Source: Tubulanus polymorphus (lineage: Eukaryota > Animalia > Nemertea). From it: a DNA stretch of 64,000 bases. Under the pieces are notes generated by a model. That model had not been told where the DNA came from. It worked only from the letters and a program-made list of their open reading frames with translations, and searched no databases. A program made the translations under genes and the position numbers. How positions within the stretch are numbered: position 1 is the first letter of the stretch; each line of letters opens with the position of its first letter. This document shows, one piece after another, positions 1 to 64,000 of this stretch. The stretch is from assembly GCF_964204645.1 (NCBI RefSeq), contig NC_134032.1:5196275-5260274 (forward strand), in the 5' to 3' direction.

Positions 1-3000
1 AAAGACGTTTTCTTATCAAATTGTCCCCCTATCGGAAGAATGACGATTTTGATGCGTAAGAGCGCTCAAAAGTTAGGAAAAGCACATTTCGACCAGAAAA
101 CGTCGTTCAGAGCGAGAAAAGACGTTTTCTTATAAAATTTCCCCCCTATCGGAAAAATGACGATTTTGATGCGTAAGAGCGCTCAAAAGTTAGGAAAAGC
201 ACATTTCGACCAGAAAACGTCGTTCAGAGCGAGAAAAGACGTTTTCTTATCAAATTTCCCCCCTATCGAAAAAATGACGATGTCGATGCGTAAAAGCGCT
301 CAAATTGTCATGAAAAGCACATTTCGACCCGAAAACGTCGTTCAGACCGAGAAAAGACATTTTCTTATCAAATTTCCCCCTATCGGAAAAATGACGATGT
401 CGATGCGTAAAAGCGCTCAAATAGTCAGGAAAAGCACATTTTGACCCGAAAACGTCGATCGGAGCGAGAAAAGACGTTTTCTTATCAAATTGTCTCCCTA
501 TCGGAAAAATGACGATGTCGATGCGTAAAAGCCCTCAAATCGTCAGGAAAAGCACATTTCGACCCGAAAACGTCGTTCCGCGCGGGAAAAGACGTTTTCT
601 TATAAAATTTCCCCCCTATCGGAAAATGACGATTTCGATGCGTAAGAGCGCTCAAAAGTCAGGAAAAGCACATTTCGACCCGAAAACGTCGTTCAGCGCG
701 AGAAAAGACGTTTTCTTATCAAATTTCCCCCCTATCGGAAAAATGACGATGTCGATGCGTAAAAGCGCTCAAATAGTCAGGAAAAGCACATTTCGACCCG
801 AAAACGTCGTTCAGACCGAGAAAAGACATTTTCTTATCAAATTTCCCCCCTATCGGAAAAATGACGATGTCGATGCGTAAAAGCGCTCAAATCGTCAGGG
901 AAAGCACATTTTGACCCGAAAACGTCGATCGGAGCGAGAAAAGACGTTTTCTTATCAAATTGTCCCCCTATCGGAAAAATGACGATGTCGATGCGTAAAA
1001 GCCCTCAAATCGTCAGGAAAAGCACTTTTCGACCCGAAAACGTCGTTCCGCGCGAGAAAAGACGTTTTCTTATCAAATTTCCCCCTATCGAAAAAATGAC
1101 GATGTCGATGCGTAAAAGCGCTCAAATCGTCAGGAAAAGCACATTTCGACCAGAAAACGTCGTTCAGAGCGAGAAAAGACTTTTTCTTATCAAATTTCCC
1201 CCCTATCGAAAAAATGACTATGTCGATGCGTAAAAGCGCTCAAATCGTCAGGAAAAGCACATTTCGACCCGAAAACGTCGTTCCGCGCGGGAAAAGACGT
1301 TTTCTTATAAAATTTCCCCCCTATCGGAAAAATGACGATTTCGATGCGTAAGAGCGCTCAAAAGTCAGGAAAAGAAGTCAGGAAAAGCACATTTCGACCC
1401 GAAAACGTCGTTCAGCGCGAGAAAAGACGTTTTCTTATCAAATTTCCCCCCTATCGGAAAATGACGATGTCGATGCGTAAAAGCGCTCAAATAGTCAGGA
1501 AAAGCACATTTCGACCCGAAAACGTCGTTCAGAGCGAGAAAAGACGTTTTCTTATCAAATTTTCCCCCTATCGGAAAAATGACGATGTCGATGCGTAAAA
1601 GCGCTCAAATAGTCAGGAAAAGCACATTTCGACCCTAAAACGTCGTTCAGTGCGAGAAAAGACGTTTTCTTATCAAATTGTCTCCCTATCGGAAAAATGA
1701 CGATGTCGATGCGTAAAAGCGCTCAAATCGTCAGGAAAAGCACATTTCGACCAGAAAACGTCGTTCAGAGCGAGAAAAGATGTTTTCTTATCAAATTTCC
1801 CCCCTATCGAAAAAATGACGATGTCCATGCGTAAAAGCGCTCAAATCGTCAGGAAAAGCACATTTCGACCCGAAAACATCGTTCCGCGCGAGAAAAGACG
1901 TTTTCTTATCAAATTTCCCCCTATCGGAAAAATGACGATGTCGATGCGTAAGAGCGCTCAAATAGTCAGGAAAAGCACATTTCGACCCGAAAACGTCGTT
2001 CAGAGCGAGAAAAGACGTTTTCTTATCAAATTTCCCCCCTATCGAAAAAATGACGATGTCGATGCGTAAAAGAGCTCAAATCGTCAGGAAAAGCACATTT
2101 CGACCCGAAAACGTCGTTCAGAGCGAGAAAAGACGTTTTCTTATCAAATTGTCCCTATCGGAAGAATGACGATGTCGATGCGTAAAAGCGCTCAAATCGT
2201 CAGGAAAAGCACATTTCGACCAGAAAACGTCGTTCAGAGCGAGAAAAGACGTTTTCTTATCAAATTTTCCCCCTATCGGAAGAATGACGATGTCGATGCG
2301 TAAAAGCGCTCAAATCGTCAGGAATACAAATTTCGACCAGAAAACGTCGTTCAGAGCGAGAAAAGACGTTTTCTTATAAAATTTCCCCCCTATCGAAAAA
2401 ATGATGATGTCGATGCGTAAAAGCGCTCAAATCGTCAGGAAAAACACATTTCGACCGGAAAACGTCGTTCAGTGCGAGAAAAGACGTTTTCTTATCAAAT
2501 TGTCCCCCTATCGGAAAAATGACGTTGTCGATGCGTAAAAGCCCTCAAATCGTCAGGGAAAGCACATTTCGACCCGAAACGTCGTTCAGAGCGAGAAAAG
2601 ACGTTTTCTTATCAAATTGTCCCCCTATCGGAAAAATGACGATGTCGATGCGTAAGAGCGCTCAAATAGTCTGGAAAAGCACATTTCGACCCGAAAACGT
2701 CGTTCAGAGCGAGAAAAGACGTTTTCTTATCAAATTTTCCCCCTATCGGAAAAATGACGATGTCGATGCGTAAGAGCGCTCAAATAGTCAGGAAAAGCAC
2801 ATTTCGACCCGAAAACGTCGTTCAGAGCGAGAAAAGACGTTTTCTTATCAAATTTCCCCCCTATCGAAAAAATGACGATGTCGATGCGTAAAAGAGCTCA
2901 AATCGTCAGGAAAAGCACATTTCGACCCGAAAACGTCGTTCAGAGCGAGAAAAGACGTTTTCTTATCAAATTGTCCCCCTATCGGAAAAATGACGATGGC

Positions 3001-6000
3001 GATGCGTAAAAGCGCTCAAATCGTCAGGAAAAGCACATTTCGACCAGAAAACGTCGTTCAGAGCGAGAAAAGACATTTTCTTATCAAATTTCCCCCTATC
3101 GGAAAATTGACGATGGCGATGCGTAAAAGCGCTCAAATCGTCAGGAAAAGCACATTTCGACCAGAAAACGTCGTTCAGAGCGAGAAAAGACGTTTTCTTA
3201 TCAAATTGTCCCCCTATCGGAAGAATGACGATTTTGATGCGTAAGAGCGCTCAAAAGTTAGGAAAAGCACATTTCGACCAGAAAACGTCGTTCAGAGCGA
3301 GAAAAGACGTTTTCTTATAAAATTTCCCCCCTATCGGAAAAATGACGATTTTGATGCGTAAGAGCGCTCAAAAGTTAGGAAAGCACATTTCGACCAGAAA
3401 ACGTCGTTCAGAGCGAGAAAAGACGTTTTCTTATCAAATTTCCCCCTATCGAAAAAATGACGATGTCGATGCGTAAAAGCGCTCAAATTGTCATGAAAAG
3501 CACATTTCGACCCGAAAACGTCGTTCAGACCGAGAAAAGACATTTTCTTATCAAATTTCCCCCCTATCGGAAAAATGACGATGTCGATGCGTAAAAGCGC
3601 TCAAATAGTCAGGAAAAGCACATTTTGACCCGAAAACGTCGATCGGAGCGAGAAAAGACGTTTCTTATCAAATTGTCTCCCTATCGGAAAAATGACGATG
3701 TCGATGCGTAAAAGCCCTCAAATCGTCAGGAAAAGCACATTTCGACCCGAAAACGTCGTTCCGCGCGGGAAAAGACGTTTTCTTATAAAATTTCCCCCTA
3801 TCGGAAAATGACGATTTCGATGCGTAAGAGCGCTCAAAAGTCAGGAAAAGCACATTTCGACCCGAAAACGTCGTTCAGCGCGAGAAAAGACGTTTTCTTA
3901 TCAAATTTCCCCCTATCGGAAAAATGACGATGTCGATGCGTAAAAGCGCTCAAATAGTCAGGAAAAGCACATTTCGACCCGAAAACGTCGTTCAGACCGA
4001 GAAAAGACATTTTCTTATCAAATTTCCCCCCTATCGGAAAAATGACGATGTCAATGCGTAAAAGCGCTCAAATCGTCAGGGAAAGCACATTTTGACCCGA
4101 AAACGTCGATCGGAGCGAGAAAAGACGTTTTCTTATCAAATTGTCCCCCTATCGGAAAAATGACGATGTCGATGCGTAAAAGCCCTCAAATCGTCAGGAA
4201 AAGCACTTTTCGACCCGAAAACGTCGTTCCGCGCGAGAAAAGACGTTTTCTTATCAAATTTCCCCCCTATCGAAAAAATGACGATGTCGATGCGTAAAAG
4301 CGCTCAAATCGTCAGGAAAAGCACATTTCGACCCGAAAACGTCGTTCCGCGCGAGAAAAGGCGTTTTCTTATCAAATTCCCCCCCCTATCGGAAAAATGA
4401 CGATGTCGATGCGTAAGAGCGCTCAAATAGTCAGGAAAAGCACATTTCGACCCGAAAACGTCGTTCAGAGCGAGAAAAGACGTTTTCTTATCAAATTGTC
4501 CCCCTATCGGAAAAATGACGTTGTCGATGCGTAAAAGCCATAAAATCGTCAGGAAAAGCACATTTCGACCAGAAAAACGTCGTTCAGAGCGAGAAAAGAC
4601 TTTTTCTTATCAAATTTCCCCCCTATCGAAAAAATGACGATGTCGATGCGTAAAAGCGCTCAAATCGTCAGGAAAAGCACATTTCGACCCGAAAACGTCG
4701 TTCCGCGCGGGAAAAGACGTTTTCTTATAAAATTTCCCCCCCTATCGGAAAAATGACGATTTCGATGCGTAAGAGCGCTCAAAGTCAGGAAAAGCACATT
4801 TCGACCCGAAAACGTCGTTCAGCGCGAGAAAAGACGTTTTCTTATCAAATTTCCCCCCTATCGGAAAATGACGATGTCGATGCGTAAAAGCGCTCAAATA
4901 GTCAGGAAAAGCACATTTCGACCCGAAAACGTCGTTCAGAGCGAGAAAAGACGTTTTCTTATCAAATTTTCCCCCTATCGGAAAAATGACGATGTCGATG
5001 CGTAAAAGCGCTCAAATAGTCAGGAAAAGCACATTTCGACCCTAAAACGTCGTTCAGTGCGAGAAAAGACGTTTTCTTATCAAATTGTCTCCCTATCGGA
5101 AAAATGACGATGTCGATGCGTAAAAGCGCTCAAATCGTCAGGAAAAGCACATTTCGACCAGAAAACGTCGTTCAGAGCGAGAAAAGATGTTTTCTTATCA
5201 AATTTCCCCCCTATCGAAAAAATGACGATGTCCATGCGTAAAAGCGCTCAAATCGTCAGGAAAAGCACATTTCGACCCGAAAACATCGTTCCGCGCGAGA
5301 AAAGACGTTTTCTTATCAAATTTCCCCCCTATCGGAAAAATGACGATGTCGATGCGTAAGAGCGCTCAAATAGTCAGGAAAAGCACATTTCGACCCGAAA
5401 ACGTCGTTCAGAGCGAGAAAAGACGTTTTCTTATCAAATTTCCCCCTATCGAAAAAATGACGATGTCGATGCGTAAAAGAGCTCAAATCGTCAGGAAAAG
5501 CACATTTCGACCCGAAAACGTCGTTCAGAGCGAGAAAAGACGTTTTCTATCAATTTTCCCCCTATCGGAAGAATGACGATGTCGATGCGTAAAAGCGCTC
5601 AAATCGTCAGGAAAAGCACATTTCGACCAGAAAACGTCGTTCAGAGCGAGAAAAGACGTTTTCTTATCAAATTTTCCCCCTATCGGAAGAATGACGATGT
5701 CGATGCGTAAAAGCGCTCAAATCGTCAGGAATAACAAATTTCGACCAGAAAACGTCGTTCAGAGCGAGAAAAGACGTTTTCTTATAAAATTTCCCCCCTA
5801 TCGAAAAAATGATGATGTCGATGCGTAAAAGCGCTCAAATCGTCAGGAAAAACACATTTCGACCGGAAAACGTCGTTCAGTGCGAGAAAAGACGTTTTCT
5901 TATCAAATTGTCCCCCTATCGGAAAAATGACGTTGTCGATGCGTAAAAGCCCTCAAATCGTCAGGGAAAGCACATTTCGACCCGAAAACGTCGTTCAGAG

Positions 6001-9000
6001 CGAGAAAAGACGTTTTCTTATAAAATTGTCCCCCTATCGGAAAAATGACGATGTCGATGCGTAAGAGCGCTCAAATAGTCTGGAAAAGCACATTTCGACC
6101 CGAAAACGTCGTTCAGAGCGAGAAAAGACGTTTTCTTATCAAATTTTCCCCCTATCGGAAAAATGACGATGTCGATGCGTAAGAGCGCTCAAATAGTCAG
6201 GAAAAGCACATTTCGACCCGAAAACGTCGTTCAGAGCGAGAAAAGACGTTTTCTTATCAAATTTCCCCCCTATCGAAAAAATGACGATGTCGATGCGTAA
6301 AAGAGCTCAAATCGTCAGGAAAAGCACATTTCGACCCGAAAACGTCGTTCAGAGCGAGAAAAGACGTTTTCTTATCAAATTGTCCCCCTATCGGAAAAAT
6401 GACGATGGCGATGCGTAAAAGCGCTCAAATCGTCAGGAAAAGCACATTTCGACCAGAAAACGTCGTTCAGAGCGAGAAAAGACATTTTCTTATCAAATTG
6501 TCCCCTATCGGAAAAATGACGATGGCGATGCGTAAAAGCGCTCAAATCGTCAGGAAAAGCACATTTCGACCAGAAAACGTCGTTCAGAGCGAGAAAAGAC
6601 GTTTTCTTATCAAATTTCCCCCTATCGAAAAAATGACGATGTCGATGCGTAAAAGCGCTCAAATTGTCATGAAAAGCACATTTCGACCCGAAAACGTCGT
6701 TCAGAGCGAGAAAAGACGTTTTCTTATCAAATTGTCCCCCTATCGGAAAATGACGATGTCGATGCGTAAGAGCGCTCAAATAGTCTGGAAAAGCACATTT
6801 CGACCCGAAAACGTCGTTCAGAGCGAGAAAAGACGTTTTCTTATCAAATTTTCCCCCTATCGGAAAAATGACGATGTCGATGCGTAAGAGCGCTCAAATA
6901 GTCAGGAAAAGCACATTTCGACCCGAAAACGTCGTTTAGAGCGAGAAAAGACGTTTTCATATCAAATTTCCCCCCTATCGAAAAAATGACGATGTCGATG
7001 CGTAAAAGAGCTCAAATCGTCAGGAAAAGCACATTTCGACCCGAAAACGTCGTTCAGAGCGAGAAAAGACGTTTTCTTATCAAATTGTCCCCCTATCGGA
7101 AAAATGACGATGTCGATGCGTAAAAGCGCTCAAATAGTCAGGAAAAGCACATTTCGACCCGAAAACGTCGTTCAGAGCGAGAAAAGACGTTTTCTTATCA
7201 AATTGTCCCCCTATCGGAAAAACGACGATGTCGATGCGTAAAAGCGCTCAAATCGTCAGGAAAAGCACATTTCGACCAGAAAACGTCGTTCAGAGCGAGA
7301 AAAGACGTTTTCTTATCAAATTTCTCCCCTATCGAAAAAATGACGATGTCCATGCGTAAAAGCGCTCAAATCGTCAGGAAAAGCACATTTCGACCCGAAA
7401 ACGTCGTTCAGCGCGAGAAAAGACGTTTTCTTATCAAATTGTCCCCCTATCGGAAAATGACGATGTCGATGCGTAAAAGCGCTCAAATCTTCAGGAAAAG
7501 CACATTTCGACCCGAAAACGTCGTTCAGAGCGAGAAAAGACGTTTTCTTATCAAATTTCTCCCCTATCGAAAAATGACGATGTCCATGCGTAAAAGCGCT
7601 CAAATCGTCAGGAAAAGCACATTTCGACCCGAAAACGTCGTTCAGCGCGAGAAAAGACGTTTTCTTATCAAATTGTCCCCCTATCGGAAAAATGACGATG
7701 TCGATGCGTAAAAGCGCTCAAATCTTCAGGAAAAGCACATTTCGACCCGAAAACGTCGATCAGAGCGAGAAAAGGCGTTTTCTTATCAAATTGTCCCCCT
7801 ATCGGAAAAACGACGATGTCGAGGCGTAAAAGCGCTCAAATCGTCAGGAAAAGCACATTTCGACCCGAAATCGTCGATCAGAGCGAGAAGAGACGTTTTC
7901 TTATCAAATTGTCCCCTATCGGAAAAACGACGATGTCGACGCGTGAAAGCGCTCAAATCGTCAGGAAAAAGCACCTTTCGACCCGAAAACGTCGTTCACA
8001 GCGAGAAAAGACGTTTTCTTAACAAATTTTCCCCCTATCGGAAAAACGACGATGTCGATGCGTAAAAGGGCTCAAATCGCCTGGAAAAGTACATTTCGAC
8101 CCGAAAACGTCGTTCAGAGCGAGAAAAGACGTTTTCTGATCAAATTGTCCCCCTATCGGAAAAATGACGATGTCGATGCGTAAAAGCGCTCAAATCGTCA
8201 GGAAAAGCACATTTTGACCAGAAAACGAAGTTCAGAGCGAGAAAAGACGTTTTCTTATCAAATTTCCCCCTATCGAAAAAATGACGATGTCCATGCGTAA
8301 AAGCGCTCAAATCGTCAGGAAAAGCACATTTCGACCGAAAACGTCGTTCAGCGCGAGAAAAGACGTTTCTTATCAAATTGTCCCCCTATCGGAAAAATGA
8401 CGATGTCGATGCGTAAAAGCGCTCAAATCGTCAGGAAAAGCACATTTCGACCCGAAAACGTCGATCAGAGCGAGAAAAGACGTTTTCTTATCAAATTGTC
8501 CCCCTATCGGAAAAACGACGATGTCGAGGCGTAAAAGCGCTCAAATCGTCAGGAAAAGCACATTTCGACCCGAAATCGTCGATCAGAGCGAGAAGAGACG
8601 TTTTCTTATCAAATTGTCCCCCTATCGGGAAAAACGACGATGTCGACGCGTGAAAGCGCTCAAATCGTCAGGAAAAAGCACCTTTCGACCCGAAAACGTC
8701 GTGAGAAAAGACGTTTTCTTATCAAATTTCCCCCCTATCGGAAAAATGACGATGTCGATGCGTAAAAGCGCTCAAATCGTCAGGAAAAGCACATTTCGAC
8801 CCGAAATCGTCGATCAGAGCGAGAAGAGACGTTTTCTTATCAAATTGTCCCCCTATCGGAAAAACGACGATGTCGACGCGTGAAAGCGCTCAAATCGTCA
8901 GGAAAAGCACCTTTCGACCCGAAAACGTCGTTCACAGCGAGAAAAGACGTTTTCTTATCAAATTTTCCCCCTATCGGAAAAATGACGATGTCGATGCGTA

Positions 9001-12000
9001 AGAGCGCTCAAATAGTCAGGAAAAGCACATTTCGACCAGAAAACGTCGTTCAGAGCGAGAAAAGACTTTTTCTTATCAAATTTCCCCCCTATCGAAAAAA
9101 TGACGATGTCGATGCGTAAAAGCGCTCAAATCGTCAGGAAAAGCAGATTTCGTCCCGAAAACGTCGTTCCGCGCGGGAAAAGACGTTTTCTTATAAAATT
9201 TCCCCCCTATCGGAAAAATGACGATTTCGATGCGTAAGAGCGCTCAAAAGTCAGGAAAAGCACATTTCGACCCGAAAACGTCGTTCAGCGCGAGAAAAGA
9301 CGTTTTCTTATCAAATTTCCCCCCTATCGGAAAAATGACGATGTCGATGCGTAAAAGCGCTCAAATAGTCAGGAAAAGCACATTTCGACCCGAAAACGTC
9401 GTTCAGAGCGAGAAAAGACGTTTTCTTATCAAATTTTCCCCCTATCGGAAAAATGACGATGTCGATGCGTAAAAGCGCTCAAATCGTCAGGAAAAGCACA
9501 TTTCGACCCGAAATCGTCGATCAGAGCGAGAAGAGACGTTTTCTTATCAAATTGTCCCCCTATCGGAAAAACGACGATGTCGACGCGTGAAAGCGCTCAA
9601 ATCGTCAGGAAAAGCACCTTTCGACCCGAAAACGTCGTTCACAGCGAGAAAAGACGTTTTCTTATCAAATTTTCCCCCTATCGGAAAAACGACGATGTCG
9701 ATGCGTAAAAGGGCTCAAATCGTCTGGAAAAGTACATTTCGACCCGAAAACGTCGTTCAGAGCGAGAAAAGACGTTTTCTTATCAAATTGTCCCCCTATC
9801 GGAAAAATGACGATGTCGATGCGTAAAAGCGCTCAAATCGTCAGGAAAAGCACATTTCGACCAGAAAACGTCGTTCAGAGCGAGAAAAGACGTTTTCTTA
9901 TCAAATTTTCCCCCTATCGGAAAAATGACGATGTCGATGCGTAAAAGCGCTCAAATCGTCAGGAATAACAAATTTCGACCAGAAAACGTCGTTCAGAGCG
10001 AGAAAAGACGTTTTCTTATAAAATTTCCCCCCTATCGAAAAAATGATGATGTCGATGCGTAAAAGCGCTCAAATCGTCAGGAAAAACACATTTCGACCGG
10101 AAAACGTCGTTCAGTGCGAGAAAAGACGTTTTCTTATCAAATTGTCCCCCTATCGGAAAAATGACGTTGTCGATGCGTAAAAGCCCTCAAATCGTCAGGG
10201 AAAGCACATTTCGACCCGAAAACGTCGTTCAGAGCGAGAAAAGACGTTTTCTTATCAAATTGTCCCCCTATCGGAAAAATGACGATGGCGATGCGTAAAA
10301 GCGCTCAAATCGTCAGGAAAAGCACATTTCGACCAGAAAACGTCGTTCAGAGCGAGAAAAGACATTTTCTTATCAAATTTCCCCCCTATCGGAAAAATGA
10401 CGATGGCGATGCGTAAAAGCGCTCAAATCGTCAGGAAAAGCACATTTCGACCAGAAAACGTCGTTCAGAGCGAGAAAAGACGTTTTCTTATCAAATTGTC
10501 CCCCTATCGGAAGAATGACGATTTTGATGCGTAAGAGCGCTCAAAAGTTAGGAAAAGCACATTTCGACCAGAAGACGTCGTTCAGAGCGAGAAAAGACGT
10601 TTTCTTATAAAATTTCCCCCTATCGGAAAAATGACGATTTTGATGCGTAAGAGCGCTCAAAAGTTAGGAAAAGCACATTTCGACCAGAAAACGTCGTTCA
10701 GAGCGAGAAAAGACGTTTTCTTATCAAATTTCCCCCCTATCGAAAAAATGACGATGTCGATGCGTAAAAGCGCTCAAATTGTCATGAAAAGCACATTTCG
10801 ACCCGAAAACGTCGTTCAGACCGAGAAAAGACATTTTCTTATCAAATTTCCCCCCTATCGGAAAAATGACGATGTCGATGCGTAAAAGCGCTCAAATAGT
10901 CAGGAAAAGCACATTTTGACCCGAAAACGTCGATCGGAGCGAGAAAAGACGTTTTCTTATCAAATTGTCCCCCTATCGGAAAAATGACGATGTCGATGCG
11001 TAAAAGCCCTCAAATCGTCAGGAAAAGCACATTTCGACCCGAAAACGTCGTTCCGCGCGGGAAAAGACGTTTTCCTTATAAAATTTCCCCCCTATCGGAA
11101 AATGACGATTTCGATGCGTAAGAGCGCTCAAAAGTCAGGAAAAGCACATTTCGACCCGAAAACGTCGTTCAGCGCGAGAAAAAACGTTTTCTTATCAAAT
11201 TGTCCCCCTATCGGAAAAATGACGATGTCGATGCGTAAAAGCGCTCAAATAGTCAGGAAAAGCACATTTCGACCCGAAAACGTCGTTCAGAGCGAGAAAA
11301 GACATTTTCTTATCAAATTTCCCCCCTATCGGAAAAATGACGATGTCGATGCGTAAAAGCGCTCAAATCGTCAGGGAAAGCACATTTTGACCCGAAAACG
11401 TCGATCGGAGCGAGAAAAGACGTTTTCTTATCACATTGTCCCCCTATCGGAAAAATGACGATGTCGATGCGTAAAAGCCCTCAAATCGTCAGGAAAAGCA
11501 CTTTTCGACCCGAAAACGTCGTTCCGCGCGAGAAAAGACGTTTTCTTATCAAATTTCCCCCCTATCGAAAAAATGACGATGTCGATGCGTAAAAGCGCTC
11601 AAATCGTCAGGAAAAGCACATTTCGACCCGAAAACGTCGTTCCGCGCGAGAAAAGGCGTTTTCTTATCAAATTCCCCCCCCCCCCCCCCTATCAAAAAAA
11701 TGACGATGTCGATGCGTAAGAGCGCTCAAATAGTCAGGAAAAGCACATTTCGACCCGAAAACGTCGTTCAGAGCGAGAAAAGACGTTTTCTTATCAAATT
11801 GTCCCCCTATCGGAAAAATGACGTTGTCGATGCGTAAAAGCCCTAAAATCGTCAGGAAAAGCACATTTCGACCCGAAAACGTCGTTCAGAGCGAGAAAAG
11901 ACGTTTTCTTATCAAATTTTCCCCCTATCGGAAAAATGACGATGTCGATGCGTAAAAGCGCTCAAATCGTCAGGAAAAGCACATTTCGACCCGAAAACGT

Positions 12001-15000
12001 CGTTCAGAGCGAGAAAAGACGTTTTCTTATCAAATTGTCCCCCTATCGGAAAAATGACGATGTCGATGCGTAAAAGCGCTCAAATCGTCAGGAAAAGCAC
12101 ATTTCGACCAGAAAACGTCGTTCAGAGCGAGAAAAGACGTTTTCTTATCAAATTTTCCCCCTATCGGAAAAATGACGATGTCGATGCGTAAAAGCGCTCA
12201 AATCGTCAGGAATAACAAATTTCGACCAGAAAACGTCGTTCAGAGCGAGAAAAGACGTTTTCTTATAAAATTTCCCCCCTATCGAAAAAATGATGATGTC
12301 GATGCGTAAAAGCGCTCAAATCGTCAGGAAAAACACATTTCGACCGGAAAACGTCGTTCAGTGCGAGAAAAGACGTTTTCTTATCAAATTGTCCCCCTAT
12401 CGGAAAAATGACGTTGTCGATGCGTAAAAGCCCTCAAATCGTCAGGGAAAGCACATTTCGACCCGAAAACGTCGTTCAGAGCGAGAAAAGACGTTTTCTT
12501 ATCAAATTGTCCCCCTATCGGAAAAATGACGATGGCGATGCGTAAAAGCGCTCAAATCATCAGGAAAAGCACATTTCGACCAGAAAACGTCGTTCAGAGC
12601 GAGAAAAGACATTTTCTTATCAAATTTCCCCCCTATCGGAAAAATGACGATGGCGATGCGTAAAAGCGCTCAAATCGTCAGGAAAAGCACATTTCGACCA
12701 GAAAACGTCGTTCAGAGCGAGAAAAGACGTTTTCTTATCAAATTGTCCCCCTATCGGAAGAATGACGATTTTGATGCGTAAGAGCGCTCAAAAGTTAGGA
12801 AAAGCACATTTCGACCAGAAGACGTCGTTCAGAGCGAGAAAAGACGTTTTCTTATAAAATTTCCCCCCTATCGGAAAAATGACGATTTTGATGCGTAAGA
12901 GCGCTCAAAAGTTAGGAAAGCACATTTCGACCAGAAAACGTCGTTCAGAGCGAGAAAAGACGTTTTCTTATCAAATTTCCCCCCTATCGAAAAAATGACG
13001 ATGTCGATGCGTAAAAGCGCTCAAATTGTCATGAAAAGCACATTTCGACCCGAAAACGTCGTTCAGACCGAGAAAAGACATTTTCTTATCAAATTTCCCC
13101 CCTATCGGAAAAATGACGATGTCGATGCGTAAAAGCGCTCAAATAGTCAGGAAAAGCACATTTTGACCCGAAAACGTCGATCGGAGCGAGAAAAGACGTT
13201 TTCTTATCAAATTGTCCCCCTATCGGAAAAATGACGATGTCGATGCGTAAAAGCCCTCAAATCGTCAGGAAAAGCACATTTCGACCCGAAAACGTCGTTC
13301 CGCGCGGGAAAAGACGTTTTCTTATAAAATTTCCCCCCTATCGGAAAATGACGATTTCGATGCGTAAGAGCGCTCAAAAGTCAGGAAAAGCACATTTCGA
13401 CCCGAAAACGTCGTTCAGCGCGAGAAAAAACGTTTTCTTATCAAATTTCCCCCCTATCGGAAAAATGACGATGTCGATGCGTAAAAGCGCTCAAATAGTC
13501 AGGAAAAGCACATTTCGACCCGAAAACGTCGTTCAGAGCGAGAAAAGACGTTTTCTTATCAAATTTCCCCCCTATCGAAAAAATGACGATGTCGATGCGT
13601 AAAAGCGCTCAAATCGTCAGGAAAAGCACATTTCGACCCGAAAACGTCGTTCCGCGCGAGAAAAGGCGTTTTCTTATCAAATTCCCCCCCCCCCCCTATC
13701 GGAAAAATGACGATGTCGATGCGTAAGAGCGCTCAAATAGTCAGGAAAAGCACATTTCGACCCGAAAACGTCGTTCAGAGCGAGAAAAGACGTTTTCTTA
13801 TCAAATTGTCCCCTTATCGGAAAAATGACGATTTCGATGCGTAAGAGCGCTCAAAAGTCAGGAAAAGCACATTTCGACCCGAAAACGTCGTTCAGCGCGA
13901 GAAAAGACGTTTTCTTATCAAATTTCCCCCCTATCGGAAAAATGACGATTTCGATGCGTAAGAGCGCTCAAAAGTCAGGAAAAGCACATTTCGACCCGAA
14001 AACGTCGTTCAGCGCGAGAAAAGACGTTTTCTTATCAAATTTCCCCCCTATCGGAAAAATGACGATGTCGATGCGTAAAAGCGCTCAAATAGTCAGGAAA
14101 AGCACATTTCGACCCGAAAACGTCGTTCAGAGCGAGAAAAGACGTTTTCTTATCAAATTTTCCCCTTATCGGAAAAATGATGATGTCGATGCGTAAAAGC
14201 GCTCAAATAGTCAGGAAAAGCACATTTCGACCCTAAAACGTCGTTCAGTGCGAGAAAAGACGTTTTCTTATCAAATTGTCCCCCTATCGGAAAAATGACG
14301 ATGTCGATGCGTAAAAGCGCTCAAATCGTCAGGAAAAGCACATTTCGACCAGAAAACGTCGTTCAGAGCGAGAAAAGACGTTTTCTTATCAAATTTCCCC
14401 CCTATCGAAAAAATGACGATGTCCATGCGTAAAAGCGCTCAAATCGTCAGGAAAAGCACATTTCGACCCGAAAACGTCGTTCAGTGCGAGAAAAGACGTT
14501 TTCTTATCAAATTGTCCCCCTATCGGAAAAATGACGATGTCGATGCGTAAAAGCGCTCAAATCGTCAGGAAAAGCACATTTCGACCAAAAAACGTCGTTC
14601 AGAGCGAGAAAAGACGTTTTCTTATCAAATTTCCCCCCTATCGAAAAAATGACGATGTCCATGCGTAAAAGCGCTCAAATCGTCAGGAAAAAGCACCTTT
14701 CGACCCGAAAACGTCGTTCACAGCGAGAAAAGACGTTTTCTTAACAAATTTTCCCCCTATCGGAAAAACGACGATGTCGATGCGTAAAAGGGCTCAAATC
14801 GCCTGGAAAAGTACATTTCGACCCGAAAACGTCGTTCAGAGCGAGAAAAGACGTTTTCTGATCAAATTGTCCCCCTATCGGAAAAATGACGATGTCGATG
14901 CGTAAAAGCGCTCAAATCGTCAGGAAAAGCACATTTTGACCAGAAAACGTCGTTCAGCGCGAGAAAAGACGTTTTCTTATCAAATTTTCCCCCTATCGGA

Positions 15001-15039
15001 AAAATGACGATGTCGATGCGTAAGAGCGCTCAAATAGTC

Positions 15040-18000
15040 AGGAAAAGCACATTTCGACCAGACAACGTCATTCAGAGCGAGAAAAGACTTTTTCTTATCA
15101 AATTTCCCCCCTATCGAAAAAATGACGATGTCGATGCGTAAAAGCGCTCAAATCGTCAGGAAAAGCAGATTTCGACCCGAAAACGTCGTTCCGCGCGGGA
15201 AAAGACGTTTACTTATAAAATTTCCCCCTATCGGAAAAATGACGATTTCGATGCGTAAGAGCGCTCAAAAGTCAGGAAAAGCACATTTCGACCCGAAAAC
15301 GTCGTTCAGCGCGAGAAAAGACGTTTTCTTATCAAATTTCCCCCCTATCGGAAAAATGACGATGTCGATGCGTAAAAGCGCTCAAATAGTCAGGAAAAGC
15401 ACATTTCGACCCGAAAACGTCGTTCAGAGCGAGAAAAGACGTTTTCTTATCAAATTGTCCCCCTATCGGAAAAACGACGATGTCGACGCGTGAAAGCGCT
15501 CAAATCGTCAGGAAAAGCACCTTTCGACCCGAAAACGTCGTTCACAGCGAGAAAAGACGTTTTCTTATCAAATTTTCCCCCTATCGGAAAAACGACGATG
15601 TCGATGCGTAAAAGGGCTCAAATCGTCTGGAAAAGTACATTTCGACCCGAAAACGTCGTTCAGAGCGAGAAAAGACGTTTTCTTATCAAATTGTCCCCCC
15701 TATCGGAAAAATGACGATGTCGATGCGTAAAAGCGCTCAAATCGTCAGGAAAAGCACATTTCGACCAGAAAACGTCGTTCAGAGCGAGAAAAGACGTTTT
15801 CTTATCAAATTTTCCCCCTATCGGAAAAATGACGATGTCGATGCGTAAAAGCGCTCAAATCGTCAGGAATAACAAATTTCGACCAGAAAACGTCGTTCAG
15901 AGCGAGAAAAGACGTTTTCTTATAAAATTTCCCCCCTATCGAAAAAATGATGATGTCGATGCGTAAAAGCGCTCAAATCGTCAGGAAAAACACATTTCGA
16001 CCGGAAAACGTCGTTCAGTGCGAGAAAAGACGTTTTCTTATCAAATTTCCCCCCTCTCGAAAAAATGACGATGTCGATGCGTAAAAGAGCTCAAATCGTC
16101 AGGAAAAGCACATTTCGACCCGAAAACGTCGTTCAGAGCAAGAAAAGACGTTTTCTTATCAAATTGTCCCCCTATCGGAAAAATGACGATGTCGATGCGT
16201 AAGAGCGCTCAAATCGTCAGGAAAAGCACATTTCGACCCGAAAACGTCGTTCAGAGCGAGAAAAGACGTTTTCTTATCAAATTGTCCCCCTATCAGAAAA
16301 ATGACGATGGCGATGCGTAAAAGCGCTCAAATCGCCAGGAAAAGCACATTTCGACCCGAAAACGTCGTTCAGAGCGAGAAAAGACGTTTTCTTATCAAAT
16401 TGTCCCCCTATCGGAAAAATGACGATGGCGATGCGTAAAAGCGCTCAAATCGTCAGGAAAAGCACATTTCGACCAGAAAACGTCGTTCAGAGCGAGAAAA
16501 GACGTTTTCTTATCAAATTTCCCCCCTATCGGAAAAATGACGATGGCGATGCGTAAAAGCGCATAAATCGTCAGGAAAAGCACATTTCGACCCGAAAACG
16601 TCGTTCAGAGCGAGAAAAGACGTTTTCTTATCAAATTTTCCCCCATCGGAAAAATGACGATGTCGATGCGTAAGAGCGCTCAAATAGTCAGGAAAAGCAC
16701 ATTTCGACCCGAAAACGTCGTTCAGAGCGAGAAAAGACGTTTTCTTATCAAATTTCCCCCCTATCGAAAAAATGATGATGTCGATGCGTAAAAGTGCTCA
16801 AATCGTCAGGAAAAGCACATTTCGACCCGAAATCGTCGTTCAGAGCGAGAAAAGACGTTTTCTTATCAAATTGTCCCCCTATCAGAAAAATGACGATGGC
16901 GATGCGTAAAAGCGCTCAAATCGCCAGGAAAAGCACATTTCGACCCGAAAACGTCGTTCAGAGCGAGAAAAGACGTTTTCTTATCAAATTGTCCCCCTAT
17001 CGGAAAAATGACGATGGCGATGCGTAAAAGCGCTCAAATCGTCAGGAAAAGCACATTTCGACCAGAAAACGTCGTTCAGAGCGAGAAAAGACGTTTTCTT
17101 ATCAAATTTCCCCCCTATCGGAAAAATGACGATGGCGATGCGTAAAAGCGCATAAATCGTCAGGAAAAGCACATTTCGACCCGAAAACGTCGTTTAGAGC
17201 GAGAAAAGACGTTTTCTTATCAAATTGTCCCCCTATCGGAAAAATGACGATGGCGATGCGTAAAAGCGCTCAAATCGTCAGGAAAAGCACTTTTCGAACC
17301 GAAAACGTCGTTCCGCGCGAGAAAAGACGTATTCTTATCAAATTTTCCCCCTATCGAAAAAATGACGATGTCGATGCGTAAAAGCGCTCAAATCGTCAGG
17401 AAAAGCATATTTCGACCAGGAAACGTCGTTCCGCGCGAGAAAAGACGTTTTCTTATCAAATTCCCCCCCCCCCCCTATCGGAAAAATGACGATGTCGATG
17501 CGTAAGAGCGCTCAAATAGTCAGGAAAAGCACATTTCGACCCGAAAACGTCGTTCAGAGCGAGAAAAGACGTTTTCTTATCAAATTGTCCCCCTATCGGA
17601 AAAATGACGTTGTCGATGCGTAAAAGCCCTCAAATCGTCAGGAAAAGCACATTTCGACCAGAAAACGTCGTTCAGAGCGAGAAAAGACTTTTTCTTATCA
17701 AATTTCCCCCCTATCGAAAAAATGACGATGTCGATGCGTAAAAGCGCTCAAATCGTCAGGAAAAGCACATTTCGACCCGAAAACGTCGTTCCGCGCGAGA
17801 AAAGACGTTTTCTTATCAAATTTCCCCCCTATCGGAAAAATGACGATTTCGATGCGTAAAAGCGCTCAAATAGTCAGGAAAAGCACATTTCGACCCGAAA
17901 ACGTCGTTCAGAGCGAGAAAAGACGTTTTCTTATCAAATTTTCCCCCTATCGAAAAAATGATGATGTCGATGCGTAAAAGCGCTCAAATCGTCAGGAAAA

Positions 18001-21000
18001 ACACATTTCGACCGGAAAACGTTGTTCAGTGCGAGAAAAGACGTTTTCTTATCAAATTTCCCCCCTATCGAAAAAATGACGATGTCGATGCGTAAAAGCG
18101 CTCAAATCGTCAGGAAAAGCATATTTCGAACCGGAAACGTCGTTCCGCGCGAGAAAAGACGTTTTCTTATCAAATTCCCCCCCCCCTATCGGAAAAATGA
18201 CGATGTCGATGCGTAAGAGCGCTCAAATAGTCAGGAAAAGAACATTTCGACCCGAAAACGTCGTTCAGAGCGAGAAAAGACGTTTTCTTATCAAATTGTC
18301 CCCCTATCGGAAAAATGACGTTGTCGATGCGTAAAAGCCCTCAAATCGTCAGGAAAAGCACATTTCGACCAGAAAACGTCGTTCAGAGCGAGAAAAGACT
18401 TTTTCTTATCAAATTTCCCCCCTATCGAAAAAATGACGATGTCGATGCGTAAAAGCGCTCAAATCGTCAGGAAAAGCACATTTCGACCCGAAAACATCGT
18501 TCCGCGCGAGAAAGACGTTTTCTTATCAAATTTCCCCCCTATCGGAAAAATGACGATTTCGATGCGTAAAAGCGCTCAAATAGTCAGGAAAAGCACATTT
18601 CGACCAGACAACGTTATTCAGAGCGAGAAAAGACTTTTTCTTATCAAATTTCCCCCCTATCGAAAAAATGACGATGTCGATGCGTAAAAGCGCTCAAATC
18701 GTCAGGAAAAGCAGATTTCGACCCGAAAACGTCGTTCCGCGCGGGAAAAGACGTTTACTTATAAAATTTCCCCCTATCGGAAAAATGACGATTTCGATGC
18801 GTAAGAGCGCTCAAAAGTCAGGAAAAGCACATTTCGACCCGAAAACGTCGTTCAGCGCGAGAAAAGACGTTTTCTTATCAAATTTCCCCCCTATCGGAAA
18901 AATGACGATGTCGATGCGTAAAAGCGCTCAAATAGTCAGGAAAAGCACATTTCGACCCGAAAACGTCGTTCAGAGCGAGAAAAGACGTTTTCTTATCAAA
19001 TTGTCCCCCTATCGGAAAAACGACGATGTCGACGCGTGAAAGCGCTCAAATCGTCAGGAAAAGCACCTTTCGACCCGAAAACGTCGTTCACAGCGAGAAA
19101 AGACGTTTTCTTATCAAATTTTCCCCCTATCGGAAAAACGACGATGTCGATGCGTAAAAGGGCTCAAATCGTCTGGAAAAGTACATTTCGACCCGAAAAC
19201 GTCGTTCAGAGCGAGAAAAGACGTTTTCTTATCAAATTGTCCCCCTATCGGAAAAATGACGATGTCGATGCGTAAAAGCGCTCAAATCGTCAGGAAAAGC
19301 ACATTTCGACCAGAAAACGTCGTTCAGAGCGAGAAAAGACGTTTTCTTATCAAATTTTCCCCCTATCGGAAAAATGACGATGTCGATGCGTAAAAGCGCT
19401 CAAATCGTCAGGAATAACAAATTTCGACCAGAAAACGTCGTTCAGAGCGAGAAAAGACGTTTTCTTATAAAATTTCCCCCCTATCGAAAAAATGATGATG
19501 TCGATGCGTAAAAGCGCTCAAATCGTCAGGAAAAACACATTTCGACCGGAAAACGTCGTTCAGTGCGAGAAAAGACGTTTTCTTATCAAATTTCCCCCCT
19601 CTCGAAAAAATGACGATGTCGATGCGTAAAAGAGCTCAAATCGTCAGGAAAAGCACATTTCGACCCGAAAACGTCGTTCAGAGCAAGAAAAGACGTTTTC
19701 TTATCAAATTGTCCCCCTATCGGAAAAATGACGATGTCGATGCGTAAGAGCGCTCAAATCGTCAGGAAAAGCACATTTCGACCCGAAAACGTCGTTCAGA
19801 GCGAGAAAAGACGTTTTCTTATCAAATTGTCCCCCTATCAGAAAAATGACGATGGCGATGCGTAAAAGCGCTCAAATCGCCAGGAAAAGCACATTTCGAC
19901 CCGAAAACGTCGTTCAGAGCGAGAAAAGACGTTTTCTTATCAAATTGTCCCCCTATCGGAAAAATGACGATGGCGATGCGTAAAAGCGCTCAAATCGTCA
20001 GGAAAAGCACATTTCGACCAGAAAACGTCGTTCAGAGCGAGAAAAGACGTTTTCTTATCAAATTTCCCCCCTATCGGAAAAATGACGATGGCGATGCGTA
20101 AAAGCGCATAAATCGTCAGGAAAAGCACATTTCGACCCGAAAACGTCGTTCAGAGCGAGAAAAGACGTTTTCTTATCAAATTTTCCCCCATCGGAAAAAT
20201 GACGATGTCGATGCGTAAGAGCGCTCAAATAGTCAGGAAAAGCACATTTCGACCCGAAAACGTCGTTCAGAGCGAGAAAAGACGTTTTCTTATCAAATTT
20301 CCCCCCTATCGAAAAAATGATGATGTCGATGCGTAAAAGTGCTCAAATCGTCAGGAAAAGCACATTTCGACCCGAAATCGTCGTTCAGAGCGAGAAAAGA
20401 CGTTTTCTTATCAAATTGTCCCCCTATCAGAAAAATGACGATGGCGATGCGTAAAAGCGCTCAAATCGCCAGGAAAAGCACATTTCGACCCGAAAACGTC
20501 GTTCAGAGCGAGAAAAGACGTTTTCTTATCAAATTGTCCCCCTATCGGAAAAATGACGATGGCGATGCGTAAAAGCGCTCAAATCGTCAGGAAAAGCACA
20601 TTTCGACCAGAAAACGTCGTTCAGAGCGAGAAAAGACGTTTTCTTATCAAATTTCCCCCCTATCGGAAAAATGACGATGGCGATGCGTAAAAGCGCATAA
20701 ATCGTCAGGAAAAGCACATTTCGACCCGAAAACGTCGTTCAGAGCGAGAAAAGACGTTTTCTTATCAAATTGTCCCCCTATCGGAAAAATGACGATGGCG
20801 ATGCGTAAAAGCGCTCAAATCGTCAGGAAAAGCACTTTTCGAACCGAAAACGTCGTTCCGCGCGAGAAAAGACGTATTCTTATCAAATTTTCCCCCTATC
20901 GAAAATGACGATGTCGATGCGTAAAAGCGCTCAAATCGTCAGGAAAAGCATATTTCGACCAGGAAACGTCGTTCCGCGCGAGAAAAGACGTTTTCTTATC

Positions 21001-22130
21001 AAATTCCCCCCCCCCCCCCCTATCGGAAAAATGACGATGTCGATGCGTAAGAGCGCTCAAATAGTCAGGAAAAGCACATTTCGACCCGAAAACGTCGTTC
21101 AGAGCGAGAAAAGACGTTTTCTTATCAAATTGTCCCCCTATCGGAAAAATGACGTTGTCGATGCGTAAAAGCCCTCAAATCGTCAGGAAAAGCACATTTC
21201 GACCAGAAAACGTCGTTCAGAGCGAGAAAAGACTTTTTCTTATCAAATTTCCCCCCTATCGAAAAAATGACGATGTCGATGCGTAAAAGCGCTCAAATCG
21301 TCAGGAAAAGCACATTTCGACCCGAAAACGTCGTTCCGCGCGAGAAAAGACGTTTTCTTATCAAATTTCCCCCCTATCGGAAAAATGACGATTTCGATGC
21401 GTAAAAGCGCTCAAATAGTCAGGAAAAGCACATTTCGACCCGAAAACGTCGTTCAGAGCGAGAAAAGACGTTTTCTTATCAAATTTTCCCCCTATCGAAA
21501 AAATGATGATGTCGATGCGTAAAAGCGCTCAAATCGTCAGGAAAAACACATTTCGACCGGAAAACGTTGTTCAGTGCGAGAAAAGACGTTTTCTTATCAA
21601 ATTTCCCCCCTATCGAAAAAATGACGATGTCGATGCGTAAAAGCGCTCAAATCGTCAGGAAAAGCATATTTCGAACCGGAAACGTCGTTCCGCGCGAGAA
21701 AAGACGTTTTCTTATCAAATTCCCCCCCCCCCCCTATCGGAAAAATGACGATGTCGATGCGTAAGAGCGCTCAAATAGTCAGGAAAAGAACATTTCGACC
21801 CGAAAACGTCGTTCAGAGCGAGAAAAGACGTTTTCTTATCAAATTGTCCCCCTATCGGAAAAATGACGTTGTCGATGCGTAAAAGCCCTCAAATCGTCAG
21901 GAAAAGCACATTTCGACCAGAAAACGTCGTTCAGAGCGAGAAAAGACTTTTTCTTATCAAATTTCCCCCCTATCGAAAAAATGACGATGTCGATGCGTAA
22001 AAGCGCTCAAATCGTCAGGAAAAGCACATTTCGACCCGAAAACGTCGTTCCGCGCGAGAAAAGACGTTTTCTTATCAAATTTCCCCCCTATCGGAAAAAT
22101 GACGATTTCGATGCGTAAAAGCGCTCAAAT
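15040..22130. repeat. Higher-order tandem duplication of ~30 monomers (period ~3545 bp)
   Basis: Rare variants and near-identical artefact ORFs recur at a 3545-3546 offset: 15122/18668, 15490/19036, 16395/19940, 16794/20339, 16984/20529, 18022/21567. Marker GACCAGACAACG occurs at ~15057 and ~18602. Boundaries are approximate. Confidence 0.9.
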
Positions 22131-25100
22131 AGTCAGGAAAAGCACATTTCGACCCGAAAACGTCGTTCAGAGCGAGAAAAGACGTTTTCTTATCAAATTT
22201 TCCCCCTATCGAAAAAATGATGATGTCGATGCGTAAAAGCGCTCAAATCGTCAGGAAAAACACATTTCGACCGGAAAACGTCGTTCAGTGCGAGAAAAGA
22301 CGTTTTCTTATCAAATTTTCCCCCTATCGAAAAAATGATGATGTCGATGCGTAAAAGCGCTCAAATCGTCAGGAAAAACACATTTCGACCGGAAAACGTC
22401 GTTCAGTGCGAGAAAAGACGTTTTCTTATCAAATTTCCACCCTCTCGAAAAAATGACGATGTCGATGCGTAAAAGAGCTCAAATCGTCTGGAAAAGTACA
22501 TTTCGACCAGAAAACGTCGTTCAGAGCGAGAAAAGACGTTTTTTTATCAAATTGTCCCCCTATCGAAAAAATGACGATGTCGATGCGTAAAAGAGCTCAA
22601 ATCGTCAGGAAAAGCACATTTCGACCCGAAAACGTCGTTCAGAGCGAGAAAAGACGTTTTCTTATCAAATTGTCCCCCTATCGGAAAAATGACGATGTCG
22701 ATGCGTAAGAGCGCTCAAATAGTCTGGAAAAGCACATTTCGACCCGAAAACGTCGTTCAGAGCGAGAAAAGACGTTTTCTTATCAAATTGTCCCCATATC
22801 GGAAAAATGACGATGGCGATGCGTAAAAGCGCTAAAATCGTCAGGAAAAGCACATTTCGACCAGAAAACGTCGTTCAGAGCGAGAAAAGACGTTTTCTTA
22901 TCAAATTTCCCCCCTATCGGAAAAATGACGATGGCGATGCGTAAAAGCGCATAAATCGTCAGGAAAAGCACATTTCGACCCGAAAACGTCGTTCAGAGCG
23001 AGAAAAGACGTTTTCTTATAAAATTGTCCCCCTATCGGAAAAATGACGATGGCGATGCGTAAAAGCGCTCAAATCGTCAGGAAAAGCACTTTTCGAACCG
23101 AAAACGTCGTTCCGCGCGAGAAAAGACGTTTTCTTATCAAATTTCCCCCCTATCGAAAAAATGACGATGTCGATGCGTAAAAGCGCTCAAATCGTCAGGA
23201 AAAGCATATTTCGACCCGGAAACGTCGTTCCGCGCGAGAAAAGACGTTTTCTTAACAAATTCCCCCCCCCCCCCTATCGGAAAATGACGATGTCGATGCG
23301 TAAGAGCGCTCAAATAGTCAGGAAAAGCACATTTCGACCCGAAAACGTCGTTCAGAGCGAGAAAAGACGTTTTCTTATCAAATTGTCCCCCAATCGGAAA
23401 AATGACGTTGTCGATGCGTAAAAGCCCTCAAATCGTCAGGAAAAGCACATTTCGACCAGAAAACGTCGTTCAGAGCGAGAAAAGACTTTTTCTTATCAAA
23501 TTTCCCCCCTATCGAAAAAATGACGATGTCGATGCGTAAAAGCGCTCAAATCGTCAGGAAAAGCACATTTCGACCCGAAAACGTCGTTCCGCGCGAGAAA
23601 AGACGTTTTCTTATCAAATTTCCCCCCTATCGGAAAAATGACGATTTCGATGCGTAAAAGCGCTCAAATAGTCAGGAAAAGCACATTTCGACCCGAAAAC
23701 GTCGTTCAGAGCGAGAAAAGACGTTTTCTTATCAAATTTTCCCCCTATCGAAAAAATGATGATGTCGATGCGTAAAAGCGCTCAAATCGTCAGGAAAAAC
23801 ACATTTCGACCGGAAAACGTCGTTCAGTGCGAGAAAAGACGTTTTCTTATCAAATTTCCACCCTCTCGAAAAAATGACGATGTCGATGCGTAAAAGAGCT
23901 CAAATCGTCTGGAAAAGTACATTTCGACCAGAAAACGTCGTTTAGAGCGAGAAAAGACGTTTTCTTATCAAATTGTCCCCCTATCGTAAAAATGACGATG
24001 GCGATGCGTAAAAGCGCTCAAATCGTCAGGAAAAGCACATTTCGACCAGAAAACGTCGTTCAGAGCGAGAAAAGACGTTTTCTTATCAAATTTCCCCCCT
24101 ATCGGAAAAATGACGATGGCGATGCGTAAAAGCGCATAAATCGTCAGGAAAAGCACATTTCGACCCGAAAACGTCGTTCAGAGCGAGAAAAGACGTTTTC
24201 TTATCAAATTTTCCCCCTATCGAAAAAATGATGATGTCGATGCGTAAAAGCGCTCAAATCGTCAGGAAAAACACATTTCGACCGGAAAACGTCGTTCAGT
24301 GCGAGAAAAGACGTTTTCTTATCAAATTTCCCCCCTCTCGAAAAAATGACGATGTCGATGCGTAAAAGAGCTCAAATCGTCTGGAAAAGTACATTTCGAC
24401 CCGAAAACGTCGTTCAGAGCGAGAAAAGACGTTTTCTTATCAAATTGTCCCCCTATCGGAAAATGATGATGGCGATGCGTAAAAGCGCTCAAATCGTCAG
24501 GAAAAGCACATTTCGAACCGGAAACGTCGTTCCGCGCGAGAAAAGACGTTTTCTTATCAAATTCCCCCCCCCCCTATCGGAAAAATGACGATGTCGATGC
24601 GTAAGAGCGCTCAAATAGTCAGGAAAAGCACATTTCGACCCGAAAACGTCGTTCAGAGCGAGAAAAGACGTTTTCTTATCAAATTGTCCCCCTATCGGAA
24701 AAATGACGTTGTCGATGCGTAAAAGCCCTCAAATCGTCAGGAAAAGCACATTTCGACCAGAAAATGTCGTTCAGAGCGAGAAAAGACGTTTTCTTATCAA
24801 ATTGTCCCCCTATCGGAAAAATGACGATGTCGATGCGTAAGAGCGCTCAAATAGTCTGGAAAAGCTCATTTCGACCCGAAAACGTCGTTCAGAGCGAGAA
24901 AAGACGTTTTCTTATCAAATTTTCCCCCTATCGGAAAAATGACGATGTCGATGCGTAAGAGCGCTCAAATAGTCAGGAAAAGCACATTTCGACCCGAAAA
25001 CGTCGTTCAGAGCGAGAAAAGACGTTTTCTTATCAAATTTCCCCCCTATCGAAAAAATGACGATGTCGATGCGTAAAAGAGCTCAAATCGTCAGGAAAAG

Positions 25101-26899
25101 CACATTTCGACCCGAAAACGTCGTTCAGAGCGAGAAAAGACGTTTTCTTATCAAATTGTCCCCCTATCGGAAAATGATGATGGCGATGCGTAAAAGCGCT
25201 CAAATCGTCAGGAAAAGCACATTTCGACCCGAAAACATCGTTCCGCGCGAGAAAAGACGTTTTCTTATCAAATTCCCCCCCCCCCCTATCGGAAAAATGA
25301 CGATGTCGATGCGTAAAAGCGCTCAAATAGTCAGGAAAAGCACATTTCGACCCGAAAACGTCGTTCAGAGCGAGAAAAGACGTTTTCTTATCAAATTGTC
25401 CCCCTATCGGAAAAATGACGTTGTCGATGCGTAAAAGCCCTCAAATCGTCAGGAAAAGCACATTTCGACCAGAAAACGTCGTTCAGAGCGAGAAAAGACT
25501 TTTTCTTATCAAATTTCCCCCCTATCGAAAAAATGACGATGTCGATGCGTAAAAGCGCTCAAATCGTCAGGAAAAGCACATTTCGACCAGAAAACGTCGT
25601 TCCGCGCGAGAAAAGACGTTTTCTTATCAAATTTCCCCCCTATCGGAAAAATGACGATTTCGATGCGTAAAAGCGCTTAAATAGTCAGGAAAAGCACATT
25701 TCGACCCGAAAACGTCGTTCAGAGCGAGAAAAGACGTTTTCTTATCAAATTTTCCCCCTATCGGAAAATGACGATGTCGATGCGTAAAAGCGCTCAAATA
25801 GTCAGGAAAAGCACATTTCGACCCGAAAACGTCGTTCAGTGCGAGAAAAGACGTTTTCTTATCAAATTGTCCCCCTATCGGAAAAATGACGATGTCGATG
25901 CGTAAAAGCGCTCAAATCGTCAGGAAAAGCACATTTCGACCAGAAAACGTCGTTCAGAGCGAGAAAAGACGTTTTCTTATCAAATTTCCCCCTATCGAAA
26001 AATGACGATGTCCATGCGTAAAAGCGCTCAAATCGTCAGGAAAAGCACATTTCGACCCGAAAACATCGTTCCGCGCGAGAAAAGACGTTTTCTTATCAAA
26101 TTTCCCCCCTATCGGAAAAAATGACGATGTCGATGCGTAAGAGCGCTCAAATAGTCAGGAAAAGCACATTTCGACCCGAAAACGTCGATCAGAGCGAGAA
26201 AAGGCGTTTTCTTATCAAATTGTCCCCCTATCGGAAAAACGACGATGTCGAGGCGTAAAAGCGCTCAAATCGTCAGGAAAAGCACATTTCGACCCGAAAT
26301 CGTCGATCAGAGCGAGAAGAGACGTTTTCTTATCAAATTGTTCCCCTATCGGAAAAACGACGATGTCGACGCGTGAAAGCGCTCAATTCGTCAGGAAAAG
26401 CACCTTTCGACCCGAAAACGTCGTTCAGAGCGAGAAAAGACGTTTTCTTATCAAATTTTCCCCCTATCGGAAAAAATGACGATGTCGATGCGTAAAAGCG
26501 CTCAAATCGTCTGGAAAAGCACATTTCGACCCGAAAACGTCGTTCAGAGCGAGAAAAGACGTTTTCTTATCAAATTGTCCCCCTATCGGAAAAATGAAGA
26601 TGTCGATGCGTAAAAGCGCTCAAATCGTCAGGAAAAGCACATTTCGACCAGAAAACGTCGTTCCGAGCGAGAAAAGACGTTTTCTTATCAAATTGTCCCC
26701 CTATCGGAAAATGATGATGGCGATGCGTAAAAGCGCTCAAATCGTCAGGAAAAGCACATTTCGACCCGAAAACATCGTTCCGCGCGAGAAAAGACGTTTT
26801 CTTATCAAATTCCCCCCCCCCCCCCCCTATCGGAAAAATGACGATGTCGATGCGTAAAAGCGCTCAAATAGTCAGGAAAAGCACATTTCGACCCGAAAA

Positions 26900-29800
26900 C
26901 GTCGTTCAGAGCGAGAAAAGACTTTTTCTTATCAAATTTCCCCCCTATCGAAAAAATGACGATGTCGATGCGTAAAAGCGCTCAAATCGTCAGGAAAAGC
27001 ACATTTCGACCAGAAAACGTCGTTCCGCGCGAGAAAAGACGTTTTCTTATCAAATTTCCCCCCTATCGGAAAAATGACGATTTCGATGCGTAAAAGCGCT
27101 CAAATAGTCAGGAAAAGCACATTTCGACCCGAAAACGTCGTTCAGAGCGAGAAAAGACGTTTTCTTATCAAATTTTCCCCCTATCGGAAAATGACGATGT
27201 CGATGCGTAAAAGCGCTCAAATAGTCAGGAAAAGCACATTTCGACCCGAAAACGTCGTTCAGTGCGAGAAAAGACGTTTTCTTATCAAATTGTCCCCCTA
27301 TCGGAAAAATGACGATGTCGATGCGTAAAAGCGCTCAAATCGTCAGGAAAAGCACATTTCGACCAGAAAACGTCGTTCAGAGCGAGAAAAGACGTTTTCT
27401 TATCAAATTTCCCCCTATCGAAAAATGACGATGTCCATGCGTAAAAGCGCTCAAATCGTCAGGAAAAGCACATTTCGACCCGAAAACATCGTTCCGCGCG
27501 AGAAAAGACGTTTTCTTATCAAATTTCCCCCCTATCGGAAAAAATGACGATGTCGATGCGTAAGAGCGCTCAAATAGTCAGGAAAAGCACATTTCGACCC
27601 GAAAACGTCGTTCAGCGCGAGAAAAGACGTTTTCTTATCAAATTGTCCCCCTATCGGAAAAATGACGATGTCGATGCGTAAAAGCGCTCGAATCGTCAGG
27701 AAAAGCACATTTCGACCCGAAAACGTCGATCAGAGCGAGAAAAGGCGTTTTCTTATCAAATTGTCCCCCTATCGGAAAAACGACGATGTCGAGGCGTAAA
27801 AGCGCTCAAATCGTCAGGAAAAGCACATTTCGACCCGAAATCGTCGATCAGAGCGAGAAGAGACGTTTTCTTATCAAATTGTTCCCCTATCGGAAAAACG
27901 ACGATGTCGACGCGTGAAAGCGCTCAATTCGTCAGGAAAAGCACCTTTCGACCCGAAAACGTCGTTCAGAGCGAGAAAAGACGTTTTCTTATCAAATTTT
28001 CCCCCTATCGGAAAAAATGACGATGTCGATGCGTAAAAGCGCTCAAATCGTCTGGAAAAGCACATTTCGACCCGAAAACGTCGTTCAGAGCGAGAAAAGA
28101 CGTTTTCTTATCAAATTGTCCCCCTATCGGAAAAATGAAGATGTCGATGCGTAAAAGCGCTCAAATCGTCAGGAAAAGCACATTTCGACCAGAAAACGTC
28201 GTTCCGAGCGAGAAAAGACGTTTTCTTATCAAATTTTCCCCCTATCGGAAAAATGACGATGTCGATGCGTAAAAGCGCTCAAATCATCAGGAATAACAAA
28301 TTTCGACCAGAAAACGTCGTTCAGGGCGAGAAAAGACGTTTTCTTATCAAATTTCCCCCTATCGAAAAAATGATGATGTCGATGCGTAAAAGCGCTTAAA
28401 TCGTCAGGAAAAACACATTTCGACCGGAAAATGTCGTTCAGTGCGAGAAAAGACGTTTTCTTATCAAATTTCCCCCCTATCGAAAAAATGACGATGTCGA
28501 TGCGTAAAAGAGCTCAAATCGTCAGGAAAAGCACATTTCGACCCGAAAACGTCGTTCAGAGCGAGTAAAGACGTTTTCTTATCAAATTGTCCCCCTATCG
28601 GAAAAATGACGATGGCGAAGCGTAAAAGCGCTCAAATCGTCAGGAAAAGCACATTTCGACCCGAAAACGTCGTTCCACGCGAGAAAAGACGTTTTCTTAT
28701 CAAATTGTCCCCCTATCAGAAAAATGACGATGGCGATGCGTAAAAGCGCTCAAATCGTCAGGAAAAGCACTTATCGACCCGAAAACGTCATTCCGCGCGA
28801 GAAAAGACGTTTTCTTATCAAATTTCCCCCCTATCGAAAAAATGACGATGTCGATGCGTAAGAGCGCTCAAATCGTCAGGAAAAGCACATTTCGACCCGA
28901 AAACGTCGTTCAGCGCGAGAAAAGACGTTTTCTTATCAAATTTTCCCCTATCAGAAAAATGACGATGTCGATGCGTAAAAGCGCTCAAATAGTCAGGAAA
29001 AGCACATTTCGACCCGAAAACGTCGTTCAGAGCGAGAAAAGACGTTTTCTTATCAAATTTTCCCCCTATCGGAAAAATGACGATGTCGATGCGTAAAAGC
29101 ACTCAAATAGTCAGGAAAAGCACATTTCGACCAGAAAACGTCGTTCAGAGCGAGAAAAGACGTTTTCTTATCAAATTGTCCCCCTATCGGAAAAATGACG
29201 ATGGCGATGCGTAAAAGCGCTCAAATCGTCAGGAAAAGCACATTTCGACCCGAAAACGTCGTTCAGAGCGAGAAAAGACGTTTTCTTATCAAATTGTCCC
29301 CCTATCGGAAAAATGACGATGGCGATGCGTAAAAGCGCTCAAATCGTCTGGAAAAGCACTTATCGACCCGAAAACGTCATTCCGCGCGAGAAAAGACGTT
29401 TTCTTATCAAATTTCCCCCCTATCGAAAAAACGACGATGTCGAGGCGTAAAAGCGCTCAAATCGTCAGGAAAAGCACATTTCGACCCGAAATCGTCGATC
29501 AGAGCGAGAAGAGACGTTTTCTTATCAAATTGTTCCCCTATCGGAAAAACGACGATGTCGACGCGTGAAAGCGCTCAAATCGTCAGGAAAAGCACCTTTC
29601 GACCCGAAAACGTCGTTCAGAGCGAGAAAAGACGTTTTCTTATCAAATTTTCCCCCTATCGGAAAAAATGACGATGTCGATGCGTAAAAGGGCTCAAATC
29701 GTCTGGAAAAGCACATTTCGACCCGAAAACGTCGTTCAGAGCGAGAAAAGACGTTTTCTTATCAAATTGTCCCCCTATCGGAAAAATGACGATGGCGATG

Positions 29801-32800
29801 CGTAAAAGCGCTCAAATCGTCAGGAAAAGCACTTTTCGAACCGAAAACGTCGTTCCGCGCGAGAAAAGACGTTTTCTTATCAAATTTCCCCCCTATCGAA
29901 AAATGACGATGTCGATGCGTAAAAGCGCTCAAATCGTCAGGAAAAGCACATTTTCGACCCGAAAACATCGTTCCGCGCGAGAAAAGACGTTTTCTTATCA
30001 AATTCCCCCCCCCCCCCCTATCGGAAAAATGACGATGTCGATGCGTAAAAGCGCTCAAATAGTCAGGAAAAGCACATTTCGACCCGAAAACGTCGTTCAG
30101 AGCGAGAAAAGGACGTTTTCTTATCAAATTGTCCCCCTATCGGAAAAATGACGTTGTCGATGCGTAAAAGCGCTCAAATCGTCAGGAAAAGCACATTTTG
30201 ACCAGAAAACGTCGTTCCGCGCGAGAAAAGACGTTTTCTTATCAAATTTCCCCCCTATCGGAAAAATGACGATTTCGATGCGTAAAAGCGCTCAAATAGT
30301 CAGAAAAGCACATTTCGACCCGAAAACGTCGTTCAGAGCGAGAAAAGACGTTTTCTTATCAAATTTTCCCCCTATCGGAAAATGACGATGTCGATGCGTA
30401 AAAGCGCTCAAATAGTCAGGAAAAGCACATTTCGACCCGAAAACGTCGTTCAGCGCGAGAAAAGACGTTTTCTTATCAAATTGTCCCCCTATCGGAAAAA
30501 TGACGATGTCGATGCGTAAAAGCGCTCAAATCGTCAGGAAAAGCACATTTCGACCAGAAAACGTCGTTCAGAGCGAGAAAAGACGTTTTCTTATCAAATT
30601 TCCCCCTATCGAAAAATGACGATGTCCATGCGTAAAAGCGCTCAAATCGTCAGGAAAAGCACATTTCGACCCGAAAACATCGTTCCGCGCGAGAAAAGAC
30701 GTTTTCTTATCAAATTTCCCCCTATCGGAAAAAATGACGATGTCGATGCGTAAGAGCGCTCAAATAGTCAGGAAAAGCACATTTCGACCAGAAAACGTCG
30801 TTCAGAGCGAGAAAAGACGTTTTCTTATCAAATTTCCCCCCTATCGGAAAAATGACGATGTCGATGCGTAAAAGCCCTCAAATCGTCAGGAAAAGCACAT
30901 TTCGACCCGAAAACGTCGTTCCGCGCGGGAAAAGACGTTTTCTTATAAAATTTCCCCCTATCGGAAAATGACGATTTCGATGCGTAAAAGCGCTCAAATC
31001 GTCAGGAAAAGCACTTATCGACCCGAAAACGTCATTCCGCGCGAGAAAAGACGTTTTCTTATCAAATTGTCCCCCTATCGGAAAAATGACGATGGCGAAG
31101 CGTAAAAGCGCTCAAATCGTCAGGAAAAGCACATTTCGACCCGAAAACGTCGTTCCACGCGAGAAAAGACGTTTTCTTATCAAATTGTCCCCCTATCAGA
31201 AAAATGACGATGGCGATGCGTAAAAGCGCTCAAATCGTCAGGAAAAGCACTTATCGACCCGAAAACGTCATTCCGCGCGAGAAAAGACGTTTTCTTATCA
31301 AATTTCCCCCCTATCGAAAAAATGACGATGTCGATGCGTAAGAGCGCTCAAAAGTCAGGAAAAGCACATTTCGACCCGAAAACGTCGTTCAGCGCGAGAA
31401 AAGACGTTTTCTTATCAAATTTCCCCTATCAGAAAAATGACGATGTCGATGCGTAAAAGCGCTCAAATAGTCAGGAAAAGCACATTTCGACCCGAAAACG
31501 TCGTTCAGAGCGAGAAAAGACGTTTTCTTATCAAATTTTCCCCCTATCGGAAAAATGACGATGTCGATGCGTAAAAGCACTCAAATAGTCAGGAAAAGCA
31601 CATTTCGACCAGAAAACGTCGTTCAGAGCGAGAAAAGACGTTTTCTATCAAATTGTCCCCCTATCGAAAAATGACCGATGGCGATGCGTAAAAGCGCTCA
31701 AATCGTCAGGAAAAGCACATTTCGACCCGAAAACGTCGTTCAGAGCGAGAAAAGACGTTTTCTTATCAAATTTCCCCCCTATCGGAAAAAATGACGATGT
31801 CGATGCGTAAGAGCGCTCAAATAGTCAGGAAAAGCACATTTCGACCCGAAAACGTCGTTCAGCGCGAGAAAAGACGTTTTCTTATCAAATTGTCCCCCTA
31901 TCGGAAAAATGACGATGTCGATGCGTAAAAGCGCTCGAATCGTCAGGAAAAGCACATTTCGACCCGAAAACGTCGATCAGAGCGAGAAAAGGCGTTTTCT
32001 TATCAAATTGTCCCCCTATCGGAAAAACGACGATGTCGAGGCGTAAAAGCGCTCAAATCGTCAGGAAAAGCACATTTCGACCCGAAAACGTCGTTCCACG
32101 CGAGAAAAGACGTTTTCTTATCAAATTGTCCCCCTATCAGAAAAATGACGATGGCGATGCGTAAAAGCGCTCAAATCGTCAGGAAAAGCACTTATCGACC
32201 CGAAAACGTCATTCCGCGCGAGAAAAGACGTTTTCCTTATCAAATTTCCCCCCTATCGAAAAAATGACGATGTCGATGCGTAAGAGCGCTCAAAAGTCAG
32301 GAAAAGCACATTTCGACCCGAAAACGTCGTTCAGCGCGAGAAAAGACGTTTTCTTATCAAATTTTCCCCTATCAGAAAAATGACGATGTCGATGCGTAAA
32401 AGCGCTCAAATAGTCAGGAAAAGCACATTTCGACCCGAAAACGTCGTTCAGAGCGAGAAAAGACGTTTTCTTATCAAATTTTCCCCCTATCGGAAAAATG
32501 ACGATGTCGATGCGTAAAAGCACTCAAATAGTCAGGAAAAGCACATTTCGACCAGAAAACGTCGTTCAGAGCGAGAAAAGACGTTTTCTTATCAAATTGT
32601 CCCCCTATCGAAAAATGACGATGGCGATGCGTAAAAGCGCTCAAATCGTCAGGAAAAGCACATTTCGACCCGAAAACGTCGTTCAGAGCGAGAAAAGACG
32701 TTTTCTTATCAAATTTCCCCCCTATCGGAAAAAATGACGATGTCGATGCGTAAGAGCGCTCAAATAGTCAGGAAAAGCACATTTCGACCCGAAAACGTCG

Positions 32801-35800
32801 TTCAGCGCGAGAAAAGACGTTTTCTTATCAAATTGTCCCCCTATCGGAAAAATGACGATGTCGATGCGTAAAAGCGCTCGAATCGTCAGGAAAAGCACAT
32901 TTCGACCCGAAAACGTCGATCAGAGCGAGAAAAGGCGTTTTCTTATCAAATTGTCCCCCTATCGGAAAAACGACGATGTCGAGGCGTAAAAGCGCTCAAA
33001 TCGTCAGGAAAAGCACATTTCGACCCGAAATCGTCGATCAGAGCGAGAAGAGACGTTTTCTTATCAAATTGTTCCCCTATCGGAAAAACGACGATGTCGA
33101 CGCGTGAAAGCGCTCAATTCGTCAGGAAAAGCACCTTTCGACCCGAAAACGTCGTTCAGAGCGAGAAAAGACGTTTTCTTATCAAATTTTCCCCCTATCG
33201 GAAAAAATGACGATGTCGATGCGTAAAAGCGCTCAAATCGTCTGGAAAAGCACATTTCGACCCGAAAACGTCGTTCAGAGCGAGAAAAGACGTTTTCTTA
33301 TCAAATTGTCCCCCTATCGGAAAAATGAAGATGTCGATGCGTAAAAGCGCTCAAATCGTCAGGAAAAGCACATTTCGACCAGAAAACGTCGTTCCGAGCG
33401 AGAAAAGACGTTTTCTTATCAAATTTTCCCCCTATCGGAAAAATGACGAAGCGCTCAAATCATCAGGAATAACAAATTTCGACCAGAAAACGTCGTTCAG
33501 GGCGAGAAAAGACGTTTTCTTATCAAATTTCCCCCTATCGAAAAAATGATGATGTCGATGCGTAAAAGCGCTTAAATCGTCAGGAAAAACACATTTCGAC
33601 CGGAAAATGTCGTTCAGTGTGAGCAAAGACGTTTTCTTATCAAATTTCCCCCCTATCGAAAAAATGACGATGTCGATGCGTAAAAGAGCTCAAATCGTCA
33701 GGAAAAGCACATTTCGACCCGAAAACGTCGTTCAGAGCGAGTAAAGACGTTTTCTTATCAAATTGTCCCCCTATCGGAAAAATGACGATGGCGAAGCGTA
33801 AAAGCGCTCAAATCGTCAGGAAAAGCACATTTCGACCCGAAAACGTCGTTCCACGCGAGAAAAGACGTTTTCTTATCAAATTGTCCCCCTATCAGAAAAA
33901 TGACGATGTCGATGCGTAAAAGCGCTCAAATCGTCAGGAAAAGCACATTTCGACCAGAAAACGTCGTTCCGCGCGAGAAAAGACGTTTTCTTATCAAATT
34001 TCCCCCCTATCGGAAAAATGACGATTTCGATGCGTAAAAGCGCTCAAATAGTCAGGAAAAGCACATTTCGACCCGAAAACGTCGTTCAGAGCGAGAAAAG
34101 ACGTTTTCTTATCAAATTGTCCCCCTATCGGAAAAATGACGATGTCGATGCGTAAAAGCGCTCGAATCGTCAGGAAAAGCACATTTCGACCCGAAAACGT
34201 CGATCAGAGCGAGAAAAGGCGTTTTCTTATCAAATTGTCCCCCTATCGGAAAAACGACGATGTCGAGGCGTAAAAGCGCTCAAATCGTCAGGAAAAGCAC
34301 ATTTCGACCCGAAATCGTCGATCAGAGCGAGAAGAGACGTTTTCTTATCAAATTGTTCCCCTATCGGAAAAACGACGATGTCGACGCGTGAAAGCGCTCA
34401 ATTCGTCAGGAAAAGCACCTTTCGACCCGAAAACGTCGTTCAGAGCGAGAAAAGACGTTTTCTTATCAAATTTTCCCCCTATCGGAAAAAATGACGATGT
34501 CGATGCGTAAAAGCGCTCAAATCGTCTGGAAAAGCACATTTCGACCCGAAAACGTCGTTCAGAGCGAGAAAAGACGTTTTCTTATCAAATTGTCCCCCTA
34601 TCGGAAAAATGAAGATGTCGATGCTTAAAAGCGCTCGAATAGTCAGGAAAAGCACATTTCGACCAGAAAACGTCGTTCAGAGCGAGAAAAGACGTTTTCT
34701 TATCAAATTGTCCCCCTATCGGAAAAATGACGATGGCGATGCGTAAAAGCGCTCAAATCGTCAGGAAAAAGCACATTTCGACCCGAAATCGTCGATCAGA
34801 GCGAGAAGAGACGTTTTCTTATCAAATTGTTCCCCTATCGGAAAAACGACGATGTCGACGCGTGAAAGCGCTCAATTCGTCAGGAAAAGCACCTTTCGAC
34901 CCGAAAACGTCGTTCAGAGCGAGAAAAGACGTTTTCTTATCAAATTTTCCCCCTATCGGAAAAAATGACGATGTCGATGCGTAAAAGCGCTCAAATCGTC
35001 TGGAAAAGCACATTTCGACCCGAAAACGTCGTTCAGAGCGAGAAAAGACGTTTTCTTATCAAATTGTCCCCCTATCGGAAAAATGAAGATGTCGATGCTT
35101 AAAAGCGCTCAAATCGTCAGGAAAAGCACATTTCGACCAGAAAACGTCGTTCCGAGCGAGAAAAGACGTTTTCTTATCAAATTTTCCCCCTATCGGAAAA
35201 ATGACGATGTCAATGCGTAAAAGCGCTCAAATCATCAGGAATAACAAATTTCGACCAGAAAACGTCGTTCAGGGCGAGAAAAGACGTTTTCTTATCAAAT
35301 TTCCCCCTATCGAAAAAATGATGATGTCGATGCGTAAAAGCGCTTAAATCGTCAGGAAAAACACATTTCGACCGGAAAATGTCGTTCAGTGCGAGAAAAG
35401 ACGTTTTCTTATCAAATTTCCCCCCTATCGAAAAAATGACGATGTCGATGCGTAAAAGAGCTCAAATCGTCAGGAAAAGCACATTTCCACCCGAAAACGT
35501 CGTTCAGAGCGAGAAAAGACGTTTTCTTATCAAATTGTCCCCCTATCGGAAAAATGACGATGGCGAAGCGTAAAAGCGCTCAAATCGTCAGGAAAAGCAC
35601 ATTTCGACCCGAAAACGTCGTTCCACGCGAGAAAAGACGTTTTCTTATCAAATTTTCCCCTATCAGAAAAATGACGATGTCGATGCGTAAAAGCGCTCAA
35701 ATAGTCAGGAAAAGCACATTTCGACCCGAAAACGTCGTTCAGAGCGAGAAAAGACGTTTTCTTATCAAATTTTCCCCCTATCGGAAAAATGACGATGTCG

Positions 35801-38800
35801 ATGCGTAAAAGCACTCAAATAGTCAGGAAAAGCACATTTCGACCAGAAAACGTCGTTCAGAGCGAGAAAAGACGTTTTCTTATCAAATTGTCCCCCTATC
35901 GGAAAAATGACGATGGCGATGCGTAAAAGCGCTCAAATCGTCAGGAAAAGCACATTTCGACCCGAAAACGTCGTTCAGAGCGAGAAAAGACGTTTTCTTA
36001 TCAAATTGTCCCCCTATCGGAAAAATGACGATGGCGATGCGTAAAAGCGCTCAAATCGTCTGGAAAAGCACTTATCGACCCGAAAACGTCATTCCGCGCG
36101 AGAAAAGACGTTTTCTTATCAAATTTCCCCCCTATCGAAAAAACGACGATGTCGAGGCGTAAAAGCGCTCAAATCGTCAGGAAAAGCACTTATCGACCCG
36201 AAAACGTCATTCCGCGCGAGAAAAGACGTTTTCTTATCAAATTTCCCCCCTATCGAAAAAACGACGATGTCGAGGCGTAAAAGCGCTCAAATCGTCAGGA
36301 AAAGCACATTTCCACCCGAAAACATCGTTCAGAGCGAGAAAAGACGTTTTCTTATCAAATTTCCCCCCTATCGGAAAAATGACGATGTCGATGCGTAAAA
36401 GCCCTCAAATCGTCAGGAAAAGCACATTTCGACCCGAAAACGTCGTTCCGCGCGGGAAAAGACGTTTTCTTATCAAATTTCCCCCCTATCGGAAAAAATG
36501 ACGATGTCGATGCGTAAGAGCGCTCAAATAGTCAGGAAAAGCACATTTCGACCAGAAAACGTCGTTCAGAGCGAGAAAAGACGTTTTCTTATCAAATTTC
36601 CCCCCTATCGGAAAAATGACGATGTCGAGGCGTAAAAGCGCTCAAATCGTCAGGAAAAGCACATTTCGACCCGAAAACGTCGTTCAGAGCGAGAAAAGAC
36701 GTTTTCTTATCAAATTGTCCCCCTATCGGAAAAATGACGATGGCGATGCGTAAAAGCGCTCAAATCGTATGGAAAAGCACTTATCGACCCGAAAACGTCA
36801 TTCCGCGCGAGAAAAGACGTTTTCTTATCAAATTTCCCCCCTATCGAAAAAACGACGATGTCGAGGCGTAAAAGCGCTCAAATCGTCAGGAAAAGCACAT
36901 TTCCACCCGAAATCGTCGATCAGAGCGAGAAGAGACGTTTTCTTATCAAATTGTTCCCCTATCGGAAAAACGACGATGTCGACGCGTGAAAGCGCTCAAA
37001 TCGTCAGGAAAAGCACCTTTCGACCCGAAAACGTCGTTCAGAGCGAGAAAAGACGTTTTCTTATCAAATTTTCCCCCTATCGGAAAAAATGACGATGTCG
37101 ATGCGTAAAAGGGCTCAAATCGTCTGGAAAAGCACATTTCGACCCGAAAACGTCGTTCAGAGCGAGAAAAGACGTTTTCTTATCAAATTGTCCCCCTATC
37201 GGAAAAATGACGATGGCGATGCGTAAAAGCGCTCAAATCGTCAGGAAAAGCACTTTTCGAACCGAAAACGTCGTTCCGCGCGAGAAAAGACGTTTTCTTA
37301 TCAAATTTCCCCCCTATCGAAAAAATGACGATGTCGATGCGTAAAAGCGCTCAAATCGTCAGGAAAAGCACATTTCGACCCGAAAACATCGTTCCGCGCG
37401 AGAAAAGACGTTTTCTTATCAAATTCCCCCCCCCCCCCTATCGGAAAAATGACGATGTCGATGCGTAAAAGCGCTCAAATAGTCAGGAAAAGCACATTTC
37501 GACCCGAAAACGTCGTTCAGAGCGAGAAAAGACGTTTTCTTATCAAATTGTCCCCCTATCGGAAAAATGACGTGGTCGATGCGTAAAAGCCCTCAAATCG
37601 TCAGGAAAAGCACATTTCGACCAGAAAACGTCGTTCAGAGCGAGAAAAGACTTTTTCTTATCAAATTTCCCCCCTATCGAAAAAATGACGATGTCGATGC
37701 GTAAAAGCGCTCAAATCGTCAGGAAAAGCACATTTCGACCAGAAAACGTCGTTCCGCGCGAGAAAAGACGTTTTCTTATCAAATTTCCCCCCTATCATCG
37801 GAAAAATGACGATTTCGATGCGTAAAAGCGCTCAAATAGTCAGGAAAAGCACATTTCGACCCGAAAACGTCGTTCAGAGCGAGAAAAGACGTTTTCTTAT
37901 CAAATTTCCCCCCATCGGAAAATGACGATGTCGATGCGTAAAAGCGCTCAAATAGTCAGGAAAAGCACATTTCGACCCGAAAACGTCGTTCAGTGCGAGA
38001 AAAGACGTTTTCTTATCAAATTGTCCCCCTATCGGAAAAATGACGATGTCGAGGCGTAAAAGCGCTCAAATCGTCAGGAAAAGCACATTTCGACCCGAAA
38101 ACGTCGTTCAGAGCGAGAAAAGACGTTTTCTTATCAAATTGTCCCCCTATCGGAAAAATGACGATGGCGATGCGTAAAAGCGCTCAAATCGTATGGAAAA
38201 GCACTTATCGACCCGAAAACGTCATTCCGCGCGAGAAAAGACGTTTTCTTATCAAATTTCCCCCCTATCGAAAAAACGACGATGTCGAGGCGTAAAAGCG
38301 CTCAAATCGTCAGGAAAAGCACATTTCCACCCGAAATCGTCGATCAGAGCGAGAAGAGACGTTTTCTTATCAAATTGTTCCCCTATCGGAAAAACGACGA
38401 TGTCGACGCGTGAAAGCGCTCAAATCGTCAGGAAAAGCACCTTTCGACCCGAAAACGTCGTTCAGAGCGAGAAAAGACGTTTTCTTATCAAATTTTCCCC
38501 CTATCGGAAAAAATGACGATGTCGATGCGTAAAAGGGCTCAAATCGTCTGGAAAAGCACATTTCGACCCGAAAACGTCGTTCAGAGCGAGAAAAGACGTT
38601 TTCTTATCAAATTGTCCCCCTATCGGAAAAATGACGATGGCGATGCGTAAAAGCGCTCAAATCGTCAGGAAAAGCACTTTTCGAACCGAAAACGTCGTTC
38701 CGCGCGAGAAAAGACGTTTTCTTATCAAATTTCCCCCCTATCGAAAAAATGACGATGTCGATGCGTAAAAGCGCTCAAATCGTCAGGAAAAGCACATTTC

Positions 38801-41800
38801 GACCCGAAAACATCGTTCCGCGCGAGAAAAGACGTTTTCTTATCAAATTCCCCCCCCCCCCCCTATCGGAAAAATGACGATGTCGATGCGTAAAAGCGCT
38901 CAAATAGTCAGGAAAAGCACATTTCGACCCGAAAACGTCGTTCAGAGCGAGAAAAGACGTTTTCTTATCAAATTGTCCCCCTATCGGAAAAATGACGTTG
39001 TCGATGCGTAAAAGCCCTCAAATCGTCAGGAAAAGCACATTTCGACCAGAAAACGTCGTTCAGAGCGAGAAAAGACTTTTTCTTATCAAATTTCCCCCCT
39101 ATCGAAAAAATGACGATGTCGATGCGTAAAAGCGCTCAAATCGTCAGGAAAAGCACATTTCGACCAGAAAACGTCGTTCCGCGCGAGAAAAGACGTTTTC
39201 TTATCAAATTTCCCCCCTATCGGAAAAATGACGATTTCGATGCGTAAAAGCGCTCAAATAGTCAGGAAAAGCACATTTCGACCCGAAAACGTCGTTCAGA
39301 GCGAGAAAAGACGTTTTCTTATCAAATTTTCCCCCTATCGGAAAATGACGATGTCGATGCGTAAAAGCGCTCAAATAGTCAGGAAAAGCACATTTCGACC
39401 CGAAAACGTCGTTCAGTGCGAGAAAAGACGTTTTCTTATCAAATTGTCCCCCTATCGGAAAAATGACGATGTCGATGCGTAAAAGCGCTCAAATCGTCAG
39501 GAAAAGCACATTTCGACCAGAAAACGTCGTTCAGAGCGAGAAAAGACGTTTTCTTATCAAATTTCCCCCTATCGAAAAATGACGATGTCCATGCGTAAAA
39601 GCGCTCAAATCGTCAGGAAAAGCACATTTCGACCCGAAAACATCGTTCCGCGCGAGAAAAGACGTTTTCTTATCAAATTTCCCCCCTATCGGAAAAAATG
39701 ACGATGTCGATGCGTAAGAGCGCTCAAATAGTCAGGAAAAGCACATTTCGACCCGAAAACGTCGTTCAGCGCGAGAAAAGACGTTTTCTTATCAAATTGT
39801 CCCCCTATCGGAAAAATGACGATGTCGATGCGTAAAAGCGCTCGAATCGTCAGGAAAAGCACATTTCGACCCGAAAACGTCGATCAGAGCGAGAAAAGGC
39901 GTTTTCTTATCAAATTGTCCCCCTATCGGAAAAACGACGATGTCGAGGCGTAAAAGCGCTCAAATCGTCAGGAAAAGCACATTTCGACCCGAAATCGTCG
40001 ATCAGAGCGAGAAGAGACGTTTTCTTATCAAATTGTTCCCCTATCGGAAAAACGACGATGTCGACGCGTGAAAGCGCTCAATTCGTCAGGAAAAGCACCT
40101 TTCGACCCGAAAACGTCGTTCAGAGCGAGAAAAGACGTTTTCTTATCAAATTTTCCCCCTATCGGAAAAAATGACGATGTCGATGCGTAAAAGCGCTCAA
40201 ATCGTCTGGAAAAGCACATTTCGACCCGAAAACGTCGTTCAGAGCGAGAAAAGACGTTTTCTTATCAAATTGTCCCCCTATCGGAAAAATGAAGATGTCG
40301 ATGCTTAAAAGCGCTCAAATCGTCAGGAAAAGCACATTTCGACCAGAAAACGTCGTTCCGAGCGAGAAAAGACGTTTTCTTATCAAATTTTCCCCCTATC
40401 GGAAAAATGACGATGTCGATGCGTAAAAGCGCTCAAATCATCAGGAATAACAAATTTCGACCAGAAAACGTCGTTCAGGGCGAGAAAAGACGTTTTCTTA
40501 TCAAATTTCCCCCTATCGAAAAAATGATGATGTCGATGCGTAAAAGCGCTTAAATCGTCAGGAAAAACACATTTCGACCGGAAAATGTCGTTCAGTGCGA
40601 GAAAAAACGTTTTCTTATCAAATTTCCCCCCTATCGAAAAAATGACGATGTCGATGCGTAAAAGAGCTCAAATCGTCAGGAAAAGCACATTTCGACCCGA
40701 AAACGTCGTTCAGAGCGAGAAAAGACGTTTTCTTATCAAATTGTCCCCCTATCGGAAAAATGACGATGGCGAAGCGTAAAAGCGCTCAAATCGTCAGGAA
40801 AAGCACATTTCGACCCGAAAACGTCGTTCCACGCGAGAAAAGACGTTTTCTTATCAAATTGTCCCCCTATCAGAAAAATGACGATGGCGATGCGTAAAAG
40901 CGCTCAAATCGTCAGGAAAAGCACTTATCGACCCGAAAACGTCATTCCGCGCGAGAAAAGACGTTTTCTTATCAAATTTCCCCCCTATCGAAAAAATGAC
41001 GATGTCGATGCGTAAGAGCGCTCAAAAGTCAGGAAAAGCACATTTCGACCCGAAAACGTCGTTCAGCGCGAGAAAAGACGTTTTCTTATCAAATTTTCCC
41101 CTATCAGAAAAATGACGATGTCGATGCGTAAAAGCGCTCAAATAGTCAGGAAAAGCACATTTCGACCCGAAAACGTCGTTCAGAGCGAGAAAAGACGTTT
41201 TCTTATCAAATTTTCCCCCTATCGGAAAAATGACGATGTCGATGCGTAAAAGCACTCAAATAGTCAGGAAAAGCACATTTCGACCAGAAAACGTCGTTCA
41301 GAGCGAGAAAAGACGTTTTCTTATCAAATTGTCCCCCTATCGGAAAAATGACGATGGCGATGCGTAAAAGCGCTCAAATCGTCAGGAAAAGCACATTTCG
41401 ACCCGAAAACGTCGTTCAGAGCGAGAAAAGACGTTTTCTTATCAAATTGTCCCCCTATCGGAAAAATGACGATGGCGATGCGTAAAAGCGCTCAAATCGT
41501 CTGGAAAAGCACTTATCGACCCGAAAACGTCATTCCGCGCGAGAAAAGACGTTTTCTTATCAAATTTCCCCCCTATCGAAAAAACGACGATGTCGAGGCG
41601 TAAAAGCGCTCAAATCGTCAGGAAAAGCACATTTCGACCCGAAATCGTCGATCAGAGCGAGAAGAGACGTTTTCTTATCAAATTGTTCCCCTATCGGAAA
41701 AACGACGATGTCGACGCGTGAAAGCGCTCAAATCGTCAGGAAAAGCACCTTTCGACCCGAAAACGTCGTTCAGAGCGAGAAAAGACGTTTTCTTATCAAA

Positions 41801-41930
41801 TTTTCCCCCTATCGGAAAAAATGACGATGTCGATGCGTAAAAGGGCTCAAATCGTCTGGAAAAGCACATTTCGACCCGAAAACGTCGTTCAGAGCGAGAA
41901 AAGACGTTTTCTTATCAAATTGTCCCCCTA
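26900..41930. repeat. Non-adjacent duplicated block of ~24 monomers (~26900-29780 and ~39050-41930), offset ~12154 bp = 103 monomers
   Basis: Identical artefact ORFs at 27074/39228, 27874/40028 and 29525/41678 (offset 12153-12154), with the same order of variant monomers. Confidence 0.8.
36620..39470. repeat. Higher-order tandem duplication of 12 monomers (period ~1424 bp)
   Basis: Private variant ATCGTATGG at ~36765 and ~38189; ORF pairs 36769/38193 and 36946/38370. Confidence 0.85.
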
Positions 41931-44159
41931 TCGGAAAAATGAAGATGTCGATGCGTAAAAGCGCTCAAATCGTCAGGAAAAGCACATTTCGACCAGAAAA
42001 CGTCGTTCCGAGCGAGAAAAGACGTTTTCTTATCAAATTTCCCCCCTATCGAAAAAATGACGATGTCGATGCGTAAAAGCGCTCAAATCATCAGGAATAA
42101 CAAATTTCGACCAGAAAACGTCGTTCAGAGCGAGAAAAGACGTTTTCTTATCAAATTGTCCCCTATCGGAAAAATGACGATGGCGATGCGTAAAAGCGCT
42201 CAAATCGTCAGGAAAAGCACATTTCGACCCGAAAACGTCGTTCAGAGCGAGAAAAGACGTTTTCTTATCAAATTGTCCCCCTATCGGAAAAATGACGATG
42301 GCGATGCGTAAAAGCGCTCAAATCGTCAGGAAAAGCACATTTCGACCCGAAAACGTCGTACAGAGCGAGAAAAGACGTTTTCTTATCAAATTGTCCCCCT
42401 ATCGGAAAAATGACGATGGCGATGCGTAAAAGCGCTCAAATCGTCAGGAAAAGCACATTTCGACCCGAAAACGTCGTTCAGAGAGAGAAAAGACGTTTTC
42501 TTATCAAATTGTCCCCCTATCGGAAAAATGACGATGGCGAAGCGTAAAAGCGCTCAAATCGTCAGGAAAAGCACATTTCGACCCGAAAACGTCGTTCCGC
42601 GCGAGAAAAGACGTTTCTTATCAAATTTCCCCCCTATCGAAAAAATGACGATGTCGATGCGTAAGAGCGCTCAAAAGTCAGGAAAAGCACATTTCGACCC
42701 GAAAACGTCGTTCAGCGCGAGAAAAGACGTTTTCTTATCAAATTTCCCCCCTATCGGAAAAATGACGATGTCGATGCGTAAAAGCGCTCAAATCGTCAGG
42801 AAAAACACATTTCGACCGGAAAACGTCGTTCAGTGCGAGAAAAGACGTTTTCTTATCAAATTTCCCTCCTCTCGAAAAAATGACGATGTCGATGCGTAAA
42901 AGAGATCAAATCGTCAGGAAAAGCACATTTCGACCCGAAAACGTCGTTCAGAGCGAGAAAAGACGTTTTCTTACCAAATTGTCCCTCTATCGGAAAAATG
43001 ACGATGTCGATGCGTAAGAGCGCTCAAATAGTCTGGAAAAGCACATTTCGACCCGAAAACGTCGTTCAGAGCGAGAAAAGACGTTTTCTTATCAAATTTT
43101 CCCCCTATCGGAAAAACGACGATGTCGACGCGTGAAAGCGCTCAAATCGTCAGGAAAAGCACCTTTCGACCCGAAAACGTCGTTCAGAGCGAGAAAAGAC
43201 GTTTTCTTATCAAATTTTCCCCCTATCGGAAAAAACGACGATGTCGATGCGTAAAAGGGCTCAAATCGTCTGGAAAAGCACATTTCGACCCGAAAACGTC
43301 GTTCAGAGCGAGAAAAGACGTTTTCTTATCAAATTGTCCCCCTATCGGAAAAATGAAGATGTCGATGCGTAAAAGCGCTCAAATCGTCAGGAAAAGCACA
43401 TTTCGACCAGAAAACGTCGTTCCGAGCGAGAAAAGACGTTTTCTTATCAAATTTTCCCCCTATCGGAAAAATGACGATGTCGATGCGTAAAAGCGCTCAA
43501 ATCATCAGGAATAACAAATTTCGACCAGAAAACGTCGTTCAGAGCGAGAAAAGACGTTTTCTTATCAAATTTCCCCCTATCGAAAAAATGATGATGTCGG
43601 TGCGTAAAAGCGCTCAAATCGTCAGGAAAAACACATTTCGACCGGAAAACGTCGTTCAGTGCGAGAAAAGACGTTTTCTTATCAAATTTCCCCCCTATCG
43701 AAAAAATGACGATGTCGATGCGTAAAAGAGCTCAAATCGTCAGGAAAAGCACATTTCGACCCGAAAACGTCGTTCAGAGCGAGAAAAGACGTTTTCTTAT
43801 CAAATTGTCCCCCTATCCGAAAAATGACGATGGCGATGCGTAAAAGCGCTCAAATCGTCAGGAAAAGCACATTTCGACCCGAAAACGTCGTTCAGAGCGA
43901 GAAAAGACGTTTTCTTATCAAATTGTCCCCCTATCGGAAAAATGACGATGGCGATGCGTAAAAGCGCTCAAATCGTCAGGAAAAGCACATTTCGACCCGA
44001 AAACGTCGTACAGAGCGAGAAAAGACGTTTTCTTATCAAATTGTCCCCCTATTGGAAAAATGACGATGGCGATGCGTAAAAGCGCTCAAATCGTCAGGAA
44101 AAGCACATTTCGACCCGAAAACGTCGTTCAGAGCGAGAAAAGACGTTTTCTTATCAAAT

Positions 44160-47100
44160 TGTCCCCCTATCGGAAAAATGACGATGGCGAAGCGTAAAAG
44201 CGCTCAAATCGTCAGGAAAAGCACATTTCGACCCGAAAACGTCGTTCCGCGCGAGAAAAGACGTTTTCTTATCAAATTGTCCCCCTATCAGAAAAATGAC
44301 GATGGCGATGCGTAAAAGCGCTCAAATCGTCAGGAAAAGCACTTATCGACCCGAAAACGTCATTCCGCGCGAGAAAAGACGTTTTCTTATCAAATTTCCC
44401 CCCTATCGAAAAAATGACGATGTCGATGCGTAAGAACGCTCAAAAGTCAGGAAAAGCACATTTCGACCCGAAAACGTCGTTCAGCGCGAGAAAAGACGTT
44501 TTCTTATCAAATTTTCCCCTATCAGAAAAATGACGATGTCGATGCGTAAAAGCGCTCAAATAGTCAGGAAAAGCACATTTCGACCCGAAAACGTCGTTCA
44601 GAGCGAGAAAAGACGTTTTCTTATCAAATTTTCCCCCTATCGGAAAAATGACGATGTCGATGCGTAAAAGCACTCAAATAGTCAGGAAAAGCACATTTCG
44701 ACCAGAAAACTACGTTCAGAGCGAGAAAAGACGTTTTCTTATCAAATTGTCCCCCTATCGGAAAAATGACGATGGCGATGCGTAAAAGCGCTCAAATCGT
44801 CAGGAAAAGCACATTTCGACCCGAAAACGTCGTTCAGAGCGAGAAAAGACGTTTTCTTATCAAATTGTCCCCCTATCGGAAAAATGACGATGGCGATGCG
44901 TAAAAGCGCTCAAATCGTCAGGAAAAGCACTTATCGACCCGAAAACGTCATTCCGCGCGAGAAAAGACGTTTTCTTATCAAATTTCCCCCCTATCGAAAA
45001 AATGACGATGTCGATGCGTAAGAGCGCTCAAATAGTCAGGAAAAGCACATTTCGACCAGAAAACGTCGTTCAGAGCGAGAAAAGACGTTTTCTTATCAAA
45101 TTGTCCCCCTATCGGAAAAATGACGATGGCGATGCGTAAAAGCGCTCAAATCGTCAGGAAAAGCACATTTCGACCCGAAAACGTCGTTCAGAGCGAGAAA
45201 AGACGTTTTCTTATCAAATTGTCCCCCTATCGGAAAAATGACGATGGCGATGCGTAAAAGCGCTCAAATCGTCAGGAAAAGCACATTTCGACCAGAAAAC
45301 GTCGTTCAGAGCGAGAAAAGACGTTTTCTTATCAAATTTCCCCCCTATCGGAAAAATGACGATGGCGATGCGTAAAAGCGCATAAATCGTCAGGAAAAGC
45401 ACATTTCGACCAGAAAACGTCGTTCAGAGCGAGAAAAGACGTTTTCTTATCAAATTGTCCCCCTATCGGAAGAATGACGATGGCGATGCGTAAAAGCGCT
45501 CAAATCGTCAGGAAAAGCACTTTTCGACCCGAAAACGTCGTTCCGCGCGAGAAAAGACGTTTTCTTATCAAATTTCCCCCCTATCGAAAAAATGACGTTG
45601 TCGATGCGTAAAAGTCCTCAAATCGTCAGGAAAAGCACATTTCGACCAGAAAACGTCGTTCAGAGCGAGAAAAGACTTTTTCTTATCAAATTTCCCCCCT
45701 ATCGAAAAAATGACGATGTCGATGCGTAAAAGCGCTCAAATCGTCAGGAAAAGCAGATTTCGACCCGAAAACGTCGTTCCGCGCGGGAAAAGACGTTTTC
45801 TTATAAAATTTCCCCCCTATCGGAAAAATGACGATTTCAATGCGTAAGAGCGCTCAAAAGTCAGGAAAAGCACATTTCGACCCGAAAACGTCGTTCAGCG
45901 CGAGAAAAGACGTTTTCTTATCAAATTTCCCCCCTATCGGAAAAATGACGATGTCGATGCGTAAAAGCGCTCAAATAGTCAGGAAAAGCACATTTCGACC
46001 CGAAAACGTCGTTCAGTGCGAGAAAAGACGTTTTCTTATCAAATTTCCCCCCTATCGAAAGAATGACGATGTCGATGCGTAAAAGAGCTCAAATCGTCAG
46101 GAAAAGCACATTTCGACCCGAAAACGTCGTTCAGAGCGAGAAAAGACGTTTTCTTATCAAATTGTCCCCCTATCGGAAAAATGACGATGGCGATGCGTAA
46201 AAGTCCTCAAATCGTCAGGAAAAGCACATTTCGACCAGAAAACGTCGTTCAGAGCGAGAAAAGACTTTTTCTTATCAAATTTCCCCCCTATCGAAAAAAT
46301 GACGATGTCGATGCGTAAAAGCGCTCAAATCGTCAGGAAAAGCAGATTTCGACCCGAAAACGTCGTTCCGCGCGGGAAAAGACGTTTTCTTATAAAATTT
46401 CCCGCCTATCGGAAAAATGACGATTTCAATGCGTAAGAGCGCTCAAAAGTCAGGAAAAGCACATTTCGACCCGAAAACGTCGTTCAGCGCGAGAAAAGAC
46501 GTTTTCTTATCAAATTTCCCCCCTATCGGAAAAATGACGATGTCGATGCGTAAAAGCGCTCAAATAGTCAGGAAAAGAACATTTCGACCCGAAAACGTCG
46601 TTCAGAGCGAGAAAAGACGTTTTCTTATCAAATTTTCCCCCTATCGGAAAAATGACGATGTCGATGCGTAAAAGCGCTGAAATAGTCAGGAAAAGCACAT
46701 TTCGACCCGAAAACGTCGTTCAGTGCGAGAAAAGACGTTTTCTTATCAAATTGTCCCCCTATCGGAAAAATGACGATGGCGATGCGTAAAAGCGCTCAAA
46801 TCGTCAGGAAAAGCACTTATCGACCCGAAAACGTCATTCCGCGCGAGAAAAGACGTTTTCTTATCAAATTTCCCCCTATCGAAAAAATGACGATGTCGAT
46901 GCGTAAGAGCGCTCAAATAGTCAGGAAAAGCACATTTCGACCAGAAAACGTCGTTCAGAGCGAGAAAAGACGTTTTCTTATCAAATTGTCCCCTATCGGA
47001 AAAATGACGATGGCGATGCGTAAAAGCGCTCAAATCGTCAGGAAAAGCACATTTCGACCCGAAAACGTCGTTCAGAGCGAGAAAAGACGTTTTCTTATCA

Positions 47101-50100
47101 AATTGTCCCCCTATCGGAAAAATGACGATGGCGATGCGTAAAAGCGCTCAAATCGTCAGGAAAAGCACATTTCGACCAGAAAACGTCGTTCAGAGCGAGA
47201 AAAGACGTTTTCTTATCAAATTTCCCCCCTATCGGAAAAATGACGATGGCGATGCGTAAAAGCGCATAAATCGTCAGGAAAAGCACATTTCGACCAGAAA
47301 ACGTCGTTCAGAGCGAGAAAAGACGTTTTCTTATCAAATTGTCCCCCTATCGGAAGAATGACGATGGCGATGCGTAAAAGCGCTCAAATCGTCAGGAAAA
47401 GCACTTTTCGACCCGAAAACGTCGTTCCGCGCGAGAAAAGACGTTTTCTTATCAAATTTCCCCCCTATCGAAAAAATGACGTTGTCGATGCGTAAAAGTC
47501 CTCAAATCGTCAGGAAAAGCACATTTCGACCAGAAAACGTCGTTCAGAGCGAGAAAAGACTTTTTCTTATCAAATTTCCCCCCTATCGAAAAAATGACGA
47601 TGTCGATGCGTAAAAGCGCTCAAATCGTCAGGAAAAGCAGATTTCGACCCGAAAACGTCGTTCCGCGCGGAAAAGACGTTTTCTTATCAAATTGTCCCCC
47701 TATCGGAAAAATGACGATTTCAATGCGTAAGAGCGCTCAAAAGTCAGGAAAAGCACATTTCGACCCGAAAACGTCGTTCAGCGCGAGAAAAGACGTTTTC
47801 TTATCAAATTTCCCCCCTATCGGAAAAATGACGATGTCGATGCGTAAAAGCGCTCAAATAGTCAGGAAAAGCACATTTCGACCCGAAAACGTCGTTCAGT
47901 GCGAGAAAAGACGTTTTCTTATCAAATTTCCCCCCTATCGAAAAAATGACGATGTCGATGCGTAAAAGAGCTCAAATCGTCAGGAAAAGCACATTTCGAC
48001 CCGAAAACGTCGTTCAGAGCGAGAAAAGACGTTTTCTTATCAAATTGTCCCCCTATCGGAAAAATGACGATGGCGATGCGTAATAGTCCTCAAATCGTCA
48101 GGAAAAGCACATTTCGACCAGAAAACGTCGTTCAGAGCGAGAAAAGACTTTTTCTTATCAAATTTCCCCCCTATCGAAAAAATGACGATGTCGATGCGTA
48201 AAAGCGCTCAAATCGTCAGGAAAAGCAGATTTCGACCCGAAAACGTCGTTCCGCGCGGGAAAAGACGTTTTTCTTATAAAATTTCCCGCCTATCGGAAAA
48301 TGACGATTTCAATGCGTAAGAGCGCTCAAAAGTCAGGAAAAGCACATTTCGACCCGAAAACGTCGTTCAGCGCGAGAAAAGACGTTTTCTTATCAAATTT
48401 CCCCCCTATCGGAAAAATGACGATGTCGATGCGTAAAAGCGCTCAAATAGTCAGGAAAAGAACATTTCGACCCGAAAACGTCGTTCAGAGCGAGAAAAGA
48501 CGTTTTCTTATCAAATTTTCCCCCTATCGGAAAAATGACGATGTCGATGCGTAAAAGCGCTGAAATAGTCAGGAAAAGCACATTTCGACCCGAAAACGTC
48601 GTTCAGTGCGAGAAAAGACGTTTTCTTATCAAATTGTCCCCCTATCGGAAAAATGACGATGTCGATGCGTAAAAGCGCTCAAATCGTCAGGAAAAGCACA
48701 TTTCGACCAGAAAACGTCGTTCAGAGCGAGAAAAGACGTTTTCTTATCAAATTTCCCCCTATCGAAAAAATGACGATGTCCATGCGTAAAAGCGCTCAAA
48801 TCGTCAGGAAAAGCACATTTCGACCCGAAAACGTCGTTCCGCGCGAGAAAAGACGTTTTCTTATCAAATTGTCCCCCTATCGGAAAAATGACGATGGCGA
48901 AGCGTAAAAGCGCTCAAATCGTCAGGAAAAGCACATTTCGACCCGAAAACGTCGTTCCGCGCGAGAAAAGACGTTTTCTTATCAAATTGTCCCCCTATCA
49001 GAAAAATGACGATGGCGATGCGTAAAAGCGCTCAAATCGTCAGGAAAAGCACTTATCGACCCGAAAACGTCATTCCGCGCGAGAAAAGACGTTTTCTTAT
49101 CAAATTTCCCCCCTATCGAAAAAATGACGATGTCGATGCGTAAGAACGCTCAAAAGTCAGGAAAAGCACATTTCGACCCGAAAACGTCGTTCAGCGCGAG
49201 AAAAGACGTTTTCTTATCAAATTTTCCCCTATCAGAAAAATGACGATGTCGATGCGTAAAAGCGCTCAAATAGTCAGGAAAAGCACATTTCGACCCGAAA
49301 ACGTCGTTCAGAGCGAGAAAAGACGTTTTCTTATCAAATTTTCCCCCTATCGGAAAAATGACGATGTCGATGCGTAAAAGCACTCAAATAGTCAGGAAAA
49401 GCACATTTCGACCAGAAAACTACGTTCAGAGCGAGAAAAGACGTTATCTTATCAAATTGTCCCCCTATCGGAAAAATGACGATGGCGATGCGTAAAAGCG
49501 CTCAAATCGTCAGGAAAAGCACATTTCGACCCGAAAACGTCGTTCAGAGCGAGAAAAGACGTTTTCTTATCAAATTGTCCCCCTATCGGAAAAATGACGA
49601 TGGCGATGCGTAAAAGCGCTCAAATCGTCAGGAAAAGCACTTATCGACCCGAAAACGTCATTCCGCGCGAGAAAAGACGTTTTCTTATCAAATTTCCCCC
49701 CTATCGAAAAAATGACGATGTCGATGCGTAAGAGCGCTCAAATAGTCAGGAAAAGCACATTTCGACCAGAAAACGTCGTTCAGAGCGAGAAAAGACGTTT
49801 TCTTATCAAATTGTCCCCCTATCGGAAAAATGACGATGGCGATGCGTAAAAGCGCTCAAATCGTCAGGAAAAGCACATTTCGACCCGAAAACGTCGTTCA
49901 GAGCGAGAAAAGACGTTTTCTTATCAAATTGTCCCCCTATCGGAAAAATGACGATGGCGATGCGTAAAAGCGCTCAAATCGTCAGGAAAAGCACATTTCG
50001 ACCAGAAAACGTCGTTCAGAGCGAGAAAAGACGTTTTCTTATCAAATTTCCCCCCTATCGGAAAAATGACGATGGCGATGCGTAAAAGCGCATAAATCGT

Positions 50101-53100
50101 CAGGAAAAGCACATTTCGACCAGAAAACGTCGTTCAGAGCGAGAAAAGACGTTTTCTTATCAAATTGTCCCCCTATCGGAAGAATGACGATGGCGATGCG
50201 TAAAAGCGCTCAAATCGTCAGGAAAAGCACTTTTCGACCCGAAAACGTCGTTCCGCGCGAGAAAAGACGTTTTCTTATCAAATTTCCCCCCTATCGAAAA
50301 AATGACGTTGTCGATGCGTAAAAGTCCTCAAATCGTCAGGAAAAGCACATTTCGACCAGAAAACGTCGTTCAGAGCGAGAAAAGACTTTTTCTTATCAAA
50401 TTTCCCCCCTATCGAAAAAATGACGATGTCGATGCGTAAAAGCGCTCAAATCGTCAGGAAAAGCAGATTTCGACCCGAAAACGTCGTTCCGCGCGGGAAA
50501 AGACGTTTTCTTATAAAATTTCCACCCTATCGGAAAAATGACGATTTCAATGCGTAAGAGCGCTCAAAAGTCAGGAAAAGCACATTTCGACCCGAAAACG
50601 TCGTTCAGCGCGAGAAAAGACGTTTTCTTATCAAATTTCCCCCCTATCGGAAAAATGACGATGTCGATGCGTAAAAGCGCTCAAATAGTCAGGAAAAGCA
50701 CATTTCGACCCGAAAACGTCGTTCAGTGCGAGAAAAGACGTTTTCTTATCAAATTTCCCCCCTATCGAAAGAATGACGATGTCGATGCGTAAAAGAGCTC
50801 AAATCGTCAGGAAAAGCACATTTCGACCCGAAAACGTCGTTCAGAGCGAGAAAAGACGTTTTCTTATCAAATTGTCCCCCTATCGGAAAAATGACGATGG
50901 CGATGCGTAAAAGTCCTCAAATCGTCAGGAAAAGCACATTTCGACCAGAAAACGTCGTTCAGAGCGAGAAAAGACTTTTTCTTATCAAATTTCCCCCCTA
51001 TCGAAAAAATGACGATGTCGATGCGTAAAAGCGCTCAAATCGTCAGGAAAAGCAGATTTCGACCCGAAAACGTCGTTCCGCGCGGGAAAAGACGTTTTCT
51101 TATAAAATTTCCCGCCTATCGGAAAAATGACGATTTCAATGCGTAAGAGCGCTCAAAAGTCAGGAAAAGCACATTTCGACCCGAAAACGTCGTTCAGCGC
51201 GAGAAAAGACGTTTTCTTATCAAATTTCCCCCCTATCGGAAAAATGACGATGTCGATGCGTAAAAGCGCTCAAATAGTCAGGAAAAGAACATTTCGACCC
51301 GAAAACGTCGTTCAGAGCGAGAAAAGACGTTTTCTTATCAAATTTTCCCCCTATCGGAAAAATGACGATGTCGATGCGTAAAAGCGCTGAAATAGTCAGG
51401 AAAAGCACATTTCGACCCGAAAACGTCGTTCAGTGCGAGAAAAGACGTTTTCTTATCAAATTGTCCCCCTATCGGAAAAATGACGATGGCGATGCGTAAA
51501 AGCGCTCAAATCGTCAGGAAAAGCACTTATCGACCCGAAAACGTCATTCCGCGCGAGAAAAGACGTTTTCTTATCAAATTTCCCCCCTATCGAAAAAATG
51601 ACGATGTCGATGCGTAAGAGCGCTCAAATAGTCAGGAAAAGCACATTTCGACCAGAAAACGTCGTTCAGAGCGAGAAAAGACGTTTTCTTATCAAATTGT
51701 CCCCCTATCGGAAAAATGACGATGGCGATGCGTAAAAGCGCTCAAATCGTCAGTAAAAGCACATTTCGACCCGAAAACGTCGTTCAGAGCGAGAAAAGAC
51801 GTTTTCTTATCAAATTGTCCCCCTATCGGAAAAATGACGATGGCGATGCGTAAAAGCGCTCAAATCGTCAGGAAAAGCACATTTCGACCAGAAAACGTCG
51901 TTCAGAGCGAGAAAAGACGTTTTCTTATCAAATTTCCCCCCTATCGGAAAAATGACGATGGCGATGCGTAAAAGCGCATAAATCGTCAGGAAAAGCACAT
52001 TTCGACCAGAAAACGTCGTTCAGAGCGAGAAAAGACGTTTTCTTATCAAATTGTCCCCCTATCGGAAGAATGACGATGGCGATGCGTAAAAGCGCTCAAA
52101 TCGTCAGGAAAAGCACTTTTCGACCCGAAAACGTCGTTCCGCGCGAGAAAAGACGTTTTCTTATCAAATTTCCCCCCTATCGAAAAAATGACGTTGTCGA
52201 TGCGTAAAATGCCTCAAATCGTCAGGAAAAGCACATTTCGACCAGAAAACGTCGTTCAGAGCGAGAAAAGACTTTTTCTTATCAAATTTCCCCCCTATCG
52301 AAAAAATGACGATGTCGATGCGTAAAAGCGCTCAAATCGTCAGGAAAAGCAGATTTCGACCCGAAAACGTCGTTCCGCGCGGGAAAAGACGTTTTCTTAT
52401 CAAATTGTCCCCCTATCGGAAAAATGACGATTTCAATGCGTAAGAGCGCTCAAAAGTCAGGAAAAGCACATTTCGACCCGAAAACGTCGTTCAGCGCGAG
52501 AAAAGACGTTTTCTTATCAAATTTCCCCCCTATCGGAAAAATGACGATGTCGATGCGTAAAAGCGCTCAAATAGTCAGGAAAAGCACATTTCGACCCGAA
52601 AACGTCGTTCAGTGCGAGAAAAGACGTTTTCTTATCAAATTTCCCCCCTATCGAAAAATGACGATGTCGATGCGTAAAAGAGCTCAAATCGTCAGGAAAA
52701 GCACATTTCGACCCGAAAACGTCGTTCAGAGCGAGAAAAGACGTTTTCTTATCAAATTGTCCCCCTATCGGAAAAATGACGATGGCGATGCGTAAAAGTC
52801 CTCAAATCGTCAGGAAAAGCACATTTCGACCAGAAAACGTCGTTCAGAGCGAGAAAAGACTTTTTCTTATCAAATTTCCCCCCTATCGAAAAAATGACGA
52901 TGTCGATGCGTAAAAGCGCTCAAATCGTCAGGAAAAGCAGATTTCGACCCGAAAACGTCGTTCCGCGCGGGAAAAGACGTTTTCTTATAAAATTTCCCGC
53001 CTATCGGAAAAATGACGATTTCAATGCGTAAGAGCGCTCAAAAGTCAGGAAAAGCACATTTCGACCCGAAAACGTCGTTCAGCGCGAGAAAAGACGTTTT

Positions 53101-53520
53101 CTTATCAAATTCCCCCCTATCGGAAAAATGACGATGTCGATGCGTAAAAGCGCTCAAATAGTCAGGAAAAGAACATTTCGACCCGAAAACGTCGTTCAGA
53201 GCGAGAAAAGACGTTTTCTTATCAAATTTTCCCCCTATCGGAAAAATGACGATGTCGATGCGTAAAAGCGCTGAAATAGTCAGGAAAAGCACATTTCGAC
53301 CCGAAAACGTCGTTCAGTGCGAGAAAAGACGTTTTCTTATCAAATTGTCCCCCTATCGGAAAAATGACGATGTCGATGCGTAAAAGCGCTCAAATCGTCA
53401 GGAAAAGCACATTTCGACCAGAAAACGTCGTTCAGAGCGAGAAAAGACGTTTTCTTATCAAATTTCCCCCCTATCGAAAAAATGACGATGTCCATGCGTA
53501 AAAGCGCTCAAATCGTCAGG
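44160..53520. repeat. Higher-order tandem duplication of 40 monomers (period ~4710 bp) with nested 16-mer and 5-mer units
   Basis: Private variants TAAGAACGCT (44431/49141) and GAAAACTACGTTC (~44705/~49415). ORF pairs 44440/49150, 45214/49924, 45828/50538, 46417/51127. Internal offsets are 1883-1884 (45214/47098, 46417/48300) and 589 (45828/46417). Confidence 0.9.
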
Positions 53521-53759
53521 AAAAGCAGATTTCGACCCGAAAACGTCGTTCCGCGCGGGAAAAGACGTTTTCTTATAAAATTTCCCCCCTATCGGAAAAA
53601 TGACGATTTCGATGCGTAAGAGCGCTCAAAAGTCAGGAAAAGCACATTTCGACCCGAAAACGTCGTTCAGCGCGAGAAAAGACGTTTTCTTATCAAATTT
53701 CCCCCCTATCGGAAAAATGACGATGTCGATGCGTAAAAGAGCTCAAATAGTCAGGAAAA

Positions 53760-55970
53760 GCACATTTCGACCCGAAAACGTCGTTTAGCGCGAGAAAAGA
53801 CGTTTTCTTATCAAATTGTCCCCCTATCGGAAAAATGACGATGTCGATGCGTAAAAGCGCTCAAATCGTCAGGAAAAGCACATTTCGACCCGAAAACGTC
53901 GATCAGAGCGAGAAAAGGCGTTTTCTTATCAAATTGTCCCCCTATCGGAAAAACGACGATGTCGAGGCGTAAAAGCGCTCAAATCGTCTGGAAAAGTACA
54001 TTTCGACCCGAAATCGTCGATCAGAGCGAGAAGAGACGGTTTCTTATCAAATTGTCCCCCTATCGGAAAAACGACGATGTCGACGCGTGAAAGCGCTCAA
54101 ATCGTCAGGAAAAGCACATTTCGACCAGAAAACGTCGTTCAGAGCGAGAAAAGACGTTTTCTTATCAAATTTTCCCCCTATCGGAAAAATGACGATGTCG
54201 ATGCGTAAAAGCGCTCAAATCGTCAGGAAAAGCACATTTCGACCCGACAACGTCGTTCAGAGCGAGAAAAGACGTTTTCTTATCAAATTTCCCCCCTATC
54301 GAAAAAATGACGATGTCGATGCGTAAAAGCGCTCAAATCGTCAGGAAAAGCACATTTCGACCCGAAAACGTCGTTCCGCGCGAGAAAAGACGTTTTCTTA
54401 TCAAATTCCCCCCCCCCCTATCGGAAAATGACGATGTCGATGCGTAAGGGCGCTCAAATAGTCAGGAAAAGCACATTTCAACCCGAAAACGTCGTTCCGC
54501 GCGAGAAAAGACGTTTACTTATCAAATTGTCCCCCTATCGAAAAAATGACGATGTCGATGCGTAAAAGCGCTCAAATCGTCAGGAAAAGCACATTTCGAC
54601 CCGAAAACGTCGTTCAGAGCGAGAAAAGACGTTTTCTTATCAAATTTCCCCCCTTTCGAAAAAATGACGATGTCGATGCGTAAAAGCGCTCAAAAGTCAG
54701 GAAAAGCACATTTCGACCCGAAAACGTCGTTCAGCGCGAGAAAAGACGTTTTCTTATCAAATTTCCCCCCTATCGGAAAAATGACGATGTCGATGCGTAA
54801 AAGCGCTCAAATAGTCAGGAAAAGCACATTTCGCCCCGAAAACGTCGTTCAGTGCGAGAAAAGACGTTTTCTTATCAAATTGTCCCCCTATCGGAAAAAT
54901 GACGATGGCGATGCGTAAAAGCGCTCAAATCGTCAGGAAAAGCACATTTCGACCCGAAAACGTCGTTCAGAGCGAGAAAAGACGTTTTCTTATCAAATTG
55001 TCCCCCTATCGGAAAAATGACGATGGCGATGCGTAAAAGCGCTCAAATAGTCAGGAAAAGCACATTTCGACCCGAAAACGTCGTTTAGCGCAAGAAAAGA
55101 CGTTTTCTTATCAAATTGTCCCCCTATCGGAAAAATGACGATGTCGATGCGTAAAAGCGCTCAAATCGTCAGGAAAAGCACATTTCGACCCGAAAACGTC
55201 GATCAGAGCGAGAAAAGGCGTTTTCTTATCAAATTGTCCCCCTATCGGAAAAACGACGATGTCGAGGCGTAAAAGCGCTCAAATCGTCTGGAAAAGTACA
55301 TTTCGACCCGAAATCGTCGATCAGAGCGAGAAGAGACGGTTTCTTATCAAATTGTCCCCCTATCGGAAAAACGACGATGTCGACGCGTGAAAGCGCTCAA
55401 ATCGTCAGGAAAAGCACATTTCGACCAGAAAACGTCGTTCAGAGCGAGAAAAGACGTTTTCTTATCAAATTTTCCCCCTATCGGAAAAATGACGATGTCG
55501 ATGCGTAAAAGCGCTCAAATCGTCAGGAAAAGCACATTTCGACCCGACAACGTCGTTCAGAGCGAGAAAAGACGTTTTCTTATCAAATTTCCCCCCTATC
55601 GAAAAAATGACGATGTCGATGCGTAAAAGCGCTCAAATCGTCAGGAAAAGCACATTTCGACCCGAAAACGTCGTTCCGCGCGAGAAAAGACGTTTTCTTA
55701 TCAAATTCCCCCCCCCCCCCCCCCCTATCGGAAAAATGACGATGTCGATGCGTAAGGGCGCTCAAATAGTCAGGAAAAGCACATTTCAACCCGAAAACGT
55801 CGTTCCGCGCGAGAAAAGACGTTTTCTTATCAAATTGTCCCCCTATCGAAAAAATGACGATGTCGATGCGTAAAAGCGCTCAAATCGTCAGGAAAAGCAC
55901 AATTCGACCCGAAAACGTCGTTCAGAGCGAGAAAAGACGTTTTCTTATCAAATTTCCCCCCTTTCGAAAA
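53760..55970. repeat. Higher-order duplication of ~11 monomers (period ~1300 bp)
   Basis: Variants AGAGACGGTTTC (~54032/~55332) and GACCCGACAA (54241/55541); ORF pair 54087/55387. Confidence 0.8.
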
Positions 55971-58900
55971 AATGACGATGTCGATGCGTAAAAGCGCTCA
56001 AATAGTCAGGAAAAGCACATTTCGACCCGAAAACGTCGTTCAGTGCGAGAAAAGACGTTTTCTTATCAAATTTCCCCCCTATCGAAAAATGACGATGTCG
56101 ATGCGTAAAAGAGCTCAAATCGTCAGGAAAAGCACATTTCGACCCGAAAACGTCGTTCAGAGCGAGAAAAGACGTTTTCTTATCAAATTGTCCCCATATC
56201 GGAAAAATGACGATGGCGATGCGTAAAAGCGCTCAAATCGTCAGGAAAAGCACATTTCGACCCGAAAACGTCGTTCAGAGCGAGAAAAGACGTTTTCTTA
56301 TCAAATTGTCCCCCTATCGGAAAAATGACGATGGCGATGCGTAAAAGCGCTCAAATCGTCAGGAAAAGCACATTTCGACCCGAAAACGTCGTACAGAGCG
56401 AGAAAAGACGTTTTCTTATCAAATTGTCCCCCTATTGGAAAAATGACGATGGCGATGCGTAAAAGCGCTCAAATCGTCAGGAAAAGCACATTTCGACCCG
56501 AAAACGTCGTTCAGAGCGAGAAAAGACGTTTTCTTATCAAATTGTCCCCCTATCGGAAAAATGACGATGGCGAAGCGTAAAAGCGCTCAAATCGTCAGGA
56601 AAAGCACATTTCGACCCGAAAACGTCGTTCAAAGCGAGAAAAGACGTTTTCTTATCAAATTGTCCCCCTATCAGAAAAATGACGATGGCGATGCGTAAAA
56701 GCGCTCAAATCGTCAGGAAAAGCACTTATCGACCCGAAAACGTCATTCCGCGCGAGAAAAGACGTTTTCTTATCAAATTTCCCCCCTATCGAAAAAATGA
56801 CGATGTCGATGCGTAAGAGCGCTCAAAAGTCAGGAAAAGCACATTTCGACCCGAAACGTCGTTCAGCGCGAGAAAAGACGTTTTCTTATCAAATTTTCCC
56901 CTATCAGAAAAATGACGATGTCGATGCGTAAAAGCGCTCAAATAGTCAGGAAAAGCACATTTCGACCCGAAAACGTCGTTCAGAGCGAGAAAAGACGTTT
57001 TCTTATCAAATTTTCCCCCTATCGGAAAAAATGACGATGTCGATGCGTAAAAGCACTCAAATAGTCAGGAAAAAGCACATTTCGACCAGAAAACGTCGTT
57101 CAGAGCGAGAAAAGACGTTTTCTTATCAAATTGTCCCCCTATCGGAAAAATGACGATGGCGATGCGTAAAAGCGCTCAAATCGTCAGGAAAAGCACATTT
57201 CGACCCGAAAACGTCGTTCAGAGCGAGAAAAGACGTTTTCTTATCAAATTGTCCCCCTATCGGAAAATGACGATGGCGATGCGTAAAAGCGCTCAAATCG
57301 TCAGGAAAAGCACTTATCGACCCGAAAACGTCATTCCGCGCGAGAAAAGACGTTTTCTTATCAAATTTCCCCCCTATCGGAAAAATGACGATGGCGATGC
57401 GTAAAAGCGCATAAATCGTCAGGAAAAGCACATTTCGACCAGAAAACGTCGTTCAGAGCGAGAAAAGACGTTTTCTTATCAAATTGTCCTCCTATCGGAA
57501 GAATGACGATGGCGATGCGTAAAAGCGCTCAAATCGTCAGGAAAAGCACTTTTCGACCCGAAAACGTCGTTCCGCGCGAGAAAAGACGTTTTCTTATCAA
57601 ATTTCCCCCCTATCGAAAAAATGACGATGTCGATGCGTAAAAGCGCTCAAATCGTCAGGAAAAGCACATTTCGACCCGAAAACGTCGTTCAGAGCGAGAA
57701 AAGACGTTTTCTTATCAAATTCCCCCCCCCCCCCTATCGGAAAAATGACGATGTCGATGCGTAAGAGCGCTCAAATAGTCAGGAAAAGCACATTTCGACC
57801 CGAAAACGTCGTTCAGAGCGAGAAAAGACGTTTTCTTAACAAATTGTCCCCCTATCGGAAAAATGACGTTGTCGATGCGTAAAAGTCCTCAAATCGTCAG
57901 GAAAAGCACATTTCGACCAGAAAACGTCGTTCAGAGCGAGAAAAGACTTTTTCTTATCAAATTTCCCCCTATCGAAAAAATGACGATGTCGATGCGTAAA
58001 AGCGCTCAATCGTCAGGAAAAGCAGATTTCGACCCGAAAACGTCGTTCCGCGCGGGAAAAGATGTTTTCTTATAAAAATTTCCCCCCTATCGGAAAAATG
58101 ACGATTTCAATGCGTAAGAGCGCTCAAAAGTCAGGAAAAGCACATTTCGACCCGAAAACGTCGTTCAGCGCGAGAAAAGACGTTTTCTTATCAAATTTCC
58201 CCCCTATCGGAAAAATGAAGATGTCGATGCGTAAAAGCGCTCAAATAGTCAGGAAAAGAACATTTCGACCCGAAAACGTCGTTCAGAGCGAGAAAAGACG
58301 TTTTCTTATCAAATTTTCCCCCTATCGGAAAAATGACGATGTCGATGCGTAAAAGCGCTGAAATAGTCAGGAAAAGCACATTTCGACCCGAAAACGTCGT
58401 TCAGTGCGAGAAAAGACGTTTTCTTATCAAATTGTCCCCCTATCGGAAAATGACGATGTCGATGCGTAAAAGCGCTCAAATCGTCAGGAAAAGCACATTT
58501 CGACCAGAAAACGTCGTTCAGAGCGAGAAAAGACGTTTTCTTATCAAATTTCCCCCTATCGAAAAATGACGATGTCCATGCGTAAAAGCGCTCAAATCGT
58601 CAGGAAAAGCACATTTCGACCCGAATACGTCGTTCCGCGCGAGAAAAGACGTTTTCTTATCAAATTCCCCCCCCCCCCCTATCGGAAAAATGACGATGTC
58701 GATGCGTAAGAGCGCTCAAATAGTCAGGAAAAGCACATTTCGACCCGAAAACGTCGTTCAGAGCGAGAAAAGACGTTTCTTATCAAATTGTCCCCCTATC
58801 GGAAAAATGACGTTGTCGATGCGTAAAAGCCCTCAAATCGTCAGGAAAAGCCCATTTCGACCAGAAAACGTCGTTCAGAGCGAGAAAAGACTTTTTCTTA

Positions 58901-60515
58901 TCAAATTTCCCCCCTATCGAAAAAATGACGATGTCGATGCGTAAAAGCGCTCAAATCGTCAGGAAAAGCAGATTTCGACCCGAAAACGTCGTTCCGCGCG
59001 GGAAAAGACGTTTTCTTATAAAATTTCCCCCCTATCGGAAAAATGACGATTTCGATGCGTAAGAGCGCTCAAAAGTCAGGAAAAGCACATTTCGACCCGA
59101 AAACGTCGTTCAGCGCGAGAAAAGACGTTTTCTTATCAAATTTCCCCCCTATCGGAAAAATGACGATGTCGATGCGTAAAAGAGCTCAAATAGTCAGGAA
59201 AAGCACATTTCGACCCGAAAACGTCGTTTAGCGCGAGAAAAGACGTTTTCTTATCAAATTGTCCCCCTATCGGAAAAACGACGATGTCGAGGCGTAAAAG
59301 CGCTCAAATCGTCTGGAAAAGTACATTTCGACCCGAAATCGTCGATCAGAGCGAGAAGAGACGGTTTCTTATCAAATTGTCCCCCTATCGGAAAAACGAC
59401 GATGTCGACGCGTGAAAGCGCTCAAATCGTCAGGAAAAGCACATTTCGACCAGAAAACGTCGTTCAGAGCGAGAAAAGACGTTTTCTTATCAAATTCCCC
59501 CCCCCCCCCTATCGGAAAAATGACGATGTCGATGCGTAAGAGCGCTCAAATAGTCAGGAAAAGCACATTTCGACCCGAAAACGTCGTTCAGAGCGAGAAA
59601 AGACGTTTTCTTATCAAATTGTCCCCCTATCGGAAAAATGACGTTGTCGATGCGTAAAAGCCATAAAATCGTCAGGAAAAGCACATTTCGACCAGAAAAC
59701 GTCGTTCAGAGCGAGAAAAGACTTTTTCTTATCAAATTTCCCCCCTATCGAAAAAATGACGATGTCGATGCGAAAAAGCGCTCAAATCGTCAGGAAAAGC
59801 ACATTTCGACCCGAAAACGTCGTTCCGCGCGGGAAAAGACGTTTTCTTATAAAATTTCCCCCCTATCGGAAAAATGACGATTTCGATGCGTAAGAGCGCT
59901 CAAAAGTCAGGAAAAGCACATTTCGACCCGAAAACGTCGTTCAGCGCGAGAAAAGACGTTTTCTTATCAAATTTCCCCCCTATCGGAAAAATGACGATGT
60001 CGATGCGTAAAAGCGCTCAAATCGCAGGAATAACAAATTTCGACCAGAAAACGTCGTTCAGAGCGAGAAAAGACGTTTTCTTATCAAATTTCCCCCTATC
60101 GAAAAAATGACGATGTCGATGCGTAAAAGCCCTCAAATCGTCAGGAAAAGCACATTTCGACCCGAAAACGTCGTTCAGAGCGAGAAAAGACGTTTTCTTA
60201 TCAAATTGTCCCCCTATCGGAAAAATGACGATGTCGATGCGTAAAACCGCTCAAATCATCAGGAATAACAAATTTCGACCAGAAAACGTCGTTCAGAGCG
60301 AGAAAAGACGTTTTCTTATCAAATTGTCCCCCTATCGGAAAAATGACGATGTCGATGCGTAAAACCGCTCAAATCATCAGGAATAACACATTTCGACCCG
60401 AAAACGTCGTTCAGCGCGGGAAAAGACGTTTTCTCGTAAAATTTTCAGAGCGAGAAATCAATACTTTTTCATTCCTCAATACTTTTGATAAGTCATTTCG
60501 GATTCTACATCAGTT

Positions 60516-60717
60516 GCTTTTCCTCAGTGCGCATGCGTCAATCACAATTGTATATTTATTCTGTAAAATTGAAACGACTGAACGTAGAACATTCACCAAG
60601 CTGCAATATCAAAAGCGGTCACTGATGACCGCTTTTACTCAGTGCGCCTGCGTGAATCACAATTGCATATCTATTTTGTAAAATTGAAACGACCGAACAT
60701 AGAACATTCACCAAGCT
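60516..60717. repeat. Imperfect 87-bp direct repeat (60516-60602 and 60631-60717; period 115 bp), unrelated to the satellite
   Basis: GCTTTT(C/A)CTCAGTGCGC(A/C)TGCGT...GAACATTCACCAAGCT is present twice, with 8 mismatches in 87 nt by manual alignment. Confidence 0.92.
60611..60636. other. Perfect 11-bp stem / 4-nt loop hairpin
   Basis: AAAAGCGGTCA-ctga-TGACCGCTTTT; the arms are exact reverse complements. Confidence 0.9.
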
Positions 60718-60774
60718 CTAACTAAAGATTTACACAAGCTTGAATACATATACAAGGGTGTTCAGTCGTTTCGA

Positions 60775-61053
60775 TCAATACATCATTTGATTTCTATATA
60801 TAGAATTTATAATTACAAACATTTTTTCAATCTCCGGTAAATATTTAATTACATCAACAAATGTCAAACTTAATATTAATTGGAATTTTTGGAGTAGTCT
60901 AAATGTTTTTTGGAATTCTTGTATAGTTTCCTCGTCGATCTCTTGTGTTTCTTTTGCTTCTACACCCATTTCTATTGGTTCGACATCCATTGCTGTCGTT
61001 TCCTCAGAAAGAGTATCTTGAGTTTCTCTATCGCTTCTTGATGCGTATGACAT
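60775..61053 (-). CDS. Hypothetical 92-aa protein with acidic N-terminal half; function unknown (possible mobile-element accessory gene)
   Basis: Intact ORF in AT-rich DNA with start context AATAAAATG. An upstream minus-strand GTAAGT donor (61179-61174) and CTAATATCTTTTAG acceptor (ends 61063) define a possible 117-nt 5'-UTR intron. A minus-strand AATAAA lies at 60560-60555. No family recognised. Confidence 0.5.
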   Translation of the reverse strand: MSYASRSDRETQDTLSEETTAMDVEPIEMGVEAKETQEIDEETIQEFQKTFRLLQKFQLILSLTFVDVIKYLPEIEKMFVIINSIYRNQMMY

Positions 61054-61300
61054 TTTATTAATCTAAAAGATATTAGTGGTAACTCTGGCTATCTAAAGGA
61101 TATACTAAATATAAATTGATAAATACACATTTAAAGATTTCATAATTAGTAGCCCCAATAACAACAAAAATGTACTTACATTTAACTCGCGAACTGTTAA
61201 TTCCGAATTATATCACGAAATGGGATAGATATTATAACTGTATATGTATGTTTGAGCAGTCTCTGGTTCAGTGTTGTTAATACGTCCTGTGTATGTACTA

Positions 61301-61309
61301 GCGCATGCG
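61301..61309. promoter_or_regulatory. NRF1/Ewg-like motif GCGCATGCG upstream of the minus-strand ORF
   Basis: Matches the core of the NRF1 palindrome (TGCGCATGCGCA). Related copies occur at 60528-60537 (TGCGCATGCG) and ~60643-60652 (TGCGCCTGCG). Function not demonstrated. Confidence 0.3.
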
Positions 61310-61590
61310 AAACTGCCAGTTATAACGAAGTAAGTGGGCGACAGGTGTTTTAGATATCAACGGGTAGTATGATACAATCCTTATCTCACTACTTTGTCTA
61401 TCTACGCGGTTTTAGTTTATGTCATGCTTTTTGAGATTTATCTATATTAATTTTACATGTTGGACGGTAGTACTTCTTATTTGCTTCCATTTTAATATCA
61501 AATTCTTTATTGAAATTGATTTCAGAAGTTATTCATATATAAAATATTTATTTATATATGTTATTCATTTATATGAACATTATTAGAGCA

Positions 61591-61721
61591 ATTGTATATA
61601 TCTTGTTTCAAGTCAAAGGTTGAGGGGTCGGGTGAGTAGAAAATAAAATCGAGCGTGCGAGAATTTATTTTTCTACTCACTCGACCTCTCGACCTTTGGC
61701 TTGAAACAAGATATACACAAT
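61591..61721. repeat. Long fold-back inverted repeat (60/61-bp arms, 10-nt loop); MITE-like element or hairpin-RNA locus
   Basis: 61591-61650 aligns to the reverse complement of 61661-61721, with 5 transitions in the outer 53 bp plus one indel and one mismatch near the loop GAGCGTGCGA. It can be read as TG...CA (61593-61719) flanked by AT on both sides. Confidence 0.9.
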
Positions 61722-61727
61722 AACTAA

Positions 61728-62323
61728 CCTGGTATAACTGATGAACAACCACCTGATTTTACTGATGCAAGGTTTAGTAATGATAATGAAACAGCATATA
61801 ATTCTAATTTAGCAGGTACTGGTTCTACTAATACTCCTACTACTAATAATCCAGAGGGAGTTGATAGAATAGATAAATCGAGAATCGATCCTAAAAATGA
61901 TAATCTAGATTTTGTAAAACAAGATTTAGAGTACAATGTATTTATTCGTCATTTTAAACCTATATTAGAAAAATCTGGTTGTAATATAAATGATATAGGT
62001 GCGCAATTTTTAGTCCCAAAATTGAAATTTTGAGTGAATATTGAATAGTGAATATTGTTATCATTTGAAAGATGATTATTATATTAATATCTCTTATAAA
62101 AATAAAAATAAAATATAAGCAGAATCAAATTTAATTTAATTTTAATTTAGAACCATCTAGAATTAAAAGAATTTTAGATGATGATGTTATAAGCGATGTT
62201 ACAAAACAAGAAGTAGATCAACATTAAAGAGTATTTAAACAAAGAATTAAAGTATTACTTCAAATAATTAATGAAAATTTAGAAACAGAAACAACTTCAA
62301 AACAGAATACAACTTCTTCATAA
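61728..62323 (+). pseudogene. Decayed hypothetical viral ORF (N/T/D-rich region followed by an acidic helical segment)
   Basis: A Met-less open frame of ~100 codons runs 61728-62033 (PGITDEQPPDFTDARFSNDNETAYNSNLAG...LEYNVFIRHFKPILEKSG...PKLKF*) with strong A/T third-position bias. A later segment reads DDDVISDVTKQEVDQH*RVFKQRIKVLLQIINENLETETTSKQNTTSS*. Confidence 0.5.
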
Positions 62324-62489
62324 TAAACCTGAATCAAATAAATTTCCTGTTGAAAAACTTTTTCCAAGTGGATTACTTGATGCACCCGGTCAAGAAATAT
62401 ATTCTTCTAAACATATAATATTATTTGTAATTACAATTGTAAGTGCAATTATTTTTGGATTAGTAAATATGATGAAAATAGATAAGTAA
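62283..62489 (+). pseudogene. C-terminal remnant of a protein ending in a transmembrane helix, immediately upstream of the capsid gene
   Basis: Open frame ...KPESNKFPVEKLFPSGLLDAPGQEIYSSKHIILFVITIVSAIIFGLVNMMKIDK*, with stop at 62487-62489, 15 nt before the next ATG. IILFVITIVSAIIFGLV is a clear hydrophobic segment. Confidence 0.55.
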
Positions 62490-62504
62490 TTTTTTTCTAA
62501 ATAA

Positions 62505-63594
62505 ATGAGTGGAAGTTATATAAATCTTTCTAAGAATTCTAGATTATCTAATGCAGTTAAAGCAGAAAGATCTCATCACATTATTACTCATAATCATTCT
62601 TTTATTAATCCAAATGAAATTTATATGTTAGAATTCTGTCATTAACACAAAATACTTTTTATGTACCTAATTCAATATATTTATTAGGTAATATAGAAGT
62701 AACTGGTCATGATAATAATTATGTTAGATGGTATATATCAAATAAAAAGTTAACCATAATGTTGGATCAGAAACTGTTTTAACATTAGATAATTATAATT
62801 TATTTGCACATTAAAAAGATTTGTGGTTAACTAAAGAGAATAGAAAAAAAATATATTTCAAGGTATTCAAACAGAAAATCAAGATAAACTAAGATCAAAA
62901 GCTAATAATGCAATAATGCACTAATAATGGGACTAATTCTGCAGATAATTTAATCAAAAATATTACTGGAAGTAAATATTAAATTCCATTAGATTTTGAA
63001 TTGATAAATGATAATTTTCCTTTATATAAATATGCAATTCACGGTGATATTATATTTGAAAAAACTTTTGCTCTTGTTAATGAAATAGTAATATCTTGAA
63101 ATAGTAATTAAAGATATGAGTCATAAATTATCAAATATATGTTTAGAATATGACACAGTAACTGATGAAAATATTGCGAGTACAATTCAAACTCAGTATA
63201 ATCAAGGATTATCATTATTATATGATTATATAGATAAATTTGAAACTGTACAGTGCAAGTAATGTAATAATTAATAAAAATAGTAACTTTCCTAGAAGAT
63301 AAATTGAAGGAGTATTAATATTTTTTACCACAATATATTCTAATGGCTCAATAAATGTTGATAAATATTATAATCCTGAAATATCAAAAGTAGAAATAAC
63401 AATTGAAGGTATAGCATATAAAATATTTAGCCAAGGAATGAGAATGATACATCAATGGGTAGAAATTGTAAAACATTTCATGAATGAAAAAATAAAATCA
63501 TCTGAAGATTGTAATATCAATCAAATTGATTATTATTCTGGCAACTGAAGATAACTAATTACATGGCTCTGGGATAAAATTACAAAATACAAAA
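62505..63594 (+). pseudogene. Major capsid protein-like (putative double jelly-roll) pseudogene of invertebrate Polinton-like viruses
   Basis: Manual stitching across several frameshifts and stops gives MSGSYINLSKNSRLSNAVKAERSHHIITHNHSFINPNE / LYVRILSLTQNTFYVPNSIYL...KKLTI / VGSETVLTLDNYNLFAH*KDLWLTKENR / IFQGIQTENQDKLRS / GSKY*IPLDFELI..FPLY..DIIFEKTF / LSNICLEYDTVTD..QYNQGLSLLYD / NFPRR*IEGVLIFF..KYYNPEISKVEITIEG..IFSQGMR..QW.EI.KHF / TEDN*LHGSGIKLQNTK. These blocks (THNPS, DLW..QGI, IPLDFE, I.LEY, YNP.I.KV...EG...QGM, LHG.G) are colinear with a capsid-like family I recall from cnidarian/mollusc endogenous elements. The C-terminus is truncated. Confidence 0.75.
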
Positions 63595-63735
63595 TATCAT
63601 GGCAAAGATTTAATTGCGATAAAAGAAAATTAAGTATAATGGTTTAAAATTATGGTTACAAGAACAACCCACATATCAGTTACATAAAAAGATTTTAAAA
63701 AAACTTTACAACTTGAAATGTTGATGGACATATAA
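63595..63735 (+). pseudogene. N-terminal fragment of a Polinton/Maverick-type retroviral-like (rve) integrase
   Basis: 63632-63706 translates KYNGLKLWLQEQPTYQLHKKILKKL, matching the Maverick integrase pattern vk.WL..Q..Y.LHk..rk.F. A shifted frame (63706-63735) gives LQLEMLMDI*, resembling the Q.DL.Dm motif around the first catalytic Asp after an internal deletion. Confidence 0.65.
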
Positions 63736-64000
63736 AGACCAAAAATTGCTAGCAGATTTGGTGAATAAAACGTGGTGACGATATCTACAATGTCGAGAAT
63801 TACCCGCTTACAATAAAAATCCTGGCTATTAGAAAATCCATATTCAAAATGACCGTACGACCAACGCTATTGAAACTATATAAAATGTCTATAAACCTAT
63901 ACAAATCAAATAGAAACCCGTTACTAAAAAAGAATGTTAAAATGCGGGTGGAGGCCAGTTTCGCCTCGTCAGTCCAGCACGTTAAGCGTTACCGGGTCTG

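What the first reader, a model, noticed from the sequence alone, without database searches (positions are those of the whole stretch)
62283..63735. Hidden fossil of a Polinton-like dsDNA virus (TM protein, capsid, integrase) invisible to the ORF track
Seen: no ORF is called here, but short plus-strand frames join across frameshifts into a ~350-aa protein starting at ATAAATG (62505). It is preceded by an ORF ending in a TM helix and followed directly by WLQEQPTYQLHKK. Established: Polintons/Mavericks (adintoviruses) encode a double jelly-roll capsid and an rve integrase with this N-terminal motif. Inference: the capsid does not resemble the canonical Maverick hexon N-terminus (ELDLF..PPTQ) but a more divergent, poorly annotated invertebrate family. 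This may therefore be an undescribed lineage of integrating virus, with intact relatives possibly elsewhere in the host genome.
Basis: partly seen in the sequence, partly recalled or inferred. Interest (0 to 1): 0.8.

Follow-up and report, generated by a model that had tools for sequence, protein, structure and literature searches.

The report
Broken sea-anemone-type Polinton virus remnant
At the edge of a long satellite array lies a 2-kb broken remnant of a virus-like Polinton element, with pieces of a membrane-protein gene, a gene for a predicted double jelly-roll capsid and an integrase gene; its capsid likely belongs to a rarely annotated type first described in a sea anemone, so it is a dead copy of a known kind rather than a new virus lineage.

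Summary
Six collinear segments (62508-63594) match an intact 415-aa protein (E 4e-98) whose model is a double jelly-roll capsid (pLDDT 92; Z 27.7 to PBCV-1). Relatives at 73-76% DNA identity carry the same membrane-protein gene upstream, plus an rve-chromodomain integrase and an A32 ATPase. The WLQEQ piece is that integrase's N-terminus (52% identity). Corrections: the 'TM ORF' and the capsid-integrase adjacency are both products of internal deletions. The capsid lacks about 40 C-terminal residues, and the integrase core is absent. Contigs of a sequencing run reproduce the lesions they span and show many divergent copies. What may be new is the host (a ribbon worm by earlier unchecked notes) and the family's size without a Pfam model. 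Sequence look-ups in this scan's notes found nothing similar; one note reports a Polinton elsewhere in this genome.

The parts
61728..62489 (+). Remnant of the conserved membrane-protein gene that precedes the capsid gene in all close relatives; broken by stops and frameshifts and by an internal deletion of about 0.68 kb near 62400; C-terminal TM helix kept
   Evidence: Tail 62400-62477 matches the upstream ORF of L001, L003, L004, L005 at 41-54% identity, E 6e-8 to 2e-6. DNA 62210-62399 matches L001:4-198 and 62410-62478 matches L001:884-952. The match of the 5' part at 61728 is weak (E 0.1).
62505..63597 (+). Major capsid protein pseudogene (double jelly-roll predicted from an intact homolog; Polinton-3_NV type); six segments in alternating frames, 7 stops, last ~40 codons missing
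   Evidence: fold of homolog P0001; family assignment
63595..63620 (+). Deletion junction joining the capsid 3' part to the integrase 5' part (about 0.45-0.5 kb missing relative to L003, which has the same gene order)
   Evidence: spanned without a difference by a 313-nt contig of run X1
63600..63766 (+). N-terminal fragment of an rve-chromodomain integrase (contains WLQEQPTY); it stops at the start of the rve core, so the catalytic domain is absent
   Evidence: 52% identity to residues 23-82 of the L004 integrase, E 3e-13; Pfam rve starts at residue 74 of that protein; 76% DNA identity at 63596-63759
61591..61721 (.). 131-bp hairpin (59-nt arms, 88% complementary) abutting the left end of the remnant; likely a separate foldback repeat
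   Evidence: z -15.5; no match in L001-L005; variants with other loops in run X1
63757..63870 (.). Start of another repeated sequence that likely truncates the remnant on the right
   Evidence: Two X3 contigs match from 63757/63760 onward but not upstream of it (table 8)
1..60446 (.). 118-bp satellite array flanking the unique stretch (context, not part of the element)
   Evidence: no non-satellite gap over 150 bp before 60458

Best explanation
The stretch 61728-63766 is a dead, internally deleted piece of an integrating virus-like element that likely belongs to the Polinton-3_NV / Polinton-N1_NV lineage: Polintons whose predicted double jelly-roll capsid is of the PLV type rather than the Maverick type. 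How it works: the intact element would insert into host DNA with its rve-chromodomain integrase and package its linear DNA into a double jelly-roll capsid with an A32 ATPase (genes shown in relatives; activity inferred from established knowledge of Polintons). This copy likely entered the germline near a satellite array and decayed there. It lost its ends and its replication and packaging genes, and it took two large internal deletions, frameshifts and stops (shown). Neighbouring repeats likely clipped it on both sides (inferred). It makes no full-length capsid or integrase.
For: Collinear match to an intact 415-aa protein, far above shuffled controls. The model of that protein (108-sequence alignment, pLDDT 91.8, pTM 0.89) matches double jelly-roll capsids: Foldseek E 6.5e-17 to iridovirus MCP, VIA Z 27.7, rmsd 3.6, 362 aligned to PBCV-1, with the 16 top rows all viral capsid or scaffold proteins. 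Four close loci share 73-76% DNA identity over the capsid. They encode rve + chromo integrase (3 of 3 tested) and Pox_A32 ATPase (2 of 2 tested). L003 has the window's gene order on one strand. P0001 carries 5 of 5 motifs seen in both Nematostella rows of the 2015 alignment and neither canonical Maverick motif. P3_NV ends at residue 412 with a similar C-terminus. The Nematostella ATPase rows resemble the L001/L003 ATPases by eye. The lesions spanned by run contigs are reproduced with no other letters. Substitutions against relatives are commonest at third codon positions (42/34/55 against L003).
Against: The link to Polinton-3_NV rests on reading a published alignment by eye and on motifs chosen after seeing both sides; no score or tree was computed. 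Only 1 of the 5 motifs survives intact in the window's own frames, and the motifs are present in only 35-102 of 108 and 5-17 of 39 family members. No polymerase or protease motif was found on the coding strands of L001-L005, which are partial contigs of 2.9-11.5 kb; one polymerase-motif match in L004 lies opposite the integrase gene and is likely chance. A polymerase motif was seen only in L006, a 39% relative. The best structural matches are giant-virus capsids at 8-14% identity, not Polinton or PLV entries. The fold was predicted for the homolog, not for the window's broken copy. No terminal repeats or target-site duplication can be seen.
Confidence: 0.88

Rival explanations
1. The element belongs to a separate, undescribed capsid lineage that only resembles Polinton-3_NV: an AT-rich clade with a deoxynucleoside kinase and perhaps no polymerase, depending on a helper giant virus.
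For: Close relatives are 20-23% GC, and L003 carries a dNK gene (E 1.7e-31). No polymerase was seen in L001-L005. The family has no Pfam, PHROGs or PDB sequence match for P0001, and no virus or animal name appears among the cluster members read.
Against: Shared motifs along the whole length and the same protein length as P3_NV/N1_NV. The contigs are partial, so missing genes prove nothing. A more distant member lies beside a family-B polymerase motif (L006).
Confidence: 0.08
2. It is an ordinary Maverick/adintovirus (MavPol group 1 or 2) remnant.
For: The rve + chromodomain integrase and A32 ATPase are adintovirus hallmarks (PMC8502044, 10.1101/2024.03.25.586562).
Against: 0 of 108 and 0 of 39 relatives carry ELDLF or FDLTPD (these motifs stand for only one of the two Maverick groups). 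0 of 68 relatives hit PF21738. The best row named adintovirus in BFVD is rank 23 at 10% identity.
Confidence: 0.02
3. It is a fragment of an endogenous giant virus (Nucleocytoviricota), or an assembly artefact.
For: The top fold matches are iridovirus and chlorovirus capsids, and 13 of 68 relatives weakly hit Capsid_N PF16903, 2 of them above the cut-off.
Against: Identity to those capsids is 8-14%. The neighbours are an rve integrase, a short A32 ATPase and small membrane proteins. Short-read contigs reproduce the window's lesions, though that run may be the window's own sample.
Confidence: 0.02

Closest known systems
Polinton-3_NV, Polinton-N1_NV and N1A_NV of Nematostella vectensis (PMC4028283: main text parts 1-2 of 4 and supplement rows; PMC4642659: passages and supplementary alignment rows; PMC11296320: section 6)
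   Same: Capsid of about 412-415 aa with the same motif series from N- to C-terminus. Similar A32 ATPase by eye. rve integrase. These elements are listed without a protease, and none was seen in the relatives here (partial contigs).
   Different: The window copy is a dead 2-kb remnant at 24% GC in another animal (a ribbon worm by earlier notes). Its close relatives are AT-rich, and one carries a deoxynucleoside kinase. A polymerase is not shown for the close relatives.
Mavericks/Polintons groups 1 and 2 = Alpha/Beta adintoviruses (Polintoviricetes; PMC8502044, parts 1-3 of 6)
   Same: Double jelly-roll capsid fold, rve-chromodomain integrase, FtsK/A32 ATPase, decayed copies in animal germlines.
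   Different: Capsid sequence unrelated beyond the fold; no adenain protease seen in relatives (inconclusive).
PLVs of the PgVV / group X neighbourhood (Aquintoviricetes), including animal-derived members from octocorals, hydrozoans and bivalves (10.64898/2026.06.19.733378, Results read; PMC10120064, passages)
   Same: The literature places the P3_NV-type capsid next to these groups and names cnidarian and bivalve elements as the animal exceptions outside the Maverick cluster.
   Different: No direct comparison with PgVV proteins was made here; the relatives use an rve integrase.
PBCV-1 Vp54 and iridovirus major capsid proteins (PDB 8h2i, 6ncl, 8hif)
   Same: Double jelly-roll fold over the full length (Z 27.7, rmsd 3.6, 362 aligned).
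   Different: 8-14% identity; the gene neighbourhood is that of a small integrating element, not of a giant virus.

Membership tests
Polinton in the broad sense (pPolB + rve integrase + capsid module) | Double jelly-roll major capsid protein | tested here: met
   Met through the intact homolog P0001; the window's own copy is broken.
Polinton in the broad sense (pPolB + rve integrase + capsid module) | rve integrase with C-terminal chromodomain | tested here: met
   3 of 3 relatives tested hit rve above the cut-off; chromo is above the cut-off in 1 and at E<1e-3 in 2. The window holds only the N-terminal piece.
Polinton in the broad sense (pPolB + rve integrase + capsid module) | A32/FtsK packaging ATPase | tested here: met
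   Pox_A32 in 2 of 2 relatives tested; absent from the window.
Polinton in the broad sense (pPolB + rve integrase + capsid module) | Protein-primed family B polymerase | tested here: inconclusive
   Absent from the window and not seen in partial contigs L001-L005. A motif-A match lies in L006, a 39% relative; that ORF has no Pfam hit.
Polinton in the broad sense (pPolB + rve integrase + capsid module) | Single jelly-roll minor capsid (penton) | tested here: inconclusive
   Candidate L003:565-1329 gave a single-sequence model at pLDDT 39 with only weak hits, several of them to minor capsid proteins.
Polinton in the broad sense (pPolB + rve integrase + capsid module) | Terminal inverted repeats and target-site duplication | not testable with these tools
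   The remnant is clipped at both ends, no host genome is held, and the related contigs are partial.
Maverick groups 1/2 (Alpha/Beta adintoviruses) | Hexon recognisable by sequence as MavPol type | tested here: not met
   ELDLF and FDLTPD motifs in 0 of 108 and 0 of 39 (they cover one of the two groups); PF21738 in 0 of 68; best adintovirus-named structure 10% identity.
Maverick groups 1/2 (Alpha/Beta adintoviruses) | Adenain-type cysteine protease | tested here: inconclusive
   No motif match in L001-L006, but the contigs are partial and the motif is crude.
Polinton-3_NV / N1_NV lineage | PLV-type capsid of about 412 aa as in P3_NV and PN1_NV | tested here: met
   5 of 5 motifs in P0001, same length and similar C-terminus; by eye and by motif, not by score or tree.
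Polinton-3_NV / N1_NV lineage | Phylogenetic grouping with P3_NV next to PgVV / group X | not tested
   The reference sequences were seen only as paper text and were not available as stored proteins.
Nucleocytoviricota endogenous element | NCLDV-type capsid sequence and core-gene neighbourhood | tested here: not met
   Capsid_N above the cut-off in 2 of 68 and Capsid_NCLDV in 0 of 68; neighbours are rve integrase and a short ATPase.

The most novel reading that the evidence does not exclude
The Polinton-3_NV capsid type, treated in print as an exception of cnidarians and bivalves, is a third large lineage of animal polintoviruses. It has no protease, thousands of unannotated members (2,214 clusters at 90%; 1,785 representatives at 50% with E<=1e-10), and reaches ribbon worms, where it is a multi-copy family. 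Its AT-rich branch carries a deoxynucleoside kinase and may lack its own polymerase, living as a parasite of a giant virus of marine invertebrates.
Probability: 0.25. Interest if true: 0.55.

Novelty: new member of a known kind. Interest (0 to 1): 0.3.

Why it matters
The locus itself is a dead fragment and matters little. It points at a capsid family that Pfam, PHROGs and PDB sequence searches miss yet is large, and whose published exemplars are a few sea-anemone elements. If the host is a ribbon worm, this extends the animal range of Polintons with PLV-type capsids beyond the cnidarians and bivalves named in the papers read. A profile built from these natural proteins would let genome annotators recognise many 'hypothetical' invertebrate genes as viral capsids and would help place these chimeric elements between Polintoviricetes and Aquintoviricetes.

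Tried and rejected
No host genome is held, so the search for full-length copies could not be run. Pfam on 8 window fragments gave no hit above cut-off. Phage tblastn gave no match. IMG/VR pattern scans with P0001, with alignment A1 and with the penton candidate found no relative; a scan with the wider alignment A2 could not be built. The GTDB scan gave 1 locus, L006, a 39% relative in an archaeal MAG, likely a stray contig. PDB sequence search: 0. PHROGs: 0 of 10. Rfam on 60400-64000: 0. ESM Atlas listed unnamed viral clusters and a few Capsid_N / DJR clusters, with recognition below its threshold, so leads only. No RNA holder was listed. Summed read depths were not used as copy numbers. Whether the runs hold the family's ATPase, integrase core or kinase genes remains untested. 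Motif searches in the supplements of PMC8502044 (cut before its sequence files), PMC10120064 and PMC11296320 found nothing; bioRxiv supplements, including the 2026 capsid HMM set, were closed and may already cover this family. The penton candidate's model was too poor to use. A microhomology at the capsid-integrase junction was considered, but the scan only brackets the junction at 63595-63620. The idea that the 131-bp hairpin is a viral terminus was rejected: it sits where relatives have further genes upstream, and it has no match in them. Paper searches for Polinton/Maverick with Nemertea gave 0 papers; with 'ribbon worm' 1 paper, whose ribbon-worm passage concerns herpesvirus-like regions.

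Full report
Setting. The window is a 118-bp satellite from its start to 60446, followed by 3.5 kb of other sequence. The stretch 61722-63760 is 24% GC against 44% for the satellite. No whole genome is held. Earlier, unchecked notes of this scan call the host a ribbon worm; I did not test this.

Observation. The longest stop-free frame inside the finding is 81 codons. That fragment (63303-63545) found one longer protein, P0001 (415 aa, 60% identity, E 1.6e-23). P0001 matches the window in six collinear segments at 62508-63594, in alternating frames, 47-88% identical, combined E 4e-98, covering residues 3-375; the matched frames hold 7 stops. Against 200 resampled copies of the region, the best segments score 122, 57.8 and 40.8 bits for capsid, integrase and membrane-protein tail, against null maxima of 25.8, 24.6 and 27.3. 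Substitutions against three relatives are commonest at third codon positions (42/34/55, 40/33/58 and 50/38/65 over 211 codons), as expected of a once-coding sequence. Contigs of run X1 match 61786-62087, 62696-63010 and 63507-63819 with no difference. The lesions inside those spans are therefore real DNA, though X1 may be the window's own sample. In the same run up to 28 contigs differ from the window at single capsid positions, and one keeps a segment that the window lacks, so divergent copies exist; depths were not read as copy numbers.

What the protein is. P0001 has 2,214 relatives among 4,516 candidates at 90% clustering and 1,785 representatives at E<=1e-10 in the 50% library. Of 68 relatives, 13 hit Capsid_N weakly (2 above the cut-off) and none hit PF21738. 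A model from a 108-sequence alignment (pLDDT 91.8, pTM 0.89) matches double jelly-roll capsids over its whole length: Foldseek E 6.5e-17 to the Singapore grouper iridovirus capsid, and VIA Z 27.7, rmsd 3.6, 362 aligned to PBCV-1, with the top 16 rows all viral capsid or scaffold proteins. In BFVD the best rows are 10-14% identical and the best adintovirus-named row is rank 23 at 10%. The fold is that of the homolog; the window's copy was not folded.

Neighbourhood. Five metagenome loci were fetched (5 of 205 pattern matches confirmed). Four share 73-76% DNA identity with the window over the capsid. In L001, L003, L004 and L005 the gene upstream is a protein of 448-485 aa where complete, with C-terminal hydrophobic helices, and its tail matches the window's TM ORF. 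The relatives encode an rve integrase with a chromodomain (3 of 3 tested) and a Pox_A32 ATPase (2 of 2 tested); L003 also has a deoxynucleoside kinase. The WLQEQ piece matches residues 23-82 of the L004 integrase (52%, E 3e-13) and ends where the rve core begins (residue 74). L003 has membrane protein, capsid, integrase and ATPase on one strand; L001, L002 and L004 have integrase and ATPase on the other. No polymerase or protease motif was found on coding strands of these partial contigs; a polymerase motif A lies in L006, a 39% relative that also has an ATPase-like ORF. A penton candidate in L003 stayed unresolved.

Anatomy of the remnant. DNA at 62210-62399 matches L001:4-198 and 62410-62478 matches L001:884-952, so about 0.68 kb of the membrane-protein gene is missing and the 68-codon TM ORF is a fusion. 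Capsid similarity ends near 63595-63600 and integrase similarity begins near 63600-63620; against L003 about 0.45-0.5 kb is missing, including the capsid's last ~40 codons. On the left the remnant abuts a 131-bp hairpin (z -15.5) that has no match in the relatives. On the right, another repeat appears to begin at about 63760. No terminal repeats bracket the remnant.

Comparison with what is known. But the family is in print. The supplementary alignment of PMC4642659 shows the capsids of Polinton-3_NV and Polinton-N1_NV. They share with P0001 five motifs spread from the N- to the C-terminal third (P.E.LY..[IV]P.L, N[VL]GR.L, IPLD, N.P.RS..G, ALW.D[LF]R; 5 of 5 in P0001, 35-102 of 108 in the family, 1 of 5 intact in the window). 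P3_NV ends at residue 412 with a similar C-terminus, and these 14-17 kb elements are listed with capsid and ATPase but no protease (PMC4028283 supplement). Their ATPase rows resemble those of L001 and L003 by eye. This match was read by eye with motifs chosen after seeing both sides; no score or tree was computed. PMC4028283 and PMC4642659 describe these anemone Polintons as carrying a PLV-type capsid with Polinton polymerase and integrase. PMC10120064 names cnidarian capsids as the only metazoan ones outside the Maverick cluster. PMC11296320 places P3_NV and N1A_NV next to PgVV. The preprint 10.64898/2026.06.19.733378 adds octocoral, hydrozoan and bivalve ATPases, and 10.1101/2025.04.19.649669 assigns 40.8% of bivalve viral regions to PLVs. 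Searches for Polinton with Nemertea or ribbon worm gave 0 and 1 papers, the latter on herpesvirus-like regions. Papers were seen as follows: PMC4028283 parts 1-2 of 4 plus supplement rows; PMC4642659 passages plus parts of supplement 3; PMC8502044 parts 1-3 of 6 (supplement cut before its sequence files); PMC11296320 passages and section 6; PMC10120064 passages; PMC11131425 abstract and section 6; 2026.06.19.733378 Results; 2026.10.13.758929 parts 1-3 of 5; 2024.03.25.586562, 2023.08.22.554363 and 2025.04.19.649669 passages. Closed bioRxiv supplements, above all the 2026 capsid HMM set, may already cover this family in more hosts.

Mechanism and verdict. Shown: a broken three-gene remnant with two large deletions, whose intact relatives encode a predicted double jelly-roll capsid, integrase and packaging ATPase. 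Inferred: the parent integrated by its rve integrase, could package its DNA, entered the germline, and decayed beside the satellite, clipped by other repeats. Open: polymerase, penton, terminal repeats, and whether intact copies persist in the host. It works like a Polinton, fails the Maverick-hexon test, and most likely belongs to the Polinton-3_NV lineage. New member of a known kind; interest 0.3.

Noticed in passing
window 1-60446: Uninterrupted array of a 118-bp satellite (about 91% matches between units in the part scanned), with long internal duplications visible as repeated ORF translations (e.g. 53839-54326 and 55139-55626).
   Followed up: partly
window 60516-60717: Two 87-nt copies (91% identical, 115 bp apart) directly after the satellite; contigs of run X1 skip one unit, so the copy number may vary.
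   Followed up: no
window 60775-61062 (- strand): A 95-codon acidic open frame without a Pfam hit, preceded on its strand by a pyrimidine-rich AG; many contigs of all three runs lie on 60760-61170, so it is likely part of another repeat family.
   Followed up: partly
window 61591-61721: Strong DNA hairpin (z -15.5) with loop variants in run X1; likely a small foldback element.
   Followed up: partly
L003:7141-8469: The integrase of this relative has an N-terminal extension and is interrupted by one in-frame stop, so this copy may also be decaying or mis-assembled.
   Followed up: no
L003:10340-10981 (- strand): Deoxynucleoside kinase gene (PF01712, E 1.7e-31) in a Polinton-type element; not mentioned for adintoviruses in the passages read.
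   Followed up: no
L003:9082-9359; L004:3183-3255; L001:3787-3822: Intergenic palindromes next to the 3' end of the ATPase gene in three relatives.
   Followed up: no
P0042 cluster; L006: Capsid relatives are filed under Bartonella sp. proteins and in an archaeal MAG, likely stray eukaryotic or viral DNA in prokaryote assemblies.
   Followed up: no
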